From Acidobacteriota bacterium (GTDB lineage Bacteria; Acidobacteriota; Thermoanaerobaculia; Thermoanaerobaculales; Thermoanaerobaculaceae), in contig DAIDOU010000101.1 in assembly GCA_027458945.1 (NCBI GenBank), positions 1 to 54,479 on the forward strand: 54,479 bases of DNA, written 5' to 3'. The stretch's first letter is position 1. Every line of letters starts with the position of its first letter. The position numbers were made by a program, and so were the translations under genes. The notes beneath the pieces were generated by a model. The model saw only the letters and a list, made by a program, of their open reading frames with translations, did not search any database and was not told where the DNA came from. Positions 1-54,479 of this stretch are shown one piece after another.

Positions 1-1
1 C

Positions 2-157
2 GACGCGCTCGCGCAGCGCGACGCCGATCGGGCCGAAGCGCTCTGGCGCTCGTATCTCGACCTCACCGAAGCGGCCTTGACCAAGGCGCTGACCGATTTC
101 AAGCGCCGCGCCGCGACCCCCGCGCGCGACGTCGCGAAGGCTGCGGACGCGGCCTGA
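2..157 (+). CDS. Partial CDS, 3' end only (possibly the C-terminal effector-domain tail of a GntR/FadR-type regulator)
   Basis: Frame is open from the window edge to TGA at 155-157. The tail DALAQRDADRAEALWRSYLDLTEAALTKAL is helical and regulator-like. Only 51 codons are visible. Confidence 0.3.
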   Translation, partial: DALAQRDADRAEALWRSYLDLTEAALTKALTDFKRRAATPARDVAKAADAA

Positions 158-251
158 TCGGATCCGGATCGCCCCGGAACGGAACCTTCCCGAGCTCCCA
201 GGAACGGCGCCGAGCGCCCCGCGTCGGCCCTGCAGCGCGCTCGTCACGCGC

Positions 252-282
252 TTGAAATAACTGATCCTGATCAGTTAAATTA
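252..282 (+). promoter_or_regulatory. Putative sigma70-type promoter with an overlapping palindromic operator upstream of the TonB-dependent receptor gene
   Basis: AT-rich patch in GC-rich DNA: TTGAAA (252-257), 17-nt spacer, TTAAAT (275-280). The spacer contains the perfect inverted repeat AACTGATC-CT-GATCAGTT (259-276). Confidence 0.45.
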
Positions 283-360
283 ACGTATCGCCGACGCCAC
301 CCGGAGATTCTCGGGGCACGGCCGCGGCTCGAATAATGCGTTCGGAAACAGGGGTTCACG

Positions 361-3300
361 ATGTCCAACTCATTGATTTCACGGGCGAGGCTCTCTAGCC
401 TCGCAGGCCTCGCGGTCGCGCTGGGCGCGGCCACGGTGGGCGTTGCGGCCGCGCCAAACCCGGGAAGCGGCCAACCCGCATCGCCGAACGGCAAGATCTT
501 GCTCGCCGCGGTCGATCCGCCGGCGCCGGCGGCCGCGTCCGCCGATTCCGCGGCGCCGAGCACGACCTCGGTGCTGAACCAGGTCGTCGTGACCGGTACC
601 CGGATCGCGAGCCCCGGCGAGACTTCGGACAGCCCGTTGGTCGCGGTCGGCGCGGCGCAGATCGCGGCGACCGGACAGGTCTCGCTGGACTCGGCGCTCG
701 CGCAGATGCCGCAGTTCGCCGCGGCCCAAGGCCACGCCGAGGTCGGCGACGTGCAGGGCTCGACCGGGTTCCAGGGCGGTCAGTCCTACTCCGATTTGCG
801 CGGACTCGGCCCGCAGCGCACCTTGGTGCTGCTCGACGGCCAGCGCCTGGTGCCGACCAACCCGAACGGCGCGGTCGATCTCAACGTGATCCCGATGGCC
901 TTGATCAAGGGCGTCGACGTGATCACCGGCGGCGCGTCGGCGGTCTACGGTTCCGACGCGATCGCGGGCGTGGTGAATTTCCGGCTGCGACAACACTTCC
1001 ACGGCGTGAAGGTCTCCTACCAGCACGGCGCATCGACGCACGGCGACGGCCAGGAGAACAGCGTCAGCGTCCTGCTCGGCGGCAACTTCGCGCACGATCG
1101 CGGCAACGCGGTGCTCGACCTCGAATACAACGAGCGCGGCGGGATCACCGGCGCGGATCGGGCGTTCTTCTCGAACATCGACACGATGAACCGGGGCGTG
1201 CCGCGCGGTCCGGAGGCGATCTTCAACGCCGGTGAGCTCGGCGCGACGATTCCGATCTCCGCGGTGAACCAGATCCTCGCCGGCTACCCCGGCACGACGC
1301 CGCTCACGGGCACCGGCAACTATCCCGGCTATTTCGGGATCAACGGCAACGGCTCGCTGTTCACGACGCGCGACCCGGGCAACTGCGTGCAGAACTACCA
1401 GGGACCGGTGGGCCAGACCCTGGGCCTGCACATCACCCCGGATTGCACGCAGGTCAAGTCGTACCTCGGGCCTTACTTCGCGATCCAGGTGCCGATGCGG
1501 CGCTACAACCTGTTCTCGCGCGTGACCTACGACGTGAACGACAACCTGCAGGCGTACGGGCAGGTCAACTTCATGCACTCCTACGCGCAGGACCTGCAGG
1601 CGGCCTCGTACATCGGGCCGGGCAAGTTCTTCTACGTGCCGTTGAACAACCCGTACGTCCAGAACAACGCCGCCCTGCAACAGCTGATCGGCGCGAGCAC
1701 GACCCCGGTCACCGGGCCGCTGTCGGTCGAGGATTGGTTGACCGCGCTCGGGCCGCGCATCGAGACCTTCACCTACAACGACTACCAGCTCGCCGGTGGC
1801 TTGAAGGGCGGCATCGGCTCGACGGACCTGACCTGGAACGTCTACGGTTCCTACGGGCAGACCTTGTTCGACAGCGCGCAAGCGAACAACATCAACATTC
1901 CGGCGATCGAGACGATTCTGTACGGCACCGCGAACTATCAAGGCGCGAACGGCCCGAATTGCGTCGGTTATGCGTGGAATCCGCTCGGTGCGCAGCCGAT
2001 GAGCGCGGGCTGCCGCGCGTACGCGACGGGCACCGCCCACAACACCAACACGATCACGCAGAAGAACTTCGAGGCGGATCTCAGCGGTACCGTGATGAAG
2101 CTCGCCGAGGGGAACCTCAAGTTCGCGGTCGGCGCGGACTATCGCGGCGAGAGCTTCAGCTACAGCGCCGACCCGAGTCTCAACCCGGCGTTCAACGTGC
2201 TGCCGTCGCCGCTGCCGCCGGACATCATCTCGCCGTCGTACGACCTGGTGAGCTCGACGGGCGGCACGCAGAACGTGCGCGAAGTGTACGGTGAGTTGCA
2301 GGTGCCGGTGCTGAAGGACAAGCCGTTCGCGAAGAACGTCGCGGTCGATCTCGGCGTGCGCAATTCGCAGTACGACCTGTTCGGCGGCGTCAACACCTGG
2401 AAGGCGGACTTCCACTGGCAGACCAGCAGCGCGTTGATGTTCCGCGGCAGCTTCGAGCGCGCGATCCGGGCGCCGAGCCTGCAGGAACTCTACAACCCGA
2501 TCGTGCAGGCCCAGGACTCGATCTCGGTGGATCCGTGCGAGTACAACAGCTCGTACCGGACCGGCGCGAGCGGGGCGCAGGTCGCGGCGCTGTGCGCCGC
2601 GCAGGGCGTGCCGGCGGCGGCGCTGTCGACGTTCACCTACGGCGTGAGCTCGGCACCGGGCATCTTCCAGGGCAATCCGACCCTGCAGCCTGAGACCGCG
2701 AACACGTACTCGCTCGGCTTCGTGCTGACGCCGAAGTTCGATTCGCCGATGGCGCGGGACCTCGGCTTGTCGGTCGACTACTACCACATCAAGCTGAGCA
2801 ACGCGATCGCGGGCGTCAGCCTCGATGCGGTCCTGTCGCGCTGCTTCAACGCGGGCGGTGCGAACCCGAGCTACAGCGAGAGCAACTTCTACTGCCAGCA
2901 GATCCAGCGCGACAGCAACGGATTCATCACGCTCGGCAAGGAGTTCTCGCTGAACATCGGCTCCTACACGACCGACGGCGCCGACATCGAAGGACACTGG
3001 GGCTTCGCGCTGCACGACCTCGGACTGCCCGAGGACTCCGGCCGGGTGATGATCCAGTCGTACATCTCCTACCTGAACTCGTTCACCGAGACGGGCGTGC
3101 TCGGATCGTCGTCGCTCAACTTCGCCGGCGGGATCGGCGACACCGGCACGGTGTTCGCGGCGGACGGCACGACGATCTCGGATCTGTCGCACCCGCACTG
3201 GAAGGCCAACACGATGTTCGGCTATGCGATCGGACCGGTCTCCGGCGCGCTCCACTGGCGGTTCATCAGCGCGATGAACGACCTCGGCACCGCGGGCGTG

Positions 3301-3501
3301 CCGCAGGTGCCGGCGTACAACTACTTCGACCTGGACGCGAACTGGCGCGTGACCGATCAGATCAAACTCACCGCCGGGCTCACGAACCTGTTCGACAAGG
3401 GGCCGCCTGAAATCGCCAGTGCCCCGATGCGCACCGATGCGGCCACCTACGACGTCGTGGGCAGGACGTACTACGTCGGCATCCAGGCCGAGCTCAAGTA
3501 A
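361..3501 (+). CDS. TonB-dependent outer-membrane receptor
   Basis: 1046 aa with a signal-like N-terminus. Plug-domain motifs VVVTGTRI, DLRGLG, TLVLLDGQRL and IKGVDVITGGASAVYGSDAIAGVVNF, followed by a long Gly/Tyr/Asn-rich beta-barrel region. Confidence 0.9.
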   Translation: MSNSLISRARLSSLAGLAVALGAATVGVAAAPNPGSGQPASPNGKILLAAVDPPAPAAASADSAAPSTTSVLNQVVVTGTRIASPGETSDSPLVAVGAAQIAATGQVSLDSALAQMPQFAAAQGHAEVGDVQGSTGFQGGQSYSDLRGLGPQRTLVLLDGQRLVPTNPNGAVDLNVIPMALIKGVDVITGGASAVYGSDAIAGVVNFRLRQHFHGVKVSYQHGASTHGDGQENSVSVLLGGNFAHDRGNAVLDLEYNERGGITGADRAFFSNIDTMNRGVPRGPEAIFNAGELGATIPISAVNQILAGYPGTTPLTGTGNYPGYFGINGNGSLFTTRDPGNCVQNYQGPVGQTLGLHITPDCTQVKSYLGPYFAIQVPMRRYNLFSRVTYDVNDNLQAYGQVNFMHSYAQDLQAASYIGPGKFFYVPLNNPYVQNNAALQQLIGASTTPVTGPLSVEDWLTALGPRIETFTYNDYQLAGGLKGGIGSTDLTWNVYGSYGQTLFDSAQANNINIPAIETILYGTANYQGANGPNCVGYAWNPLGAQPMSAGCRAYATGTAHNTNTITQKNFEADLSGTVMKLAEGNLKFAVGADYRGESFSYSADPSLNPAFNVLPSPLPPDIISPSYDLVSSTGGTQNVREVYGELQVPVLKDKPFAKNVAVDLGVRNSQYDLFGGVNTWKADFHWQTSSALMFRGSFERAIRAPSLQELYNPIVQAQDSISVDPCEYNSSYRTGASGAQVAALCAAQGVPAAALSTFTYGVSSAPGIFQGNPTLQPETANTYSLGFVLTPKFDSPMARDLGLSVDYYHIKLSNAIAGVSLDAVLSRCFNAGGANPSYSESNFYCQQIQRDSNGFITLGKEFSLNIGSYTTDGADIEGHWGFALHDLGLPEDSGRVMIQSYISYLNSFTETGVLGSSSLNFAGGIGDTGTVFAADGTTISDLSHPHWKANTMFGYAIGPVSGALHWRFISAMNDLGTAGVPQVPAYNYFDLDANWRVTDQIKLTAGLTNLFDKGPPEIASAPMRTDAATYDVVGRTYYVGIQAELK

Positions 3502-3516
3502 GGTCCAAGGGCACTC

Positions 3517-3554
3517 CCGGCTCTGCGGTCACCCACGGGCGACCGCAGAGCCGG
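3517..3554. terminator. Perfect 14-bp stem-loop between convergent genes (likely bidirectional terminator)
   Basis: CCGGCTCTGCGGTC (3517-3530), 10-nt loop, GACCGCAGAGCCGG (3541-3554). It lies between the receptor stop (3501) and the oxidase stop (3585). There is no clear T-tract. Confidence 0.55.
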
Positions 3555-3584
3555 TGACCCTTCCGCCCGCCGGCCCGGTGCGGC

Positions 3585-4967
3585 CTACAGCACCTTGCCG
3601 GGATTCATGATCCCGTTCGGGTCGAACAGCGTTTTCACGCGGCGCATCCAGTCGAGCCGCGCCGGCGCGCCGAGCCGCCGCAGGGTGGCCTTCTTCTCGA
3701 GACCGATCCCGTGTTCCGCGGAGAACGAGCCGCCGAGCGCGGCCAGCTCGTCGGTCAGCAGCGGGGCGATCTCCTCGTAGCGCCCGCCGATCGGTCGCGC
3801 GGCGTTCACCGTCAGGTGCACGTTGCCGTCGCCCAGGTGCCCGATCACGAAGAGCTCGAGCGCCGGGTCGTGGGACGCGAGGCGCGTGCGGCAGCCGCCG
3901 ACATACCGCGGCAACGCCGCGAGCGGTGCCGACACGTCGTACCACAGGCCGCCCGGACGTTCGCGGTCGACGGCCCAGTCCTCGCGAATCCGCCAGAAGC
4001 GCTGCCGCTGCGTCTCGTTCTGCGCAAGCGCGGCATCTTCGATCGTGCCGCGCGCCGCTTCCCGCTCCAGCCAGGCGGCGAGCGCCGCCGCGGCGGCCGC
4101 GGCGTCGGGGCGGCAGACTTCCACGAGCACGAGGTAGGGCTGCGCCGTGAGCGTCGCGAGCTCGGTCGTGCCGATGGCCCGGCAGACGGCGGCGGCGTGA
4201 TTGCCGGACATCAGTTCGACCGCCTGCAGTTCGAATTCCGGGTGGCGTCGCACCGAGTCGCACAGCGCGACCGCGGCATCGAGACTCGGCACCGCGACGA
4301 GCGCGGTCGCCGGGCTCCCGGCGCGATCGACGAGGGCAAGCGCCACCCGGGTGACCACGCCGAGCGTGCCTTCGGCACCGATGAACAGCTGCTCGATCGC
4401 GAGCCCCTCGTTGCGCTTGCGGACCCGGCGGAGCTCGCTGAGCACCGAGCCGTCGGCCAGCACCACCTCGAGACCGAGCACCCGCTCGCGCATCGTGCCG
4501 TGGCGGAACGCCGCGTTGCCGCCGGCATTGGTCGACACCAGGCCGCCGAGCGTCGCGCTGTCGCGCGCCCCGAGATCGATGCCCGGGGCGAGGCCGTGCG
4601 CGGCCGCGCGCCCGGCGAGCGCCGCGAGCGTGACCCCGGCGCCGGCGATCGCGGTGCGGCTCACGGCGTCCAGCGATTCGATTTGCGCGAACCGATCGAG
4701 CGCGACGATCACTTCGCCGTCGCGGGATTCGGCGCCGCCGGACAGTCCGGTACGCCCCCCTTGCGGGACCACGCCGATCCGGGACGCATTGCAGTACGCG
4801 AGCGCGCGCGCGAGCGCTTCGGTCGTGCGCGGGCGCAGCATCAAGCCCGCGCCGAAGTTCCTCGGATCGACGCCCGGATCCGCGCCGGCGAGATCCGCGG
4901 CGGTGCGGGCCGAGTCGGGTCCGACGATCGCGATCAGGTTCGCTGCATGCTCGGCGGACAACGGCAT
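3585..4967 (-). CDS. FAD-linked oxidase (GlcD / D-2-hydroxyacid dehydrogenase family)
   Basis: 460 aa. FAD-binding PCMH-type N-terminus (VVPQGGRTGLSGGA) and a C-terminal oxidase domain (GSFSAEHGIGLEKK, NPGKVL end). Confidence 0.85.
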   Translation of the reverse strand: MPLSAEHAANLIAIVGPDSARTAADLAGADPGVDPRNFGAGLMLRPRTTEALARALAYCNASRIGVVPQGGRTGLSGGAESRDGEVIVALDRFAQIESLDAVSRTAIAGAGVTLAALAGRAAAHGLAPGIDLGARDSATLGGLVSTNAGGNAAFRHGTMRERVLGLEVVLADGSVLSELRRVRKRNEGLAIEQLFIGAEGTLGVVTRVALALVDRAGSPATALVAVPSLDAAVALCDSVRRHPEFELQAVELMSGNHAAAVCRAIGTTELATLTAQPYLVLVEVCRPDAAAAAAALAAWLEREAARGTIEDAALAQNETQRQRFWRIREDWAVDRERPGGLWYDVSAPLAALPRYVGGCRTRLASHDPALELFVIGHLGDGNVHLTVNAARPIGGRYEEIAPLLTDELAALGGSFSAEHGIGLEKKATLRRLGAPARLDWMRRVKTLFDPNGIMNPGKVL

Positions 4968-5055
4968 CTTCGACCCTCCGCGCGGTGCGCACCTCGCGTC
5001 GAGGCCGGTCGATTGTGCCGGCCGGCCCGGCCCGCTTCAAGGCGCTCGCGCGTCC

Positions 5056-6210
5056 TCAGGACGGTCGCGGCGCGATGAACGGCAGCGGCGTCACCCGCGC
5101 ACGGAGCTTGCCCTCGCCCGGCACGAGCACGTCGAGCGCCGTCCCCTCGTTCCAGTGCGACCGATCCAGCATCGCGTAGCCGATGCCCTCGCCGAACGCG
5201 GGCGAGACGGACGCCGAGGTGACCTCGCCGACGCGTTGCTCCTCCGCGAACACCGGCCAGCCCTGCTCGCAGGCCGGCAACTGCATCGCTTCGATGAACA
5301 CGCCCATGAGCCGCCGGGTGACCCCGCGCTCGCGGATCGCGGCGAGCGCCCGACGACCGACGAAGTCGATGTCGCGATCCAGATGGACGTACTTCTCGAG
5401 ACCGATCTCGAACGGATTGTTGCCGTTGTCGAAGTCGTTCCCGTAGGACAGCAGTCCGCCCTCGATCCGCTCGGTATTGTGGGGCGCGCCCGGGCCCACG
5501 TCGAAATCGCGGCCGGCGTCGAAGCACGCGTCCCACAGGCGTTCGCCGAGCGCCCAGTCGTTCACGTAGATCTCGAAGCCGCCCTGCTTGCTCCATCCCG
5601 AGCGCGCGACCGTCAACGGATGCCCCTGCCACGCGAGCGTCGCGAAGCGGAAGAAGCGGATGCGGCGGACCTCGTCGCCGAACAGGCGCGCCACGAGGTC
5701 TTCGGCCTTCGGCCCCTGCACCGCGAGCGGCCAGACCGCGGGCTCACGGCAGTCGACGTCGAGGCGCAGGCCCGCGGCCAGCCCCTTCGCCCACAGCAGC
5801 ACGTCCGAATCCGCGATCGACAGCCAGAAGTGTTCGTCGGAGAATTTCAGCATCACCGGATCGTTCACCATCCCGCCCTGCTCGTCGACCAGCGGCACGT
5901 ACAGGCATTGACCGGGCACCGCGCGCGAGATGTCGCGGCAGGTCATCCGCTGGACCAGGCTCGCCGCGTCGCGCCCGCGGATCTGCACCTGGCGTTCGCA
6001 GCCGACGTCCCAGACCTGGACGTGGGTCTTCAGGTGGTGGTAATCCTCCACGTCGCCGCGGAACACCTCGGGCAGCAGCATGTGGTTGTAGACCGAGAAC
6101 ACCCGGCACCCGGCCGCCTCGACCCGCGCGGTGTAGGGCGTGCGCCGCATGCGCCGCCCCGCCGCGAGCAGCGGGGCGGACGTCGACACGATACTCGAGA
6201 TCTCTTGCAT
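5056..6210 (-). CDS. Aminomethyltransferase-family (GcvT/DmdA-like) folate-binding protein
   Basis: 384 aa from the ATG at 6208-6210 (MQEISS...). GcvT-like fold signatures (ARSGWSKQGGFEIY, C-terminal barrel). The longer ORF in the track has an implausible Arg-rich N-terminus. Confidence 0.75.
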   Translation of the reverse strand: MQEISSIVSTSAPLLAAGRRMRRTPYTARVEAAGCRVFSVYNHMLLPEVFRGDVEDYHHLKTHVQVWDVGCERQVQIRGRDAASLVQRMTCRDISRAVPGQCLYVPLVDEQGGMVNDPVMLKFSDEHFWLSIADSDVLLWAKGLAAGLRLDVDCREPAVWPLAVQGPKAEDLVARLFGDEVRRIRFFRFATLAWQGHPLTVARSGWSKQGGFEIYVNDWALGERLWDACFDAGRDFDVGPGAPHNTERIEGGLLSYGNDFDNGNNPFEIGLEKYVHLDRDIDFVGRRALAAIRERGVTRRLMGVFIEAMQLPACEQGWPVFAEEQRVGEVTSASVSPAFGEGIGYAMLDRSHWNEGTALDVLVPGEGKLRARVTPLPFIAPRPS

Positions 6211-6256
6211 GGCTGCGGTTCTCCGATGAGCCGGGCCCGGGCACTCGCCCGCGCCG

Positions 6257-8086
6257 TCATTCCAGCATCTGCGCCATTTTAGGCTTCGCCGCGACGTAGC
6301 GCCGGTGCACGTCGACATAGGTCGACTCGTAGAGCGCATCGACCACCGCCGGCGCCAGAAAGCCGCGCGCGAAGCCCGGCACGACCGGTTCGATCGAGAG
6401 TTCCGCCGAGCGCATCAGGTGCGCGAGCAGCATCCGCGGATCCTCGTTCCCGACCGCGATCCGGATCGTCGTTCGCGAGATCCCCGCGTCCGCGAGCGCC
6501 GCGTCGGAGAGCTCCGAGTGACTCGTGAGGGCCGGGCACAGCACGACGGTGTTGGTCTGCCCGAGGCTCACCTGCAGGCCGAACACCGGCTCGAGCAGGT
6601 CGAAGAACGCCCTGAACGCGTCGATCGGGATCCGCTCCTCGCCCTGCCCCGGCTCGAAGTCGATCGTGAACAGCGGTGCGGGCAGCGCGAGGAACAGGTT
6701 CTCGCGGCGCAAGCGGGCGTTCGGATGCCCGTCGATGGCCGAGCAGTTCACGCGAATCCGCGGATGGGCGGCGAGCGCATTCGCGAGCACGATCGTCGTG
6801 ATGCACTTCGACAGCATCCGCAGCTCGAGGGTGCGCATCCCGTTGATCACCTCGTACGCCTTGTCGGCGTCGAGGAACGCGCCCTTGATGTAATAGACGT
6901 TCCAGAACAGCGTTTCGTCCCAGCGCACCGTCGCCGTCCGCCCGCCGGCGCGGGTCACGGTCACGCTCGCGCCCTTCGGCAGGAACATGTCCTCGTTGCG
7001 GCCGATCACCACGCCGGCGGTCGTCGCGCCATAGCCCGCGAGGTCCTTCGTGTACGAATGGATCACGAAGTCGGGGCGCTCCGCGGGGTCGTCGCGCCGC
7101 AGCGTCGGCTGCAGGAACGGCGTGCCCACGGTCGCGTCGCAGATCACCGTGTGGCCGCGGGCGTGCGCGAGCCGGCAGATCCCCGGAACGTCGAGCACGT
7201 GGCCGTGCGGATTGCAGGGGCTCTCCAGGTACACGTAGATCCGGCGGTCGGCCGCGATCCGCTCCGCGTAGCGCGTGCCCGCCTCCTCGAGCGCGCGCTG
7301 CACGTCCGCGGCTTGGTAACCGTCGAACCAGTGGATCGCGACGTCCAGGTTGCTGCGCTTCCCGTACCAGTCGTGGAGCAGCTGATAGGCGCCCCCGTAG
7401 ATGTTGCGGCTGGCGACGATCACGTCCTGGTAGCCGACGAGGTGGGACAGGGTCGCATCGATCGCCGCCATCCCGGAGTTGAAGTTCCACGCGAGGTACT
7501 CCGCCGCGAGCGGTCCCGCCTCGACGTCGACGATGTGGTTCGCGAGGCTGATCGAGGTCGGGTTCAGCAGGCGCGAGTAGATCTCGTGCAGGAACTCCTT
7601 GCCCTTGAACGCATCCTCGACCCATTCCATGCACGCGTAGATGTAGGTCGCCGTGCGGGTGATCACCGGGGTCGCCGAGAAGATCGCGGTCACGTTGTCG
7701 AACAACGCATAAGGGCCGCGGCCGGCATCCGGTTGGGCGTGGCCGACCAGCGACTGGTAGGTCTTGCGCATCGGCGACTGGAGGTTGTCGAGCACCTTCG
7801 CGAGCTGGAAGCACGCGAACCGCTTCGCGTTGAACCATGCGATGCGGTCCTTGCGGTCGAGCTGCGAGAGCCGTCGCGCGGTGATCTCGATCAGCTCGTG
7901 CGTCGCGACGTTCGCCGCGTACAGGCTCCCGGTCAGCGCGCCGAGCGCCCGGCCGTGCTCGCTCGCCGGATCGATCCCGAAGTGTCCGAGCTGTTCGGCG
8001 ACGAGGGCGGCCGCGGTGTCCTCGTGCGTGGAGTTGCGGCGCGGGCTGAGCTCGCGCAACGGGTCGATCGTGTGGCTGTCGCTCAT
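6257..8086 (-). CDS. PLP-dependent Cys/Met-metabolism-family enzyme with a long N-terminal extension
   Basis: 609 aa from the ATG at 8084-8086, preceded by GGGAGG. The trans-sulfuration fold starts near YSRLLNPTSISL and has the SYTKDLAG lysine motif. About 150-200 extra N-terminal residues and an internal insertion. Confidence 0.8.
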   Translation of the reverse strand: MSDSHTIDPLRELSPRRNSTHEDTAAALVAEQLGHFGIDPASEHGRALGALTGSLYAANVATHELIEITARRLSQLDRKDRIAWFNAKRFACFQLAKVLDNLQSPMRKTYQSLVGHAQPDAGRGPYALFDNVTAIFSATPVITRTATYIYACMEWVEDAFKGKEFLHEIYSRLLNPTSISLANHIVDVEAGPLAAEYLAWNFNSGMAAIDATLSHLVGYQDVIVASRNIYGGAYQLLHDWYGKRSNLDVAIHWFDGYQAADVQRALEEAGTRYAERIAADRRIYVYLESPCNPHGHVLDVPGICRLAHARGHTVICDATVGTPFLQPTLRRDDPAERPDFVIHSYTKDLAGYGATTAGVVIGRNEDMFLPKGASVTVTRAGGRTATVRWDETLFWNVYYIKGAFLDADKAYEVINGMRTLELRMLSKCITTIVLANALAAHPRIRVNCSAIDGHPNARLRRENLFLALPAPLFTIDFEPGQGEERIPIDAFRAFFDLLEPVFGLQVSLGQTNTVVLCPALTSHSELSDAALADAGISRTTIRIAVGNEDPRMLLAHLMRSAELSIEPVVPGFARGFLAPAVVDALYESTYVDVHRRYVAAKPKMAQMLE

Positions 8087-8198
8087 CGTGCCTCCCTCGT
8101 CGGTGCCTGCAGGGTACGCCGGGTCGGTTGGCAGGGGCTGCCAATGATTTTCCTCGAATCGGCTACAATTGGCAGAATCGGCCAATCGAGGAGCGATC

Positions 8199-11355
<3,157 letters not shown>

Positions 11356-11375
11356 TCACGGCGCCAGTGTGGCAG

Positions 11376-11398
11376 CCTTTCCTGAACGAGTCAAGAAA
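11376..11398 (-). promoter_or_regulatory. Putative furA promoter / FurA operator
   Basis: Minus-strand sequence TTTCTTGACTCGTTCAGGAAAGG, 23-45 nt upstream of the furA ATG. Near-palindrome TTTCTTGA/TCAGGAAA containing a TTGACT -35-like hexamer. A relatively AT-rich patch. Confidence 0.4.
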
Positions 11399-11520
11399 CA
11401 CCATCCACTGACTGGGACTCGCTCGGAGTGCATTGAGAGCCGCCGGCCATGTCGGGGGCACGCTCGTTCTCTTCCCGTCATCAGACGCGACAGCGGCGGG
11501 CAGCACGGTCGCCCCGGAGA

Positions 11521-12918
11521 TCAGCCCGACCCGGACCGCTCCGGCGCGGCGAGGAACGCAGCGGATGCGTCGAGCCCGCCCCCCTCGCGCGGCTCGAGGC
11601 GCGCCGTGCCGCCGCTCGCGGCGGCGAGCTGCGCGACGATCGCCAAGCCCAGCCCGCTCCCACCACCCGACGGCGAACCGCGCCAGAAGCGCTCGAACGC
11701 GCGCCCGCGCTCCGCCTCGCCGAGCCCCGGACCCTCGTCGAGCACATGGACGACGACCCGGTCGGATGCCTCCACCAGCACCGTGACCGTCGATCCCGGC
11801 GGGCTCACACCCAGCGCATTGTCGATGTAGTTGTCGATGATCTGCTCGACCGCCGTCTCGACGGCGACGGCGGGTGCGGAATCCGGCCCCTGGTACCGCA
11901 CCGCGACGTCGGCCTCCTGGGCGAGCGGCAGCCACTGCTCCACCCGCTCCTGTGCGATGCGCGCGACGTCGTGCACCCCGGCCGGCTCAGCCTCGGCGCG
12001 GCTCAGCGCCAGCAGGCCGTCGATGACCGTCCCCAGGCGGTCCAGCTCGGCGTCGGCGGCGGCGAGCCGCTCGGTCGCGCCGACCGGATCCGTGTCGACG
12101 AGGTCGCGGGCCGCGTCCAGCCTCAGCCGCAGCGCCGTCAGCGGCGTGCGCAGCTGATGGGATACGTCCGAGGCGAAGGCGCGCTGCAGGTCGATGAGCG
12201 CAGCGAGCCGTTCCGCCATCGAGTTGAACGTGCGGGCCAGTGAACGCACCTCGGGCACGCCTGCCCGCTCCTCGGCGCGGGTGGCGAGCTCGCCGGCGGC
12301 GAGCTGCTCCGTCGCGGCCTGTAGAAGCCGCAGCCGCCGACTGATGCCGCTCGCGAAGACCGCTGCGACGACACCCGCCAGCAGCACGGTCACCCCCGCG
12401 ACCGCGATCAGACCCCACACCTGCCGCGCCGCGGCATCCGCGAACTCCTGGGAGGGATAGCTCAACCGCACGGCGCCCTCGGTCGTGCTGCCGCTCAGCA
12501 CCGGGACGGCGACGTACAGCATGGTGATGCCGAGGGTGTTGGAATGGCGCTCTCCGCTGACGATCCTGCCCTGCAGCGCGGCGGCGATTTCAGGTCGGGA
12601 CAGGTACGAGGCGCCCACGCGCGACTGGTCGGCATCGCTCGTCGAGACCGCGACACCCTCCTCGTCGACGACCACGACCCGCGCACCGCTCGCCGCGCTG
12701 TATGCCGCGACGGTCGCGACGGCGGTCTTGTCGCCGGCAGCAGTGCCTTTGCTCAGCGCGTCCTCGAGCCGGCCCGCGAGCACGAAGGCATCCCTTTCGA
12801 GGGTGGTCACCACCCGCTCGCGCTCCACGCCGGTGAGGTAGAACGCGAAGGGAATGTTCTGGACGAGGAGCACCACAACGGTGAAACCCATCATGGCGAG
12901 CATCAGGCGGCGCCTCAT
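11521..12918 (-). CDS. Sensor histidine kinase
   Basis: 465 aa from the ATG at 12916-12918, with an ATGA overlap with the regulator stop. TM, HAMP, H-box FASDVSHQLRTPLTAL, and ATPase G-boxes GLGEAE / GGSGLGLAIV. Confidence 0.85.
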   Translation of the reverse strand: MRRRLMLAMMGFTVVVLLVQNIPFAFYLTGVERERVVTTLERDAFVLAGRLEDALSKGTAAGDKTAVATVAAYSAASGARVVVVDEEGVAVSTSDADQSRVGASYLSRPEIAAALQGRIVSGERHSNTLGITMLYVAVPVLSGSTTEGAVRLSYPSQEFADAAARQVWGLIAVAGVTVLLAGVVAAVFASGISRRLRLLQAATEQLAAGELATRAEERAGVPEVRSLARTFNSMAERLAALIDLQRAFASDVSHQLRTPLTALRLRLDAARDLVDTDPVGATERLAAADAELDRLGTVIDGLLALSRAEAEPAGVHDVARIAQERVEQWLPLAQEADVAVRYQGPDSAPAVAVETAVEQIIDNYIDNALGVSPPGSTVTVLVEASDRVVVHVLDEGPGLGEAERGRAFERFWRGSPSGGGSGLGLAIVAQLAAASGGTARLEPREGGGLDASAAFLAAPERSGSG

Positions 12919-13613
12919 GTCGGCTCCTCGCCGGAGTGCACCGCCTCCGGCAGATCGAACCGGAACCCGACGCCGCGGACCGCCTCGATCCACGCCGGAT
13001 CGCCGAGTTTTTTGCGGATGGCCGCGACATGCGCATCCAGGGTCTTGGTCGTGCCATACCAGTTCATGCCCCACACGTCGCGCAGGATGTCGCCGCGGCG
13101 CAGCGCGGCGCCCGGCTCGGCCGTGAGGTAGTCGAGCAGCTCGAACTCCTTCACGGTCAAGTGCACGGGCTCCCCCGCCATGGTCACCCGGTGCGCGCGC
13201 ACGTCGAGCACGAGCGGACCGAAGGTGCGCACGGCGGAGCCGGCGGTGTCCGGCTGCGCCATGCGCCGCGCGAGGGCACGGATGCGGGCGGTGAGCTCCC
13301 GGAACCCGAAGGGCTTGACGAGGTAGTCGTCCGCACCGACCTCGAGCGCGAGCACCCGGTGGAACTCCTCGCTCCGGGCACTCACCACGATCACCGGTAC
13401 CGACGAGACGGCACGGATGCGGCGGCAGACCTCCACTCCGTCGAGGTCGGGCAGGCCGAGGTCGAGGAGCACCATGTCCGCCGCACCCGCGGCGACGGCC
13501 GCGAGCCCATCCGCGGCCGTGTCCACGCGGACGCCGTCGAACCCGGCGCGGGTCAAGGCGTCGAGGATGCCGGCCGCGATCGAGTCATCGTCCTCGATCA
13601 GGAGCACTCGCAC
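12915..13613 (-). CDS. OmpR-family response regulator
   Basis: GTG at 13611-13613 gives VRVLLIEDDD..., a receiver domain (LLDLGLPDLDG, DDYLVKPF) plus a winged-helix domain. An alternative ATG at 13715 would leave only 21 nt to the divergent gene. Confidence 0.9.
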   Translation of the reverse strand: MRVLLIEDDDSIAAGILDALTRAGFDGVRVDTAADGLAAVAAGAADMVLLDLGLPDLDGVEVCRRIRAVSSVPVIVVSARSEEFHRVLALEVGADDYLVKPFGFRELTARIRALARRMAQPDTAGSAVRTFGPLVLDVRAHRVTMAGEPVHLTVKEFELLDYLTAEPGAALRRGDILRDVWGMNWYGTTKTLDAHVAAIRKKLGDPAWIEAVRGVGFRFDLPEAVHSGEEPT

Positions 13614-13736
13614 ACCGCCATTCTCGCGGGAGTCGTCGATGCGCCGGGCGGCGGGCGTGGAACCGGCGCAGAAATTTGCCGAATCTTGGATCTTCGGGGG
13701 AACGGTCTTCACCATCGCCTGCCTAGCGTGGAGGAC

Positions 13737-14252
13737 ATGAAGAAGGCAGCGATCACCACACTGTCCGTGCTCGGCGTCGTCGGTGCGGCCGCTATCGCCA
13801 CGGCCGCCAACGCGAACACGCTCGGCGTCCTCGGCGGCACCGGCGATACCTCCTCCAACGTGGCGGTCCTGGACGTGCGCTCGCCGTTCGACGGCTCAGT
13901 CGCCGCGCCCTCCCCGTCGGCCACGCCGCATCCGACCCCGTCCGACGCCTCGCCGGCTTCCGTCGCGCCGGCGGTCACGGAGCCATCCGAGAGGCCCGCA
14001 CACTCAGCGTCACCGGAGGTGTCCCCCGCGCCGGCGGTCACAGAGCCATCCGAGAGGTCAACACACTCAGCCTCACCGACGGCATCCCCCACGGCATCGC
14101 CGGTCTCGCCGGCACCGGTTCACGCGACGACGAGCGGATCCGGCCAGTCCGCGGTGAGCGGCGGCGACGAGACTGAGAACGAGACGTCAAGTGACGGAGC
14201 CTCCGAGCCCGCCGGTGATTCGGGCAGCACCGGCGGCCAGGCCGATGACTGA
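13737..14252 (+). CDS. Small secreted or membrane-anchored low-complexity (Pro/Ser/Ala, acidic C-terminus) protein
   Basis: ATG at 13737 after GGAGGA. N-terminal hydrophobic signal MKKAAITTLSVLGVVGAAAIATAA. Two 21-aa repeats. C-terminal VHATTSGSG motif followed by an acidic tail. Confidence 0.6.
   Translation: MKKAAITTLSVLGVVGAAAIATAANANTLGVLGGTGDTSSNVAVLDVRSPFDGSVAAPSPSATPHPTPSDASPASVAPAVTEPSERPAHSASPEVSPAPAVTEPSERSTHSASPTASPTASPVSPAPVHATTSGSGQSAVSGGDETENETSSDGASEPAGDSGSTGGQADD
13965..14090 (+). repeat. 2 x 63-bp in-frame tandem repeat
   Basis: Encodes APAVTEPSERPAHSASPEVSP / APAVTEPSERSTHSASPTASP. The copies start at 13965 and 14028. Confidence 0.85.
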
Positions 14253-14760
14253 TCGGCGGGACCCGGGGCGGGTCGCGCGCGCGATCGTGAACACCGCGTC
14301 GCTCGCGGCCTTCGGCGGCATTCTGGGCGGATTCCTCCTCCTGCCCCAGGGGACGGCCGCGGCCTCGGCAGGCCTAGCAGCACCGGCTGCGCCGCAAAGC
14401 CCGGCCTCGACCGCACCGGCCTCGACCGCACCGGCCTCCGCTGCAGCGCCGACCCCGGCCAATCCATCGCCGACGGCCTCGACCCTCCCGACGCCTCCGG
14501 TCTCGGCGAGCCGAGCGCCCTCCGCCGCCGCGAACCCCGCACCCGCGGCGGCGCCATCCGCGGCGTCGGCTCCGAAACCGGCACCACGACCCGCGGCGAG
14601 CGCGTCTCCGACGACGAAGAAACCCGCCCCGCAGCCGGCGAAGACCACGGCACCCGCCCCTGCCCCGTCGTCGCACCCGGCGCCTGTCCCGGCCCCTCCA
14701 GCACCAGTCCCAGCCCCTCCGGCACCCGTCCAGGCGACCACCTCCGGATCAGGAGGCTGA
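14245..14760 (+). CDS. Membrane-anchored Pro/Ala-rich low-complexity protein
   Basis: ATG at 14245 overlaps the upstream stop (ATGACTGA). Arg-rich N-terminus, TM segment ASLAAFGGILGGFLLL, then a PA-rich region ending VQATTSGSGG. The stop is 1 nt before the apbE ATG. Confidence 0.55.
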   Translation: MTDRRDPGRVARAIVNTASLAAFGGILGGFLLLPQGTAAASAGLAAPAAPQSPASTAPASTAPASAAAPTPANPSPTASTLPTPPVSASRAPSAAANPAPAAAPSAASAPKPAPRPAASASPTTKKPAPQPAKTTAPAPAPSSHPAPVPAPPAPVPAPPAPVQATTSGSGG

Positions 14761-14761
14761 G

Positions 14762-15703
14762 ATGGCGACGAGCGGCGTCGCTGCACCGACCGGCGCCCGC
14801 GGCACGGCGGTGAGCGCGGAGACGATGGCGATGGGCAACCGGTTCGTCATGACCGTGGTGGATGCCGACGACGATGTCGCGAACGGCGCACTCGCGCTCG
14901 CCCGACGGCTCGATGCGCTCTGGAGCCGGTTCCGCGCCGACAGCGACATCACCGCTCTCAATCTCGCCGAGGGCGAGCCGCGTCGTGTGGACCCGCTCAC
15001 GTCCCTGCTGATCCGCGAGATGCTCGAGGCCCACCAGCGCACCGGCGGCGACTACGATCCGACACTGCTCCCGACGCTCGTCGAGGGCTACCGCTCGTCG
15101 CGCCTCGACCCGACGCTGAGCACCCTCCTGCCCGCTTCCGCCCGCGCACCGGGCGACCTGACAGGGGTGCGCATCGGCGACGACACGGTCGCGCTGCCCC
15201 GGGGCACGACCCTCGACCCGGGCGGGATCGGGAAGGGACTCGCCGCCGACCTCGCCGTCCGATACGCCCTCGACCGCGGGGCGGAAGGGGCCCTCGCCCA
15301 GTTCGGCGGCGATGTGGCGGCCGCCGGCAGGGCACCCGACGGCATCGCATGGCGCATCGGCGTGGAGGACCCGTTCCACCCGACGGAGCACTGCGATATC
15401 GTCCGCCTCGTCACCGGCGGGGTCGCGACCTCCAGCACGCGCCGACTCCGCTGGAACACCCTAGGAGGCGGCTCCGCGCACCACCTCATCGACCCGCGCA
15501 CTGCGGCGAGCATCCCCACCGACATCCAGACCGTCACCGTCATCGCCGCCAGCGGGGCGCGGGCCGAATCACTCACCAAGTCCGGATTCCTGCGCCCGCT
15601 CGCCGACTATCTCGCCTGGCTGCCGACGCAGGGCGCCGCCGGGCTCGCCATCACGGCGGAGGGCGCGATGCACGCCTCACCGAACTGGAGCACCTACCGG
15701 TGA
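14762..15703 (+). CDS. apbE: FAD:protein FMN transferase (ApbE family)
   Basis: 313 aa with an ApbE-like core (TTLDPGGIGKGLAADL, HHLIDPRT). Confidence 0.85.
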   Translation: MATSGVAAPTGARGTAVSAETMAMGNRFVMTVVDADDDVANGALALARRLDALWSRFRADSDITALNLAEGEPRRVDPLTSLLIREMLEAHQRTGGDYDPTLLPTLVEGYRSSRLDPTLSTLLPASARAPGDLTGVRIGDDTVALPRGTTLDPGGIGKGLAADLAVRYALDRGAEGALAQFGGDVAAAGRAPDGIAWRIGVEDPFHPTEHCDIVRLVTGGVATSSTRRLRWNTLGGGSAHHLIDPRTAASIPTDIQTVTVIAASGARAESLTKSGFLRPLADYLAWLPTQGAAGLAITAEGAMHASPNWSTYR

Positions 15704-17217
15704 CCGATCCGCATCTCTGGTGGTACGTATCCCGATCCGCCGCCATCGTGGCCTGGACGCTGCTGACGCTGACGACCCTGTGGGGCATCCTGCTGTCCAC
15801 CCGCGTCCTTCGGGTCGCCGACAACCCCGCGTGGCTGCGGACCCTGCACGCCCACCTCAGCGGGATCGCCCTCCTCATGACCTTCATCCATGTGGGCTCG
15901 CTGCTGCTGGACCCGTACCTGCGCTCCCAGGGCTTCGGGATCGCCGCCGCACTGGTGCCGCTCTCATCGCACTATGCGCCGCTGCCGCTCTCCCTGGGCA
16001 TCGTGGCGCTCTACCTCATGGCCGCCGTCGGGCTCTCCTCGCTCGCCATGCGCCTCCTCCCCCGCCGCCTATGGAAGGGCCTCCACTTCGCGAGCTACGC
16101 CATCGTCGTGCTCGTCGCCTTCCACGCCGCAACGGCCGGAACCGATACCGGCACCGGGTGGTACATCTCGCTGTCCACCGCCGTCATCGTGGCGACGGCG
16201 ATGGCGGTCATCGTGAGGCAGTTCGTGGGCTCGGCCGCAGCCCAGCGGCGCCGGAGCGCGGCGAAGACGCGCCAGAGCGCGGTACGCGAGCGAATACCCG
16301 TCCGGGTGGCCGCGCTGCGCCAGCGGGCGGAGGATGTGCGCGGCGTCCGCCTCGTGCCACTGACCGACGATCCGCTGCCGCCGTGGACGCCCGGAGCGCA
16401 CATCACCGTCCACCTCCCGAACGGCCTGGAACGGCGCTACTCGCTCTGCGGCGACCCGGCGGAGCGACACTCCTACGACATCGCCGTCGCCCGCTCGCCC
16501 GACTCCGCAGGCGGAAGCCGGTTCATCCACGACTGGCTCGTCGCCGGCCAGATGCTGGAAATCGATCCGCCGCGCAACAACTTCCCCCTTGACGCAGCCC
16601 CGGACTACCTGTTCGTCGCCGGCGGCATCGGCATCACGCCGATCATGGCGATGATCGCCTCACTTCCCGCGTCGCGGAACTGGGAGCTGCTCTACATCGG
16701 CCGGACCCGCTCGAGGATGGCCTTCGCAGAGTCGCTCGCGGCGCGCTACCCGGGCAGAGTCACGATCTACGCGCGGGACGAGCACACCGAGCGGCTCCCT
16801 GTGGCGGACCTCGCGGCGCACAGCACCGCCCAGGTCTACGCCTGCGGCCCGGCCGGTCTTCTCGACGCGCTCGCCGCGGTCGTGCCGGCTGGACGACTCC
16901 ATCTCGAGCGGTTCGTGCCCGTCGACCGGCGGGCCGGCCTGCGCCCGAGCCCGGTGCAGGTCGAGCTCGCGGGCGTCGGCTCGTTCCGCGTTCCGGCCAA
17001 CCGCAGCATCCTCGACGTGCTGGAGGCCGCCGGGGCGCCCATCGCGGGCTCCTGCCGCGAAGGCGTATGCGGCGCCTGCGAGCTGCGGGTGCTCGACGGA
17101 ACGCCGCTCCACCTCGACTCGGTGCTCGGCGACGCCGAGAAGGATGCCGCGCGGGTCATGTACCCGTGCGTCTCGCGCTCCGTCACTGATCGCCTGGTCG
17201 TCGATCTCGTCGACTGA
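15700..17217 (+). CDS. Fusion of a ferric-reductase-like transmembrane domain, an FNR-like flavin/NAD domain and a 2Fe-2S ferredoxin (PDR-type)
   Basis: GTG at 15700 overlaps the apbE stop (GTGA). About 6 TM helices with conserved His (LHAHLSG, LHFASY), then RRYSLCG, GGIGITP and a C-terminal CREGVCGACE cluster motif. Confidence 0.8.
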   Translation: MTDPHLWWYVSRSAAIVAWTLLTLTTLWGILLSTRVLRVADNPAWLRTLHAHLSGIALLMTFIHVGSLLLDPYLRSQGFGIAAALVPLSSHYAPLPLSLGIVALYLMAAVGLSSLAMRLLPRRLWKGLHFASYAIVVLVAFHAATAGTDTGTGWYISLSTAVIVATAMAVIVRQFVGSAAAQRRRSAAKTRQSAVRERIPVRVAALRQRAEDVRGVRLVPLTDDPLPPWTPGAHITVHLPNGLERRYSLCGDPAERHSYDIAVARSPDSAGGSRFIHDWLVAGQMLEIDPPRNNFPLDAAPDYLFVAGGIGITPIMAMIASLPASRNWELLYIGRTRSRMAFAESLAARYPGRVTIYARDEHTERLPVADLAAHSTAQVYACGPAGLLDALAAVVPAGRLHLERFVPVDRRAGLRPSPVQVELAGVGSFRVPANRSILDVLEAAGAPIAGSCREGVCGACELRVLDGTPLHLDSVLGDAEKDAARVMYPCVSRSVTDRLVVDLVD

Positions 17218-18508
17218 GGTCGGGACGGATCCACGTCGACGGCGACGGCGGACGCATCGCGGCCAGGAGTGCGTCGAGCTCGACCGAGACGACCCGGATG
17301 CGCGCGTCGTCGACACCGTGGGGAATCCACAGCACGCCGTCGTGGACGATTCCGCCGCAACTGTAGACGACGTTCGGAACGTAGCCGCCGCCGTCCGATC
17401 CGGACGGCTCGACGAGCGGGCCGGGAAGCACGCCGATGACGTGGGACGGGTCGGCCAACTCCAGCAGGATCGCGCCGATGCTGTAGACGCGCATCGGCGC
17501 GACGCCGTGCGTGAGGACGAGCCATCCGGCCGCCGTCTCGATCGGCGGCCCGCAGTTGCCGCTCTGAACGACCTCCCAGAGTGCGTCGGGGCCGTGCAGC
17601 GGCTCCTCGGTGCTCCAGTCGAGCCCGTCCGGCGAGCGGGCGAGGCCGAGGGATTCCCCGTCCGTGCGGCCGAGCGCGAGATGCATCCCGCCGACGAGGC
17701 GCGGGAACAGCGCCATGCCCTTCGTCCACGCCGGAGGACCGGTCAGGCTGCGGACGGCGAACTCGCGGAAGTCGGTCGTCGTCAGGAGCTTCGAGGCGAT
17801 CGAGCCGCCGTCGTAGGCCGTGAAGGTGCCCCGGTACTCGCGCCCGCCGTCGTGCTCGAAGGCGACGAGGCGGACGTCCTCGATTCCGTGGCTCTCCTCG
17901 TCGGTGACGGGGAACAGCACCCGCGTGCTGAGGCCACTGGTCGGGTCGAAGACCGCCCGGTAGGACGAGTCGGCGTCGGCGCTGACGACGGCGCGGCTGA
18001 GCGGGGCCTGGCGGGGAAGGAACTCCCAGCGGCGACCCGGGCCGATCACCGCCTCGCAGAACTGGACCGAGGAGAGGTGCGGCTCGCCGATCGAGCGCAG
18101 CGACAGCATCACCCGGAGCTGGCCGGGGGCGAGCCCGCTCTGATCCGGGTGGGCGACGGCGCTCGGATTGCACAGCGCCGTGCCCTCCACCGAGTACTCG
18201 GCGGTGAAGGCCGCGCCCACGACGATCGCCATGTCGTCGTCGAGGTCCGGCGCGCCGGGCGCGCGCACCGCGGCGGCGTTCGCGCGCAGCGTCGCGACGA
18301 GGCCGTCGTGGCGGGCGCCGAAGCGGTCGAGGATGGACCACGCCTCGGCCGCGATCGCATCCGGCGACGTCGCCAGCACGCGCGCGAGCACGCCCTCGGT
18401 GCGCGGTTCGCCGCCAGGGGTGCTCTCGCCCGGCAGGAAGAGGCGGGCGATGGCCCGTCCAGGGTCCGGGGCGAGCTCGACTCCGGCGTCCGTGGCGAGG
18501 ATGCTCAT
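17183..18508 (-). CDS. GH130-like glycosidase / glycoside phosphorylase (beta-propeller)
   Basis: 441 aa from the ATG at 18506-18508, with an ATGA overlap with the upstream gene. C-terminal half typical of GH130-type proteins (FPRLVGG..., NCGPPIETAAGWLVLTHGV, YSIGAILLEL, VPNVVYSCG). Confidence 0.7.
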   Translation of the reverse strand: MSILATDAGVELAPDPGRAIARLFLPGESTPGGEPRTEGVLARVLATSPDAIAAEAWSILDRFGARHDGLVATLRANAAAVRAPGAPDLDDDMAIVVGAAFTAEYSVEGTALCNPSAVAHPDQSGLAPGQLRVMLSLRSIGEPHLSSVQFCEAVIGPGRRWEFLPRQAPLSRAVVSADADSSYRAVFDPTSGLSTRVLFPVTDEESHGIEDVRLVAFEHDGGREYRGTFTAYDGGSIASKLLTTTDFREFAVRSLTGPPAWTKGMALFPRLVGGMHLALGRTDGESLGLARSPDGLDWSTEEPLHGPDALWEVVQSGNCGPPIETAAGWLVLTHGVAPMRVYSIGAILLELADPSHVIGVLPGPLVEPSGSDGGGYVPNVVYSCGGIVHDGVLWIPHGVDDARIRVVSVELDALLAAMRPPSPSTWIRPDLSRRDRRPGDQ

Positions 18509-19536
18509 GCGAGCCGTCGGGCCGCCAGGCGGGCGTCCTGGTTCGCGCTGATCGCGGCCAGCGTGGACTCCGCGCCGCAGTTCTCGTTGCGCCCGCCGGG
18601 CTCGAGACCGTCGTATCCGGCCCCGGTGGCGAGATCGACCATCACCGTGCCGGCATCGTTGTCGCCGGTGAACCAGGCCCAGGCCCTCAGCGTCTCGCGC
18701 GCCCAGTGGGCCTCGCCCGTGACGGCGAGCGCTGCGACGCAGGCATCGGCGAGCGCCGCCGCCTCGATCGGCTGCTGGTCCCAGAGCGGCCCGGGCTCGC
18801 CGGCGCCGCGTCCGTCCGTGCCCGCCAGAGACAGATGCCCGGACGGGCTCGTCTCGATGGCGAGCAGGGCGGTGAGGAGGGCGATCCCGTCCGCGACGGT
18901 CCCGTCCTCGCCGAGCGCATCGCCGCCGACGATGAGCGCGCGGCACAGCGCCGCGTTCGCGTAGCGCAGCCTCGGCTCGGGCCATCCCCAGTCGGCGAGC
19001 GGGTGGCGGGGAATGCGGGCGAGGCAGTCGACGAGCAGGAGCCTGGCCGCGGCCAGGTGCGGCAGGGCCGCGAGCACGTCGGCGGCGCCGACGGCGGCGA
19101 ACGCCGAGGCGCGGACGTCCGTCGACGAGCGCCCCGCAGCGCGGAGGAAGGCGCGCAGCGCGCGAGCCCGGTCGCCCGCGCTGGGCGCGTACCTCACCAT
19201 CGCGCCGAGGCCGGCGACGGCGCGCCCCCACCAGTCGTCGGTCGAGGGCTGATCGGTCCAGTCGCCGGCCGGCGACATCCGGTTGTGGACGGCGCCGTTC
19301 GCCGTGACGGCCCGCTCGAGGAACGCGAGGTACACGCCGGCGAGGCCGACGAGCTCCGCCGTGCGCTCGGGCTCGCGCACGACCGCCGTCAGCGCGCGGG
19401 CGACGTCGTCGGTGCAGTAGCCGTGCCCGATACGCGGCGCACGATGGTCGGCGTGCTCGTAGATGCCGTGGCTGCCGGTCATGGCGGCCACATGACTGTA
19501 GGGCAGCGGCGCGATGGCCGTCTCGACGACGGTCAT
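18505..19536 (-). CDS. Conserved hypothetical protein, probably an (alpha/alpha)-barrel glycan-related protein
   Basis: 343 aa, translationally coupled on both sides (overlaps at 19533-19536 and 18505-18508). Helix-rich with Trp/Asp motifs. No firm family assignment from sequence alone. Confidence 0.55.
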   Translation of the reverse strand: MTVVETAIAPLPYSHVAAMTGSHGIYEHADHRAPRIGHGYCTDDVARALTAVVREPERTAELVGLAGVYLAFLERAVTANGAVHNRMSPAGDWTDQPSTDDWWGRAVAGLGAMVRYAPSAGDRARALRAFLRAAGRSSTDVRASAFAAVGAADVLAALPHLAAARLLLVDCLARIPRHPLADWGWPEPRLRYANAALCRALIVGGDALGEDGTVADGIALLTALLAIETSPSGHLSLAGTDGRGAGEPGPLWDQQPIEAAALADACVAALAVTGEAHWARETLRAWAWFTGDNDAGTVMVDLATGAGYDGLEPGGRNENCGAESTLAAISANQDARLAARRLA

Positions 19537-20681
19537 CGGGGAACGCGGTCGACGACGGCGAGCTCCGCGGCGAGTTCGCGGTAGCGTTCTGCGACGGTCT
19601 CCCAGCTGTTCGCCCGGGCGGATTCCAGGGCGCGGGCCGCGGCGGCCAGCGCATGGCGCGGATCGCGCAGCACGGTGCGGATCGCCGCGGCGATCTGGTC
19701 CGGGCGCTGATGGTCGACGAGCATGCCGCCGCCCCCCGCGAGCACCTCGATCGCGTGCGGGAACCGGGTCGCGATGACGAGCTTGCCGGCCGCGGCGGCC
19801 TCCGCCAGGACCCCGGACGTCGCCTGCTCGCGAGAGTCATAGGGCAGCAGCACGATGTCGGCGGCCGCGACCTCGGCGGCGAGCTCCGCCGTCTCGCGAT
19901 ACCGTCCGTCGATCTCGACGTCGTCGGCCAGAGCGAGCTCGTCGACGAGCGCCAGCAGGGAGCGCCGGTACCGCTGGCCCTCCTCCAGCACGACCTTGGG
20001 ATGGGTCTGCCCGAGCACGCGGTACAGCGGCGCCGGCGTCAGGTCGCCGAGCTCGGCGAGCGCGCGGATGCCCCACTCGATGCCCTTTCCCGGGCCGATC
20101 AGACCCCACGTCAGGATCACCGGGCGCGGAGACTCGCGCACCGCCGTCGCCGACGCCCACGGCCCGACGCCGTGCGGGATGAGGTGCAGCTTCGCCGGCG
20201 GGACCGCGTACTCGTCGGCGAGCAGCGCGAACGCCGTCGCCGTCATGGCCACGACCGCGCCGGCGAGCGCCGCGATGCCCGCGGTGACCTCCCGCTGATG
20301 AGGGGTCGGCGTCGCGAGCACGGTGTGCATCACCACGATGCTGGGCCGGCGCAGGCGGGCGAGCACGTCGAGGATCTCGTCGCCATCGGGTCCGCCGTAG
20401 ATGCCGTACTCGTGCTGCACGATGACGACATCGGAGGCGTGGAGCATGTCGGCCGCGCGCGCCCGGCTGGCGTCGTCGTCGGGGCGCAGCACGCTCCCGA
20501 TCCGCAGCCCGGGCCCCGGAAGGGACGGGCCCGCGGGGACGAGGTCATCGACGCGCACGATGATCGACTCGTCGTCCTCGACGGCCGCGATGGTCGAAGC
20601 GAGGGCCTCGGTGAAGGTGGCGAGCCCGCACCGCGTCGGCGGGTAGGTGCTCAGGTATCCGAACCGGGTCATCGACCGCAT
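19533..20681 (-). CDS. GT4-family glycosyltransferase
   Basis: 382 aa. N-terminal YPPTRCGLATF and a C-terminal GT-B E(x7)E-type region (LLPYDSREQATSGVLAEAAAAG). An alternative ATG lies at 20672. Confidence 0.8.
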   Translation of the reverse strand: MRSMTRFGYLSTYPPTRCGLATFTEALASTIAAVEDDESIIVRVDDLVPAGPSLPGPGLRIGSVLRPDDDASRARAADMLHASDVVIVQHEYGIYGGPDGDEILDVLARLRRPSIVVMHTVLATPTPHQREVTAGIAALAGAVVAMTATAFALLADEYAVPPAKLHLIPHGVGPWASATAVRESPRPVILTWGLIGPGKGIEWGIRALAELGDLTPAPLYRVLGQTHPKVVLEEGQRYRRSLLALVDELALADDVEIDGRYRETAELAAEVAAADIVLLPYDSREQATSGVLAEAAAAGKLVIATRFPHAIEVLAGGGGMLVDHQRPDQIAAAIRTVLRDPRHALAAAARALESARANSWETVAERYRELAAELAVVDRVPR

Positions 20682-20971
20682 CCGTCCGTTACGGCCTGCG
20701 CCGAGGCACCGGGCCGATGGCGAGACGTCTGCCGGACGGCACCTCCCGTGGAATCACAGCGTGATCCGGTCGACGACGACCGAGCGGAACTGCTGCGATC
20801 CGGCCGTCGCAGGTAGTGCGAGCATACGCCCGCCGCCTGCACGCGGCCTGGGCGCCGAGCGAGCGCTTGACCCGACCGGAGCAGGCCCATCGGGCTAGAT
20901 TGGGTGCGCAGGACGGTGTGCCGGGAAGTCTGGTCGGCGATGACTCGCTGACGCCACAGAAGGGTACGCCG

Positions 20972-22435
20972 ATGGAGAACGAAACGTTCGCGCTGACCGT
21001 CCTGATCGGCGCTGCGGTGGTGGTCGCCGCCGTGTTCTCGAACCGGCTCACCCGCCTGCTGCGGATCCCGACCCCGGCGCTCTTCCTGATTCTCGCCGCC
21101 ATCGCCGCGCTGTTCCTTCCCCCGTTCACCGCCGACAACCGCATCGTCGACGAACGGGTCGTGAGCATCGCCCTCGTGGTCATCCTCTTCGACGGCGGGA
21201 TGCACATCGGCTGGAGCCGATTCCGGGCGGCCCTGGGACCGATCGCCTGGATAGGCATCGCCGGCACCGCGGTCACGGCCGGCGCGATCGCCGTCGCCGC
21301 GCACTTCCTGTTCGGGTTCGAATGGCAGAGTTCGCTCCTCCTCGGTGCGGCTCTCTCCCCTACCGATCCCGCTGTCGTGTTCTCCGTGCTCGCCGGCCGC
21401 GAGATCTCCGGCCGCTCGGGCACGATCCTCGAGGGCGAGTCGGGTGCCAACGATCCGGTCGGGATCGCGTTGATGCTCAGCCTGCTCAGCGTCGGCGGAG
21501 CCGGACTCGACTCGGTGGGGACCGGCGTGGCGACCTTCGTGCTCCAGTTGGCGATCGGGGCGGCAGTGGGCATCGCCGGCGGCCTCGTCCTCGCCTGGGT
21601 CATGCGCCGGGTGCGCCTGCCGGACGAGGCTCTGGCCTCCGTCTTCACCGTGGCCGCCGCGGTGCTGCTCTACGCGGTCGGCACGGCGCTGCAGGGATCG
21701 GGCTTCCTTGCGGCGTTCATCGCCGGCATCCTGGTCGGCGACGTGCGCGCACCCTACAAACGCGAATCCGAGCGATTCAGCTCGGGGCTGGCGAGTCTGG
21801 CCGAGATCACCGTGTTCGTCCTGCTCGGTCTCAGCGTCCGGCTGCGCGACGTGCTCCGGCCGGAACTGCTCCTCACCGGGCTGGCGATCGCCGGGCTGCT
21901 GATCTTCGTCATCCGCCCGGTGTTCGTCGGCCTGCTCACCCTTCCGATCCGGCTCAAACGCGGCGAACGCGCCTTCATCCTCTGGGCCGGGCTCAAGGGT
22001 GCCGTCCCGATCCTGCTCGGCATGTTCATCCTCGAATCGGGCGCGCCGGGCGCCGCCGAGCTGTACGCCATCGTCTTCATCGTCGTGCTCGCCTCGGTTC
22101 TGCTCCAAGGCGGGCTCGTGCCGCTCTTCGCGAAACTGCTCCGGGTGCCGATGCGCATCGTGGAGGCGCGGCCGTGGTCCCTCGACGTGAAGTTCGCCGA
22201 CGAACCGGAAGGCCTGCGCCGTCACGTGGTGGCCGCCGGCTCGCCGGCGGACGGAAGCACGGTCGCCGAGATCTCCACCGGTGACGACGACTGGATCAGT
22301 CTCATCAGCCGCGCCGGGCGCAACATCCCGGTCCGCAACAGCACCCGCCTGCACGCCGGAGACGTCGTGCTCACCCAGGTCGACGGCGAAGAACGGCTGG
22401 CATCCCGATTCGACGCCCCGGCCTCACCGCAATAG
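20972..22435 (+). CDS. Cation:proton antiporter (CPA1/NhaP-type) with a C-terminal TrkA-C/RCK_C domain
   Basis: ATG at 20972 (MENETFALTVLIG...). About 12 TM helices, ESGANDP motif, and a soluble C-terminal RCK_C-like domain. Confidence 0.85.
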   Translation: MENETFALTVLIGAAVVVAAVFSNRLTRLLRIPTPALFLILAAIAALFLPPFTADNRIVDERVVSIALVVILFDGGMHIGWSRFRAALGPIAWIGIAGTAVTAGAIAVAAHFLFGFEWQSSLLLGAALSPTDPAVVFSVLAGREISGRSGTILEGESGANDPVGIALMLSLLSVGGAGLDSVGTGVATFVLQLAIGAAVGIAGGLVLAWVMRRVRLPDEALASVFTVAAAVLLYAVGTALQGSGFLAAFIAGILVGDVRAPYKRESERFSSGLASLAEITVFVLLGLSVRLRDVLRPELLLTGLAIAGLLIFVIRPVFVGLLTLPIRLKRGERAFILWAGLKGAVPILLGMFILESGAPGAAELYAIVFIVVLASVLLQGGLVPLFAKLLRVPMRIVEARPWSLDVKFADEPEGLRRHVVAAGSPADGSTVAEISTGDDDWISLISRAGRNIPVRNSTRLHAGDVVLTQVDGEERLASRFDAPASPQ

Positions 22436-22446
22436 CGTCGTCACGG

Positions 22447-23856
22447 TCACACGGCGGGCCGGCCGTACGCCTCGAGCAGCCGCAGCCAGATCTCGCTCAT
22501 GGTGGGATAGGCGGGCACGGCATGCCACAGCCGTTCGAGCGTCACCTCCCCGACGACCGCGATCGTCGCGGCGTGGACGAGCTCAGCGACATCCTGACCG
22601 ACGAAGGTCACGCCGACCACGACCTTGCGCCTCTCGTCGACCACCATCTTGGCTCGGCCCTGGTAGCCGTCGGCCTGCAGAGACGCGCCGGCAACCCATC
22701 CCAGGTCGTACTCGACTGCGCGCACCTCGAATCCGGCCGACCGCGCCTCCGCTTCCGTGAGCCCGACTCGGGCGACCTCGGGATCGGTGAAGATCACCTG
22801 CGGCACGGCGGCATGGTCGGCGGTGGCGACATGCGCGCCCCAGGGCGCATCGCGGACCGCGGTGCCGAGGTACCTGGCGGCGATCGCCTCGCCGGCAGCG
22901 CGCGCCTGGTATTTGCCCTGGTGGGTGAGCAGGGCGCGATGGTTGACGTCGCCGACCCCGTAAAGCCAGTCGGTGCCGCGCACGAGCATCGTGTCGTCGA
23001 CGTCGAGCGGCGCATTCGCCGTCAGTCCGACCGCATCGAGCCCCAGGTCGGCCGTCCGGGCGGTCCTCCCGGTCGCCACCAGGACCTCGCTCGCGACCAC
23101 GGCTGGACCGTCGGGCAGTTCGAGGGCCACCGGACCGTCCGGGCCCGATCGGTCGACCCGCACCGGCTGGACTCCGAGGCGGACGTCGACGCCGAGAGCG
23201 CGCAGCGCCCCGGCGACGGCTTCCCCCGCGAACGGCTCCTGGCCGGAGAGCAGACCTGACCGCGCGAGGAGCGTGACGGATGCCCCGAGCCGCGCATAGG
23301 CGGTGGCGAGCTCGACGGCCGCCACTCCCCCGCCGATGACCGCAAGGCTGGCGGGTATGGACTTCGCGCTGGTGGCCTCGCGCGTCGACCAGGGCTGGGC
23401 ATCGGCGAGTCCGGGGATGTCCGGCAGCACGGGCACCGAGCCCGTCGCCACGGCGACCGCGGCGCGAGCCCGGTAGCGGGTGCCGCCGACCTCCACGGCG
23501 CGCACGCCGACGAGCCGGCCGTGACCGCGGATGAGGTCGATGCCCGCCGAGCCGAGCCAGTCGACCTGGGAGGCGTCATCCCAGTTCGCGGCGAAGGAGG
23601 TGCGCCGCTCGAGCACAGCCGCGGCATCGACCCGAGACCCCACGACCTGTGCGGCGCCTCCGACCCGCTGCGCGGCCGCGAGCGCGTGACCGCTGCGAAG
23701 CAGCGCCTTCGACGGCATGCACGCCCAGTAGGAGCATTCGCCGCCGACGAGTTCCTCCTCGACGATCGCGACCGACAGGCCGCGCTTCGCGGCGTAGTCG
23801 GCGACGTTCTCGCCGACGGGACCGGCGCCGATCACGATGAGGTCGTAGAGGTCCAC
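22447..23856 (-). CDS. Class I pyridine-nucleotide-disulfide oxidoreductase (LpdA / mercuric-reductase-like flavoprotein)
   Basis: 469 aa. GAGPVG FAD motif, redox-active GGECSYWACMPSK, a second Rossmann motif (VIGGGVAAVE) and a C-terminal dimerisation domain. Confidence 0.85.
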   Translation of the reverse strand: MDLYDLIVIGAGPVGENVADYAAKRGLSVAIVEEELVGGECSYWACMPSKALLRSGHALAAAQRVGGAAQVVGSRVDAAAVLERRTSFAANWDDASQVDWLGSAGIDLIRGHGRLVGVRAVEVGGTRYRARAAVAVATGSVPVLPDIPGLADAQPWSTREATSAKSIPASLAVIGGGVAAVELATAYARLGASVTLLARSGLLSGQEPFAGEAVAGALRALGVDVRLGVQPVRVDRSGPDGPVALELPDGPAVVASEVLVATGRTARTADLGLDAVGLTANAPLDVDDTMLVRGTDWLYGVGDVNHRALLTHQGKYQARAAGEAIAARYLGTAVRDAPWGAHVATADHAAVPQVIFTDPEVARVGLTEAEARSAGFEVRAVEYDLGWVAGASLQADGYQGRAKMVVDERRKVVVGVTFVGQDVAELVHAATIAVVGEVTLERLWHAVPAYPTMSEIWLRLLEAYGRPAV

Positions 23857-23859
23857 AGC

Positions 23860-24798
23860 TCAGCCGAACAGATTCTTCTGCTTCAGCCACTCCGTGGCGA
23901 TGTTCTGCGCGGATTCCTTGCCGACCGAGCTCTTGGTGTTCATCTCGATGAGGTCCGCGGTGGTGAGGTTGGCCTGCACCTTGTCGAGCGCCTGGGTGAC
24001 GGCGGCGTCGGCCTTGCCGGAGTTGATGAGCGGAACGACGTTCTGCGCGAGGACCATGTGGTCCGGATCCGCCAGCGTCACGAGGTTGTTCTGGGTGATC
24101 GACGGAGTGGTCGAGTAGATGTCGGCGAGCTGGGCCTTGCCGTCGAGCAGCGCCTTGAGCGTGTTCGGGCCGCCGCCGTCGTTGATCGGCAGCAGGGTGG
24201 CGCTCACTCCGTAGACGCTCTTGAGGCCGGGGATGCCGTACGGCCGGGTCTGGAACTCCGGGTTCGCGGCGACGGTGATCGGGTCGGTGACCTTCTTGAG
24301 GTCCGCGAGGCTCGTGACGCCCCACTTTTCGCTGAAGGCCTTCGTGACGTTGTACGAGTCGGCGTCCTGCGCCGCAGCCTGGTCGAGTACCTCGTAGCCC
24401 TGCGGAACCGCCGTCTTCAGCGCCGTGTACACGTCATCGCTCGACTGGGCCGTCGCCTTCGCGTCGAAGTACTGCAGCAGGTTGCCGGTGTACTCGGGCA
24501 CGAGGTCGATCGAGCCGTCCTTCAGTGCGGCGATGTAGGCGTCGCGGGCGCCGATGTTCGGGGTGACCGTGGCGGCGACGCCGCTCGCCTGCAGCGCGTC
24601 GGCGTAGACGTAGGCGAGGATCTCGCTCTCCGGGAAGGCGGCCGATCCGACGGTGATGCTCGTCACCGGCGCACCGGTCGAGGGCGGTGAGCTTGCCGGG
24701 TTGTTGTCGCCGAGCGGGTTGCTGGATGCGCATCCTGCGAGGGCGGCGGCGAGGGCGAGCACCCCCGCGGCGGCGGTCAGGCGGATGGTTCTGGCCAT
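23860..24798 (-). CDS. Osmoprotectant (glycine betaine/choline-type) ABC substrate-binding lipoprotein
   Basis: 312 aa. Lipobox LAGC after the signal peptide. OpuAC-family body (DLVPEYTGNLLQYF...). Confidence 0.85.
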   Translation of the reverse strand: MARTIRLTAAAGVLALAAALAGCASSNPLGDNNPASSPPSTGAPVTSITVGSAAFPESEILAYVYADALQASGVAATVTPNIGARDAYIAALKDGSIDLVPEYTGNLLQYFDAKATAQSSDDVYTALKTAVPQGYEVLDQAAAQDADSYNVTKAFSEKWGVTSLADLKKVTDPITVAANPEFQTRPYGIPGLKSVYGVSATLLPINDGGGPNTLKALLDGKAQLADIYSTTPSITQNNLVTLADPDHMVLAQNVVPLINSGKADAAVTQALDKVQANLTTADLIEMNTKSSVGKESAQNIATEWLKQKNLFG

Positions 24799-25514
24799 GG
24801 GATTTCCTTTCGGGACGGCTGGTGCGTGGTGGTGGGGGCATCGGGGATCCGGGCGGCGCGCACGCCGCGCGGAGTGGCGAGGCGCTGGGCGATGACGAAC
24901 ACGCCGTCAGCGGCGAGGGCGAGGGCGATGACGACGAGCGAGCCGCCGAGCATCTGGGCGTAGTCGCGGATCGCCAGGCCGTCGATGAGGAAGCGGCCGA
25001 GCCCGCCGAGCGGCAGGAACGCCGCGACCGTCCAAGTGGCGATGACCTGCAGGCACGCCGAGCGGATGCCGCCGAGGACGAGCGGGAGCGCGAGCGGGAA
25101 CTCGACGCGCCAGAGGACCTGCCAGCCGGTGAATCCGATCGCCTTGGCGGCGTCGACCGTGTCGCGGTCGACCGCCTGCACCCCCGCGTACGCGCCGGCG
25201 ATGATGGGCGGCAGCGCGAGGATGACGAGCGCGATGAGCGGGGCGAGGAGGTCGCTGCTCACCAGGAGCGCCAGGACGGTGACGAGGCCGAGCGTCGGCA
25301 GCGCCCGCAGCGCCCCGGTGAACGGCACGACGATCTCGCGACCGCGGCCGGTGTGGCCGACGGCGAGACCGGCGGGAAGCGCGATCGCGACGGCGAGCGC
25401 AAGGGTGAGCCCGGTGTAGTCGAGGTGCTCGAGGATGCGCCATCCGATGCCGCCCGGACCCGCCCAGTTGCCGGCGTCGGACAGCCAGGCGAAGGCCTGC
25501 GAATAGGGGTTCAC
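24777..25514 (-). CDS. ABC transporter permease (osmoprotectant family)
   Basis: GTG at 25512-25514 overlaps the upstream stop (GTGA). BPD-type permease with an EAA-like loop (DAAKAIGFTGWQVLWRVEFPLALP). Confidence 0.85.
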   Translation of the reverse strand: MNPYSQAFAWLSDAGNWAGPGGIGWRILEHLDYTGLTLALAVAIALPAGLAVGHTGRGREIVVPFTGALRALPTLGLVTVLALLVSSDLLAPLIALVILALPPIIAGAYAGVQAVDRDTVDAAKAIGFTGWQVLWRVEFPLALPLVLGGIRSACLQVIATWTVAAFLPLGGLGRFLIDGLAIRDYAQMLGGSLVVIALALAADGVFVIAQRLATPRGVRAARIPDAPTTTHQPSRKEIPWPEPSA

Positions 25515-26200
25515 GACGGCTCCGCCTCGACGCCGAGCAGGGTCGCCGTCGCTCGGCCGGCCCGACGACTCGGGCGCGCCCACGGCATGAGGAGGCGACC
25601 GGCGAGCACGAGCAGCAGATCGAAGACGACCGCGATGACCACCGTGCCGACGATGCCCACCCAGATCTCCGTCGGGAAGTAGCGCTGGTAGCCGTCAAGG
25701 AAGAAGAAGCCCAGCGAGTTGACGCCGATGAGCGAGCCGACGGTGACGAGGCTGACGGTGCTCGCCGAGACGACGCGCACCCCCGCGAGGATCACGGGGC
25801 CGGCGAGTGGCAGCTCGACGCCCCAGAAGCGGCGCCATCCGCCGTAGCCGACCGCCGTCGCCGACAGCGTGACCTGCCCGTCGACCGAGGCGAGCGCGTC
25901 GGCGGTGGCGCGCAGCATGAGCGCGAGGGCGTAGATCGTCAGCGCCACCTCGACGTTGAGGGGGTCGAGGATCCTGGTGCCGAGCAGGGACGGCAGCAGG
26001 ACGAAGAGCGGCAGCGACGGGATGGCGTAGAGGATGCCGCCGATCGACAAGAGCACGCCCCGCGAGAGGCGGTAGCGGTTCGCCAGCTGGCCGAGCGGTA
26101 TCGACAGCGCGGTGCCGGCGACGATGGGCGGAACGCTCAGCCAGACGTGCTGCAGGCCGTAGCGCGCGATCTGGTCCCAGTTCGCGACGATCCAGGTCAT
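25511..26200 (-). CDS. ABC transporter permease (osmoprotectant family)
   Basis: 229 aa with an EAA-like loop (SATAVGYGGWRRFWGVELPLAGP). The start overlaps the ATPase stop. Confidence 0.85.
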   Translation of the reverse strand: MTWIVANWDQIARYGLQHVWLSVPPIVAGTALSIPLGQLANRYRLSRGVLLSIGGILYAIPSLPLFVLLPSLLGTRILDPLNVEVALTIYALALMLRATADALASVDGQVTLSATAVGYGGWRRFWGVELPLAGPVILAGVRVVSASTVSLVTVGSLIGVNSLGFFFLDGYQRYFPTEIWVGIVGTVVIAVVFDLLLVLAGRLLMPWARPSRRAGRATATLLGVEAEPS

Positions 26201-26940
26201 CGCAGGATGCTCCGCGGGCGCCCGGCGTCGATGAATCCGCTGACGAACTCGTCGGCCGGGTTGTCGAGCAGTTCGCGCGGCGCGCCGAGCTGGGCGAGGA
26301 TGCCGCCGTGGCGCAAGAGCGCGACCTGGTCGCCGAGCAGAAACGCCTCGTCGATGTCGTGCGTGACGAAGACGATCGTCTTGCCGAGTTCGCGCTGGAT
26401 GCGCTGCAGCTCGACCTGGAGCTCGGCGCGCACGATCGGGTCGACGGCACCGAAGGGCTCGTCCATGAGGAGGATGTTGGGGTCGGCAGCGAGCCCGCGG
26501 GCGACGCCGACGCGCTGCTGCTGCCCGCCGGAGAGCTGGGCCGGGTAGCGCTGGGCGAGATTCGGATCGAGGCCGACGACGGCCATGAGCTCGCGGGCGT
26601 GCTCGCGGGCGGTTCCCCGCTTCGCGCCGCGCAGCAGCGGGACGGTGGCGATGTTGTCGAGCACCGTGCGGTGCGGCAGCAGGCCGGAGTTCTGCATGAC
26701 GTAGCCGATGGAGCGCCGTAGCGCGACCGGTTCGAGGCCGCCGATGTCGTTGCCGTCGATGAGGATCGACCCGCTGCTCGGGTCGACCATGCGGTTGATC
26801 ATGCGCAGAATCGTGGTCTTGCCGCTGCCGGACGACCCGACGAAGACGGTCGTCTGCCGGGCGGGGATGACGAGGTCGAGGCCGCTCACGGCGAGCGTCC
26901 CGTCGGGAAAGCGTTTGGAGACCTGGCGGAACTCGATCAC
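26197..26940 (-). CDS. ABC transporter ATP-binding protein
   Basis: GTG at 26938-26940 (VIEFRQVSKRF). Walker A GSSGSGKTT, signature LSGGQQQRV, Walker B ILLMDEP. Short form with no CBS domains. Confidence 0.9.
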   Translation of the reverse strand: MIEFRQVSKRFPDGTLAVSGLDLVIPARQTTVFVGSSGSGKTTILRMINRMVDPSSGSILIDGNDIGGLEPVALRRSIGYVMQNSGLLPHRTVLDNIATVPLLRGAKRGTAREHARELMAVVGLDPNLAQRYPAQLSGGQQQRVGVARGLAADPNILLMDEPFGAVDPIVRAELQVELQRIQRELGKTIVFVTHDIDEAFLLGDQVALLRHGGILAQLGAPRELLDNPADEFVSGFIDAGRPRSILR

Positions 26941-26953
26941 GCGCCGACCGGCC

Positions 26954-27256
26954 TCAGTCGAGGACTTGCGCGAACTTCCAGAACGCGACGTAGTTGGAAA
27001 AATCCTTGCCGACGCGGTCGAACGCGGTGGGCAGCGGTTCCGGGTAGCTCCATGCCGTGTCACGGTAGGCCTTGCCGCCGACATTCAGCGTGAAGTACTG
27101 GCATTCGCCCTTCCACGGGCACGTGTACGGGGTCGGGCTCTTCTCGAAGTATTCGGTCTTCACCGCTTCGGGCGGGAAGTACCAGTTGCCCTCGATGCGA
27201 ATCAGCTCCTCGCTCGGTGCCTCTGCGACCACCGTGCCGTCGACTACTGCCTTCAC
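26954..27256 (-). CDS. DUF427-domain protein
   Basis: 100 aa with the characteristic ...EGNWYFP...CPWKGECQYF...AWSYPEP... pattern. Confidence 0.7.
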   Translation of the reverse strand: MKAVVDGTVVAEAPSEELIRIEGNWYFPPEAVKTEYFEKSPTPYTCPWKGECQYFTLNVGGKAYRDTAWSYPEPLPTAFDRVGKDFSNYVAFWKFAQVLD

Positions 27257-27311
27257 GACGCACCTCTTTCCGTTTCCGTCATCTCAAGCTAGATGACCGC
27301 CTCGGTTATTC

Positions 27312-27824
27312 CTAGGTCCGTTCCAGGACCCCGCGGATGAACGCGGCCTGGCCGAGATGCTGGAGGTCGTCGCTGACGATGCTGACCAGTCGGGCGGCGA
27401 GGGTCACCGGCGGACTCCAGTTCCGGTCGACCACGCGGTCGAGGTCGGACTCGCCCAGTGTGCCCAGATAGGCGACCGTGCGGTCGCAGACGGCTTCGAT
27501 GTATCCGAGGAGCAGCTCGGCGGCAATGCCTTTCACCGCGCCGACTTCGTCCGCGCTTTGCCTATATCCGGTCGCGGAGGAGTCGAATGGCAGCCCGAAG
27601 CGGTCGACCCAACCGTCCGCGATCCAGACCTCGTCGGTCCCCGCGGCGTCCGCGACCTGGGCGTCCTGCACGCGCCCGACATGCCAGAGCAGCCAGGCGA
27701 TGGTGTTCGCCTCGGGGTCGAGCCTGCCCTCGAGAAGCTCGGGCGTAAGGCTTCGCGCCACTGTGCCGGCGATCGACCGCACCCGGCCGATCGCATCCAC
27801 CAGGACCTCTGCGCTCGTCGTCAC
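27312..27824 (-). CDS. DinB-family (DinB_2/DUF664, mycothiol-transferase-like) protein
   Basis: 170 aa from the GTG at 27822-27824. Four-helix-bundle His motifs (WLLWHVGRVQD, DDLQHLGQA). The upstream part of the track ORF overlaps the neighbouring gene and is Arg/Ser-rich. Confidence 0.7.
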   Translation of the reverse strand: MTTSAEVLVDAIGRVRSIAGTVARSLTPELLEGRLDPEANTIAWLLWHVGRVQDAQVADAAGTDEVWIADGWVDRFGLPFDSSATGYRQSADEVGAVKGIAAELLLGYIEAVCDRTVAYLGTLGESDLDRVVDRNWSPPVTLAARLVSIVSDDLQHLGQAAFIRGVLERT

Positions 27825-27870
27825 GCCGTCGACGCTACGCCACGGGGGCGCGAATGCGGCAGGCCTTCCC

Positions 27871-29784
27871 TCAGACGTCGGACGTCGTCGCTTGGGCGAT
27901 GACAGCGGGGGGCGGGCCGTTGACGCCCTCCTCCTCGACCGGCTCGCGATCCCAGGCGCGGAGTCGGCGCAAGAGGCTGCGCTTCTTCTGCATGTGGTCC
28001 TGCATCCTGCCGAGGATTCCGGCCAGCATCCGGATGGCCTCGTCGATGTACGGTCCCTTGTTGAGCATGACGCACTCGGCGCGCTCAGCCATCGCCGCAT
28101 CGGTGACCTCCGCCCGGGAGGGGATGCCGGTCCTGGCCATCGAGTCCAGGACCTCAGTAGCCCAGATCACGGGCGCGTGGGCTGCCTCGCAAAGCCAGAG
28201 GATCTCCTCCTGGACCTCGGAGAGCCGCTCGAAGCCGACCTCCACCGCGAGGTCGCCGCGGGCGATCATGACGCCGATGCGGTCCCAGCGCATCGCCTCG
28301 AGGAGGATCTGCGGCAGCGCGTCGAACCCGGCGACGGTCTCGATCTTGAGCACGACGCCCAGACCGCCCTCCGGCACCTGGTCGAGGCGGTTCAGCAGGT
28401 CGCGCACGTCGTTCTCACTGCGGACGAAGGACATCTCCACGATGTCGGCGTGCCCTTTCACGAACTCGAGATCCTCGATGTCCTGCTCGGTCAGGGCGGA
28501 GAGCGAGAGCCGGGTGTCGGGGAGGTTGATCCCCTTCTCGGCACCGAGCTTGGTTCCCGCGACCCCTGCGGCACGCACCTCCACCGTCAGCGCGCCCGGC
28601 GAGACAGCGGTGATGACGCCGCTGATCTTGCCATCGTCGAGCAGCACCCTCTCGCCCGGCCTGGCGTCCGCGAAGACGTCGGGCAGCGTGCATCCGATCC
28701 GATGCAGGGCATCGGTCGTGGGCTCGACAGGACTGAGGTCGTCGGAGAGGACGATCCGGTCGCCGCGTCGCACCAGGATCGTTCGCTCGGCCTGCGGAAG
28801 CGGCCCGATGCGGGCGTTCCGGCTCTTCGTGCCGGACTTCTTCCCGTCGGACAGGATCATCCCGGGCACAAGGTAGGCGGTCTGCCGGAGCGAGACCAGG
28901 CAGCCCGCGGCGGTGACCCTCTCGACGGTCATGGTCCGGCGCGCTCCGCGGGCATCCACGGTCTGGATCCGCTCGCCGACGCGGCGGCTGCCCACCCAGG
29001 CGGGCTCCTGCAGCGGCACGGCCGGGACGGAGGGTTGTCCGGCGTCCGGGGGCGGGGTTCCCAGCCAGACCCGGGCGGGCTCGATCACCGCCCCGAGCGC
29101 GTCACGAGACGGCCGGACCTTGAGTACGGACGGGCCGGGCTGGATGGGACCGGTGCGCAGCTTGGGGCCGCCCAGGTCCATGGACACCAGGCACGGCCGG
29201 TGGGAGGAGGCCGTCCCGGCGCGGATGTTGGCGAGCATCGCCTCCCATGTCGCCGGATCGTCGTGAGCGCAATTGATCCGCGCGATGTCCATGCCGCTTT
29301 CCAGCATGTCGCGCACGAGCGGCGGGTCGGAGGCGGCCTCGGTCGGAAGCGTCACCATGATTCGCGTGACCCGGCCCGCCGGCTGCGGGCCGAGCAGGGC
29401 GACCGCATTGCGGGAGAGCAACTCCGCACCGTCCGGGACGGACGGTAGCGGCAGGTCGCTCTCGACCCGCCCGGTGAGACGGGCCAGTCTGCGAAGCAGC
29501 GCGTCGATGCTGACGAGCACATGCGACTCGGTCCTGCCGAGCGAGGAGAGGCCCTGATCGGAGAGGCGGGCCTGCAACTCGCGCATGTCGTGCCGGCGCA
29601 ACTCCACGTAGTGAATAAGGTTGGCGGCGCTGTAGCGGTGATTCGGTCGGACGGCCTCGATCTGCGCGGCATTCCGTACTTCGGCGTCGAGAATCGCCTG
29701 ACGGAGAAAGCTGACATCCGCGAACAGCGCGTCGAGTTCAGCGCTCTGCGCCGTCGCGGACCCCTCGGCTTCCTCGTTCGGCAC
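27871..29784 (-). CDS. Pyruvate-kinase-family protein with an N-terminal extension and no C-terminal regulatory domain
   Basis: 637 aa with a GTG start. PK barrel motifs (IARINCAHD, DLGGPKLRTG, KIETVAGF, MIARGDLAVEVG, NKGPY) after about 140 extra N-terminal residues. Confidence 0.75.
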   Translation of the reverse strand: MPNEEAEGSATAQSAELDALFADVSFLRQAILDAEVRNAAQIEAVRPNHRYSAANLIHYVELRRHDMRELQARLSDQGLSSLGRTESHVLVSIDALLRRLARLTGRVESDLPLPSVPDGAELLSRNAVALLGPQPAGRVTRIMVTLPTEAASDPPLVRDMLESGMDIARINCAHDDPATWEAMLANIRAGTASSHRPCLVSMDLGGPKLRTGPIQPGPSVLKVRPSRDALGAVIEPARVWLGTPPPDAGQPSVPAVPLQEPAWVGSRRVGERIQTVDARGARRTMTVERVTAAGCLVSLRQTAYLVPGMILSDGKKSGTKSRNARIGPLPQAERTILVRRGDRIVLSDDLSPVEPTTDALHRIGCTLPDVFADARPGERVLLDDGKISGVITAVSPGALTVEVRAAGVAGTKLGAEKGINLPDTRLSLSALTEQDIEDLEFVKGHADIVEMSFVRSENDVRDLLNRLDQVPEGGLGVVLKIETVAGFDALPQILLEAMRWDRIGVMIARGDLAVEVGFERLSEVQEEILWLCEAAHAPVIWATEVLDSMARTGIPSRAEVTDAAMAERAECVMLNKGPYIDEAIRMLAGILGRMQDHMQKKRSLLRRLRAWDREPVEEEGVNGPPPAVIAQATTSDV

Positions 29785-29859
29785 GGTCGATCACTCCATC
29801 TCGGCAGCAGCTGCGCTCGTTACCGCGAACGGCCTGCCCTGCGCGGGCGTCGGGCTGGT

Positions 29860-30036
29860 CTACTTGTGTGTCGTGTCGTGGCTCGCGGCGTGGTGGATCT
29901 TGTCCGCCGCCGTCTTCAGCGCGTTCTCCACCGCGTCGGTGGCCTCGTTGACCTTGCCCTCGACGGCGTCCACGACGTTGTCGGTGACCTTCTTGGCGCC
30001 TTCAGCACCTTTTTTGATGCTCTCTCCAGCGGTCAT
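29860..30036 (-). CDS. Small Lys/Ala/Asp-rich helical protein (stress-protein-like)
   Basis: 58 aa from the ATG at 30034-30036, with a strong GAAGGAG RBS 6 nt upstream. Confidence 0.5.
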   Translation of the reverse strand: MTAGESIKKGAEGAKKVTDNVVDAVEGKVNEATDAVENALKTAADKIHHAASHDTTHK

Positions 30037-30382
30037 GATGACTCCTTCATCTCGTTGTCCCGAATCTACGCTCCGGTGAAGACGGTCGCCAAGGACCAAA
30101 GTCCCAGAGGAAAAGATGGCGAATTCCGGTCCATGAAGCGATCGGCCGGCGACGTTGAGGCCGCTGGTCGAGTCCGACTCCGGTCTCTACCCGTTCCGGT
30201 TGCACCATCAGACCGGCCAGATGGGAATCGGTGTCGCCGGAAAAAGCTGATCGGCATCACGGTGCTGACGACCGCCACCGCGCTGATGTTCGCCGATACA
30301 CCAAACCTGCACCTTGGCCACCATGGTCGTGGCGGCTCATCGCGGCCGTTGCGCTCATGGTCGCCTACGAGCCTGGCTTGTA

Positions 30383-32371
30383 CTAGATCACGACGAAGCT
30401 CGCGCTCACTCCCGGCGTGAGCGGGGACGAGGTCGCCCTCAGGGTGTAGATTCCGGCCCGATCGATGCTGCACCCCGAGAAGGCGGCGACGCCCGACACC
30501 GCCGCCTTCGGGTTGCTCATGCAGTTGAGGGTCGCCCCAGCGGGATTCGTGATCGCCAGAGTGACCGATGCGGTGCTGGTCGTGGTGTTCCCGAACGCGT
30601 CGAGCACGGCGACGACCGGCTGGGTCGCGAAGGTGATCGACCTGACCGAGTTCGAGGGCGATGAAGTGAAGCTCAGCCGGGTCGCGGGGCCGGCGCTGAT
30701 GGTGAAGCTGGCGCTCGTCGCCGAACTCAGGCCGAAGGCCGTCGCGGTCAACGTGTAGGTCCCCGCCTTCCCGATAGCGCACCCGCTGAAGGTCGCGGTG
30801 CCGTTCACTGCCGCCTTCGGGTTCGCGGCGCAACTCAGCGTCGCCCCGGCCGGGGTGGTGATCGACAGGGTGATCGAGGTCGTGCCTGAGGTCGTGTTGC
30901 CGCTCGCATCCTGAATGGCGACGGTCGGCTGGATGTCGAACGCGGCGCCGCTGAGCGCCGACGAAGGCGAGGTGGTGAAGGCCAGCTTGCGCGGGGTCGT
31001 GAAGATGAAGAACGTGGAGCTGACCCCGCTCTGCAGGCTCGCCGAGCTGGCGGTGAGCACGTAGCTTCCGGCCTGATTGATCCGGCAGCCATCGAAGGCA
31101 GCGACTCCCGCGACAGCGTTCTTGGGGTTGCTCGTGCAGACGAGCTTCCCCTTGGCGATGGTCAAGGCGACCGGAGCGGTGCTGCTCGTGACCGTGTTGC
31201 CGCCGGCATCCTGCACGGCGACCACCGGCTGGGTGGTGAAGGCCACGTTGCGGGCCGCGTTGCTGGGACTCGTCGTGAAGACCAGCTTGCTCGCCGCGCC
31301 AACGGAGACGACGACGGTGCCGCTGATGGCCGAGGACAAACCCGGCGAGGTTGCCGTCAGGGTGTAGGTGCCGGCCTTGTCGATCGTGCAACCCGAGAAC
31401 CCGCCGGTTCCGGAGGCAGCGGCGACCGGGTTGGCACTGCAGCTGAGGGTGGCGCCCGCAGGGGTGCTGATGGACAGCGTCACCGGAGCGGTGCTGATGG
31501 TCGAGGAACCGCTCGAGGTCTGGATCGCGACCACCGGCTGGATGCCGAAGGCGATGCCGCCCGTCGAGTTGGACGGATTGGTCGTGAAGGCGAGTTTGGC
31601 CGGACTCAGCGCCGTGGAGGCGACCCAGTTGTTCGCTGCATTCGTCGTGCTCCCGGTGAACGCCGCGCTCGCGGCCGGGACGATCGGGGCGATGGCGACC
31701 ATTGCGGCGCAGAGAAAGAGAAACATCACCGACAGGGCGCTCTCCGGGCCGATGCGTCCGGCCAAAGTGCGGATGCCAGGGTACGGCGGCCGAGAGTGCC
31801 CGGATCGACGGTCGCCTCGTCCTCGGGTCTCGCCCCGCGACGCGAGGAACTCGATGACCAGCGCGAGCAGCGTCACCGCGATCCATGCGGCGAAGGGGAC
31901 GAGAAGGCCGTGCTGCAGCCAGTAGGCCGGAAGGCCGATCCACGGAATCAGCAGGCAGCTCACCGCGATGATGTCGGCTCGGGCCAGCGGCGCGCTGTCG
32001 ACGTCCCGGTTGGCGTCGCCCGCGGTGATCAGGCTGCCGTCAGGATTGATTCCGACGATGCGATGCAGCCGGATGCCCGGCTCCGCCGAGCCTGCGGGAG
32101 CCCGGAAGGTCACCACCCGACCGAGCGGAGTCGGCGCGTCCGCCGACAAAGGCTGGGAGAGCACGACGTCGCCGATGGCGATGTGCGGCATCATCGAGCC
32201 GCTCTGCACGACCGTTCCCGTGAGGCCGAAGGCCATCGGGAGTGTGGCGCAGGCGGCAAGCGCGACGAGGAAGACCAGGTAGCCGCGCGCGAGAACGCGC
32301 ACGACCAAGAGCCCCCAGTCCACGACGACTGCGCGACGCGTCTGAGGCTCCTGGGCCGGCTCCCCTGTCAT
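30383..32371 (-). CDS. SipW-type (ER/archaeal-type) signal peptidase I fused in-frame to a protein with a SipW-type signal peptide and four Ig-like repeats
   Basis: 662 aa with no stop between the modules. Peptidase: TM, SGSMMP, RLHRIV, GDANRDVD, TM (aa 1-177). Arg-rich linker. Second hydrophobic segment ending ASA|AFTGSTTNAANNW (aa 203-249). Four repeats of about 100 aa. Confidence 0.75.
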   Translation of the reverse strand: MTGEPAQEPQTRRAVVVDWGLLVVRVLARGYLVFLVALAACATLPMAFGLTGTVVQSGSMMPHIAIGDVVLSQPLSADAPTPLGRVVTFRAPAGSAEPGIRLHRIVGINPDGSLITAGDANRDVDSAPLARADIIAVSCLLIPWIGLPAYWLQHGLLVPFAAWIAVTLLALVIEFLASRGETRGRGDRRSGHSRPPYPGIRTLAGRIGPESALSVMFLFLCAAMVAIAPIVPAASAAFTGSTTNAANNWVASTALSPAKLAFTTNPSNSTGGIAFGIQPVVAIQTSSGSSTISTAPVTLSISTPAGATLSCSANPVAAASGTGGFSGCTIDKAGTYTLTATSPGLSSAISGTVVVSVGAASKLVFTTSPSNAARNVAFTTQPVVAVQDAGGNTVTSSTAPVALTIAKGKLVCTSNPKNAVAGVAAFDGCRINQAGSYVLTASSASLQSGVSSTFFIFTTPRKLAFTTSPSSALSGAAFDIQPTVAIQDASGNTTSGTTSITLSITTPAGATLSCAANPKAAVNGTATFSGCAIGKAGTYTLTATAFGLSSATSASFTISAGPATRLSFTSSPSNSVRSITFATQPVVAVLDAFGNTTTSTASVTLAITNPAGATLNCMSNPKAAVSGVAAFSGCSIDRAGIYTLRATSSPLTPGVSASFVVI
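30386..31597 (-). repeat. Four tandem repeats of about 300 bp, each encoding an Ig-like domain of about 100 aa
   Basis: Repeat starts: KLAFTTNPSN (aa 259), KLVFTTSPSN (aa 362), KLAFTTSPSS (aa 462), RLSFTSSPSN (aa 565). Each has QPVVA(I/V)(Q/L)D, two Cys (..L.C..NP.....G.A.F.GC.I...G.Y.L.A) and TYTLTA-like strands. Confidence 0.85.
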
Positions 32372-32472
32372 CGAGCTGCACCCTCACGCCGCCACGACCG
32401 CTACGGGGTGGACTGCAACTCCCAAACGACATCGGCACTTGCCGACTTCCCCTGAAGGGCGTCGATCTGGGC

Positions 32473-33006
32473 CTAGGTCAGAGCGGTGACGTCGAAGGTC
32501 CAGGTCGCCTTGTAGGTCTTGGTCTCGCGCGGGGTTCCCGCGGTAGCCCAGGGCAGAACGCCGGTCGTGTAGTTGTTGGTGCTCGCGCCGAGCGCGGCGA
32601 GCGACGTCGCCGGGAGGGTGCTGGACGGCGCGAATCCGGTGCAATCCGAGAAGCTGCCCCCGGCTCCGATCTGGATCGACATCGTGATGTTGTTCTCGAG
32701 GCCCTGGGCTCCCACGGTGTCGATGTACATCCGCACCTCGCCGGGAACGGTCGAATCGGAGGTGACGACCAGGCACTTCGAGCCGGTCTGCCCTGGAGTG
32801 ACTCCCGTCACGCGGAAGGCCGCAGCACCGAGGTCGTCATCGGAGAGGAGCACCGAGCCGGTCTCCCAGTTGTTGCCGGTGTTTCGGGTGGTCGCCGTGA
32901 AGGCGGCGCTGGAGCCTTGCCAGACGAGCAGCCCGGCAACCAGGATCGCGGTCGGACCGACGAGCAGCGTGGCGAGCCGACGAGTACGAGCTACGGACTT
33001 GTTCAT
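32473..33006 (-). CDS. TasA/camelysin-like secreted protein with a SipW-type signal peptide
   Basis: 177 aa. ATG at 33004-33006 with a GGGGG RBS. Signal MNKSVARTRRLATLLVGPTAILVAGLLVWQGSSA|AFTATTRNTGNNW, then a beta-rich body. Confidence 0.7.
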   Translation of the reverse strand: MNKSVARTRRLATLLVGPTAILVAGLLVWQGSSAAFTATTRNTGNNWETGSVLLSDDDLGAAAFRVTGVTPGQTGSKCLVVTSDSTVPGEVRMYIDTVGAQGLENNITMSIQIGAGGSFSDCTGFAPSSTLPATSLAALGASTNNYTTGVLPWATAGTPRETKTYKATWTFDVTALT

Positions 33007-33079
33007 TTCAAGTGCCCCCTTCGGGACTGGTATCGCACCGACGCCGATGTCAGTGGCGATGCGCGGAAGAGCGGGTGTG

Positions 33080-33094
33080 TCCGAATATTTCGGA
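33080..33094. promoter_or_regulatory. AT-centred palindrome upstream of the tasA-like gene (candidate operator)
   Basis: TCCGAA-TAT-TTCGGA, about 75-90 nt upstream of the ATG at 33006, inside a 278-nt intergenic region. Confidence 0.25.
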
Positions 33095-33284
33095 TGTCCC
33101 GGACCCCATAACTAGCGAGTCTCCGCCGTGATAAGCACCGGTGACAGAGCCGAAGGTCCCGTCCCCGACGCGGCCGACGATGCGGCGGACCAGCGGGCGC
33201 GCACCGATGAAGGCATGCGCTCTGCGCATGATCGAACCCCGGGGAGTCGGGCTCGTCATGTCCGGACGAGGATCACCCGCCCCA

Positions 33285-34178
33285 TCAGCGAGCGGTTGGC
33301 GGGGGCGCGTCGGGCGCGGCGAGGGAGGTGTGCGTGACGAGATAGGAGCCGGCGAGGACGAGGAGGAAGCCGGCGACCGTCCACAGGGTGATCTGCTCGC
33401 CGAGGACGATCGCACCGGCCGCGATCGCGATCGCCGGGTTGAGGTAGGTGACGGTGGTCGCGCGCACCGGCCCGATTTCGCGGATGAGCGCGAACAGGAC
33501 GACGAAGGCGATGGCGGTGCAGACGACGGCAAGGACGACGATCGACCACAGCGCCGGCGCGCTGGGCCAGGTGGTCGGCCAGGTGCCGCGGATCGCGACG
33601 AACGGGACGTAGAGGATCGCGGTGATGATGAGCGACCAGGTGGTGAGGCCGATGCTGGGCGCGTCGCCGAGCCAGCGGGCGGCGATGACCGGCGCGATCG
33701 CGTAGCCGACGACCGCGACGGAGACCTCGGCGACCGCACCCAGGTCGGAGCCCTGGACATCGAGGCCCACGAGAGCCGCGACGCCGACGAGGCCGATGCC
33801 GAAACCGGCCCAGTTCGAGGCGGTGAACCGCTCCTTGCGGCGCAGCACCAGGGCGACGAGCACACTCACCAGCGGCACCGCCGCGAGCAGCAGCCCGGTC
33901 ATCGAGGACGGCAGGCGCTCCTCGGAACTGGTGAGGAAGAACCACGGGAACACGATCTCGGCGACCGTGTAGGCCAGCAACGGCAACCAGTGCCGCCGCT
34001 CGAGGCGCAGTTCGCGCCGCCACACCGCGACCGGCAGCAGAAGCAGGGCGCCCAGAGCCGTTCGGCCGAGCACGACGACCTCCGGAGCGAGCTCGCCGAC
34101 CGCGATCTTGATGAACACGTACGGCACTCCCCACGCCACCGACAGCACCGCGAACAGGATCAGGCCTCGACGAGTCAC
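33285..34178 (-). CDS. EamA/DMT-family transporter
   Basis: 297 aa from the GTG at 34176-34178 (VTRRGLILFAVLSVAWG...). Ten hydrophobic helices forming two EamA halves. Confidence 0.8.
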   Translation of the reverse strand: MTRRGLILFAVLSVAWGVPYVFIKIAVGELAPEVVVLGRTALGALLLLPVAVWRRELRLERRHWLPLLAYTVAEIVFPWFFLTSSEERLPSSMTGLLLAAVPLVSVLVALVLRRKERFTASNWAGFGIGLVGVAALVGLDVQGSDLGAVAEVSVAVVGYAIAPVIAARWLGDAPSIGLTTWSLIITAILYVPFVAIRGTWPTTWPSAPALWSIVVLAVVCTAIAFVVLFALIREIGPVRATTVTYLNPAIAIAAGAIVLGEQITLWTVAGFLLVLAGSYLVTHTSLAAPDAPPPTAR

Positions 34179-34239
34179 GGCTCCATCCTGGCGCGGGCCG
34201 CGGACATCGCCGAACCCGGCCGCATTCCGCGGATGGGGT

Positions 34240-34758
34240 CTAGACGGTGTCGGGGACGACGTACGGCAGCCCACGCAGCCATGCCGCGAGTTCGCCCCAG
34301 GGCCGACCGGTGGGGAGCTGGCGCAGCAGAGCACGCACCTGAGCCGTCGAGCCGGGCACGGGCAGCACCCGCGTGGGCGCCTTGCGGGCGAGCGCGCCGA
34401 ACCACCAGTGCCGCCAGGTGCCCTCGACGGTCTCCGGTTCCAGCACGAGGTAGTAGTCGGGCATCACGGTCGCCCCCGACTGCAGCGCGGCAGCGGCCGT
34501 CTCGGCCTCGAGGCTCAGCGTCTCGAGCGAGACCAGATCGTCGTAGAACTCGACCCAGGCCGCCGCGACATGCAGCAGCGGATCGGCATCGCTGACGAAG
34601 TACGACGCGTGCGAGCGGCTGATGCGGCTGACGAGTTCGGACGCTCCCGCGGCGGCGAACTCGACGGCCTCGACGTTGCGCAGGGCTGCGAGGCCCTTGA
34701 GCACCTCGGCCGAGCTATCGCCCACGAGGGAGACAACGGTTCCATTCGATGTGACCAT
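34240..34758 (-). CDS. Hypothetical protein
   Basis: 172 aa with an ATG start and normal (not Arg/Pro-skewed) composition. No recognisable family. Confidence 0.5.
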   Translation of the reverse strand: MVTSNGTVVSLVGDSSAEVLKGLAALRNVEAVEFAAAGASELVSRISRSHASYFVSDADPLLHVAAAWVEFYDDLVSLETLSLEAETAAAALQSGATVMPDYYLVLEPETVEGTWRHWWFGALARKAPTRVLPVPGSTAQVRALLRQLPTGRPWGELAAWLRGLPYVVPDTV

Positions 34759-34827
34759 GATCGAGCTTATGTCGCACGCTGCCGCAGCACGGGCGCTGCT
34801 GAGCCTGGCATGCGACCGCTCCGCGAC

Positions 34828-36213
34828 TCAGTGCGCGCTCACGGGCTGCGGCACGCGCACGAGCTTCTTGTTGGCGAACTCGCTCATCCCGTACTTGCCG
34901 AGCTCACGACCGACGCCGGAGCGCTTCACCCCGCCGAACGGCAGCTCGGCCGAACTCCCCGTGACCGCGTTGATCCACACCATCCCGGTCTCCAGATCGT
35001 CAGCCAGGTCGCGAGCGAGGTCGAGGTTCTTCGTGAAGATGCTGCTGCCCAGGCCGAACGGCGAGGAATTCGCCAACTGGACCGCCGCCTGCGGCGACGG
35101 CACGCGGTACACCGTCGCAACCGGGCCGAACAACTCCTCAGAGAACGCGCGCATCTCGGGGGTGACGCCGGTGAGCACCCCAGGTGCGTAATAAGCGCTG
35201 CCGCCGGTCGGTTGTGGTGCCGAGTGCAATTCAGCGCCCTTGTCGACCGCGTCCTTGACGATCTCGCCGAGATCCTCGGCGGCCTGCGCAGAGGAGAGCG
35301 GCCCGATCAGGGTGGCGGGATCCGCGGGGTCGCCGGTGGAAATCTGCGTCATCGCCCCGATGAACTTCTGGGTGAATTCGTCGTACACGGAATCGACGAC
35401 GATGAACCGCTTCGACGCGGTGCACGCCTGCCCGGCGTTCAGCACCCGGCCCATCACGGCCTCCTGGACCGCGGCGTCGATATCGGCGTCTTCGAGCACG
35501 ATGAACGGATCGGATCCGCCGAGTTCGAGCACGTAGCGCTTCATGTGGCGTCCGGCGACCTCGCCGACCGCCGAGCCCGCCTTCTCCGACCCGGTGAGGG
35601 AGACGCCCTGCACGCGCGGGTCGGCGATGACCTCGGCGACCTGACGGCTGTCGATGAACGCGTTGATGTAGGCGTCGGTCGGGATGCCGGCGTCGTGCAG
35701 CAGCTTCTCCATAGCGAGGGCGGATTGCGGGCAGTTGCGCGCATGCTTGAGGACGATGGTGTTGCCGAGAGCCAGGTTGGGGGCGGCGAATCTGGCCACC
35801 TGGTAGTAGGGGAAGTTCCACGGCATGACGCCAAGGACGACGCCGATCGGCTCGGTGCGGACGACGGCCTCGCCGCCGCCGACAGCGTCAAGAACCTCGT
35901 CGGCGAGGAACTTCGCCGCGTTCTCGGCGTAGTACTGGAAGATCGATGCGACGATCATCACCTCGCCCTGGGCCTGCATCAGCGGCTTGCCCATCTCGAG
36001 GGTGAGCAGCCGCGCCAGTTCGTCGATGCGCTCGGTGCACAACTGCGCGGCGCGTGCCAGTGCTGCGGTGCGCTGAGTCAACGGCGTCTTCCGCCACGAC
36101 AGGTACGCAGTGTGGGCCCGATCGAGGATCGTGTCGACCTCGCGGTCGCTGATGACCGGGAACTCGGCGAGTGCTTCGCCGGTCGCCGGATTGATGGTGG
36201 CGTATGCGCTCAC
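34828..36213 (-). CDS. NAD(P)-dependent aldehyde dehydrogenase (succinate-semialdehyde dehydrogenase-like)
   Basis: 461 aa. GTG start with an AAGGAG RBS. ALDH motifs (FPYYQV, LELGGSDP, NAGQACTASKR, PFGGVKRSG). Confidence 0.9.
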   Translation of the reverse strand: MSAYATINPATGEALAEFPVISDREVDTILDRAHTAYLSWRKTPLTQRTAALARAAQLCTERIDELARLLTLEMGKPLMQAQGEVMIVASIFQYYAENAAKFLADEVLDAVGGGEAVVRTEPIGVVLGVMPWNFPYYQVARFAAPNLALGNTIVLKHARNCPQSALAMEKLLHDAGIPTDAYINAFIDSRQVAEVIADPRVQGVSLTGSEKAGSAVGEVAGRHMKRYVLELGGSDPFIVLEDADIDAAVQEAVMGRVLNAGQACTASKRFIVVDSVYDEFTQKFIGAMTQISTGDPADPATLIGPLSSAQAAEDLGEIVKDAVDKGAELHSAPQPTGGSAYYAPGVLTGVTPEMRAFSEELFGPVATVYRVPSPQAAVQLANSSPFGLGSSIFTKNLDLARDLADDLETGMVWINAVTGSSAELPFGGVKRSGVGRELGKYGMSEFANKKLVRVPQPVSAH

Positions 36214-36630
36214 TAGTTCCGTCTCCTTGCTCCATTGCCAGGGTCAGTGCGTGTTCCGTGCGCTCGCGCGGACACAATGCCGCAACTGCTCGTCTGCCTT
36301 CACAAGCTGCCACCGGTGGGGGCGGATGTCAATGGGCCGACGAGACTCACGGCGGATGCCCACGATACGTCTGCGGTGCCTCCGATGAGGCTGCCCGCAA
36401 AGCGGTGAATGCTCACGGCGCGGAAAGCGGGTCGTCGCCGACCATGGCGAAGCACGACCGGTGGAGCGCTGAGCGCTCCCGCGCCGCTCGTGAGCCGAGC
36501 CTCCCGTCCTCAGTTCCGCCGCCCCATTGCGCCCATTGCGGTGGGCCCGACGCGGGCATAGCGTGGAGGCATGTCCTGGCCAGTAGCGCCGGGAGCTCGC
36601 TATGACGACGATGTCGAAGGAGAGATTGCC

Positions 36631-37746
36631 ATGAAGACCAAAGCGGCCGTGAACTGGGGCGTCGGCCAGGACTGGAAGATCGAAGAGCTCGAGCTCGACG
36701 ATCCTAAGCGCGGCGAGGTGCTCGTCAAGCTCGCCGCATCCGGGTTGTGCCACTCGGACGAGCACATCCTCACCGGGGACATGCCGGTGCCGGGCTACCC
36801 GTACATCGGCGGCCACGAGGGCGCGGGCGTCGTCGAGAAGGTCGGCCCGGGCGTGGAGAACCTCAAGGTCGGCGATCATGTCGTGCTGAGCTTCATCCCC
36901 GCGTGCGGCCGGTGCAAGATGTGCTCCACGGGCCACCAGAACCTGTGCGATCTCGGCGCGGGGATCCTCGAGGGTCTGCAGATCACCGACGGAACCTCCC
37001 GGCACCACGTCAAGGGCGATGACGCCCGGCTGATGTGCGTGCTCGGCACCTTCGCCCCGTACACGGTCGTGAACGAGGCATCCGCCGTGAAGATCGACGA
37101 CGACATCTCGCTCGAGTTGGCGGCGCTCGTCGGGTGCGGTGTGACGACCGGCTGGGGATCAGCGGTCAACAGCGCGGAAGTGAAGCCGGGCGACGTGGTG
37201 GTCGTCGTCGGCGTGGGCGGGATCGGCTCCAACGCGGTGCAGGGCGCCCGGATCGCCGGGGCGAAGTACATCGTCGCGGTCGACCCGGTGGAGTTCAAGC
37301 GCGAGAACGCGCAGTCGCTGGGCGCTACCCACACCGCCGCGAGCATCGAGGAGGCCATGCCTCTCGTGCAGCAGCTCACCCGTGGTGCGATGGCCGATGC
37401 GGTCATCTACACGGCAGGGGTCGTGGAGGGCGCACTGATCGCGGGCATCATGGCGCTGACCACGAAGGGCGGCATCGCGGTGGTCACCGGCATCAGCCCG
37501 GCCGCCGACATGAGCGTGAACATGTCGCTGTTCGATCTGACGCTTTCGCAGAAGCGGCTGCAGGGCTCACTGTTCGGTTCGGCCAACCCGCGCGCCGACA
37601 TCCCGCGCCTGCTCAGCCTCTACCAGAACGGGCAGCTCAAGCTCGACGAGCTGGTCACCAAGACCTACAGCCTTGAGGACATCAACCAGGGCTATCAGGA
37701 CATGCGTGACGGCAAGAACATCCGCGGCGTGGTCGTCTACAACTGA
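36631..37746 (+). CDS. Zinc-type alcohol dehydrogenase (NDMA-dependent ADH-like)
   Basis: 371 aa from the ATG at 36631 after GAAGGAGAG. GLCHSDEH zinc motif, structural Cys cluster CGRCKMC, and a GVGGIGS Rossmann motif. Confidence 0.9.
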   Translation: MKTKAAVNWGVGQDWKIEELELDDPKRGEVLVKLAASGLCHSDEHILTGDMPVPGYPYIGGHEGAGVVEKVGPGVENLKVGDHVVLSFIPACGRCKMCSTGHQNLCDLGAGILEGLQITDGTSRHHVKGDDARLMCVLGTFAPYTVVNEASAVKIDDDISLELAALVGCGVTTGWGSAVNSAEVKPGDVVVVVGVGGIGSNAVQGARIAGAKYIVAVDPVEFKRENAQSLGATHTAASIEEAMPLVQQLTRGAMADAVIYTAGVVEGALIAGIMALTTKGGIAVVTGISPAADMSVNMSLFDLTLSQKRLQGSLFGSANPRADIPRLLSLYQNGQLKLDELVTKTYSLEDINQGYQDMRDGKNIRGVVVYN

Positions 37747-37747
37747 C

Positions 37748-38782
37748 GTGACCTCGCCCCACGGGATCGCCGCGACTCCACCCGGCGGGGTCGCGGCGAT
37801 CCTCACTCCGGCGACGCTCGCCGCCTTCGATGCGGCTGTGATCGGTCGTCGTCCGGAAACCGAGGTGCTCCTGGCCGCACTCGCGGCGGGCCGCCACATC
37901 GTTCTGGAAGGCCCGCCGGGCACCGGCAAGTCCACCTTGCTGCGCACGCTCGCGGACGCCGCCGGCATCGGCCTGGTGTTCGTGGAGGGCAGCGCCGAGT
38001 TGACCCCGGGTCGGCTCGTGGGCAGCCACGACCCGAGTCGGCTGCTCGCCGAGGGCTACCGCGATGAGAACTTCCTCGACGGCCCGCTCGTGCAGGCGAT
38101 GCGGACCGGCGCGCTGCTGTATCTGGAGGAGCTCAACCGCGTCCCCGAGGAGACCATCAACGTCCTGATCACGGTCATGAGCGAGGGCGAGTTGCATGTT
38201 CCGCGCCTCGGCCTCGTGCGGGCGGCGCCGGGGTTCGCTCTCGTCGCCGCGATGAACCCATTCGACGCGGTCGGCACGGCTCGGATCTCCGCGGCCGTCT
38301 ACGACCGCACCTGCCGCATCCGGATGGACTACCAGAGCGCGGCGGATGAGGAACGCGTGGTCGAGCGCGCCGTCCACGCCGGCGGTGCCGCCGCGGTGCC
38401 CGACGGGAGTCGGCAGCCGCTCGATGTCGGCCGGGTGGTCGCGCTCGTGCGCGCGACCCGCAGCCACCCCGACGTCCGCATCGGTTCGTCGGTGCGCGGT
38501 GCCATCGACATGATGCTCGTCGCCGACCGGCTCGCCGAGTTGCGCGGCGCGGCCGCAACGGATGCCGGCGTCAGTCTGGATGCCGCCCTCGCCGCGCTGA
38601 CCGGACGCATCCGGGTGCAGGAGAGCAGCGAGCGCAGCGCTGAGGAGATCATCACCGAGCTGTGGCATCGCGTCTACGACCCGGCCGTCGCGCCGCAGCC
38701 GGGAGCGGACGCGGGGGCGGAACCGGGAAAAGCGCGCGGGGCGACCGGCCCCGACCGACCGGCGCCCCTCGCAACGAGCTGA
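37748..38782 (+). CDS. MoxR-like AAA+ ATPase
   Basis: GTG at 37748, 1 nt after the ADH stop. Walker A GPPGTGKS, Walker B LLYLEELNR, MoxR-like sensor regions. Confidence 0.85.
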   Translation: MTSPHGIAATPPGGVAAILTPATLAAFDAAVIGRRPETEVLLAALAAGRHIVLEGPPGTGKSTLLRTLADAAGIGLVFVEGSAELTPGRLVGSHDPSRLLAEGYRDENFLDGPLVQAMRTGALLYLEELNRVPEETINVLITVMSEGELHVPRLGLVRAAPGFALVAAMNPFDAVGTARISAAVYDRTCRIRMDYQSAADEERVVERAVHAGGAAAVPDGSRQPLDVGRVVALVRATRSHPDVRIGSSVRGAIDMMLVADRLAELRGAAATDAGVSLDAALAALTGRIRVQESSERSAEEIITELWHRVYDPAVAPQPGADAGAEPGKARGATGPDRPAPLATS

Positions 38783-38874
38783 GCCCCGACCCGCAGCCGC
38801 GCGCCGAGCAGGGCGACCAGCCGCGTGTCTCCACGGGCCGTCACCTGCTCAAGGCGATAGCGGGGTTCGAGGAG

Positions 38875-39705
38875 GTGTCCCCGCAGGTGGGGATGCTCGA
38901 CGAACAGGCCCTCAGCGCCCTCGAGCGACGGGACCCGGATGCTGCGCTGACCCTGCTCGCGGAGATGAGCGGCGCCACTGACGAGCGGCTGCGACGCCTG
39001 GCGCGGGCGCTGTCGGGCCGGGTCATGGTCCGCGCGGCGTCGCCGCGCGGCGCACCACGGCCCGGCGCAGGGCGCATCCGGTCGCGGCGCTGGGAGCCGG
39101 GCGTGGACGTGGACGTGGATGCGAGCCTGGACGAGCTCATGGTCTCGAACCTCGCCGGGCGGGCCGCTGACCCGGCCGGGCTGCGCGGACCCGGCTGGGT
39201 CCGGTCCGCGACCGCGATCAGTCTCGTGCTGGACCGGTCCGGATCGATGGGCGGCGCAAGGCTGGCCACGGCGGCGGTGGCCGCGGCGGCGGTGGCGCTG
39301 CGAGACATCGAGGACTACAGCGTCATCGCCTTCGGCTCGGCCGTGCGCGTCGTCAAGGCGCAGCGCCAGCCGCGCTCCGTGGAGAGCGTCGTGGGCGACC
39401 TGCTGAGCCTGCGCGGCCACGGCCGCACCGATCTGGCCGCCGCGCTGCGAGCCGCCGCGCGCGAACTGTCGGACTCGGCCGCATCACGGCGGATCGTTCT
39501 GCTGCTCTCGGACGGGCGCGCCACCACCGGGGACGACCCGCTTCCGGCAGCGCGCGCACTGGACGAGCTGCTGGTGCTGGCGCCGGTCGGGCCGGACGAG
39601 TCCGGTGCGCAGGCGCGCGCACTGGCGCGGGCGGTCGGCGGTCGGGTGGCGGAGGTGACCGGACCGAGCGCTGTCCCTGCCGCGATCGCCGCCCTCTGGC
39701 CGTGA
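38875..39705 (+). CDS. von Willebrand factor A (VWA) domain protein, partner of MoxR
   Basis: MIDAS motif DRSGSMGG and SDGRATTG. The start is uncertain: in-frame GTG at 38875 and 38887, ATG at 38893, while the track ORF starts at 38662 overlapping moxR. Confidence 0.7.
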   Translation: MSPQVGMLDEQALSALERRDPDAALTLLAEMSGATDERLRRLARALSGRVMVRAASPRGAPRPGAGRIRSRRWEPGVDVDVDASLDELMVSNLAGRAADPAGLRGPGWVRSATAISLVLDRSGSMGGARLATAAVAAAAVALRDIEDYSVIAFGSAVRVVKAQRQPRSVESVVGDLLSLRGHGRTDLAAALRAAARELSDSAASRRIVLLLSDGRATTGDDPLPAARALDELLVLAPVGPDESGAQARALARAVGGRVAEVTGPSAVPAAIAALWP

Positions 39706-40136
39706 CGTCAGCGCGTGAGGCGTCGAGCCGGCCCGACCCGTCCTGCGGTGGCGATGCCGCGGGCTCGGAAAGCGATCGGGCCGCCCGCGGCCGGCCCTTC
39801 GCGGCCGATAGCCGCAGGCAGTGAAACACACTCTCCGCCGCAGCAAGCGTGCGGCAGATGGCCCAGACCCCGAAACGCACCCATCTGATCGATGAAGCGG
39901 ACCATCTCGTCGCGGGGCGGTCGAGCTCCGCGGCGAAAACGCCGACGCCGCCCGCAGTATCTCGTTCGCCCGCTTGAGCTCCGCGTTCTCCTGCTTCAAC
40001 CGCTTCACCTCAGCATGCTCGATCGAGGTCACTCCCGGCCGCTCGCCCGCGTCGACCTCGAAGCGGCGCCGCCACTTCTGTCGACGGCGCTCGAAAACTG
40101 GAAACCACCGGTGAAGGGCCCCGCGGAGAGCCGCTG
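39706..40136 (-). pseudogene. IS3-family transposase remnant (OrfA C-terminus plus start of OrfB, frameshifted and truncated)
   Basis: ...AEVKRLKQENAELKRANEILRAASAF (OrfA leucine-zipper end), then MVRFIDQ and RFGVWAICRTL in other frames. No complete ORF and no inverted repeats. Confidence 0.6.
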
Positions 40137-40493
40137 TCACGCCCCGATCTTGTGCTCCGCGAGGAGCAGCTGCACGGCCTCGCGGACGAGTTCGCTCTGC
40201 TTCTTGCCCGTCTGTTCCTCGAGCTGCTTGAATGCGGCGAAGTCGGCCTCAGCCAGCCGCCCCCGCACGGTGGGAGAGGCTCCCTTGGGGTGCTCGCCGA
40301 GTCGTGTACGCCCGGCACGCCGCAGCACGGCGTCCAGCGCCGCCTCGCTGCCGTACTCGCGCAACATGAGTGCGCGGCCGCGCCCGGCCGCTTCGGCGCC
40401 GGTTGCGATGTCCGTCACCTTCGGCATCGGGGTCGAGGGGTCGGTCAGCCACGCGGCCAGCGCGTCGTAGTCGGTGTCCTTGGGGTCAGCCAT
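40137..40493 (-). CDS. Ribbon-helix-helix (CopG-like) antitoxin candidate
   Basis: 118 aa. The ATG at 40491-40493 overlaps the upstream stop by 8 nt (ATGGCTGA). C-terminal RHH-like segment SPTVRGRLAEADFAAFKQLEEQTGKKQSELVREAVQLLL. Confidence 0.6.
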   Translation of the reverse strand: MADPKDTDYDALAAWLTDPSTPMPKVTDIATGAEAAGRGRALMLREYGSEAALDAVLRRAGRTRLGEHPKGASPTVRGRLAEADFAAFKQLEEQTGKKQSELVREAVQLLLAEHKIGA

Positions 40494-40764
40494 TGGGGTT
40501 CTCCTCTCGGTGTCGGCGGAACTTCGGGCCAAGCTCCATCGTGTGAAATACAAGGGCTTCGCGGCCGTCTGAGAACACTTCCACCAGGATCTCGATTTCG
40601 CGGTCGGTCTGCGGGTGCGGGTGCCCGATGTAGAGCCATACGTCACCGCTGGCGGAGCCTTCATCCGGCAGCTTGGCGGAGTACGTCGCGTGAACGACGG
40701 CGTACACCTGGTCGTCGCGTGGGATGCCATGCTTCTCGGTTGAGTCGGTCCACCCGGGCGTCAC
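40486..40764 (-). CDS. Small toxin candidate (BrnT/DUF497-like arrangement)
   Basis: 92 aa. W..S.EKHGI motif near the N-terminus and a C-terminal ...LVFHTMELGPKFRR. It precedes the RHH gene as in toxin-first brnTA-type modules. The family call is tentative. Confidence 0.45.
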   Translation of the reverse strand: MTPGWTDSTEKHGIPRDDQVYAVVHATYSAKLPDEGSASGDVWLYIGHPHPQTDREIEILVEVFSDGREALVFHTMELGPKFRRHREENPNG

Positions 40765-40940
40765 GCCCTCATGCTATCATGTAGCCGTCATTGGTGGATA
40801 CTAAATGTGTAGCCGATAACCGCTGCTGTGTCAGTTTGAAGTTACTCCGACCACAAGGGGCCGCCGGGCTCCCACGAAAGAGACCTACGTCGGGCTGTCT
40901 CAGATGGTGACGTCCCGCTGAGTGGATGCTCCTATTGCTG

Positions 40941-42060
40941 TCAAGGGCAAGGTGGAGGGGTGATTTGGTCGAGGGCGGTGTGTGCTTGGCGCTCGAGCGT
41001 GGTGTCGCCGCGGGTGCCGACCTCGAGGCGGCGGAGCTTCTGGTAGGGGGCTCCGAGGGTCGCGGCGAGGACCGTGATCGGGATGCCGAGGGCTTGGCGG
41101 CGTTGACGAAGGACCAGGCCTGTTGGTGTCTCGGGTGAGGGGTGGGTGAGGGTGTGGAAGATCTCGTTCGCGATGTGCCGTTTCAGGCAGCGGATGATGT
41201 CGCGGTCAGAGAGCCCCTCGGCTCGACGCCGGGCGAAGTACTCCTCCGTTCGGGGCTCTTGGTGTCGCATCCGCAGGAGCACGATGCGGTAGAGGGCGCT
41301 GTTCGCTTGCCGGTTCCCACCTCGAGAGAGGCGGTGTCGGATGCGTTGCCCTGATGAGGCGGGGATCGGGGCGGCACCGCAGAGGGATGCGAACGCGGCC
41401 TTGGAGGTGAGTCTTTCGGGGTTGTCTCCGGCGGCGGTCAGGATGGTCGCCGCGACGACGACACCGACGCCGCTGAGGGCGAGGAGTGCCGGGTTGACGG
41501 CTCGGACGAGGGCATCGAGTTGCGCGTCGATGATCGTGAGCTCGTTGCGGAGAAGCGTGTGTCGGATCGCGAGCCGCTTCAACGTCTGCCGGGCGACGGA
41601 GTCAGGATCGGAGCCGCCTGAAGGCCTGGTCCGGTTCAAGACGGCGACAAGTTTCGTCTTGTCCAGTGCCCGGTAGTCCTGGCGAACCCGGTCGGGTGCG
41701 GTGATCAGGAGGCCGTGGATTTGGTTCATGGTCTGCGACCGGGCCTTGACCGCGGAATGGCGTTCGCTCATCAGAATCCGAAGCGATTCCACGCCCCCGT
41801 CACCCCGTTTCGGAGTCGCCGTCTGGGTGCCGGCGATGACCCCCAGCGCGGCTTGGTGGGCATCGATCGGGTCGGACTTCCCTTTGAGCCTGCGATGCTG
41901 CCTGTTCGGGCGGGCGATCTCCATGGCAGTGATTCCCGCAATCGCGAGGGCGCGAGCGATGCCGGCGCCGTAGGAGCCGGTGCCCTCGACGCCGACACGC
42001 TCGACGGTCTCGTGCTCCTGGAAGAACGCGACGACAGGGCGCCGATCCAAGTAACGATGA
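40941..42060 (-). pseudogene. IS110-family transposase, 5'-truncated
   Basis: ...VERVGVEGTGSYGAGIARAL...GKSDPIDAHQAA... plus the C-terminal domain (FASLCGAAPIPASSGQ..RHRLSRGGNRQANSALY). The N-terminal catalytic start is missing. The track ORF N-terminus is read-through of the tRNA. Confidence 0.75.
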
Positions 42061-42102
42061 CTTTTGGGGACCAGAACGCCGGGGGCCCGGAAAAGACGAA
42101 GC

Positions 42103-42137
42103 CCTGGTGAGAAACATGCTCTCACCAGGATTTTTTG
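42103..42137. terminator. Stem-loop with a T/A tract adjacent to the tRNA-Pro 3' end
   Basis: CCTGGTGAG (42103-42111), 9-nt loop, CTCACCAGG (42121-42129), ATTTTTT. On the minus strand it follows the tRNA directly. Confidence 0.6.
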
Positions 42138-42211
42138 TCGGGCTGACAGGATTTGAACCTGCGACCCCATGACCCCCAGTCATGTGCGCTACCAAGCTGC
42201 GCCACAGCCCG
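42138..42211 (-). tRNA. tRNA-Pro: tRNA-Pro (anticodon GGG)
   Basis: The reverse complement folds as a cloverleaf: acceptor CGGGCTG/CAGCCCG, D-arm GCGC-AGCTTGGTA-GCGC, anticodon arm CATGA-CTGGGGG-TCATG, T-arm GCAGG-TTCAAAT-CCTGT, discriminator A. No encoded CCA. Confidence 0.93.
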
Positions 42212-42401
42212 TGACGTTCGATATTCAGTTGTGTCGGGCCGACTGGAAAGGGCCTAAACCCCTTATCCCCCAGGCGTCCAAACTGCTCGATCTGGCATTG
42301 ATCCCGCGTGGTTCTGCGGCTCAAGTCATGCCGAGCGCGTCACGAGATGCATGGTTTCCATGGTTTTGGTCCCCTTTTTGGTCCCCGCACCGGGGACGTG
42401 A

Positions 42402-42416
42402 CCCCAAGCAGGGAAC
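42402..42416. repeat. Left copy of the 15-bp target-site duplication of the IS481-family element
   Basis: CCCCAAGCAGGGAAC, identical to 43843-43857. Confidence 0.8.
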
Positions 42417-43842
42417 TGTGATGTCGCAGGACATCGGTGACGGTTCTGTGTCAGGACATCGGTGACACTTCCGGGGTGTCTGGTGGTGACACTTCTGCCG
42501 TTCTGATTGGTGGGTGAGCAAAAACGAGCCTGTCGATCCCCGTGTCCGTCTTGCGATCGCCCAGTGGCCGCCGGACGCGCCACGAGGTGCGGTGACGACG
42601 TTCTGCGCTGAGCACTCGGTCTCGAGGAAGACGTTCTACGAGATCCGGAAACGCGTCGCCGCCGATGGGCCTGCGGCGGCGTTGGAGCCACGCTCAAGGC
42701 GTCCGAAGAGCAGCCCGACGACGATCGCCGATGAGGTGAAGCAGCAAGCACTCGGGGTGCGGGCCGCGCTGGAGCAGTCGGGGCTGGATCACGGTCCGAT
42801 CAGCGTGCATGAGAAGCTGCGCGCCCTCGGGATGACCGCCCCGTCCCCGGCGTCGCTGGCGCGGGTCTTCCGTGACGCAGGCGTCGCGAGGTTGGAGCCA
42901 AAGAAGAAGCCTCGGGCCGCGTGGCGCCGGTTCGTGTATCCGGCGCCGAACGCGTGCTGGCAGCTGGATGCGACCGAATATGTCCTGACCGGTGGGCGCA
43001 AGTGCGTGATCTTCCAACTCATCGATGATCACGCCCGCTACGCCGTCGCCTCCCACGTCGCGGGGTCAGAGACCGCCGAAGCGGCTGTGATGGTCGTGAA
43101 GAAGGGCATCAACGCGCACGGGGTCCCGCAGCGGCTTCTCAGCGACAACGGCCTCGCGCTCAACCCCTCCCGACGTGGGGTGATCGGTCAACTCACCGCG
43201 TATGTCACCTCTCTCGGAGTCGAGGCGATCACCGGGAAACCATACAAGCCGACCACGCAGGGCAAGAACGAACGCTTCCATCAGACCCTGTTCCGCTTCC
43301 TCGATAAGCAGCCTCTCGCCGAGACGATCGAGCAACTTCAGGAGCAGGTCGACCAGTTCGACATCATCTACAACACGCAGCGTCCGCACCAGGGCCTACC
43401 CGGCAGGATCACACCGCAGCAGGCATGGGAAGCGACACGGAAGGCCGACCCGCCCCGGCCTCGCCCCGACAACACGCAGCGGCCACTGCCACGGCACGCT
43501 CCCGCGACCACCATGCACGGTCGGGCCGCCGACGAGGTGCGTGTCGCACGGATCCGCGGCAACGGGACCGTCAAAGCACGCGGCGTGTTGTTCCAGACCA
43601 GCAGCACCCTCGCCGGGCAGAGCGCCTATGTCGTTTACGAACAGGACACCGTGCTGTTCTTCGACGACGCCGGCACCCTGATCATCGAACACTCCTGGCC
43701 CGATCCCGGCATCAGATACGTCGGCAACGGGAAACCCCGAGGCCGACGACCCCAAACCCTCTAACCGTCACCGATGTCCAGACACAGGAAGTGTCACCGA
43801 TGTCCAGATACAGTTTCGTCACCGATGCCCCGAGACATCACA
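42417..43842 (+). mobile_element. Intact IS481-family insertion sequence
   Basis: Terminal inverted repeats TGTGATGTC... (42417) and ...GACATCACA (43842). 2-3 subterminal copies of GGACATCGGTGAC at each end. Single transposase ORF. Flanked by a 15-bp direct repeat. Confidence 0.85.
42514..43764 (+). CDS. IS481-family transposase (DDE integrase core)
   Basis: 416 aa with a GTG start. N-terminal HTH. DDE core with CWQLDATEY, LSDNG, KPYKPTTQGKNERFHQTL. Confidence 0.9.
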   Translation: MSKNEPVDPRVRLAIAQWPPDAPRGAVTTFCAEHSVSRKTFYEIRKRVAADGPAAALEPRSRRPKSSPTTIADEVKQQALGVRAALEQSGLDHGPISVHEKLRALGMTAPSPASLARVFRDAGVARLEPKKKPRAAWRRFVYPAPNACWQLDATEYVLTGGRKCVIFQLIDDHARYAVASHVAGSETAEAAVMVVKKGINAHGVPQRLLSDNGLALNPSRRGVIGQLTAYVTSLGVEAITGKPYKPTTQGKNERFHQTLFRFLDKQPLAETIEQLQEQVDQFDIIYNTQRPHQGLPGRITPQQAWEATRKADPPRPRPDNTQRPLPRHAPATTMHGRAADEVRVARIRGNGTVKARGVLFQTSSTLAGQSAYVVYEQDTVLFFDDAGTLIIEHSWPDPGIRYVGNGKPRGRRPQTL

Positions 43843-43857
43843 CCCCAAGCAGGGAAC
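43843..43857. repeat. Right copy of the 15-bp target-site duplication
   Basis: CCCCAAGCAGGGAAC, identical to 42402-42416. Confidence 0.8.
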
Positions 43858-43889
43858 TCGCGGGCTTTCGAGGTTCGAAGTTCGCGAGT
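43856..43889 (-). terminator. Stem-loop just downstream of the PrimPol-helicase stop
   Basis: ACTCGCG (43856-43862) pairs with CGCGAGT (43883-43889), with further inner pairing. It lies 7 nt after the stop at 43896-43898 on the minus strand. Confidence 0.4.
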
Positions 43890-43895
43890 CGACGA

Positions 43896-46328
43896 TCAGG
43901 CGGAACCTTCCTGGCCGACTGTGGCCTGTACCCGCTCGCCACCCTCAACAGGTTCCGCCGTCACGAAGCCTTCCTTCGACATCACGCGTCTGCGCCGTGA
44001 GTACATGCGTTCCAAGATAGGCACGTTCTTGTCTCGGTAGTCGTGAACGATCGCGGGCATAGACTGCTCCGCTCGTCCACGCGTGATGCGGCCGATCTGC
44101 TGAATGACGCGCCCTTTGAAAGAGACCGGGACAGTGAGGAAGAGAGTGTTGAGCGTCGGGAGGTCGAGACCTTCTCCGGCGATCTTGTCGATGGCGACAA
44201 GAACGAACGGCTGCTGCTGCGCGTCCATCTCCTCGAGCGAATGCCTGATGTCACGGCGGTTGGCGGCGGTGAGGCGTCCGTGAAGCCGGATCACCGGCGA
44301 AGCGCATGATTCCAGCGCATCCGCGAGCGCGTCGAGGTGTTGGAGCCTGTTTGTCAGTACGAGGCAAGTGCGCCCCTGGTCGGCTGCTTCTCTGACGTGC
44401 CCTGTAATCATTGCGTTGCGCTCGGTATCGGCGGCGAGTTCCGAGTAAATCGCCTGAACGGATGGACCGTCGATTCCGGGTTCCTCGGTGCGGAAGGTCG
44501 TCTCATGGACGACCATCTCGCGAGCAGCATGATCGGCGGTGTCGACCACGTGGCGGATCGGACCGCATTGCATCGTGATCAGTCCATTCATCTGATCGGC
44601 GCGGTAGGGTGTCGCCGTCATCCCCACCCAGTAGCGGACATTGACGTTGCGCAGGGCGGCTTCGGTTGCTGGTGCTGCGACGGCGTGGCATTCGTCGATG
44701 ATGATCTGCCCGTACTCCTCCAGCATGCTGGGGTCCGCGTTCCGATGCGCGACGGACTGCATCATGATCAGGTCCACAACGCCGCGCCGTTTCCGTCGCC
44801 CCGCCCCGAGCTGACCAATCTGCTTCTCGGTCAGGCCAAGGAACTGCTGGAGTCGTTCGCGCCACTGGGCGAGCAGTTCGGCACGGTTCACGAGGATCGC
44901 CGTTGGCGTCGCGCGTTCGGCGATGAGGGCGCAGGCCATGACCGTCTTGCCTGCGCCTGGAGGAGCGACGAGCACTCCGGTGTCGTGCGCGAGGAGCGCA
45001 TCGACCGCGCGCAGTTGCTCGTCTCGGAGTTGACCCGCAAAGGTCACCTCTAGACACGCCGGCGCCGTAGCCACTGTCTCGGTCGTTGTCTGGAAGCCTG
45101 CGTCCGCGAGGAGCGCTTCGGCTTCGTCGGCGAGTCCCCGAGGCAGGCGCAGTTCGTGCTCGTCATGCTCGAAGCTGGTGACCAGACGCGGCGTGCCGAA
45201 GGTACTGAACCGCTGAGCCTGTCTGCGGTAGAACTCCGGATTGGGCACGGACGCCATGTGCTTGAGTTCGGTGATCACAATCCCCGGAAGGAGCTCTGTC
45301 GGGATGTGCAGAACCGCATCGCGGCGTAGCCCCAGCTTTCGTCCCGCTATCGTGCGCGCGACCGCCTTGATACTTGATCGCCGCGGCCGTGCACCGAGCG
45401 ACTCCGCGGGCCCCACGCGTGACTCCGCGAGGCTCGTCGAACCGAGTTCAGCGACCCGTTCGACGGGTACGGGCGTCGTCATTGCCAGGGCCGCGAACTG
45501 ATCCTCATACGGATCCCAGGTCCCGGGATCGACGAACACGGTCGTCCCGCGTCGGCGGCAGTCGCCCTGCAACGGTAGCGCGATGAGATTGCCCAGGCGC
45601 GCCCGCCCAGTGGATCGTTCCGGCAGGGTGTCTTGCGACGGAAAGAAGCGATCGTAACTCTGAAAATCCATCGTCGGTCGGCGCGCCATGGCGGCGCGCA
45701 GAAGGCGCATCCCTGCCGTGCGTGCTGTCGCCGCCGGAACAAGGTCCTCGATAAAGATCCAGACATGCGCACCCTCACCGGATCGCGACACTTCGGTGAG
45801 CACGTCGATCCTGGCGCGCTCGCACTCCGCAACGAATGCTGCGGCATCATGCCGCCACTGCGCGTCGTCGAAGTCGCAGACCAGTAGACGGCACTGGTCG
45901 CCAGCAAGCATCGGGTAGAGGCCTGCGTGAAACTCGCGCTCTCCGGGTTGAGAAGCGCCTCGAAGATGCCGCTCCACGGTTCGATTTTCGAGTGGCAGAT
46001 AGTCCGCAGTGGTCTCGGATCCGGTGTAAAAGCCGCCGCGTACCGCGGGGGCCCAACCTGACTTTCCCGTGCGCGCGCTGGTCCATCGCACCGCGTGGAC
46101 ATCATTCCTGCCGACGAAGCGAGCACGGAACAGGGCGAGCTTTTCGGCACTCGACGATGCTGCCGTCACCGCAGGCAGCAGGCCAGCACGAGCGGGTACA
46201 GCCACCAAGGCCTTTTCCATCGCGTCTCTCGCGCGCTCAAGTTCTCCGAGCTCGCTGCGAGCCTCCGCGAGGTCCTGCTCCAGTCTCGTGATCCGAGACC
46301 TCAAGATGTCGATCTCGGCGTCAGTCAA
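43896..46328 (-). CDS. Fusion protein: coiled coil + archaeo-eukaryotic primase-polymerase (AEP/PrimPol) + SF2 DEAD/DEAH-type helicase
   Basis: 810 aa. AEP motifs LLVCDFDD (D152, D154), SGEGAHVW (H188), GNLIALPLQG. Helicase motifs APPGAGKT (K461), DECH (545-548), TATP, QQIGRITRG. The start is a TTG at 46326-46328 overlapping the abiEii stop (TTGACTGA). The next in-frame ATG is codon 36. Confidence 0.85.
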   Translation of the reverse strand: MTDAEIDILRSRITRLEQDLAEARSELGELERARDAMEKALVAVPARAGLLPAVTAASSSAEKLALFRARFVGRNDVHAVRWTSARTGKSGWAPAVRGGFYTGSETTADYLPLENRTVERHLRGASQPGEREFHAGLYPMLAGDQCRLLVCDFDDAQWRHDAAAFVAECERARIDVLTEVSRSGEGAHVWIFIEDLVPAATARTAGMRLLRAAMARRPTMDFQSYDRFFPSQDTLPERSTGRARLGNLIALPLQGDCRRRGTTVFVDPGTWDPYEDQFAALAMTTPVPVERVAELGSTSLAESRVGPAESLGARPRRSSIKAVARTIAGRKLGLRRDAVLHIPTELLPGIVITELKHMASVPNPEFYRRQAQRFSTFGTPRLVTSFEHDEHELRLPRGLADEAEALLADAGFQTTTETVATAPACLEVTFAGQLRDEQLRAVDALLAHDTGVLVAPPGAGKTVMACALIAERATPTAILVNRAELLAQWRERLQQFLGLTEKQIGQLGAGRRKRRGVVDLIMMQSVAHRNADPSMLEEYGQIIIDECHAVAAPATEAALRNVNVRYWVGMTATPYRADQMNGLITMQCGPIRHVVDTADHAAREMVVHETTFRTEEPGIDGPSVQAIYSELAADTERNAMITGHVREAADQGRTCLVLTNRLQHLDALADALESCASPVIRLHGRLTAANRRDIRHSLEEMDAQQQPFVLVAIDKIAGEGLDLPTLNTLFLTVPVSFKGRVIQQIGRITRGRAEQSMPAIVHDYRDKNVPILERMYSRRRRVMSKEGFVTAEPVEGGERVQATVGQEGSA

Positions 46329-47229
46329 CGGCTTTTCCCCAGGACTGAGCGTTCGGGTCCCATATCAGATGGGCCACGTTATTTGTCAGGGCAGGTTCGG
46401 CGAAGAGTATGCATGCCTGAAGAAGTTCGACGAAGCTCTCCGGTGTCGACTGTTCGAGTCGTTGCTTTTTACGCCACGTTTCCCACTTGCGTTGTGCCAG
46501 CGCCGGCATCCCCGCGATCAGTGGCCCAAGAGGTTCGATGTCGACGTGACGGTAGCGGGCGACGGTGTCGATCGCTTCGCGCAGGTCTGCTCCGCGGATG
46601 ATCCTGGACCGTGCGATGGCCGCGATGTCGGTGAAGTCGCGCCAGCGGGTGTTCTGCTCACCTCGTTCGAGTGCGGTGACGATCTTCTCGGCAAGCACCA
46701 TGTGGTCGGGATAGCCTCTCAAGCGAAGTGTTCCGCCGAGCAGCAGCGGGAGCACGACTTCAGTCGGGGCCGGCCAGATCGGATCACCAAAGTTCACGTC
46801 GACGTGCAGAGCTACCCGCGCTGTCGCGAGTTGCGCGGTGATCTTGACGCGGACACCGTTGTAATCGGCGTCGTCCCGGATTGGCTCTCCTACTGCGGAG
46901 TCCGAGTCGAACTCCAATCCGTCCTCGAGGTGCACTTCGATGATGCTGCGCACCCGTTGCTCGACATCGGCTATGTCGTTGGCGAATCCAGTCGCTGCGA
47001 AGTCGATATCGCGGGTCGGCCGTCGCGCAGCGAATGCCGCCATAAGCACACCGCCCTTGAGTACGAACTCTCCGACATGCTCAGAGACGGCCAACCGGGC
47101 GAGAAAACCTTCGAGCGCGTACAGCGTGAAGTACTCAGCAGGATCGCGTCCGTCGCGGCGGGCGAGATTGCGCAGATCGTTGTACGCCTGCCCAGCAGGA
47201 GTGTCTCGTGTCGGCGTTGGCGGAGTCAT
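46321..47229 (-). CDS. abiEii: AbiEii/AbiGii-family nucleotidyltransferase toxin (DUF1814)
   Basis: 302 aa from the ATG at 47227-47229, with an ATGA overlap with abiEi. NTase motifs FVLKGG..., RPTRDIDF (D74, D76), DVNFGDPI. Confidence 0.85.
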   Translation of the reverse strand: MTPPTPTRDTPAGQAYNDLRNLARRDGRDPAEYFTLYALEGFLARLAVSEHVGEFVLKGGVLMAAFAARRPTRDIDFAATGFANDIADVEQRVRSIIEVHLEDGLEFDSDSAVGEPIRDDADYNGVRVKITAQLATARVALHVDVNFGDPIWPAPTEVVLPLLLGGTLRLRGYPDHMVLAEKIVTALERGEQNTRWRDFTDIAAIARSRIIRGADLREAIDTVARYRHVDIEPLGPLIAGMPALAQRKWETWRKKQRLEQSTPESFVELLQACILFAEPALTNNVAHLIWDPNAQSWGKAVD

Positions 47230-47804
47230 AGGAGCGCCTCGAGCGCCTGGCGGATCCGCGGCTGCGCCTTTGGGAACGACGAGGCAACCTTCAACAGGGC
47301 TGCCGGTGAGTTCCCGCGGCGGCGTAACCACCGTCGGAGTGCGTCGTAGGCGACGTCGCTGCCTTCTTGATGCATGAGCCGGAAGCAGTCCACGATCGTT
47401 CTCTCGGCTGAGTAGATGGAGAACCTAAGTCCATTTCCGGCATCGATGTGGTCGCGTCCGATGTGAAAAGTTGTCGGGTCGAAGCTGTGCCAGGCAACGT
47501 GAGCGAGCCCAACGGGATGATGGACACCACGCGGTAGGGCGATATCGGACTCGAACGGGATGGCGTCGCTCAGGTCGTGGTGCACGAGCGCACTCGTTAG
47601 ACACAACGTCGCCTCTTCACGCACGGCCGTTGCTGCGGCGAGCGAAGCAAAGGCAGTGTCGATCTTGTCAGGACGCAGATACACGCCGCGACCTACGCGT
47701 TCGATCTCACCCTTCGCGAGAAGGTCGTAAACCTGATCTTTCCGCAGGCCTGCGGTGCGAGCGTCGCCGAGCGTGAACACGGGTCCGAGGTCCGCCGCCA
47801 TCAT
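47226..47804 (-). CDS. abiEi: AbiEi-family type IV antitoxin / transcriptional regulator
   Basis: 192 aa. GGGAGG RBS before ATGATG. N-terminal winged-HTH (FTLGDARTAGLRKDQVYDLLAKGEIERVGRGVY) and a C-terminal AbiEi_4-like domain. Confidence 0.8.
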   Translation of the reverse strand: MMAADLGPVFTLGDARTAGLRKDQVYDLLAKGEIERVGRGVYLRPDKIDTAFASLAAATAVREEATLCLTSALVHHDLSDAIPFESDIALPRGVHHPVGLAHVAWHSFDPTTFHIGRDHIDAGNGLRFSIYSAERTIVDCFRLMHQEGSDVAYDALRRWLRRRGNSPAALLKVASSFPKAQPRIRQALEALL

Positions 47805-47923
47805 CCACCTCCCAACTCTCTACACATGAAGCCTATCTGTAATGAGTTAGGAAGGCTACGACGAGGCTCAAGGGATGAAACGTTCCTTAGGGCTATTCAT
47901 CTGAGCGGAGTGGTCTTTGGCGT

Positions 47924-48736
47924 GTGGTTGATCGCCTGCGCGCAGGTGTGCATTACCCCAGGTCGGCGGGCGAGTTGAGGTCGTGGTTCGCTACAGATGA
48001 GGACTGCCTCGATTACCTCGACTGGGTCCGATGGCCGGCGGGGTTCGTCTGCCCGCATTGCGGGGGCGCGGGCGGCTGGCGGGTAGCGGACGGCGGGTAC
48101 CGGTGCCGGCGCTGCGGTAGGCGGACCGCGGTGACGGCGGGGACGTTGTTCGACCGGCGGCGCACGCCTCTGACGGTGTGGTTCGAGGCGTGCTGGATGT
48201 TCGTTTCGGCCAAGAATGGTGTCTCCGCGTTGACGGTGCAGCGGTCGCTGGAGATCGGTTCGTACGCCACCGAGTGGGCGATGCTGCACCGGCTGCGGCA
48301 GGTGCTGATCCGTCCGGGCCGGGAGCGGCTGTCGGGCACGGTGCAGGTCGATAAGACCTACTTCGGTGGCGTCGAGCCAGGGCTGGCGGGCGGCCGCGCG
48401 AAGGGGAAGAAATCGATGGTGGCGGTGGCTGTTGAAGAGGCCGCCCGCGGATTCGGCCGCTGTCGGATGCAGGTCATTCAGGATGCTTCCGCGGCCACGT
48501 TGGGTGGTTTCATCAGCGACAACGTGGAACCCGGCGCCACCGTGATCACCGACGGGTGGTCCGGCTACGCCGGTGTTACCGGCCTGGGCTACCAGCATGA
48601 GCCGCGCAATCAGTCCGCCGCCAGGAAGGCCGGCGAGGACATCGGCACGCTGCTGCCCGGCGTGCACCGGGTCGCGTCCCTCGCCAAGCGGTGGATGCTG
48701 GGAACACATCAAGCCTCTATCACCGAAGCGCACTTG
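47924..48736 (+). pseudogene. IS1595-family (ISXO2-like) transposase, 3'-truncated
   Basis: N-terminal zinc ribbon WPAGFVCPHCGG...CRRCG and a DDE region (VDKTYFGG, ITDGWSGY). Homology ends near ...GTHQASITEAHL at about 48736, where the convergent IS21 fragment begins. Confidence 0.75.
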
Positions 48737-48737
48737 T

Positions 48738-49694
48738 CGGGTCGACGGAGTAATCGTTGCCCAGGACCCGGACGTAGTAATCCCGTGGCAGCCTCACCTG
48801 CTCTCGGAACCCGAGCTCGGGTGCGACGGGCGGAAGGGGCAGCATCCGGTCGCGGTCCAACCCCACAAGCGACGCCGGCTTCGCCCGCAAAGACCTCACC
48901 CTCCGAGCATTCGCGATCGGCAGCCAGGCCCGCAGCTGCTGATTGAAATCATCTGCCGAAGAGAACGACCGGCCGGGCAGGAACGAGGTCTCCAGGAACC
49001 CGTTCGCGCGTTCGACGATGCCTTTCGACTCCGGGTCGAACGGTTTCAGCTGCACCAGCTTCGTCGCGAGCATCCCGCAGAACCCCGGCACCCCATGGGC
49101 GAGGTTGTTGCGGCGGCCGATGCCGGCCTCGTTGTCCCAGATCAGACGGCGCGGGACCGCGCCGAGCTGCCCGGACAGCAGCGACCACATGCCCGCCAAG
49201 AGATCCTGCGTCGTCCGGGTCGGGATCATCTCCGCCGTGATGAACCTCGAAAATGACGCCACGATCACCAGCACCGGGAACACGACCGGCCCGGCCGGTG
49301 TCATCACCGGCGTCGCCGGGAACCAGAGATCGCACTGCGCCTGATCACCGGCCGCGAACGCTAGCCGGTCAGCGGGATCCTTCGGCTCGTACTCCGGCCG
49401 CAACAACGCGACCTTCTTCCGGAACCACGACATCGAACCCGACCAGCCGGCGCGCTCCGCGATCACCGTCGCCGGCATCGACGGGAACTCCACCAACAAC
49501 TGCCGGACACGAACCTCGAACACGTCGAACGCCGAGGGGACCACCGGCCTCGAATACGACGGCGGCCCCTCGAGCGCCAACGCCTTCGTCACCGTGTCCC
49601 TAGCAACCCCGAGATGCTTCGCGATCTGCCGGATCGACAGGCCCTCGCTGCCATGCAGGTGCCGGATCTCCGCCCATTCCTTCACTGTGATCAC
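48738..49694 (-). pseudogene. istA: IS21-family transposase IstA, 3'-truncated (no istB)
   Basis: GTG start at 49692-49694. HTH (LSIRQIAKHLGVARDTV) and a DDE core (QCDLW..., IWDNE..., KGIVERANGF). It ends at ...GNDYSVDP, where full-length IstA proteins continue. Confidence 0.8.
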
Positions 49695-49713
49695 CCAACC
49701 AATCTGTCTGGGT

Positions 49714-49757
49714 GGCCTAGATTTCGAAGAGGCGCTACCGGCCTAGATTTCGAAGAG
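49714..49757. repeat. Two 18-bp direct repeats at the IS21-fragment terminus (multiple terminal repeats typical of IS21-family ends)
   Basis: GGCCTAGATTTCGAAGAG at 49714-49731 and at 49740-49757. The element end is probably TGTGTCAG (reverse complement) at about 49760-49767. Confidence 0.65.
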
Positions 49758-49777
49758 CGCTGACACAGGGGTGGAGG

Positions 49778-50410
49778 GTGTCCAAGAAGACCGTGCTCAA
49801 GTTAATGCGCGAGCTCGGGTTGCAGTGCCCGGTTCGGCGCCGCAAACGCTGCAACTCGTTTCGTGGCGAGGTCGGCGAGGCAGCCGACAACGTGTTGAAC
49901 CGCGAGTTCGCGACCAGAGTCAGGCATACCAAATGGGTCACGGGCGTGACCGAGTTCAAGATCGGTACCTCCAAGGTCTACGTCTCCTCCATCCTCGATC
50001 TGCACGACAACAGAGTCATCTCAACGATGGCAGGACCCTCTCCCAGCGTGAAGATGGTCACCGACGGTCTCCGCCTAGCAATCGGCGAGCTGGAGCCCGG
50101 CGAGCGAGCCCTGGTTCACTCTGACCAAGGATTTCAATACCGCCACGCCCTCTGGCGAGACGCGTTGCGAGAGGCCGGGCTGACCCAATCGATGTCCCGC
50201 AAGGGCACATGTCTCGACAACGCGGTGATCGAAGGCTTCTTCAGCCACCTCAAGGAAGAATGGTTCCGCATCCAGCAACCCGAAACTCTCGACGAGTTCC
50301 ACGCAGGGCTGAGGAGATACCTTCACTGGTGGAACTCTGCCCGACTCCAAGAACGGCTCGGCTACCTCAGCCCGGACGAGTATCAAGCACAGCTGGCCCC
50401 AACCGCGTAA
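49778..50410 (+). pseudogene. IS3-family OrfB (DDE) fragment, 5'-truncated by the IS21 insertion
   Basis: Begins at ...KTVLKLMRELGLQ and continues through the DDE core (HSDQGFQY, SRKGTCLDNAVIEGFF). IS3-type right inverted repeat CGTCCAACTTTCGGGGACCACTCCA at 50423-50447. Confidence 0.8.
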
Positions 50411-50447
50411 TGTCTATTTGCACGTCCAACTTTCGGGGACCACTCCA

Positions 50448-51159
50448 GGAGCCCATTCGTGTTCTCGTTCGAACCACGCTGCCACGGCGAGCGGGAGTCG
50501 CAGAAGTAGACCGGCGTCCCGAGCGATTTCGTGATCTCGATGTGCCTGGCCATCTCGGTGCCCTGGTCCCAGGTGATCGACCGCAGCAGGCCATCGGGCA
50601 GATCACCCATCCGCGCTTTCAACGCCTCGTGCAGCGACTCGCCATCCCGGCGGGGCAGATGCAGCAGCCGGACCAGCCGCGTCTGCCGTTCGACGAGAGT
50701 GCCGATCGCGGATCCCTGCCCCCGGCCGACGATGAGATCCCCCTCCCAGTGACCGGCTTCGGATCGGTCGGCCGGTTCGAAGGGCCGGTCGTGGATCGTC
50801 AGCATGGGCTGCTGGAACCGGGGCCGGCGCCGCTGCGTGTCCTGGTGAGCGCGCCGGTGATCCCGCCCTGTCCGAAGCGGCGAGCGGTGCTGCGGTGCCA
50901 GCTTCGAAGGCCGCAGGAACGCGGATCCGGGCGCGTAGAGGACCTGGTAGATGCTCTCGCGGCACAACTGCAGCTCCGGGTTCTCAGGGAATGTGAGCCG
51001 CAGGTGCCGGCTGATCTGTTCCGGGCTCCACCGCTGCCCCAGCATCTCCACCACCGACCGCCGCAGGACCGGCTCGATCTCGACACGCCGTCGAGGGCGG
51101 CGGGCCCGCCGGGCCGTCGCCCGCCGGTGCGCATCGAACGGCCGATAGCCCCGCCCGGC
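50448..51159 (-). pseudogene. IS30-family transposase fragment, truncated at both ends
   Basis: ...RGYRPFDAHRRATARRARRP...WSPEQISRHL...GHWEGDLIVG...TWDQGTEMA...SPWQRGSNENTNGLL. It is cut after NGLL by the IS3 end at 50447 and lacks the N-terminal HTH. Confidence 0.75.
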
Positions 51160-51405
51160 ACTTACGTCAACGACGACGAGAACCCTGTGGGAAGTGACAG
51201 CACGATACGAGACGCACCCGCGCTGATCGCCTTCATCAGCAACACCTGTGCGGACTCGCAGAGATGGATCGAGCATGCTCTCCGCGGCGGCATCGACGGC
51301 GTCCATGAAGACTTCGCCGAGACCAGCTCGTCGGTTCTCGTACCAGCTTGCGGCAGCACGGTACTCGTCGAGCGCTTCACCATGCCCACGCCAGGCGAGA
51401 CTCAC
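51160..51405 (-). pseudogene. ParE/RelE-family toxin remnant, fused in-frame to the IS30 fragment
   Basis: ...EALDEYRAAASWYENRRAGLGEVFMDAVDAAAESMLDP... matches the ParE-like pattern (A..WYE....GLG..F). No antitoxin gene fits in the 72 nt upstream. The C-terminus is lost. Confidence 0.4.
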
Positions 51406-51477
51406 TTGCGACGTGCGGCCGACACACCCCGAGACTGAGAAGGCGACCCTTATCCGTTGCTTGTCCGCCAGGGGGCC

Positions 51478-52920
51478 TCAAGCCCGGCCCCGCCCGTGAC
51501 GGGCATCTACCTCATCAAGGGCGTCCGTGCCAGTCGGGCGCACGGGGAGGGACACGACGAACACCGCGCCGTCGTCGCTATCGGGTGACTCCGTCGTGAT
51601 GCGACCACCGTGCGACGTCGCGATTTCGCTTGCAATTGCGAGGCCTAAACCGCTCCCGCTGTCACCGGTGGCGGCGGAACGTGCGCGGGCGGGGTCCAGT
51701 CGGGTGAATCGATCGAAGATCCGCAGCCGATCTTCGGCAGGGATCGGGATACCGTCGTTGGCGATCGTGATGACCGCATCCCCACCCCTCTCCGTCAGTG
51801 AGATGGAGACCGTCGACCGGGCATGTCGCACCGCGTTGTCTCCGATGTTGCGCACCAACCGGGCGAGATCTCCACGTCGGCCCATTGTCCGCACGGCCTG
51901 GAGGTCGACCAGTCGTACGGCAACCTGGCCGAGCTGTTCCATCCGGTGGAACTCGTCGATGACGATCTCATCGAGATCGACCGCCTCGAGGTCGTCGCGC
52001 TGACGCCCCTCGTCCGTATGCGCGAGGAAGAGGAGGTCGTCAATGAGTGAAGACATCCGGACCGCTTGCACCTGGACTGCGCGAAGTGCGGTCAGCGCAT
52101 CGGATCGGGTCAATGGATTGAGGGCGACCTCCACCTGGGCCCGCAGCGTGGCGAGCGGGCTTCTCAGCTCGTGCGACGCGTCTCCGATGAACCTCTTCTG
52201 TTTGAGCGCGGAGGCTTCGAGGAGATCGAGCATGTGGTTGACCGTGACCGCAAGTCGCGACACCTCGTCACGAGATCCCGGGACGGGAACCCGCTGACTG
52301 GGGTCCGACCCGATCGCCGCGGCCTGCCGGCGGATGCTCTCGATGGGCTTCAGGGACCGTCCGACCGCGGAGCGGATGGTCAATGCAACGATCACGATCA
52401 AGCTCGGAACTGCCGCAGCGAGGGACCAGCTGAGGGTGTTTGTCGCCGTGTCGACGTGCGCGAGCGACGTCGCGACATAGACCCATCCGGGCCCGCCGGG
52501 AAGAGTTGCCGGGTGCGTGACGACCCGAAACGACTGCGACTCGTCCCCGATCGGCAGCGTCTGCAGGGTCACGAAAGTGTCGTGGATGGCGGACGGGGGC
52601 CGGCTCAGGATCGGTGGCTCTCCGAGAACGTTGTCGGATGCCGAGGTCACCGCATTGGTCTGGTTGACGACCTGCACCAAGCTGCTGCCGTCGACGGGGG
52701 TCGGGAGAGTTGGTTGCGCGGCCGAGTGCATCAGGAGAGCCGACACGTCACGCGCTCGCGTCAAGGCGGAGGCGTCGAGGCTCGAGATCAGCGACTGATG
52801 CACCAGCGCGACGATAGCGACTGCGCCGAACGTCATGATGATGGCCAGGACACCGACGGCGGCGAATGTGACCCGGGCACGGACGCCCCACTGCCGGTGG
52901 TGGAACCGTGAGCGCATCAT
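51478..52920 (-). CDS. Sensor histidine kinase (CusS/heavy-metal-sensor-like architecture)
   Basis: 480 aa. Two TM helices flanking a periplasmic-type loop, HAMP, H-box DASHELRSPLATL, G-boxes. The start overlaps the regulator stop. Confidence 0.85.
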   Translation of the reverse strand: MMRSRFHHRQWGVRARVTFAAVGVLAIIMTFGAVAIVALVHQSLISSLDASALTRARDVSALLMHSAAQPTLPTPVDGSSLVQVVNQTNAVTSASDNVLGEPPILSRPPSAIHDTFVTLQTLPIGDESQSFRVVTHPATLPGGPGWVYVATSLAHVDTATNTLSWSLAAAVPSLIVIVALTIRSAVGRSLKPIESIRRQAAAIGSDPSQRVPVPGSRDEVSRLAVTVNHMLDLLEASALKQKRFIGDASHELRSPLATLRAQVEVALNPLTRSDALTALRAVQVQAVRMSSLIDDLLFLAHTDEGRQRDDLEAVDLDEIVIDEFHRMEQLGQVAVRLVDLQAVRTMGRRGDLARLVRNIGDNAVRHARSTVSISLTERGGDAVITIANDGIPIPAEDRLRIFDRFTRLDPARARSAATGDSGSGLGLAIASEIATSHGGRITTESPDSDDGAVFVVSLPVRPTGTDALDEVDARHGRGRA

Positions 52921-53618
52921 CCGGGACCCGGCCGCGCCGCGGGCGACTCCACGGCATCAAGCGAATAACCGACCCCGCGAACCGTCTGGATGTCGTGGCG
53001 CCCGAAGGGGCGATCGATTTTGCGACGAAGGTAGCCGATGTACACATCGACGATATTCGAGTCGATGTCGAGCTCTGCGTCCCACACATGCCGCGCGATG
53101 GTGGCGCGACTGGAGACGATCCCGCGTCGATACATGAGGAATTCGAGAAGGGAGAACTCCCGCGCAGTGAGCGATATCTCGGTTTCGCCCCTCCAACACC
53201 TGCGGGCGGCGGGGTCGATGCTGAGGTCGCCGAGAGTCAGCTTGGGCGATCGATCGGCAGGTGAACGCCGGAGCAGGGCCCGGATGCGGGCGCCAAGTAC
53301 CAGGAATGAGAATGGTTTCGAGAGATAGTCGTCCGCCCCGAGGTCAAGCGCTTCGGCTTCGTCGTGTTCGCCGTCCTTCGCCGTGAGCATCAGGATGGGC
53401 ACCTTCGATCCGTTCTGGCGGACACGCCGGCACACTTCGAATCCAGAGATCCCGGGAAGCATGAGGTCGAGGACCAGGATGTCGAAATCGTTCTCCGTGG
53501 CCATCCAGAGTCCCTCGATGCCATCCGGCGCGGTCTCAACCTGGAATCCCTCAGAACCAAGCCCGACGGCCAGAGCCGCGAGCATCTCGGCATCGTCGTC
53601 GATGACGAGAACCCGCAT
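52917..53618 (-). CDS. OmpR-family response regulator (CusR/CopR-like)
   Basis: 233 aa. MRVLVIDDD, VLDLMLPGISG, LTAKD, DDYLSKPF, plus a winged-helix domain. Confidence 0.9.
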   Translation of the reverse strand: MRVLVIDDDAEMLAALAVGLGSEGFQVETAPDGIEGLWMATENDFDILVLDLMLPGISGFEVCRRVRQNGSKVPILMLTAKDGEHDEAEALDLGADDYLSKPFSFLVLGARIRALLRRSPADRSPKLTLGDLSIDPAARRCWRGETEISLTAREFSLLEFLMYRRGIVSSRATIARHVWDAELDIDSNIVDVYIGYLRRKIDRPFGRHDIQTVRGVGYSLDAVESPAARPGPG

Positions 53619-53809
53619 CGCCGACCCCGTCCCCGCCCGATCGGAATCGTCGAGCTACCCGCCCATTCTTGTCCGCATGGCTGAGACGGCCGTGAGAGCG
53701 CAGCACGGCCACAACCGCAGGCGAATCCCCAGGCGAACTTATTTCCGGCTCATTCGGCTGTGACAGTTTCTCCATGTCCAAGCGGACGACGAACAAGGAG
53801 AAGACACAC

Positions 53810-54103
53810 ATGCAGAAGAAGAAGAAGACCGTCATCACCACTCTCGCGATCCTCGGCGGGCTTGGCTTGGCCTCTGTCGGCACGAGCGCTGCCATGGCGA
53901 GCACGCCGTCGGCACCGCCAAGCACGTCGACCTCATCTAGCACGGAGACCACCACCCCTGAGACCGCAGGCGCGACGGAGACCCCCGACGCACCGGAGAC
54001 CGGAGCGACCGCGGAATCCTCGACCGCGAACGATGGCCCCGGCGGCCACGCCGACGCACCGGGTGCCGACGTCAACCACGAGGGCGGAGACTCCGAGAAG
54101 TAG
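53810..54103 (+). CDS. Small secreted Ser/Thr/Pro/Glu-rich acidic protein
   Basis: 97 aa from the ATG at 53810 (AAGGAG 7 nt upstream). Signal MQKKKKTVITTLAILGGLGLASVGTSAAMA. Low-complexity body with a His/Asp/Glu-rich tail. Confidence 0.6.
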   Translation: MQKKKKTVITTLAILGGLGLASVGTSAAMASTPSAPPSTSTSSSTETTTPETAGATETPDAPETGATAESSTANDGPGGHADAPGADVNHEGGDSEK

Positions 54104-54123
54104 AAGAACTCGGGAATCCCGCC

Positions 54124-54160
54124 GAAGCCGCCCCGCGCATCCCGTGCGCGGGGCGGCTTC
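54124..54160 (+). terminator. Perfect 15-bp GC-rich hairpin after the small secreted-protein gene
   Basis: GAAGCCGCCCCGCGC, ATCCCGT loop, GCGCGGGGCGGCTTC. Confidence 0.6.
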
Positions 54161-54171
54161 GCGCGCCGGCG

Positions 54172-54325
54172 TTACTTCTGCGAAGAGACGCGCAGGACCA
54201 GATCCACCCGCGAACCCAACCCCGGGGTCGAGGTGACCCGCACTCGGCCATGATGAGCGTGGACCGATCCTCGTGACCGCCGAGAGCCCGAGCCCGTGAC
54301 CGGACGAAGAGTGATCACCTCGACC
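54172..54325 (-). pseudogene. Histidine-kinase C-terminal remnant (frameshifted, 5'-truncated)
   Basis: The reverse strand reads ...GLGLSAVTRI, then after a frameshift VHAHHGRVRVTSTPGLGSRVDLVLRVSSQK and a stop (TAA at 54172-54174). Confidence 0.45.
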
Positions 54326-54388
54326 GCTTCTCAGTTATGAGCCTCCAAGTCTCACCGCGAGCGGCCCAAGAGGTCGCAATTTGCAATA

Positions 54389-54479
54389 AGACTCGGTTGG
54401 TCGGGATGACAGTCTTCCTACCTTCGCTTCGAGGCCGATCTGCCCAACGAGACCTGGCAATCCAACTTCACCCACTGGC
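54389..54479 (+). mobile_element. Internal fragment of a DDE transposase (IS481/integrase-core-like) running off the window
   Basis: The frame reads ...RFEADLPNETWQSNFTHW, the motif that precedes the first catalytic Asp in IS481/IS3-type integrase cores. No start codon is in view. Confidence 0.45.

Follow-up and report, generated by a model that had tools for sequence, protein, structure and literature searches.

Does the long open reading frame that follows a TasA-like gene at this locus encode a signal peptidase joined to its own substrate, and if so, what kind of structure would such a protein serve? TasA-type fibres are a main scaffold in Gram-positive and archaeal biofilms, and their initiation and attachment are debated, including the question whether TapA and SipW cooperate. 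The genes and features discussed below are listed in Table 1; "the window" refers to the whole stretch of 54,479 nucleotides that was analysed.

Table 1. Features of the TasA-like gene and the fused peptidase gene, in window coordinates
Feature	Position	Strand	Evidence
TasA-like gene, putative major fibre subunit, 177 aa as found	32473..33006	-	ORF list; 237 homologues of about 200 aa
Signal peptide of TasA-like gene, aa 1-34, ending ...QGSSA	32905-33006	-	
Post-signal strand of TasA-like gene, AFTATTRNTGNNW	32866-32904 (first residue at 32904)	-	
Premature in-frame TAG in TasA-like gene	32473-32475	-	Aligned with 10 orthologues, Gln in all
23 intact codons past the TAG, AQIDALQGKSASADVVWELQSTP, ancestral C-terminus	32404-32472	-	Orthologue alignment
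Ancestral stop of TasA-like gene	32401-32403	-	
Fused gene: SipW-type signal peptidase, linker, internal signal peptide, N-terminal strand and four Ig-like repeats	30383..32371	-	ORF list; full-length homologues; AlphaFold2
Peptidase module, aa 1-177: TM1 (about aa 20-47), extracytoplasmic catalytic domain, TM2 (about aa 155-177)	31841..32371	-	TIGR02228 match; SEC11 profile; hydropathy; AlphaFold2
Ser box SGSMMP, aa 57-62, predicted nucleophile Ser59	32186..32203	-	Invariance; aligned with SEC11 SGSMEP
His box H103-R104	32060..32065	-	Invariance; aligned with SEC11A/C HR
Asp box GDANRDVD, aa 118-125	31997..32020	-	Invariance; aligned with SEC11 GDNN..DD
Cytoplasmic basic linker (predicted), aa 178-212, doubling as n-region of the internal signal	31736..31840	-	8 Lys/Arg, net charge +5
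Internal signal peptide, h- and c-regions, aa 213-236, ending A-S-A (...PAASA)	31664..31735	-	Hydropathy peak 2.6; AlphaFold2 helix 209-227
Mature passenger N-terminal strand AFTGSTTNAANNW, aa 237-249, putative donor strand	31625..31663 (first residue at 31663)	-	W249 and F238 conservation
Four tandem Ig-like repeats, aa 259-361, 362-461, 462-564 and 565-662	30386..31597	-	Repeat boundaries; Cys positions
Stop codon of fused gene	30383-30385	-	

The fused reading frame

The original prediction placed a complete signal peptidase and a secreted module in one frame with no stop between them, and this is what the ORF list of the window contains: a single ORF of 662 amino acids, free of internal stops. 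Hydropathy shows three hydrophobic segments, at about aa 19-55, 152-180 and 207-240, and the AlphaFold2 model (mean pLDDT 81 for the whole protein) has helices at aa 12-47, 157-188 and 209-227. Homologues aligning over about 100% of the protein have been found in Microbacterium, Cryobacterium, Subtercola, Lysinimonas and Pseudolysinimonas. It had been proposed that orthologous loci be searched for a stop or frameshift separating two genes; the opposite was found, the fusion being unbroken in 64 of the 120 best homologues and, among loci from species-representative genomes, in 68 of 75, spanning at least 19 genera across the Microbacteriaceae, Micrococcaceae, Cellulomonas and Kineosporiaceae. 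Fusion also prevails among the nearest peptidase clusters: of 147 at 50% identity, 106 exceed 250 aa in length, and 83 of these long clusters carry the internal site described below, as against 21 in a reversed-tail control.

Two simpler accounts of the long ORF can be weighed at this point. That a sequencing or assembly error erased a stop or frameshift between two genes has negligible probability. Split genes do occur at two loci (L001/L043 and L029), but only in indel-ridden long-read MAGs in which neighbouring genes are broken as well (the TasA-like gene into 153 + 65 aa, pyruvate kinase into 466 + 134 aa). The fused gene of the window recurs at 100% identity in independent assemblies from ENA and Logan, and the fusion is present in the complete genomes of Glutamicibacter arilaitensis (CP084994) and an Arthrobacter sp. 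(CP193752), which together effectively refute a missed stop or frameshift as its source. It is also very improbable that the repeat protein is a separate product of an internal start (TTG at about 31765 or GTG/ATG at about 31727), the long ORF being incidental or a matter of annotation choice. The window does have a GGAGAG about 10 nt 5' of an in-frame GTG-ATG (V216/M217), just ahead of the internal hydrophobic segment, but an SD sequence plus start before the internal signal is seen in just 6 of 62 fused loci, three of them from this strain (control windows have such a pair in 2% of cases, true starts in 34%), and there is no conserved internal start site among these 62. A product started at M217 would moreover lack a charged n-region (MFLFLCAAMV...). 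The linkers of homologues range from 19 to 83 aa and have no invariant residues, yet the frame is always kept, and across 68 of 75 species two independent genes would hardly remain frame-locked over spacers so variable. The fused reading frame is genuine and conserved, and not an artefact.

The peptidase module

The catalytic boxes of the N-terminal module provide Ser, His and Asp (SGSMxP, HR and GDxN...D) in place of a Ser-Lys dyad. Residues S57, S59, M60, P62, H103, R104, G118, D119, A120, N121 and D125 are invariant among 32 close fused and 22 distant homologues; H103 occupies the general base position of ER-type signal peptidases. Compared with the PDB, the family profile finds human SEC11C (7P2Q, E 1.6e-15) and human SEC11A (7P2P, E 3.5e-15), while bacterial LepB-type structures reach about 0.1 at best against the same profile. 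As a single sequence the peptidase matches NCBIfam TIGR02228 (sigpep_I_arch) at E 3.3e-11, which is below the cut-off of that model (43.3 versus 51.85 bits), and it likewise falls short of the cut-off for Pfam PF10502 (Peptidase_S26; 19.8 versus 22.9 bits). To judge from these comparisons, the peptidase is a divergent subfamily of the ER/archaeal-type signal peptidase I. A six-frame scan of the whole window detected just this one frame combining a Ser box with a His box.

The designation "SipW-type", which the original prediction had given to this enzyme, holds for the ER/archaeal-type boxes, for the SEC11C/SEC11A profile similarity and for the topology, in which N- and C-terminal TM helices flank the catalytic domain in both hydropathy and AlphaFold2; it does not hold for orthology, the Bacillus SipW equivalog model NF046067 being unmatched (30.7 bits against a cut-off of 190). 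The peptidase is thus SipW-like in its predicted way of working and, by its sequence, not a SipW orthologue.

The internal signal and the TasA-like neighbour

Both signal ends that had been read from the sequence are present: the hydrophobic segment leading the secreted module closes with ASA/AFTGSTTNAANNW, and the upstream gene has the matching SSA/AFTATTRNTGNNW. The combination of a hydrophobic segment with small-x-small/AF(T/S)...W occurs in only two places in the six frames of the window, the fused and the TasA-like genes, so the pairing of signal and strand goes beyond chance. Cleavage of the fused protein is predicted between A236 and A237, and all 64 fused homologues have small-x-small followed by A/G-F/Y-T/S at this site, with F the typical residue at P2'. 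The TasA-like protein likewise has A/A-F at its own site, with the motif kept in its orthologues, as befits a SipW-cognate signal; in TasA, Phe at P2' accompanies a dedicated SipW (PMC10269814). W249 of the passenger strand is invariant and F238 nearly so among 32 fused homologues. The region around it (aa 235-254) is disordered in the monomer AlphaFold2 model, with pLDDT below 50, as it also is for aa 189-210 of the linker, whose predicted richness in Arg was borne out (Table 1).

The description of the upstream gene as TasA/camelysin-like is supported at the level of the fold and not at that of Pfam or NCBIfam. The AlphaFold2 model of an orthologue, P0122 (pLDDT 75), is a jelly-roll beta-sandwich whose top PDB matches are the B. 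subtilis TasA structures 5OF2 and 5OF1 (E 5.5e-5, probability 1.0, TM 0.43-0.45), a similarity that is modest because CUB domains, which rank shortly after TasA, score nearly as well. Only two of 38 members of the TasA-like family match PF12389 (Peptidase_M73), at E 0.03, and the window protein has no match to that model; one of the 38 matches TIGR04089 (exp_by_SipW_III), at E 1.3e-3. In 58 of 64 fused loci a TasA-like gene is the immediate upstream neighbour of the fused gene and shares its strand; in the other 6 there is none within 2.6 kb upstream. In the window, a premature TAG removes 23 conserved residues from the TasA-like protein; the same TAG recurs in two independent assemblies, L082 and L083, both matching the window at 100% identity. 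With a premature stop in its major-subunit gene, the fibre system of this particular organism may therefore be impaired.

The passenger

Each of the Ig-like repeats has a Cys pair whose partners' positions are 17 residues apart, and all are modelled by AlphaFold2 with pLDDT above 90. Foldseek matches them to titin, to the S-layer proteins EA1, SbsB, SbsC and Sap, and to invasin and FdeC, and there are weak Pfam matches to Invasin_D3 and CarboxypepD_reg; no LPXTG, SLH or other anchor motif is present in the passenger sequence. Passengers are lineage-specific -- Ig repeats (4-8 of them), LamG, ice-binding-like, CBM2 or fn3 domains -- and are exchanged behind a constant unit of peptidase, signal and strand.

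When a TasA-like orthologue is compared with the passenger by BLASTP, 34 aa align with 41% identity (E 3e-4), covering the signal h/c-region and the strand only, with no similarity to the TasA-like body. The strands of the two proteins are identical at a mean of 7 of 13 positions over 53 loci; co-variation within the same genome is weak (7.08 versus 6.90 of 13, a level reached by 361 of 5000 shuffles). No TapA/YqxM model in Pfam or NCBIfam matches the passenger at E values up to 1, and its likeness to TapA is architectural only. As would be expected of an initiator or tip of the TapA/AbpB type, a disordered N-terminal segment resembling the putative donor strand of the major subunit is followed by complete Ig-type domains, with no TasA-like acceptor domain; the passenger is for this reason read as a TapA-type initiator or tip, which would presumably be incapable of accepting a strand itself. 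The major subunit is likely to be the product of the TasA-like upstream gene, not the passenger. The original suggestion, that the fused repeat protein builds a TasA-like fibre or surface layer, is thus retained as regards the link to a fibre cassette and modified as regards the role of the passenger, which appears less a building block than an initiator or tip.

A proposed model for fibre assembly

The reading we prefer, with a probability of roughly 55%, is that these two genes form a fibre cassette resembling TasA/SipW/TapA, in which the dedicated peptidase and a minor protein, an initiator or tip, are translated as a single chain. TM1 would run from inside to outside, with the catalytic domain facing outward; TM2 would return the chain to the cytoplasm, where the Arg-rich linker would be kept and serve as n-region; and the third hydrophobic segment would re-export the chain, bringing the ASA/AF site to the outer membrane face beside the active site of the peptidase. 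This topology, which had been argued in the original prediction, is consistent with the positive charge of the linker and with the conservation of the small-x-small site. Cleavage, whether in cis or by a neighbouring molecule in trans, would then yield a 426-aa protein with the strand free at its N-terminus. By analogy with TapA and AbpB, this unstructured strand would slot into a groove of the first TasA-like subunit and nucleate or cap a donor-strand-exchange fibre, with the Ig repeats as stalk or adhesin, though the resemblance between the strands could alternatively come from recognition by the peptidase and not from a donor-strand function. The fusion would give 1:1 production of two low-abundance components and would position the initiator where TasA-like subunits undergo processing. 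Its conservation across genera beside a TasA-like gene points to a coupling of fibre initiation to the processing enzyme that is undescribed so far.

A bolder version, tentative and in our view possible rather than probable, is a self-priming fibre machine: its own passenger would be the first substrate, cleaved in cis, and the freed strand would at once capture the first TasA-like subunit undergoing processing at the same active site, so that each peptidase molecule would seed exactly one fibre, tipped with an adhesin that varies by lineage (Ig repeats, LamG lectin, ice-binding-like or CBM2). If this is true, secretion, processing and donor-strand nucleation would be linked both physically and stoichiometrically, and the fusion would be Rosetta-stone evidence for a SipW-TapA complex in Bacillus.

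Other roles for the passenger can be envisaged. It may be a secreted or wall-associated adhesin or S-layer-like protein that uses the peptidase for signal removal and stands outside any TasA-like fibre, the AFT...N-x-W motif being a recognition or exit determinant and not a donor strand. The Foldseek matches to EA1, SbsB, Sap, SbsC, invasin and FdeC would suit such a protein, as would the typical binding modules among the passengers (LamG, CBM2, ice-binding-like), the weak co-variation of the strands and the six fused loci without a nearby TasA-like gene. We nevertheless find it rather unlikely, given the TasA-like gene immediately upstream in the other 58 loci and a passenger with no anchor of its own. 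Signal peptidases recognise mainly the -3 and -1 residues plus the first few primed positions, so conservation over 13 residues, the last of them an invariant Trp, exceeds what recognition by the peptidase would need; and N-terminal similarity of the same kind between TapA and TasA reflects a donor strand (PMC9674648). A second account, in which the chain stays uncleaved, is improbable: the third hydrophobic segment would be a permanent TM anchor and the repeats an accessory or stalk of the peptidase, perhaps recruiting substrates or measuring the cell wall, much like the accessory subunits of the eukaryotic signal peptidase complex. A fusion of SPase I to the accessory extracellular beta-sandwich DUF5305 has been reported (10.64898/2026.01.04.697558) and can be likened to such an arrangement, and the helix at aa 209-227 is retained in the AlphaFold2 model. 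A plain anchor, however, needs neither a small-x-small/A-F-(T/S) site nor the 13-residue motif of a secreted neighbour, the segment after the site is disordered where a folded juxtamembrane domain would be expected, and interchangeable binding-domain passengers are unlike a fixed accessory subunit.

Under the preferred two-gene cassette, a peptidase fused to a TapA-like initiator in soil and cold-adapted actinobacteria (Arthrobacter, Microbacterium, Cryobacterium and relatives) would be independent evolutionary evidence for the partnership of TapA and SipW. The interchangeable passengers suggest that varied binding domains are displayed on the fibres, which would be relevant to surface colonisation and possibly to the engineering of protein display. 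In the databases the fused proteins are labelled just "S26 family signal peptidase" or "hypothetical", and their substrate half has therefore been overlooked.

Comparison with known systems

A close parallel is with the tapA-sipW-tasA operon of B. subtilis, where, too, a dedicated ER/archaeal-type peptidase adjoins a jelly-roll fibre subunit and a minor protein, and the cleavage site is of the A/AF type with Phe at P2' (PMC10269814). TapA, situated at the start of the filament, consists of an N-terminal donor strand and a stable Ig domain (PMC10151520, PMC9674648); like the passenger, it has an unstructured strand resembling the donor strand (putative in our case) of the major subunit, followed by a disulphide-bonded stable Ig fold. 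TapA is about as scarce as SipW, and the tapA stop overlaps the sipW start (PMC10151520, PMC9674648), so that two scarce proteins are translationally coupled in B. subtilis, while here a single polypeptide comprises both the peptidase, at its N-terminus, and the TapA-like protein. The order of genes also differs, the tasA-like gene here preceding the fusion. Unlike the B. subtilis operon, the present genes do not belong to the SipW equivalog, Peptidase_M73 or TapA models, the passengers have 4-8 Ig repeats or quite different domains in place of the single Ig domain of TapA, and the host is a high-GC actinobacterium.

The loci of the archaeal bundling pili (AbpA/AbpB) and the AbpX/Tafi loci, all of the TasA superfamily, resemble this one in that a major donor-strand subunit is paired with a variable protein, a tip or initiator, which has been proposed to provide the first strand and to bear adhesin domains; they often include an SPase I (TIGR02228) (PMC9245690; 10.64898/2026.01.04.697558); AbpB itself has been proposed as an initiator with adhesin domains (PMC9245690). 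Their tip proteins, unlike the passengers here, are encoded by separate genes, and some of their SPases have ten TM helices; the sole SPase fusion mentioned for these loci is that to DUF5305, an accessory protein and not a substrate. Eukaryotic SEC11 and the archaeal signal peptidase I (S26B) share the Ser-His-Asp boxes, and the overall domain aligns with 7P2Q and 7P2P, but the present protein is bacterial and, unlike SEC11, has both a second TM helix and, at the C-terminus, an extension of 480 aa holding its own substrate site. By analogy only, it can also be set beside the autotransporters (type V) and other self-processing precursors, in which machinery and displayed passenger share one chain and cleavage frees the passenger; the folds and the membrane are unrelated, the machinery here being a signal peptidase embedded in a monoderm cytoplasmic membrane, with export presumably by Sec/YidC.

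The fused gene in the window

The original prediction described one stop-free ORF in which a signal peptidase runs through a positively charged linker into a secreted module with an ASA signal end, next to a gene with a matching SSA signal end; all of these elements are present, and their positions are collected in the table. When the whole window was scanned in all six frames, the hydrophobic/cleavage-site motif occurred at only two places, the fused gene and the TasA-like gene upstream of it, and a single peptidase-type frame was found. No LPXTG motif is present in the fused protein. The repeats were missed by a tandem repeat finder run on the DNA, where their divergence is too great, and no promoters or terminators were found in 29700-33400 using the sigma-70 consensus, which is uninformative for this GC-rich genome. 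The nearest relatives (P0003-P0030) are ~765 aa long with about five repeats and the Cryobacterium versions reach 970-1112 aa, as against 662 aa and four repeats here; repeat number in these fused proteins is evolutionarily labile.

Features of the fused gene and its TasA-like neighbour (aa positions are those of the fused protein; ↓, predicted cleavage)
Feature	Position	Strand	Details
TasA-like ORF	32473..33006	-	177 aa; ~100 nt upstream of fused gene; signal end ...QGSSA↓AFTATTRNTGNNW
Fused ORF	30383..32371	-	662 aa, uninterrupted (ORF list)
Three hydrophobic segments	~aa 19-55, 152-180, 207-240		Hydropathy
Ser box, SGSMMP	aa 57-62		Peptidase motif
His box, HR	aa 103-104		Peptidase motif
Asp box, GDANRDVD	aa 118-125		Peptidase motif
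Linker	aa 178-212		8 Arg/Lys, net charge +5
End of third hydrophobic segment			...PAASA↓AFTGSTTNAANNW
Four repeats of ~100 aa	aa 259-361, 362-461, 462-564, 565-662		Cys pair 17 residues apart in each

Conservation and distribution of the fusion

The fusion is almost certainly genuine and under selection (probability about 0.97). Ser box (near residue 57), linker, hydrophobic segment, small-x-small↓A-F-[TS]...N-x-W and repeats follow one another in this order in 64 of the 120 best database homologues, which are 553 to 1112 aa long, come from Microbacterium, Cryobacterium, Subtercola, Lysinimonas and Pseudolysinimonas, and are named only as "S26 family signal peptidase" or "hypothetical protein". 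The linker varies from 19 to 83 aa among homologues and has no invariant residue, and the frame is kept in every case. A scan of species-representative genomes yielded a continuous fused ORF in 68 of 75 loci; its query alignment of 7 sequences biases it towards Micrococcales, and the distribution is thus one measured within that order. The fused loci are in Arthrobacter, Paenarthrobacter, Pseudarthrobacter, Paeniglutamicibacter, Glutamicibacter, Kocuria, Specibacter, Cryobacterium, Microbacterium, Curtobacterium, Lysinimonas, Pseudolysinimonas, Glaciihabitans, Lacisediminihabitans, Gryllotalpicola, Labedella, Planctomonas, Cellulomonas and a Kineosporiaceae MAG. The non-fused loci include two long-read MAGs in which adjacent genes are frame-broken as well, one locus ended by a contig edge, one (L018) without a readable peptidase frame, and one stand-alone SipW in an Oscillospiraceae genome. 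Two loci are decayed versions of the cassette: in Arthrobacter echini (L076, 4878-5492) the fused ORF ends right after the AFT strand and the TasA-like frame upstream is short, while in Nonomuraea (L080, 4962-5240) a 93-aa peptidase remnant alone remains.

Searched exhaustively, the peptidase domain by itself gave 5665 related cluster representatives. Of the 147 nearest, 106 exceed 250 aa in length and carry the peptidase N-terminally. By a rule-based detector, 83 of these 106 have an internal signal plus AF[TS]...W site, vs 21 in a reversed-tail control, a count that is approximate given ~20% false positives. An HMM of 24 residues, covering the cleavage site and strand, was too narrow, recovering 33 of the 147.

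The original prediction had proposed comparing orthologues for separate or fused genes, and they are fused. A missed stop or frameshift between two genes is excluded by this conservation among homologues and loci together with the 100%-identical copies of the window's fused gene in independent ENA and Logan assemblies. One homologue, P0120 (508 aa), was considered as a natural split version and rejected because three adjacent genes on its contig are broken by frame changes.

The two-gene cassette lies in unrelated neighbourhoods in Arthrobacter, Frondihabitans and Subtercola, and so seems to be mobile as a whole. Downstream of it, both in the window (27871-29784) and in a related MAG (L001/L043), is a pyruvate-kinase-like gene. 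At a locus from another sample (L082), the sequence on the immediate 3' side of the fused gene runs, from a junction near window position 30068, directly into the rve-type transposase region of window 42417-43764 (L082 5939-6534 corresponds to window 42417-43012); this is either an IS copy in that population or an assembler jump at a repeat.

The peptidase half

Searched singly, the sequence of the peptidase half scores under the cut-offs of TIGR02228 (43.3 vs 51.85 bits) and Pfam S26 (19.8 vs 22.9), and its search against the PDB returned noise only (streptococcal R4 protein, FabH). A profile built from 22 diverse members of the family reaches human SEC11C (7P2Q, E 1.6e-15) and SEC11A (7P2P, E 3.5e-15) with the Ser, His and Asp boxes in register, and LepB-type structures at E about 0.1 at best. 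The predicted catalytic residues S59, H103, D119 and D125 are invariant among homologues, and AlphaFold2 (pLDDT 81) places a helix at 12-47, a beta domain at 51-142 and a helix at 157-188. Judged from its sequence, this half is a predicted signal peptidase of the ER/archaeal type, SipW-like in its working. To that extent the earlier designation "SipW-type" stands; orthology with Bacillus SipW does not, the score against the SipW equivalog being 30.7 vs 190 bits.

The passenger half

Past the predicted cleavage site, the AlphaFold2 model is disordered at aa 235-254 and then forms four confident Ig-like domains, whose Foldseek matches are titin, S-layer proteins, invasin and FdeC. BLASTP against a TasA-like orthologue aligns the signal and N-terminal strand alone (34 aa, 41% identity, E 3e-4). 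The same unit of peptidase, internal signal and AFT strand precedes other domains in P0248, P0250, P0277, P0299 and P0340, and passengers of relatives include Ice_binding-like (E 2e-31), Laminin_G_3 (E 2e-41), Big_7/Big_13 and CBM_2 domains, as well as a weak fn3 match under Pfam's cut-off. Peptidase, linker, signal and strand stay constant and a binding-type module varies behind them, which implies repeated domain swapping.

In Micrococcaceae, the very C-terminus of Big_7/Big_13 passengers is a conserved motif, ...E[ST]G[AST]LDRDF, with variants ...GAADLEF and ...GAADRQF (Arthrobacter alpinus L002, 6654-9206; P0268, P0320, P0380, L029, L079). A set of peptidase-free repeat proteins (P0048, P0051, P0052, P0055, P0064, P0066, P0073, P0092, P0105, P0110) has a different conserved N-terminus of its own, consisting in order of a hydrophobic segment, A-W-A-Y-W-T/S..G.G....TG.L..P and an fn3-like "V.W....G....GY.V.R", which may represent another class of signal or sorting motif.

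The TasA-like neighbour

The TasA-like protein, a putative major fibre subunit, has 237 homologues, nearly all of ~200 aa, and at 58 of 64 fused loci such a gene is the immediate upstream neighbour, in the same orientation. No curated family covers the homologues (Peptidase_M73 matches 2 of 38 at E 0.03, TIGR04089 1 of 38), and the family profile has no significant match among PDB sequences, so that TasA is reached by fold comparison only. For an AlphaFold2 model of the orthologue P0122 (80% identical, pLDDT 75), the top PDB matches are B. subtilis TasA 5OF2 and 5OF1 (E 5.5e-5, probability 1.0, TM 0.43-0.45), with CUB domains close behind. The predicted TasA/camelysin-like character thus holds for fold, signal type and context, and not for sequence-family membership. 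In a Pseudolysinimonas MAG (L012), two tandem TasA-like genes (about 3778 and 4383) precede the fused gene; by analogy with B. cereus CalY1/CalY2 they could be a major and a minor subunit.

A premature in-frame TAG (32473-32475, minus strand) ends the TasA-like ORF where all orthologues have Gln. In the affected stretch (window 32401-32475), the 23 codons past it are intact (AQIDALQGKSASADVVWELQSTP), the conserved terminal strand among them, and the TAG is repeated in two independent assemblies 100% identical to the window. It is thus a real, recent nonsense change in the lineage or an incipient pseudogene, or possibly a site of read-through, and the fibre system may be impaired in this organism.

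Proposed processing and assembly, and relation to known systems

For processing and assembly at this locus we infer the following course. TM2 would bring the chain back into the cytoplasm, where the basic linker would be kept and serve also as n-region, and the third hydrophobic segment would re-export the chain; cleavage at ASA↓AF would then fall to the chain's own peptidase domain or to that of an adjacent molecule. By complementing the first TasA-like subunit, the freed AFTGSTTNAANNW strand would initiate or cap a fibre; the Ig repeats would serve as stalk or adhesin, and the fusion would fix a 1:1 stoichiometry and co-localise initiation with processing.

Export of the passenger and its cleavage at ASA↓AF are probable. 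Were the third hydrophobic segment an uncleaved anchor instead, the conserved -3/-1 residues and the shared 13-mer would be left unexplained. Internal initiation of the repeat protein, which the original prediction had proposed to check, is improbable. An SD-like sequence and start codon before the internal signal occur at 6 of 62 loci, three of them this strain, compared with 2% of control windows and 34% of true starts; the start is unconserved, and a product begun at M217 would be without an n-region. That the passenger is a donor-strand initiator or tip we put forward tentatively, at slightly less than even odds. It may possibly be a fibre-independent adhesin or S-layer protein, since co-variation of the two 13-residue N-terminal strands within genomes is weak (7.08 vs 6.90 of 13 identical; reached by 361 of 5000 shuffles; p about 0.07 overall, 0.02 and 0.10 within clades); this co-variation was left out as support for the donor-strand reading.

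The dedicated SipW-type peptidase, TasA-like subunit, TapA-like initiator and their logic are already known. The original prediction knew of no characterised fused version, and no description of a peptidase-substrate fusion, its Micrococcales breadth or its modular passengers was found in the open-access literature searched, an absence that is not proof.

In TasA, Phe at P2' accompanies poor LepB cleavage and a dedicated SipW (PMC10269814), and subunits polymerise as each lodges its N-terminal strand (residues 28-38) in the one that follows (PMC9674648). TapA consists of an unstructured N-terminal strand and a stable, disulphide-bonded Ig domain that is unable to accept a strand, and can therefore stand only at the filament start; its abundance is about as low as SipW's, and the tapA stop codon overlaps the sipW start (PMC10151520). 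A TapA-type role, with distal adhesin domains, has been proposed for archaeal AbpB (PMC9245690). Loci of the TasA superfamily frequently include genes for an SPase I and for variable tip proteins, and a DUF5305-SPase fusion is known (10.64898/2026.01.04.697558).

Follow-up and report, generated by a model that had tools for sequence, protein, structure and literature searches.

An AbiE toxin-antitoxin pair and an IS-excision enhancer homologue form a probable operon on the remnant of a tRNA-Pro island

[quoted passage not shown] This operon probably represents the composite cargo of a small tRNA-Pro island whose integrase was lost to IS insertions, joining an AbiE module to an IEE module. It consists of two known modules that probably share one promoter and is not a demonstrated new defense system.

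The operon resides on an IS-broken tRNA-Pro island

Comparison with related sequences shows that the operon lies on what is left of a small tRNA-Pro island in which the integrase has been replaced by IS insertions. A 4-kb unit (43842-47888) is 97% identical by blastn to a Cryobacterium locus (L081), where a tRNA-Pro island of ~5.6 kb that encodes a tyrosine integrase carries the AbiE-IEE unit as its entire cargo. The order there is tRNA-Pro, integrase, abiEi, abiEii, iee, and then 46 nt repeating the 3' end of the tRNA. A second locus (L007) carries the same island with additional cargo. In both loci, the integrase adjoins abiEi and the tRNA's final 46-47 nt recur at the island's far end.

In the window, the tRNA-Pro(GGG) gene (42137..42211, reverse strand; ARAGORN) marks the integration hot spot common to related islands. 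A degenerate partial tRNA-Pro copy lies between this gene and a remnant of the island's distal end (42258..42392, reverse strand; blastn to L081 8637-8764 and L007 12134-12267), the homologue of which is found just inside the attR-like repeat in relatives. An IS481/IS3-like element (42417..43842, forward strand), with an rve transposase (42514-43764; Pfam rve and rve_3) and 67-bp imperfect terminal inverted repeats (42417-42483 and 43778-43842 by self-blast), is inserted 54 bp past the iee stop, where it splits the distal end and breaks homology at 43842. On the other side, homology to related islands stops at 47888 (blastn), the start of an IS1595-family element with an ISXO2-like transposase gene (47924..48946, forward strand; Pfam DDE_Tnp_IS1595, 1.7e-24). 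This element sits where related islands have the tyrosine integrase, and that integrase is missing from the entire window.

Several IS copies bracket the window's island, and IEE has therefore not kept IS elements out, a point against the composite-cargo reading favored below.

Three overlapping genes share a conserved leader

The three genes lie on the reverse strand and overlap: abiEi (47226..47804; 192 aa), abiEii (46321..47229; 302 aa, with its ATG at 47229), and the iee homologue (43896..46328; 810 aa). The abiEii ATG (47229-47227) and the abiEi TGA (47228-47226) form an ATGA overlap, and the TTG start of the third gene (46328-46326) and the abiEii TGA (46323-46321) lie within an 8-nt overlap, TTGACTGA. 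Direct reading of the sequence reproduced the ORFs, coordinates, and both overlaps of the original prediction, and the operon-like coupling of the three genes is real. Between the TTG and a downstream ATG, the evidence favors the TTG, because the junction GCCG-TTG-ACT-(G/A)A, and with it the TTG start and 8-nt overlap, is kept in four related loci (L081, L012, L091, and L092) and because the heptad-like N-terminal peptide is conserved at the protein level, whereas the alternative Met37 is not.

Upstream of abiEi lies an 84-bp leader or promoter region (47805..47888, reverse strand) that is conserved in alignment with L081 and L007 and contains GGGAGG ahead of the abiEi start codon (ATG). This leader is the sole low-GC stretch (48% in 47800-47919 versus 58-70% in the genes), consistent with the lower-GC region and ribosome-binding site described previously. 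The leader contains no match to the sigma-70 consensus and no detected operator-like repeats, and a search across 43600-48100 returned neither a consensus promoter nor a consensus terminator. A hairpin noted after the last stop is indeed present as an imperfect structure (43855..43890, reverse strand) 6 nt past the iee stop and is partly conserved in L007 and L081, but it lacks a U-tract and folds no better than shuffled sequences (z -1.4), making it a possible terminator at best. A single promoter and a single terminator are therefore plausible but unproven.

The first two genes encode a canonical AbiE pair

The AbiE identity of the first two genes, correctly assigned in the original prediction, is secure. 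AbiEi is an AbiEi_4-type antitoxin and transcriptional regulator (Pfam accession PF13338, 6e-10; PADLOC AbiEi, 7e-50). AbiEii is a DUF1814 nucleotidyltransferase toxin (Pfam accession PF08843, 2.6e-33; PADLOC, 3.6e-80) whose nearest solved structure is AbiGII (9hlo_B, 3e-17) and in which K58-G59-G60 and the previously named D74 and D76 are invariant in our alignment.

AbiE type IV toxin-antitoxin/abortive infection systems have been described in Lactococcus and Streptococcus agalactiae, and the MenAT systems of M. tuberculosis are related to them. The window's pair has in common with AbiE systems two overlapping genes, an AbiEi_4 winged helix-turn-helix antitoxin, and a DUF1814 toxin with a GG...DxD motif. 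The 80 relatives closest to it have the canonical two-gene form, and AbiEi is directly 5' of AbiEii in all of the 80 related metagenome loci with room to test. The window differs in having a third gene translationally coupled to the toxin gene and an 84-bp leader without detected operator-like inverted repeats.

The third gene encodes an IEE-family protein

The 810-aa protein belongs to the family of IEE, the IS-excision enhancer of E. coli O157:H7 (ECs1305/Z1568) (Kusumoto 2011; Calvo 2023, PMC9943667). E. coli EDL933 IEE aligns with it full-length and collinearly (BLASTP, 37% identity over 751 aa, E 1e-142). The Pfam architectures of the two are identical, and the published catalytic residues of IEE (D142/D144/H178/D216) are all present at a +10 offset (PMC9943667). 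Proteobacterial proteins within the same 80-locus family share 45-48% identity with the E. coli protein. Both proteins (786 aa in E. coli) share a layout of a short N-terminal helix, a Z1568-like archaeo-eukaryotic primase (AEP) domain (Pfam accession PF22548), and an SF2 ATPase, and both are encoded on integrative elements and surrounded by IS-rich DNA. The window gene, in an actinobacterial host, comes third in an AbiE operon, whereas E. coli iee has no annotated AbiE neighbor.

In the window protein, a coiled-coil-like N-terminal peptide precedes the Z1568-like/AEP-TOTE primase-polymerase domain (residues 62-293; 45450..46145, reverse strand; 2e-67), with catalytic D152, D154, H188, and D226, and an SF2 (XPB/UvsW-like) ATPase/helicase core (residues 433-756; 44061..45032, reverse strand), with Walker A K461, DECH at 545-548, and the motif VI sequence QQIGRITR. 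Pfam matches the latter with ResIII (residues 433-576, 1e-22) and Helicase_C (649-750, 6e-9). An alignment of 12 sequences shows no variation at the four AEP residues, K461, or D545-E546-C547-H548. Pfam and these invariant columns bear out the AEP-SF2 architecture and catalytic residues originally proposed, though that reading missed both the IEE family membership and Pfam's AEP-TOTE domain name.

Structure matches for the SF2 part (XPBII 6p4f, 9e-26; UvsW 2oca, 9e-11) and the AEP part (CRISPR-associated primase-polymerase [CAPP] 7nqd/7nqf, 1e-9, the solved AEP structure closest in sequence) agree with the neighbors reported for IEE, CAPP 7NQE and UvsW 2OCA (bioRxiv 10.1101/2023.06.07.543989). 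The PADLOC model 'PrimPol, CAS-associated' matches at 1e-83, and NCBIfam PrimPol_Msp scores 40.7 against a cutoff of 200; unlike CAPP, the window protein has its AEP domain fused to an SF2 ATPase and lacks adjacent cas genes. The AEP domain is also the one that Pfam names after TOTE (TPR, OB, TBP, Effector) conflict systems (Aravind, Iyer and Burroughs 2022, as cited in PMC12458937). The commonest neighbor families at 78 homologous loci include no TPR, OB/cold-shock, or TBP family, and in the window the flanks consist of IS elements. The 'conflict system' label applied by Pfam and NCBI nevertheless hints at roles beyond IS control.

Since genetic and biochemical work in E. coli O157 has characterized IEE, this domain combination is not an undescribed enzyme. 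Assays in vitro show IEE to be an error-prone, Mn-dependent polymerase capable of microhomology end joining (MMEJ), and its SF2 domain does not unwind DNA (PMC9943667). In E. coli, it promotes transposase-dependent excision of IS3-, IS1-, and IS30-family elements and generates adjacent deletions, and genetics tie this phenotype to an active transposase (PMC9943667; bioRxiv 10.1101/2023.06.07.543989). We infer a similar IS-excision activity for the window's orthologue; the demonstration of excision comes from the E. coli protein alone, at 37% identity, and function could have diverged.

AbiE and IEE are recurrent but dispensable neighbors

A census of genes flanking IEE homologues (134 upstream and 131 downstream, 265 in all) identified AbiEii as the commonest Pfam family immediately upstream (6 of 32 co-directional genes at -1; 9 of 134 genes at -1/-2), with 3 instances among the 131 downstream neighbors. 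Co-directional, closely spaced AbiEi-AbiEii-IEE genes occur in five phylogenetically separate IEE clades, with an AbiEi_4-type antitoxin in some and an AbiEi_1-type antitoxin in others. The same AbiE subfamily is found near IEE in other arrangements (divergent in L004, downstream in L044 and L063). In Kocuria, a small DUF6036 nucleotidyltransferase occupies AbiE's place before IEE and, together with a 111-aa protein and IEE, travels between two different chromosomal contexts.

Roughly 85% of 80 IEE loci lack AbiE, and other toxin-antitoxin families (Fic, PIN, HipA, and ParE/Phd) also flank IEE. Conversely, IEE adjoins just 3 of the 80 closest AbiE pairs, and the 77 loci without it include pairs 82-90% identical to the window's. 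In L007, an in-frame deletion has removed abiEii and retained abiEi and IEE, leaving an AbiEii(1-31)::IEE fusion still translated from the abiEii start. AbiE and IEE are mutually dispensable across these relatives. As AbiEii is the commonest upstream neighbor of IEE genes and precedes them co-directionally in five independent clades with differing AbiE subtypes, real functional coupling retains a modest chance.

Composite cargo versus alternative explanations

The original prediction proposed the three genes as a candidate defense system. A true three-component system against phages or mobile elements would have the IEE-like PrimPol-ATPase sense or process foreign or transposition/replication DNA intermediates and be wired to the AbiEii toxin; it might, for instance, free the toxin from AbiEi or provide or alter a nucleic-acid substrate. 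The recurrent gene order, the other arrangements of AbiE near IEE, the jointly moving Kocuria genes, the 'conflict system' label, and the CRISPR-associated PrimPol match speak for this idea, and simple island co-residence would not obviously yield the five-clade order or the Kocuria case. We nonetheless consider it improbable: E. coli IEE functions without an AbiE partner, no experiment in the literature searched ties IEE to phage defense, and the many AbiE-free IEE loci, the IEE-free AbiE relatives, and the L007 deletion argue against an obligate system. What survives of the coupling idea is the non-random AbiE-to-IEE order.

It is also unlikely that the protein serves mainly as a general break-repair or damage-tolerance (MMEJ) polymerase for the host or island, with no particular tie to either IS elements or AbiE. 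The in vitro activity of IEE, for which broader roles have been speculated (PMC9943667), and the very diverse contexts of its homologues fit such a role, but the transposase dependence of the E. coli phenotype does not, and the homologues lie in accessory regions rich in IS and toxin-antitoxin genes rather than core repair loci.

The alternative offered in the original prediction, that the PrimPol-helicase is the replicase of an integrative element with AbiE as its addiction module, is right about the element and plausible for AbiE, given the integrase-bearing islands of L081 and L007. For the PrimPol-helicase itself, we regard it as very improbable. PrimPol replicases are expected to have an SF3/MCM helicase plus PriCT. 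The window protein has an XPB/UvsW-like SF2 ATPase whose IEE counterpart does not unwind DNA, and the characterized family member is an IS-excision/MMEJ factor, even though mobile elements encode many AEP PrimPols that serve as replicases (PMC5862659). Integrase adjacency is rare (5 of 265 flanking genes), and the commonest neighbor families listed include none for replication, partition, or conjugation. There is no full-length homologue among 50,697 phage genomes, and on large plasmids the homologue is a solo gene, with both inspected rhodobacterial records having their own assigned replicon types.

Under the favored composite-cargo reading, AbiEi would be a DNA-binding antitoxin that, by analogy with characterized AbiE, represses the operon's own promoter, and AbiEii would act as a nucleotidyltransferase toxin. 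As the unit is island cargo in close relatives, an addiction role is plausible, and the pair most likely stabilizes the island; it may also give abortive-infection protection. Lacking recognizable signals of its own, iee would be read from the abiE transcript, starting at the TTG that overlaps the abiEii stop, and its level would follow AbiEi-controlled, presumably low, transcription. The AEP domain would pair and extend 3' ends at microhomologies as an error-prone DNA polymerase, with the SF2 domain holding DNA as a DNA-dependent ATPase. Three-gene toxin-antitoxin operons with an extra gene on the toxin-antitoxin promoter include mazEF-mazG and the HigBA-SecB-like chaperone (TAC) systems. There, the third cistron lies downstream of an autoregulated pair, as it would in the window; the window's third gene differs in encoding a large DNA enzyme that has an independent function already known.

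The third gene encodes a homolog of the IS-excision enhancer

The operon comprises three minus-strand genes, and the ORF list and minus-strand sequence place each of them where the original prediction had it: abiEi (47804->47226), abiEii (from an ATG at 47229 to 46321), and an 810-aa ORF (from a TTG at 46328 to 43896). The third protein contains an 'AEP-TOTE' primase-polymerase (PrimPol) domain (Pfam accession PF22548, residues 62–293, 2e-67) followed by ResIII (433–576) and Helicase_C (649–750) domains. An alignment of 12 homologs shows that D152, D154, H188, D226, K461, the DECH box, and the QQIGRITR motif of the SF2 ATPase are invariant. The Pfam matches and this alignment thus bear out the initial reading of the protein, including the residues named in it, as a PrimPol joined to an SF2 helicase.

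We observe a full-length, collinear match (37% identity over 751 aa, E 1e-142) between this protein and the IS-excision enhancer of E. coli O157 (IEE, ECs1305/Z1568; 786 aa, taken from the EDL933 record, L090:5866-8226), whose own Pfam matches are to the same models (AEP-TOTE 1.7e-98, ResIII, and Helicase_C). The published IEE residues D142/D144/H178/D216/K451 correspond to D152/D154/H188/D226/K461 with a constant offset of +10. The protein therefore has the motif A DxD, motif B histidine, and motif C aspartate of a Z1568-like AEP, as well as a C-terminal SF2 ATPase with a Walker A lysine (K451 in IEE, K461 here) and an arginine finger. Carriage on integrative elements and horizontal spread are also seen: the gene lies on a tRNA-Pro island in Cryobacterium (L081) and Microbacteriaceae (L007) and on a remnant of it in the window, and 97 plasmid records contain a full-length homolog as a solo gene. 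A continuum connects E. coli IEE and the window protein: the proteobacterial sequences among the 80 loci, which were gathered using the window protein, are 45–48% identical to IEE. The two therefore belong to one family. Among solved structures, the AEP part is closest to a CRISPR-associated primase-polymerase (CAPP; 7nqd/7nqf) and the ATPase part to XPB and UvsW; CAPP and UvsW matches have also been reported for IEE (bioRxiv 10.1101/2023.06.07.543989). At the sequence level, homology to IEE and to the solved XPB, UvsW, and CAPP structures is unambiguous.

E. coli IEE is an Mn-dependent, error-prone DNA polymerase that joins 3' overhangs at microhomologies of at least 4 bp, a reaction for which both domains are needed, and its ATPase is DNA-dependent and acts without DNA unwinding (PMC9943667). 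In vivo, IEE makes IS3-, IS1-, and IS30-family elements excise more often and produces adjacent deletions, in each case only with an active transposase (PMC9943667; bioRxiv 10.1101/2023.06.07.543989). Homologs have previously been noted in Actinobacteria (bioRxiv 10.1101/2023.06.07.543989). IS excision and microhomology-mediated end joining (MMEJ) in vitro are known only for the E. coli protein and are predicted activities of the window ortholog.

Two related classes of PrimPol proteins fit less well. As cited in PMC12458937, TOTE conflict systems consist of an AEP-TOTE protein with linked TPR, OB-fold (cold-shock), and TBP-domain genes. The third protein has the AEP-TOTE domain, but these partners are missing from the 25 commonest families at positions -2 to +2 around IEE genes (78 loci), as are replication genes, and the window flanks consist of IS elements; strict TOTE membership, by this cited definition, fails because the partners are absent. 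Assignment to CAPP was rejected as well: the NCBIfam PrimPol_Msp model gives 40.7 bits, below its cutoff of 200, no cas family is among the commonest IEE neighbor families, and the immediate neighbors in the window are abiE and IS genes.

Overlapping genes join iee to an AbiE pair

AbiEi matches AbiEi_4 (Pfam accession PF13338, 6.4e-10), an N-terminal winged-helix domain, and the PADLOC AbiEi model over residues 8–191 (7.3e-50). AbiEii matches PF08843 (2.6e-33) and its PADLOC model (3.6e-80), and its K58, G59, G60, D74, and D76 are invariant, giving the GG...DxD signature of DUF1814 nucleotidyltransferases (NTases). AbiEi lies directly upstream of AbiEii in every related locus that could be evaluated. 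The AbiE identity proposed for the pair is upheld by Pfam, PADLOC, and the invariant D74/D76.

Both gene overlaps that had been claimed can be read directly from the sequence. The abiEi stop and abiEii start share an ATGA at 47229–47226, the stop/start overlap of an antitoxin-first AbiE bicistron. The iee TTG (46328–46326) lies 5 nt ahead of the abiEii TGA (46323–46321), which creates an 8-nt overlap, TTGACTGA. The GCCG-TTG-ACT-(G/A)A junction is kept in four related loci (L081, L012, L091, and L092), where abiEii ends in TGA or TAA. Residues 1–35 of IEE form a heptad-like peptide that is kept at the protein level with synonymous changes, and the alternative start at Met37 is not conserved in the homolog alignment. 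As between the two starts originally considered, junction and peptide favor the TTG, which is a well supported candidate for the iee start.

The lower-GC region noted upstream of abiEi is present (48% GC in 120 bp versus 58–70% within genes). Negative autoregulation of AbiE would be expected to involve operator repeats in the promoter; we found no direct or inverted repeats (seed ≥6) in the abiEi leader (47780–47900). The hairpin described after the last stop also exists (43855–43890) but has no U-tract and folds no better than shuffled sequences (z -1.4). Consensus promoter and terminator scans of the operon region returned no usable match, a result that is uninformative because the DNA is high-GC and actinobacterial.

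A tRNA-Pro island interrupted by insertion sequences

Window positions 43842–47888 share 97% identity with a contig of Cryobacterium sp. TmT2-59 (L081). There, a tRNA-Pro(GGG) gene is followed by a tyrosine integrase on the opposite strand, by abiEi-abiEii-iee with the same 8-nt abiEii/iee overlap, and by a 46–47-nt direct repeat of the tRNA 3' end. This arrangement is that of a ~5.6-kb integrative island with the operon as its only cargo. The Microbacteriaceae locus L007 shares this island and its tRNA site, and additionally contains an IS630-type element and a pair of genes directly downstream of IEE that encode an AAA ATPase (332 aa) and a subtilase S8 (853 aa; L007:8559-12121).

In the window, island homology breaks off precisely at two IS elements. 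One, of the IS1595 family (from 47889, transposase 47924–48946), sits at the integrase position of related islands; the other is IS481/IS3-like, has terminal inverted repeats of 67 bp (42417–43842), and lies 54 bp after the iee stop. Beyond the latter are an island distal remnant (42258–42392) and a tRNA-Pro(GGG) gene (42137–42211). A search of the whole window recovered no island integrase. An N-terminally truncated IS110-family transposase abuts the tRNA in the left flank (within 40941–42170), and a truncated IS21 IstA, an IS3 OrfB fragment, and an IS30-like gene follow IS1595 in the right flank (within 47889–51405).

Several minor features accompany this organization. The position of an IS-excision enhancer gene amid clustered IS remains (40941–42170 and 47889–51405) is worth noting. 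A degenerate partial copy of the tRNA-Pro 3' half lies between the tRNA and the distal remnant (within 42137–42392), and in L081 the full tRNA-Pro is preceded by a truncated tRNA 5' half; these extra copies suggest repeated integrations at a hot spot. Diverged direct repeats of ~500 bp (30428–31560, 66–69% identity) and a ~63-bp tandem duplication (13964–14093), both found by self-BLAST, are unrelated to the operon.

Genomic neighborhoods of IEE genes

From a family of roughly 5000 homologs, we collected 80 IEE loci from 80 species genomes (37–92% identity to the window protein), called neighboring genes with a locus-trained codon model, and clustered and Pfam-scanned their products. An iterative profile search from which IEE genes were left out reached only the window's own AbiE subfamily, and Pfam scans served for the others. 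No neighbor family is general across the 80 loci. The flanks mostly contain toxin-antitoxin genes (AbiE, Fic, PIN, HipA, and ParE/Phd), IS transposases, and a few integrases (three upstream and two downstream, 5/265 neighbors). AbiEii is the most frequent neighbor family, accounting for 6/32 co-directional -1 genes and for 9/134 genes at -1/-2 versus 3/131 at +1/+2. The neighbor count that had been proposed thus gave a divided answer: AbiEii is the commonest upstream family and integrases are rare, but most IEE loci lack AbiE.

AbiE-linked loci are scattered on a neighbor-joining tree of IEE proteins, and we verified a co-directional AbiEi-AbiEii-IEE order in five separate clades (the window clade, L030, L039, L032, and L059, in the last of which abiEii is frameshifted). 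The antitoxin is of the AbiEi_4 type in the window and L059 and of the AbiEi_1 type in L030 and L039, and the toxins are mutually unalignable or only ~35% identical. A further candidate, L058, was rejected, as the gene at -1 codes for an XRE HTH protein and the locus has no more of AbiE than an AbiEi-like regulator. In L038, a sister of the uninterrupted L030, a 2.1-kb insertion (3805–5890) separates abiEii from IEE, and the last 19 abiEii codons are repeated directly upstream of IEE.

In Kocuria, IEE is preceded by genes for a 111-aa protein with no Pfam match and a 187-aa DUF6036 nucleotidyltransferase (L084:5020-8418 and L085:5028-8418), and this three-gene unit moves together between two different chromosomal contexts. 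Its layout parallels that of AbiE-IEE with a different NTase.

AbiE pairs with and without IEE

For the reverse comparison, we gathered 80 metagenomic loci with the closest AbiEii relatives (47–90% identity). All 80 look like canonical two-gene pairs; IEE is downstream of the pair only in L091 and L092 and divergent in L156. Pairs 82–90% identical to that of the window (L094–L097) occur without IEE. The reverse comparison argues against a dependence between AbiE and IEE.

Toxin loss has occurred within the island itself. In Microbacteriaceae bacterium X2B (L007:5894-8401), most of abiEii and the iee TTG are deleted in frame at an imperfect 6-nt microhomology, GC(T/C)GAG, which fuses AbiEii residues 1–31 to IEE residue 5. 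The toxin is gone, abiEi and IEE are kept, and IEE is predicted to be translated from the abiEii start. By a curious coincidence, the gene next to this microhomology-mediated deletion encodes a predicted microhomology end-joining enzyme.

Possible relationships between AbiE and IEE

The most economical reading, and one that we consider reasonably probable, is that two known modules share one promoter on a small island, with iee translationally coupled to an AbiEi-controlled transcript. The AbiE pair would act as an addiction and/or abortive-infection module, and the IEE-family PrimPol-ATPase, as the second module, would be expressed through translational coupling from that transcript. The three-component defense system of the original prediction, composed of AbiEi, AbiEii, and IEE, draws on the overlapping genes and on an oriented AbiE->IEE order that recurs in independent clades more than co-residence alone would lead one to expect. 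AbiE and IEE are nevertheless mutually dispensable, other toxin-antitoxin families occupy the same IEE flanks, and E. coli IEE is active as a stand-alone protein, and we regard such a system as unlikely. A general role in MMEJ repair, with no special involvement of insertion sequences, seems similarly improbable.

Mobile-element PrimPol replicases combine an AEP with an SF3/MCM-type helicase and are consistently found by integrase, replication, or transfer genes. The helicase here is XPB/UvsW-like SF2, integrases are rare among the neighbors, no full-length homolog was found in 50,697 phage genomes, and the two rhodobacterial plasmid records inspected have their own replicon types assigned. 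The alternative that the PrimPol-helicase is the replicase of an integrative element with AbiE as its addiction module thus retains its integrative island at tRNA-Pro and loses its replicase, which these membership tests make highly improbable. Quite doubtful, too, is a wider possibility in which NTase toxin modules (AbiEi-AbiEii, or a small antitoxin with a DUF6036 NTase) and IEE PrimPol-ATPases make up a three-gene anti-mobile-element module that recurs and has been assembled repeatedly. IEE DNA synthesis or end-synapsis at transposition or phage replication intermediates would then be coupled to a nucleotidyltransferase toxin, and IEE would be a broader immune effector with a role beyond IS excision.

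Each of the two modules adds a member to a known family. To our knowledge, neither their union in one coupled operon nor the statistical AbiE-IEE linkage has been described, and the literature searched on TOTE, AbiEii/DUF1814, and AEP anti-phage defense yielded no description of AbiE combined with a primase/helicase gene. The linkage is statistical, and functional coupling is a candidate interpretation of it. Few host-side factors are known to remove insertion sequences, and work on one of them, IEE, has been almost confined to pathogenic E. coli. In this locus, a 5.6-kb tRNA island carries an actinobacterial ortholog as the last gene of a three-cistron AbiE operon; across 80 species, AbiE is the commonest upstream neighbor of IEE genes. 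If the association reflects co-residence only, the locus neatly illustrates the packaging of an anti-IS gene with an addiction module on a small island. A functional association would tie an NTase toxin to a PrimPol working on transposition intermediates and offer a testable entry into IEE regulation.

Other genes upstream of IEE

A co-directional gene for a ~390-aa protein with no Pfam match lies directly upstream of IEE in L061, L062, L063, L066, and L068 (Pseudonocardiales) and in L073. This protein spans two distant IEE clades, is preceded by a ~124-aa protein with no Pfam match in L061, L063, L066, and L068, and is possibly an uncharacterized IEE partner. An 80%-identical IEE homolog resides in a defense-island-like context (L082:1-8758 and L083) with SIR2_2, SMC/AAA ATPase, type I R-M, DO-GTPase2, and GIY-YIG genes, where an NYN-like 248-aa gene stops 3 nt ahead of the IEE GTG start.
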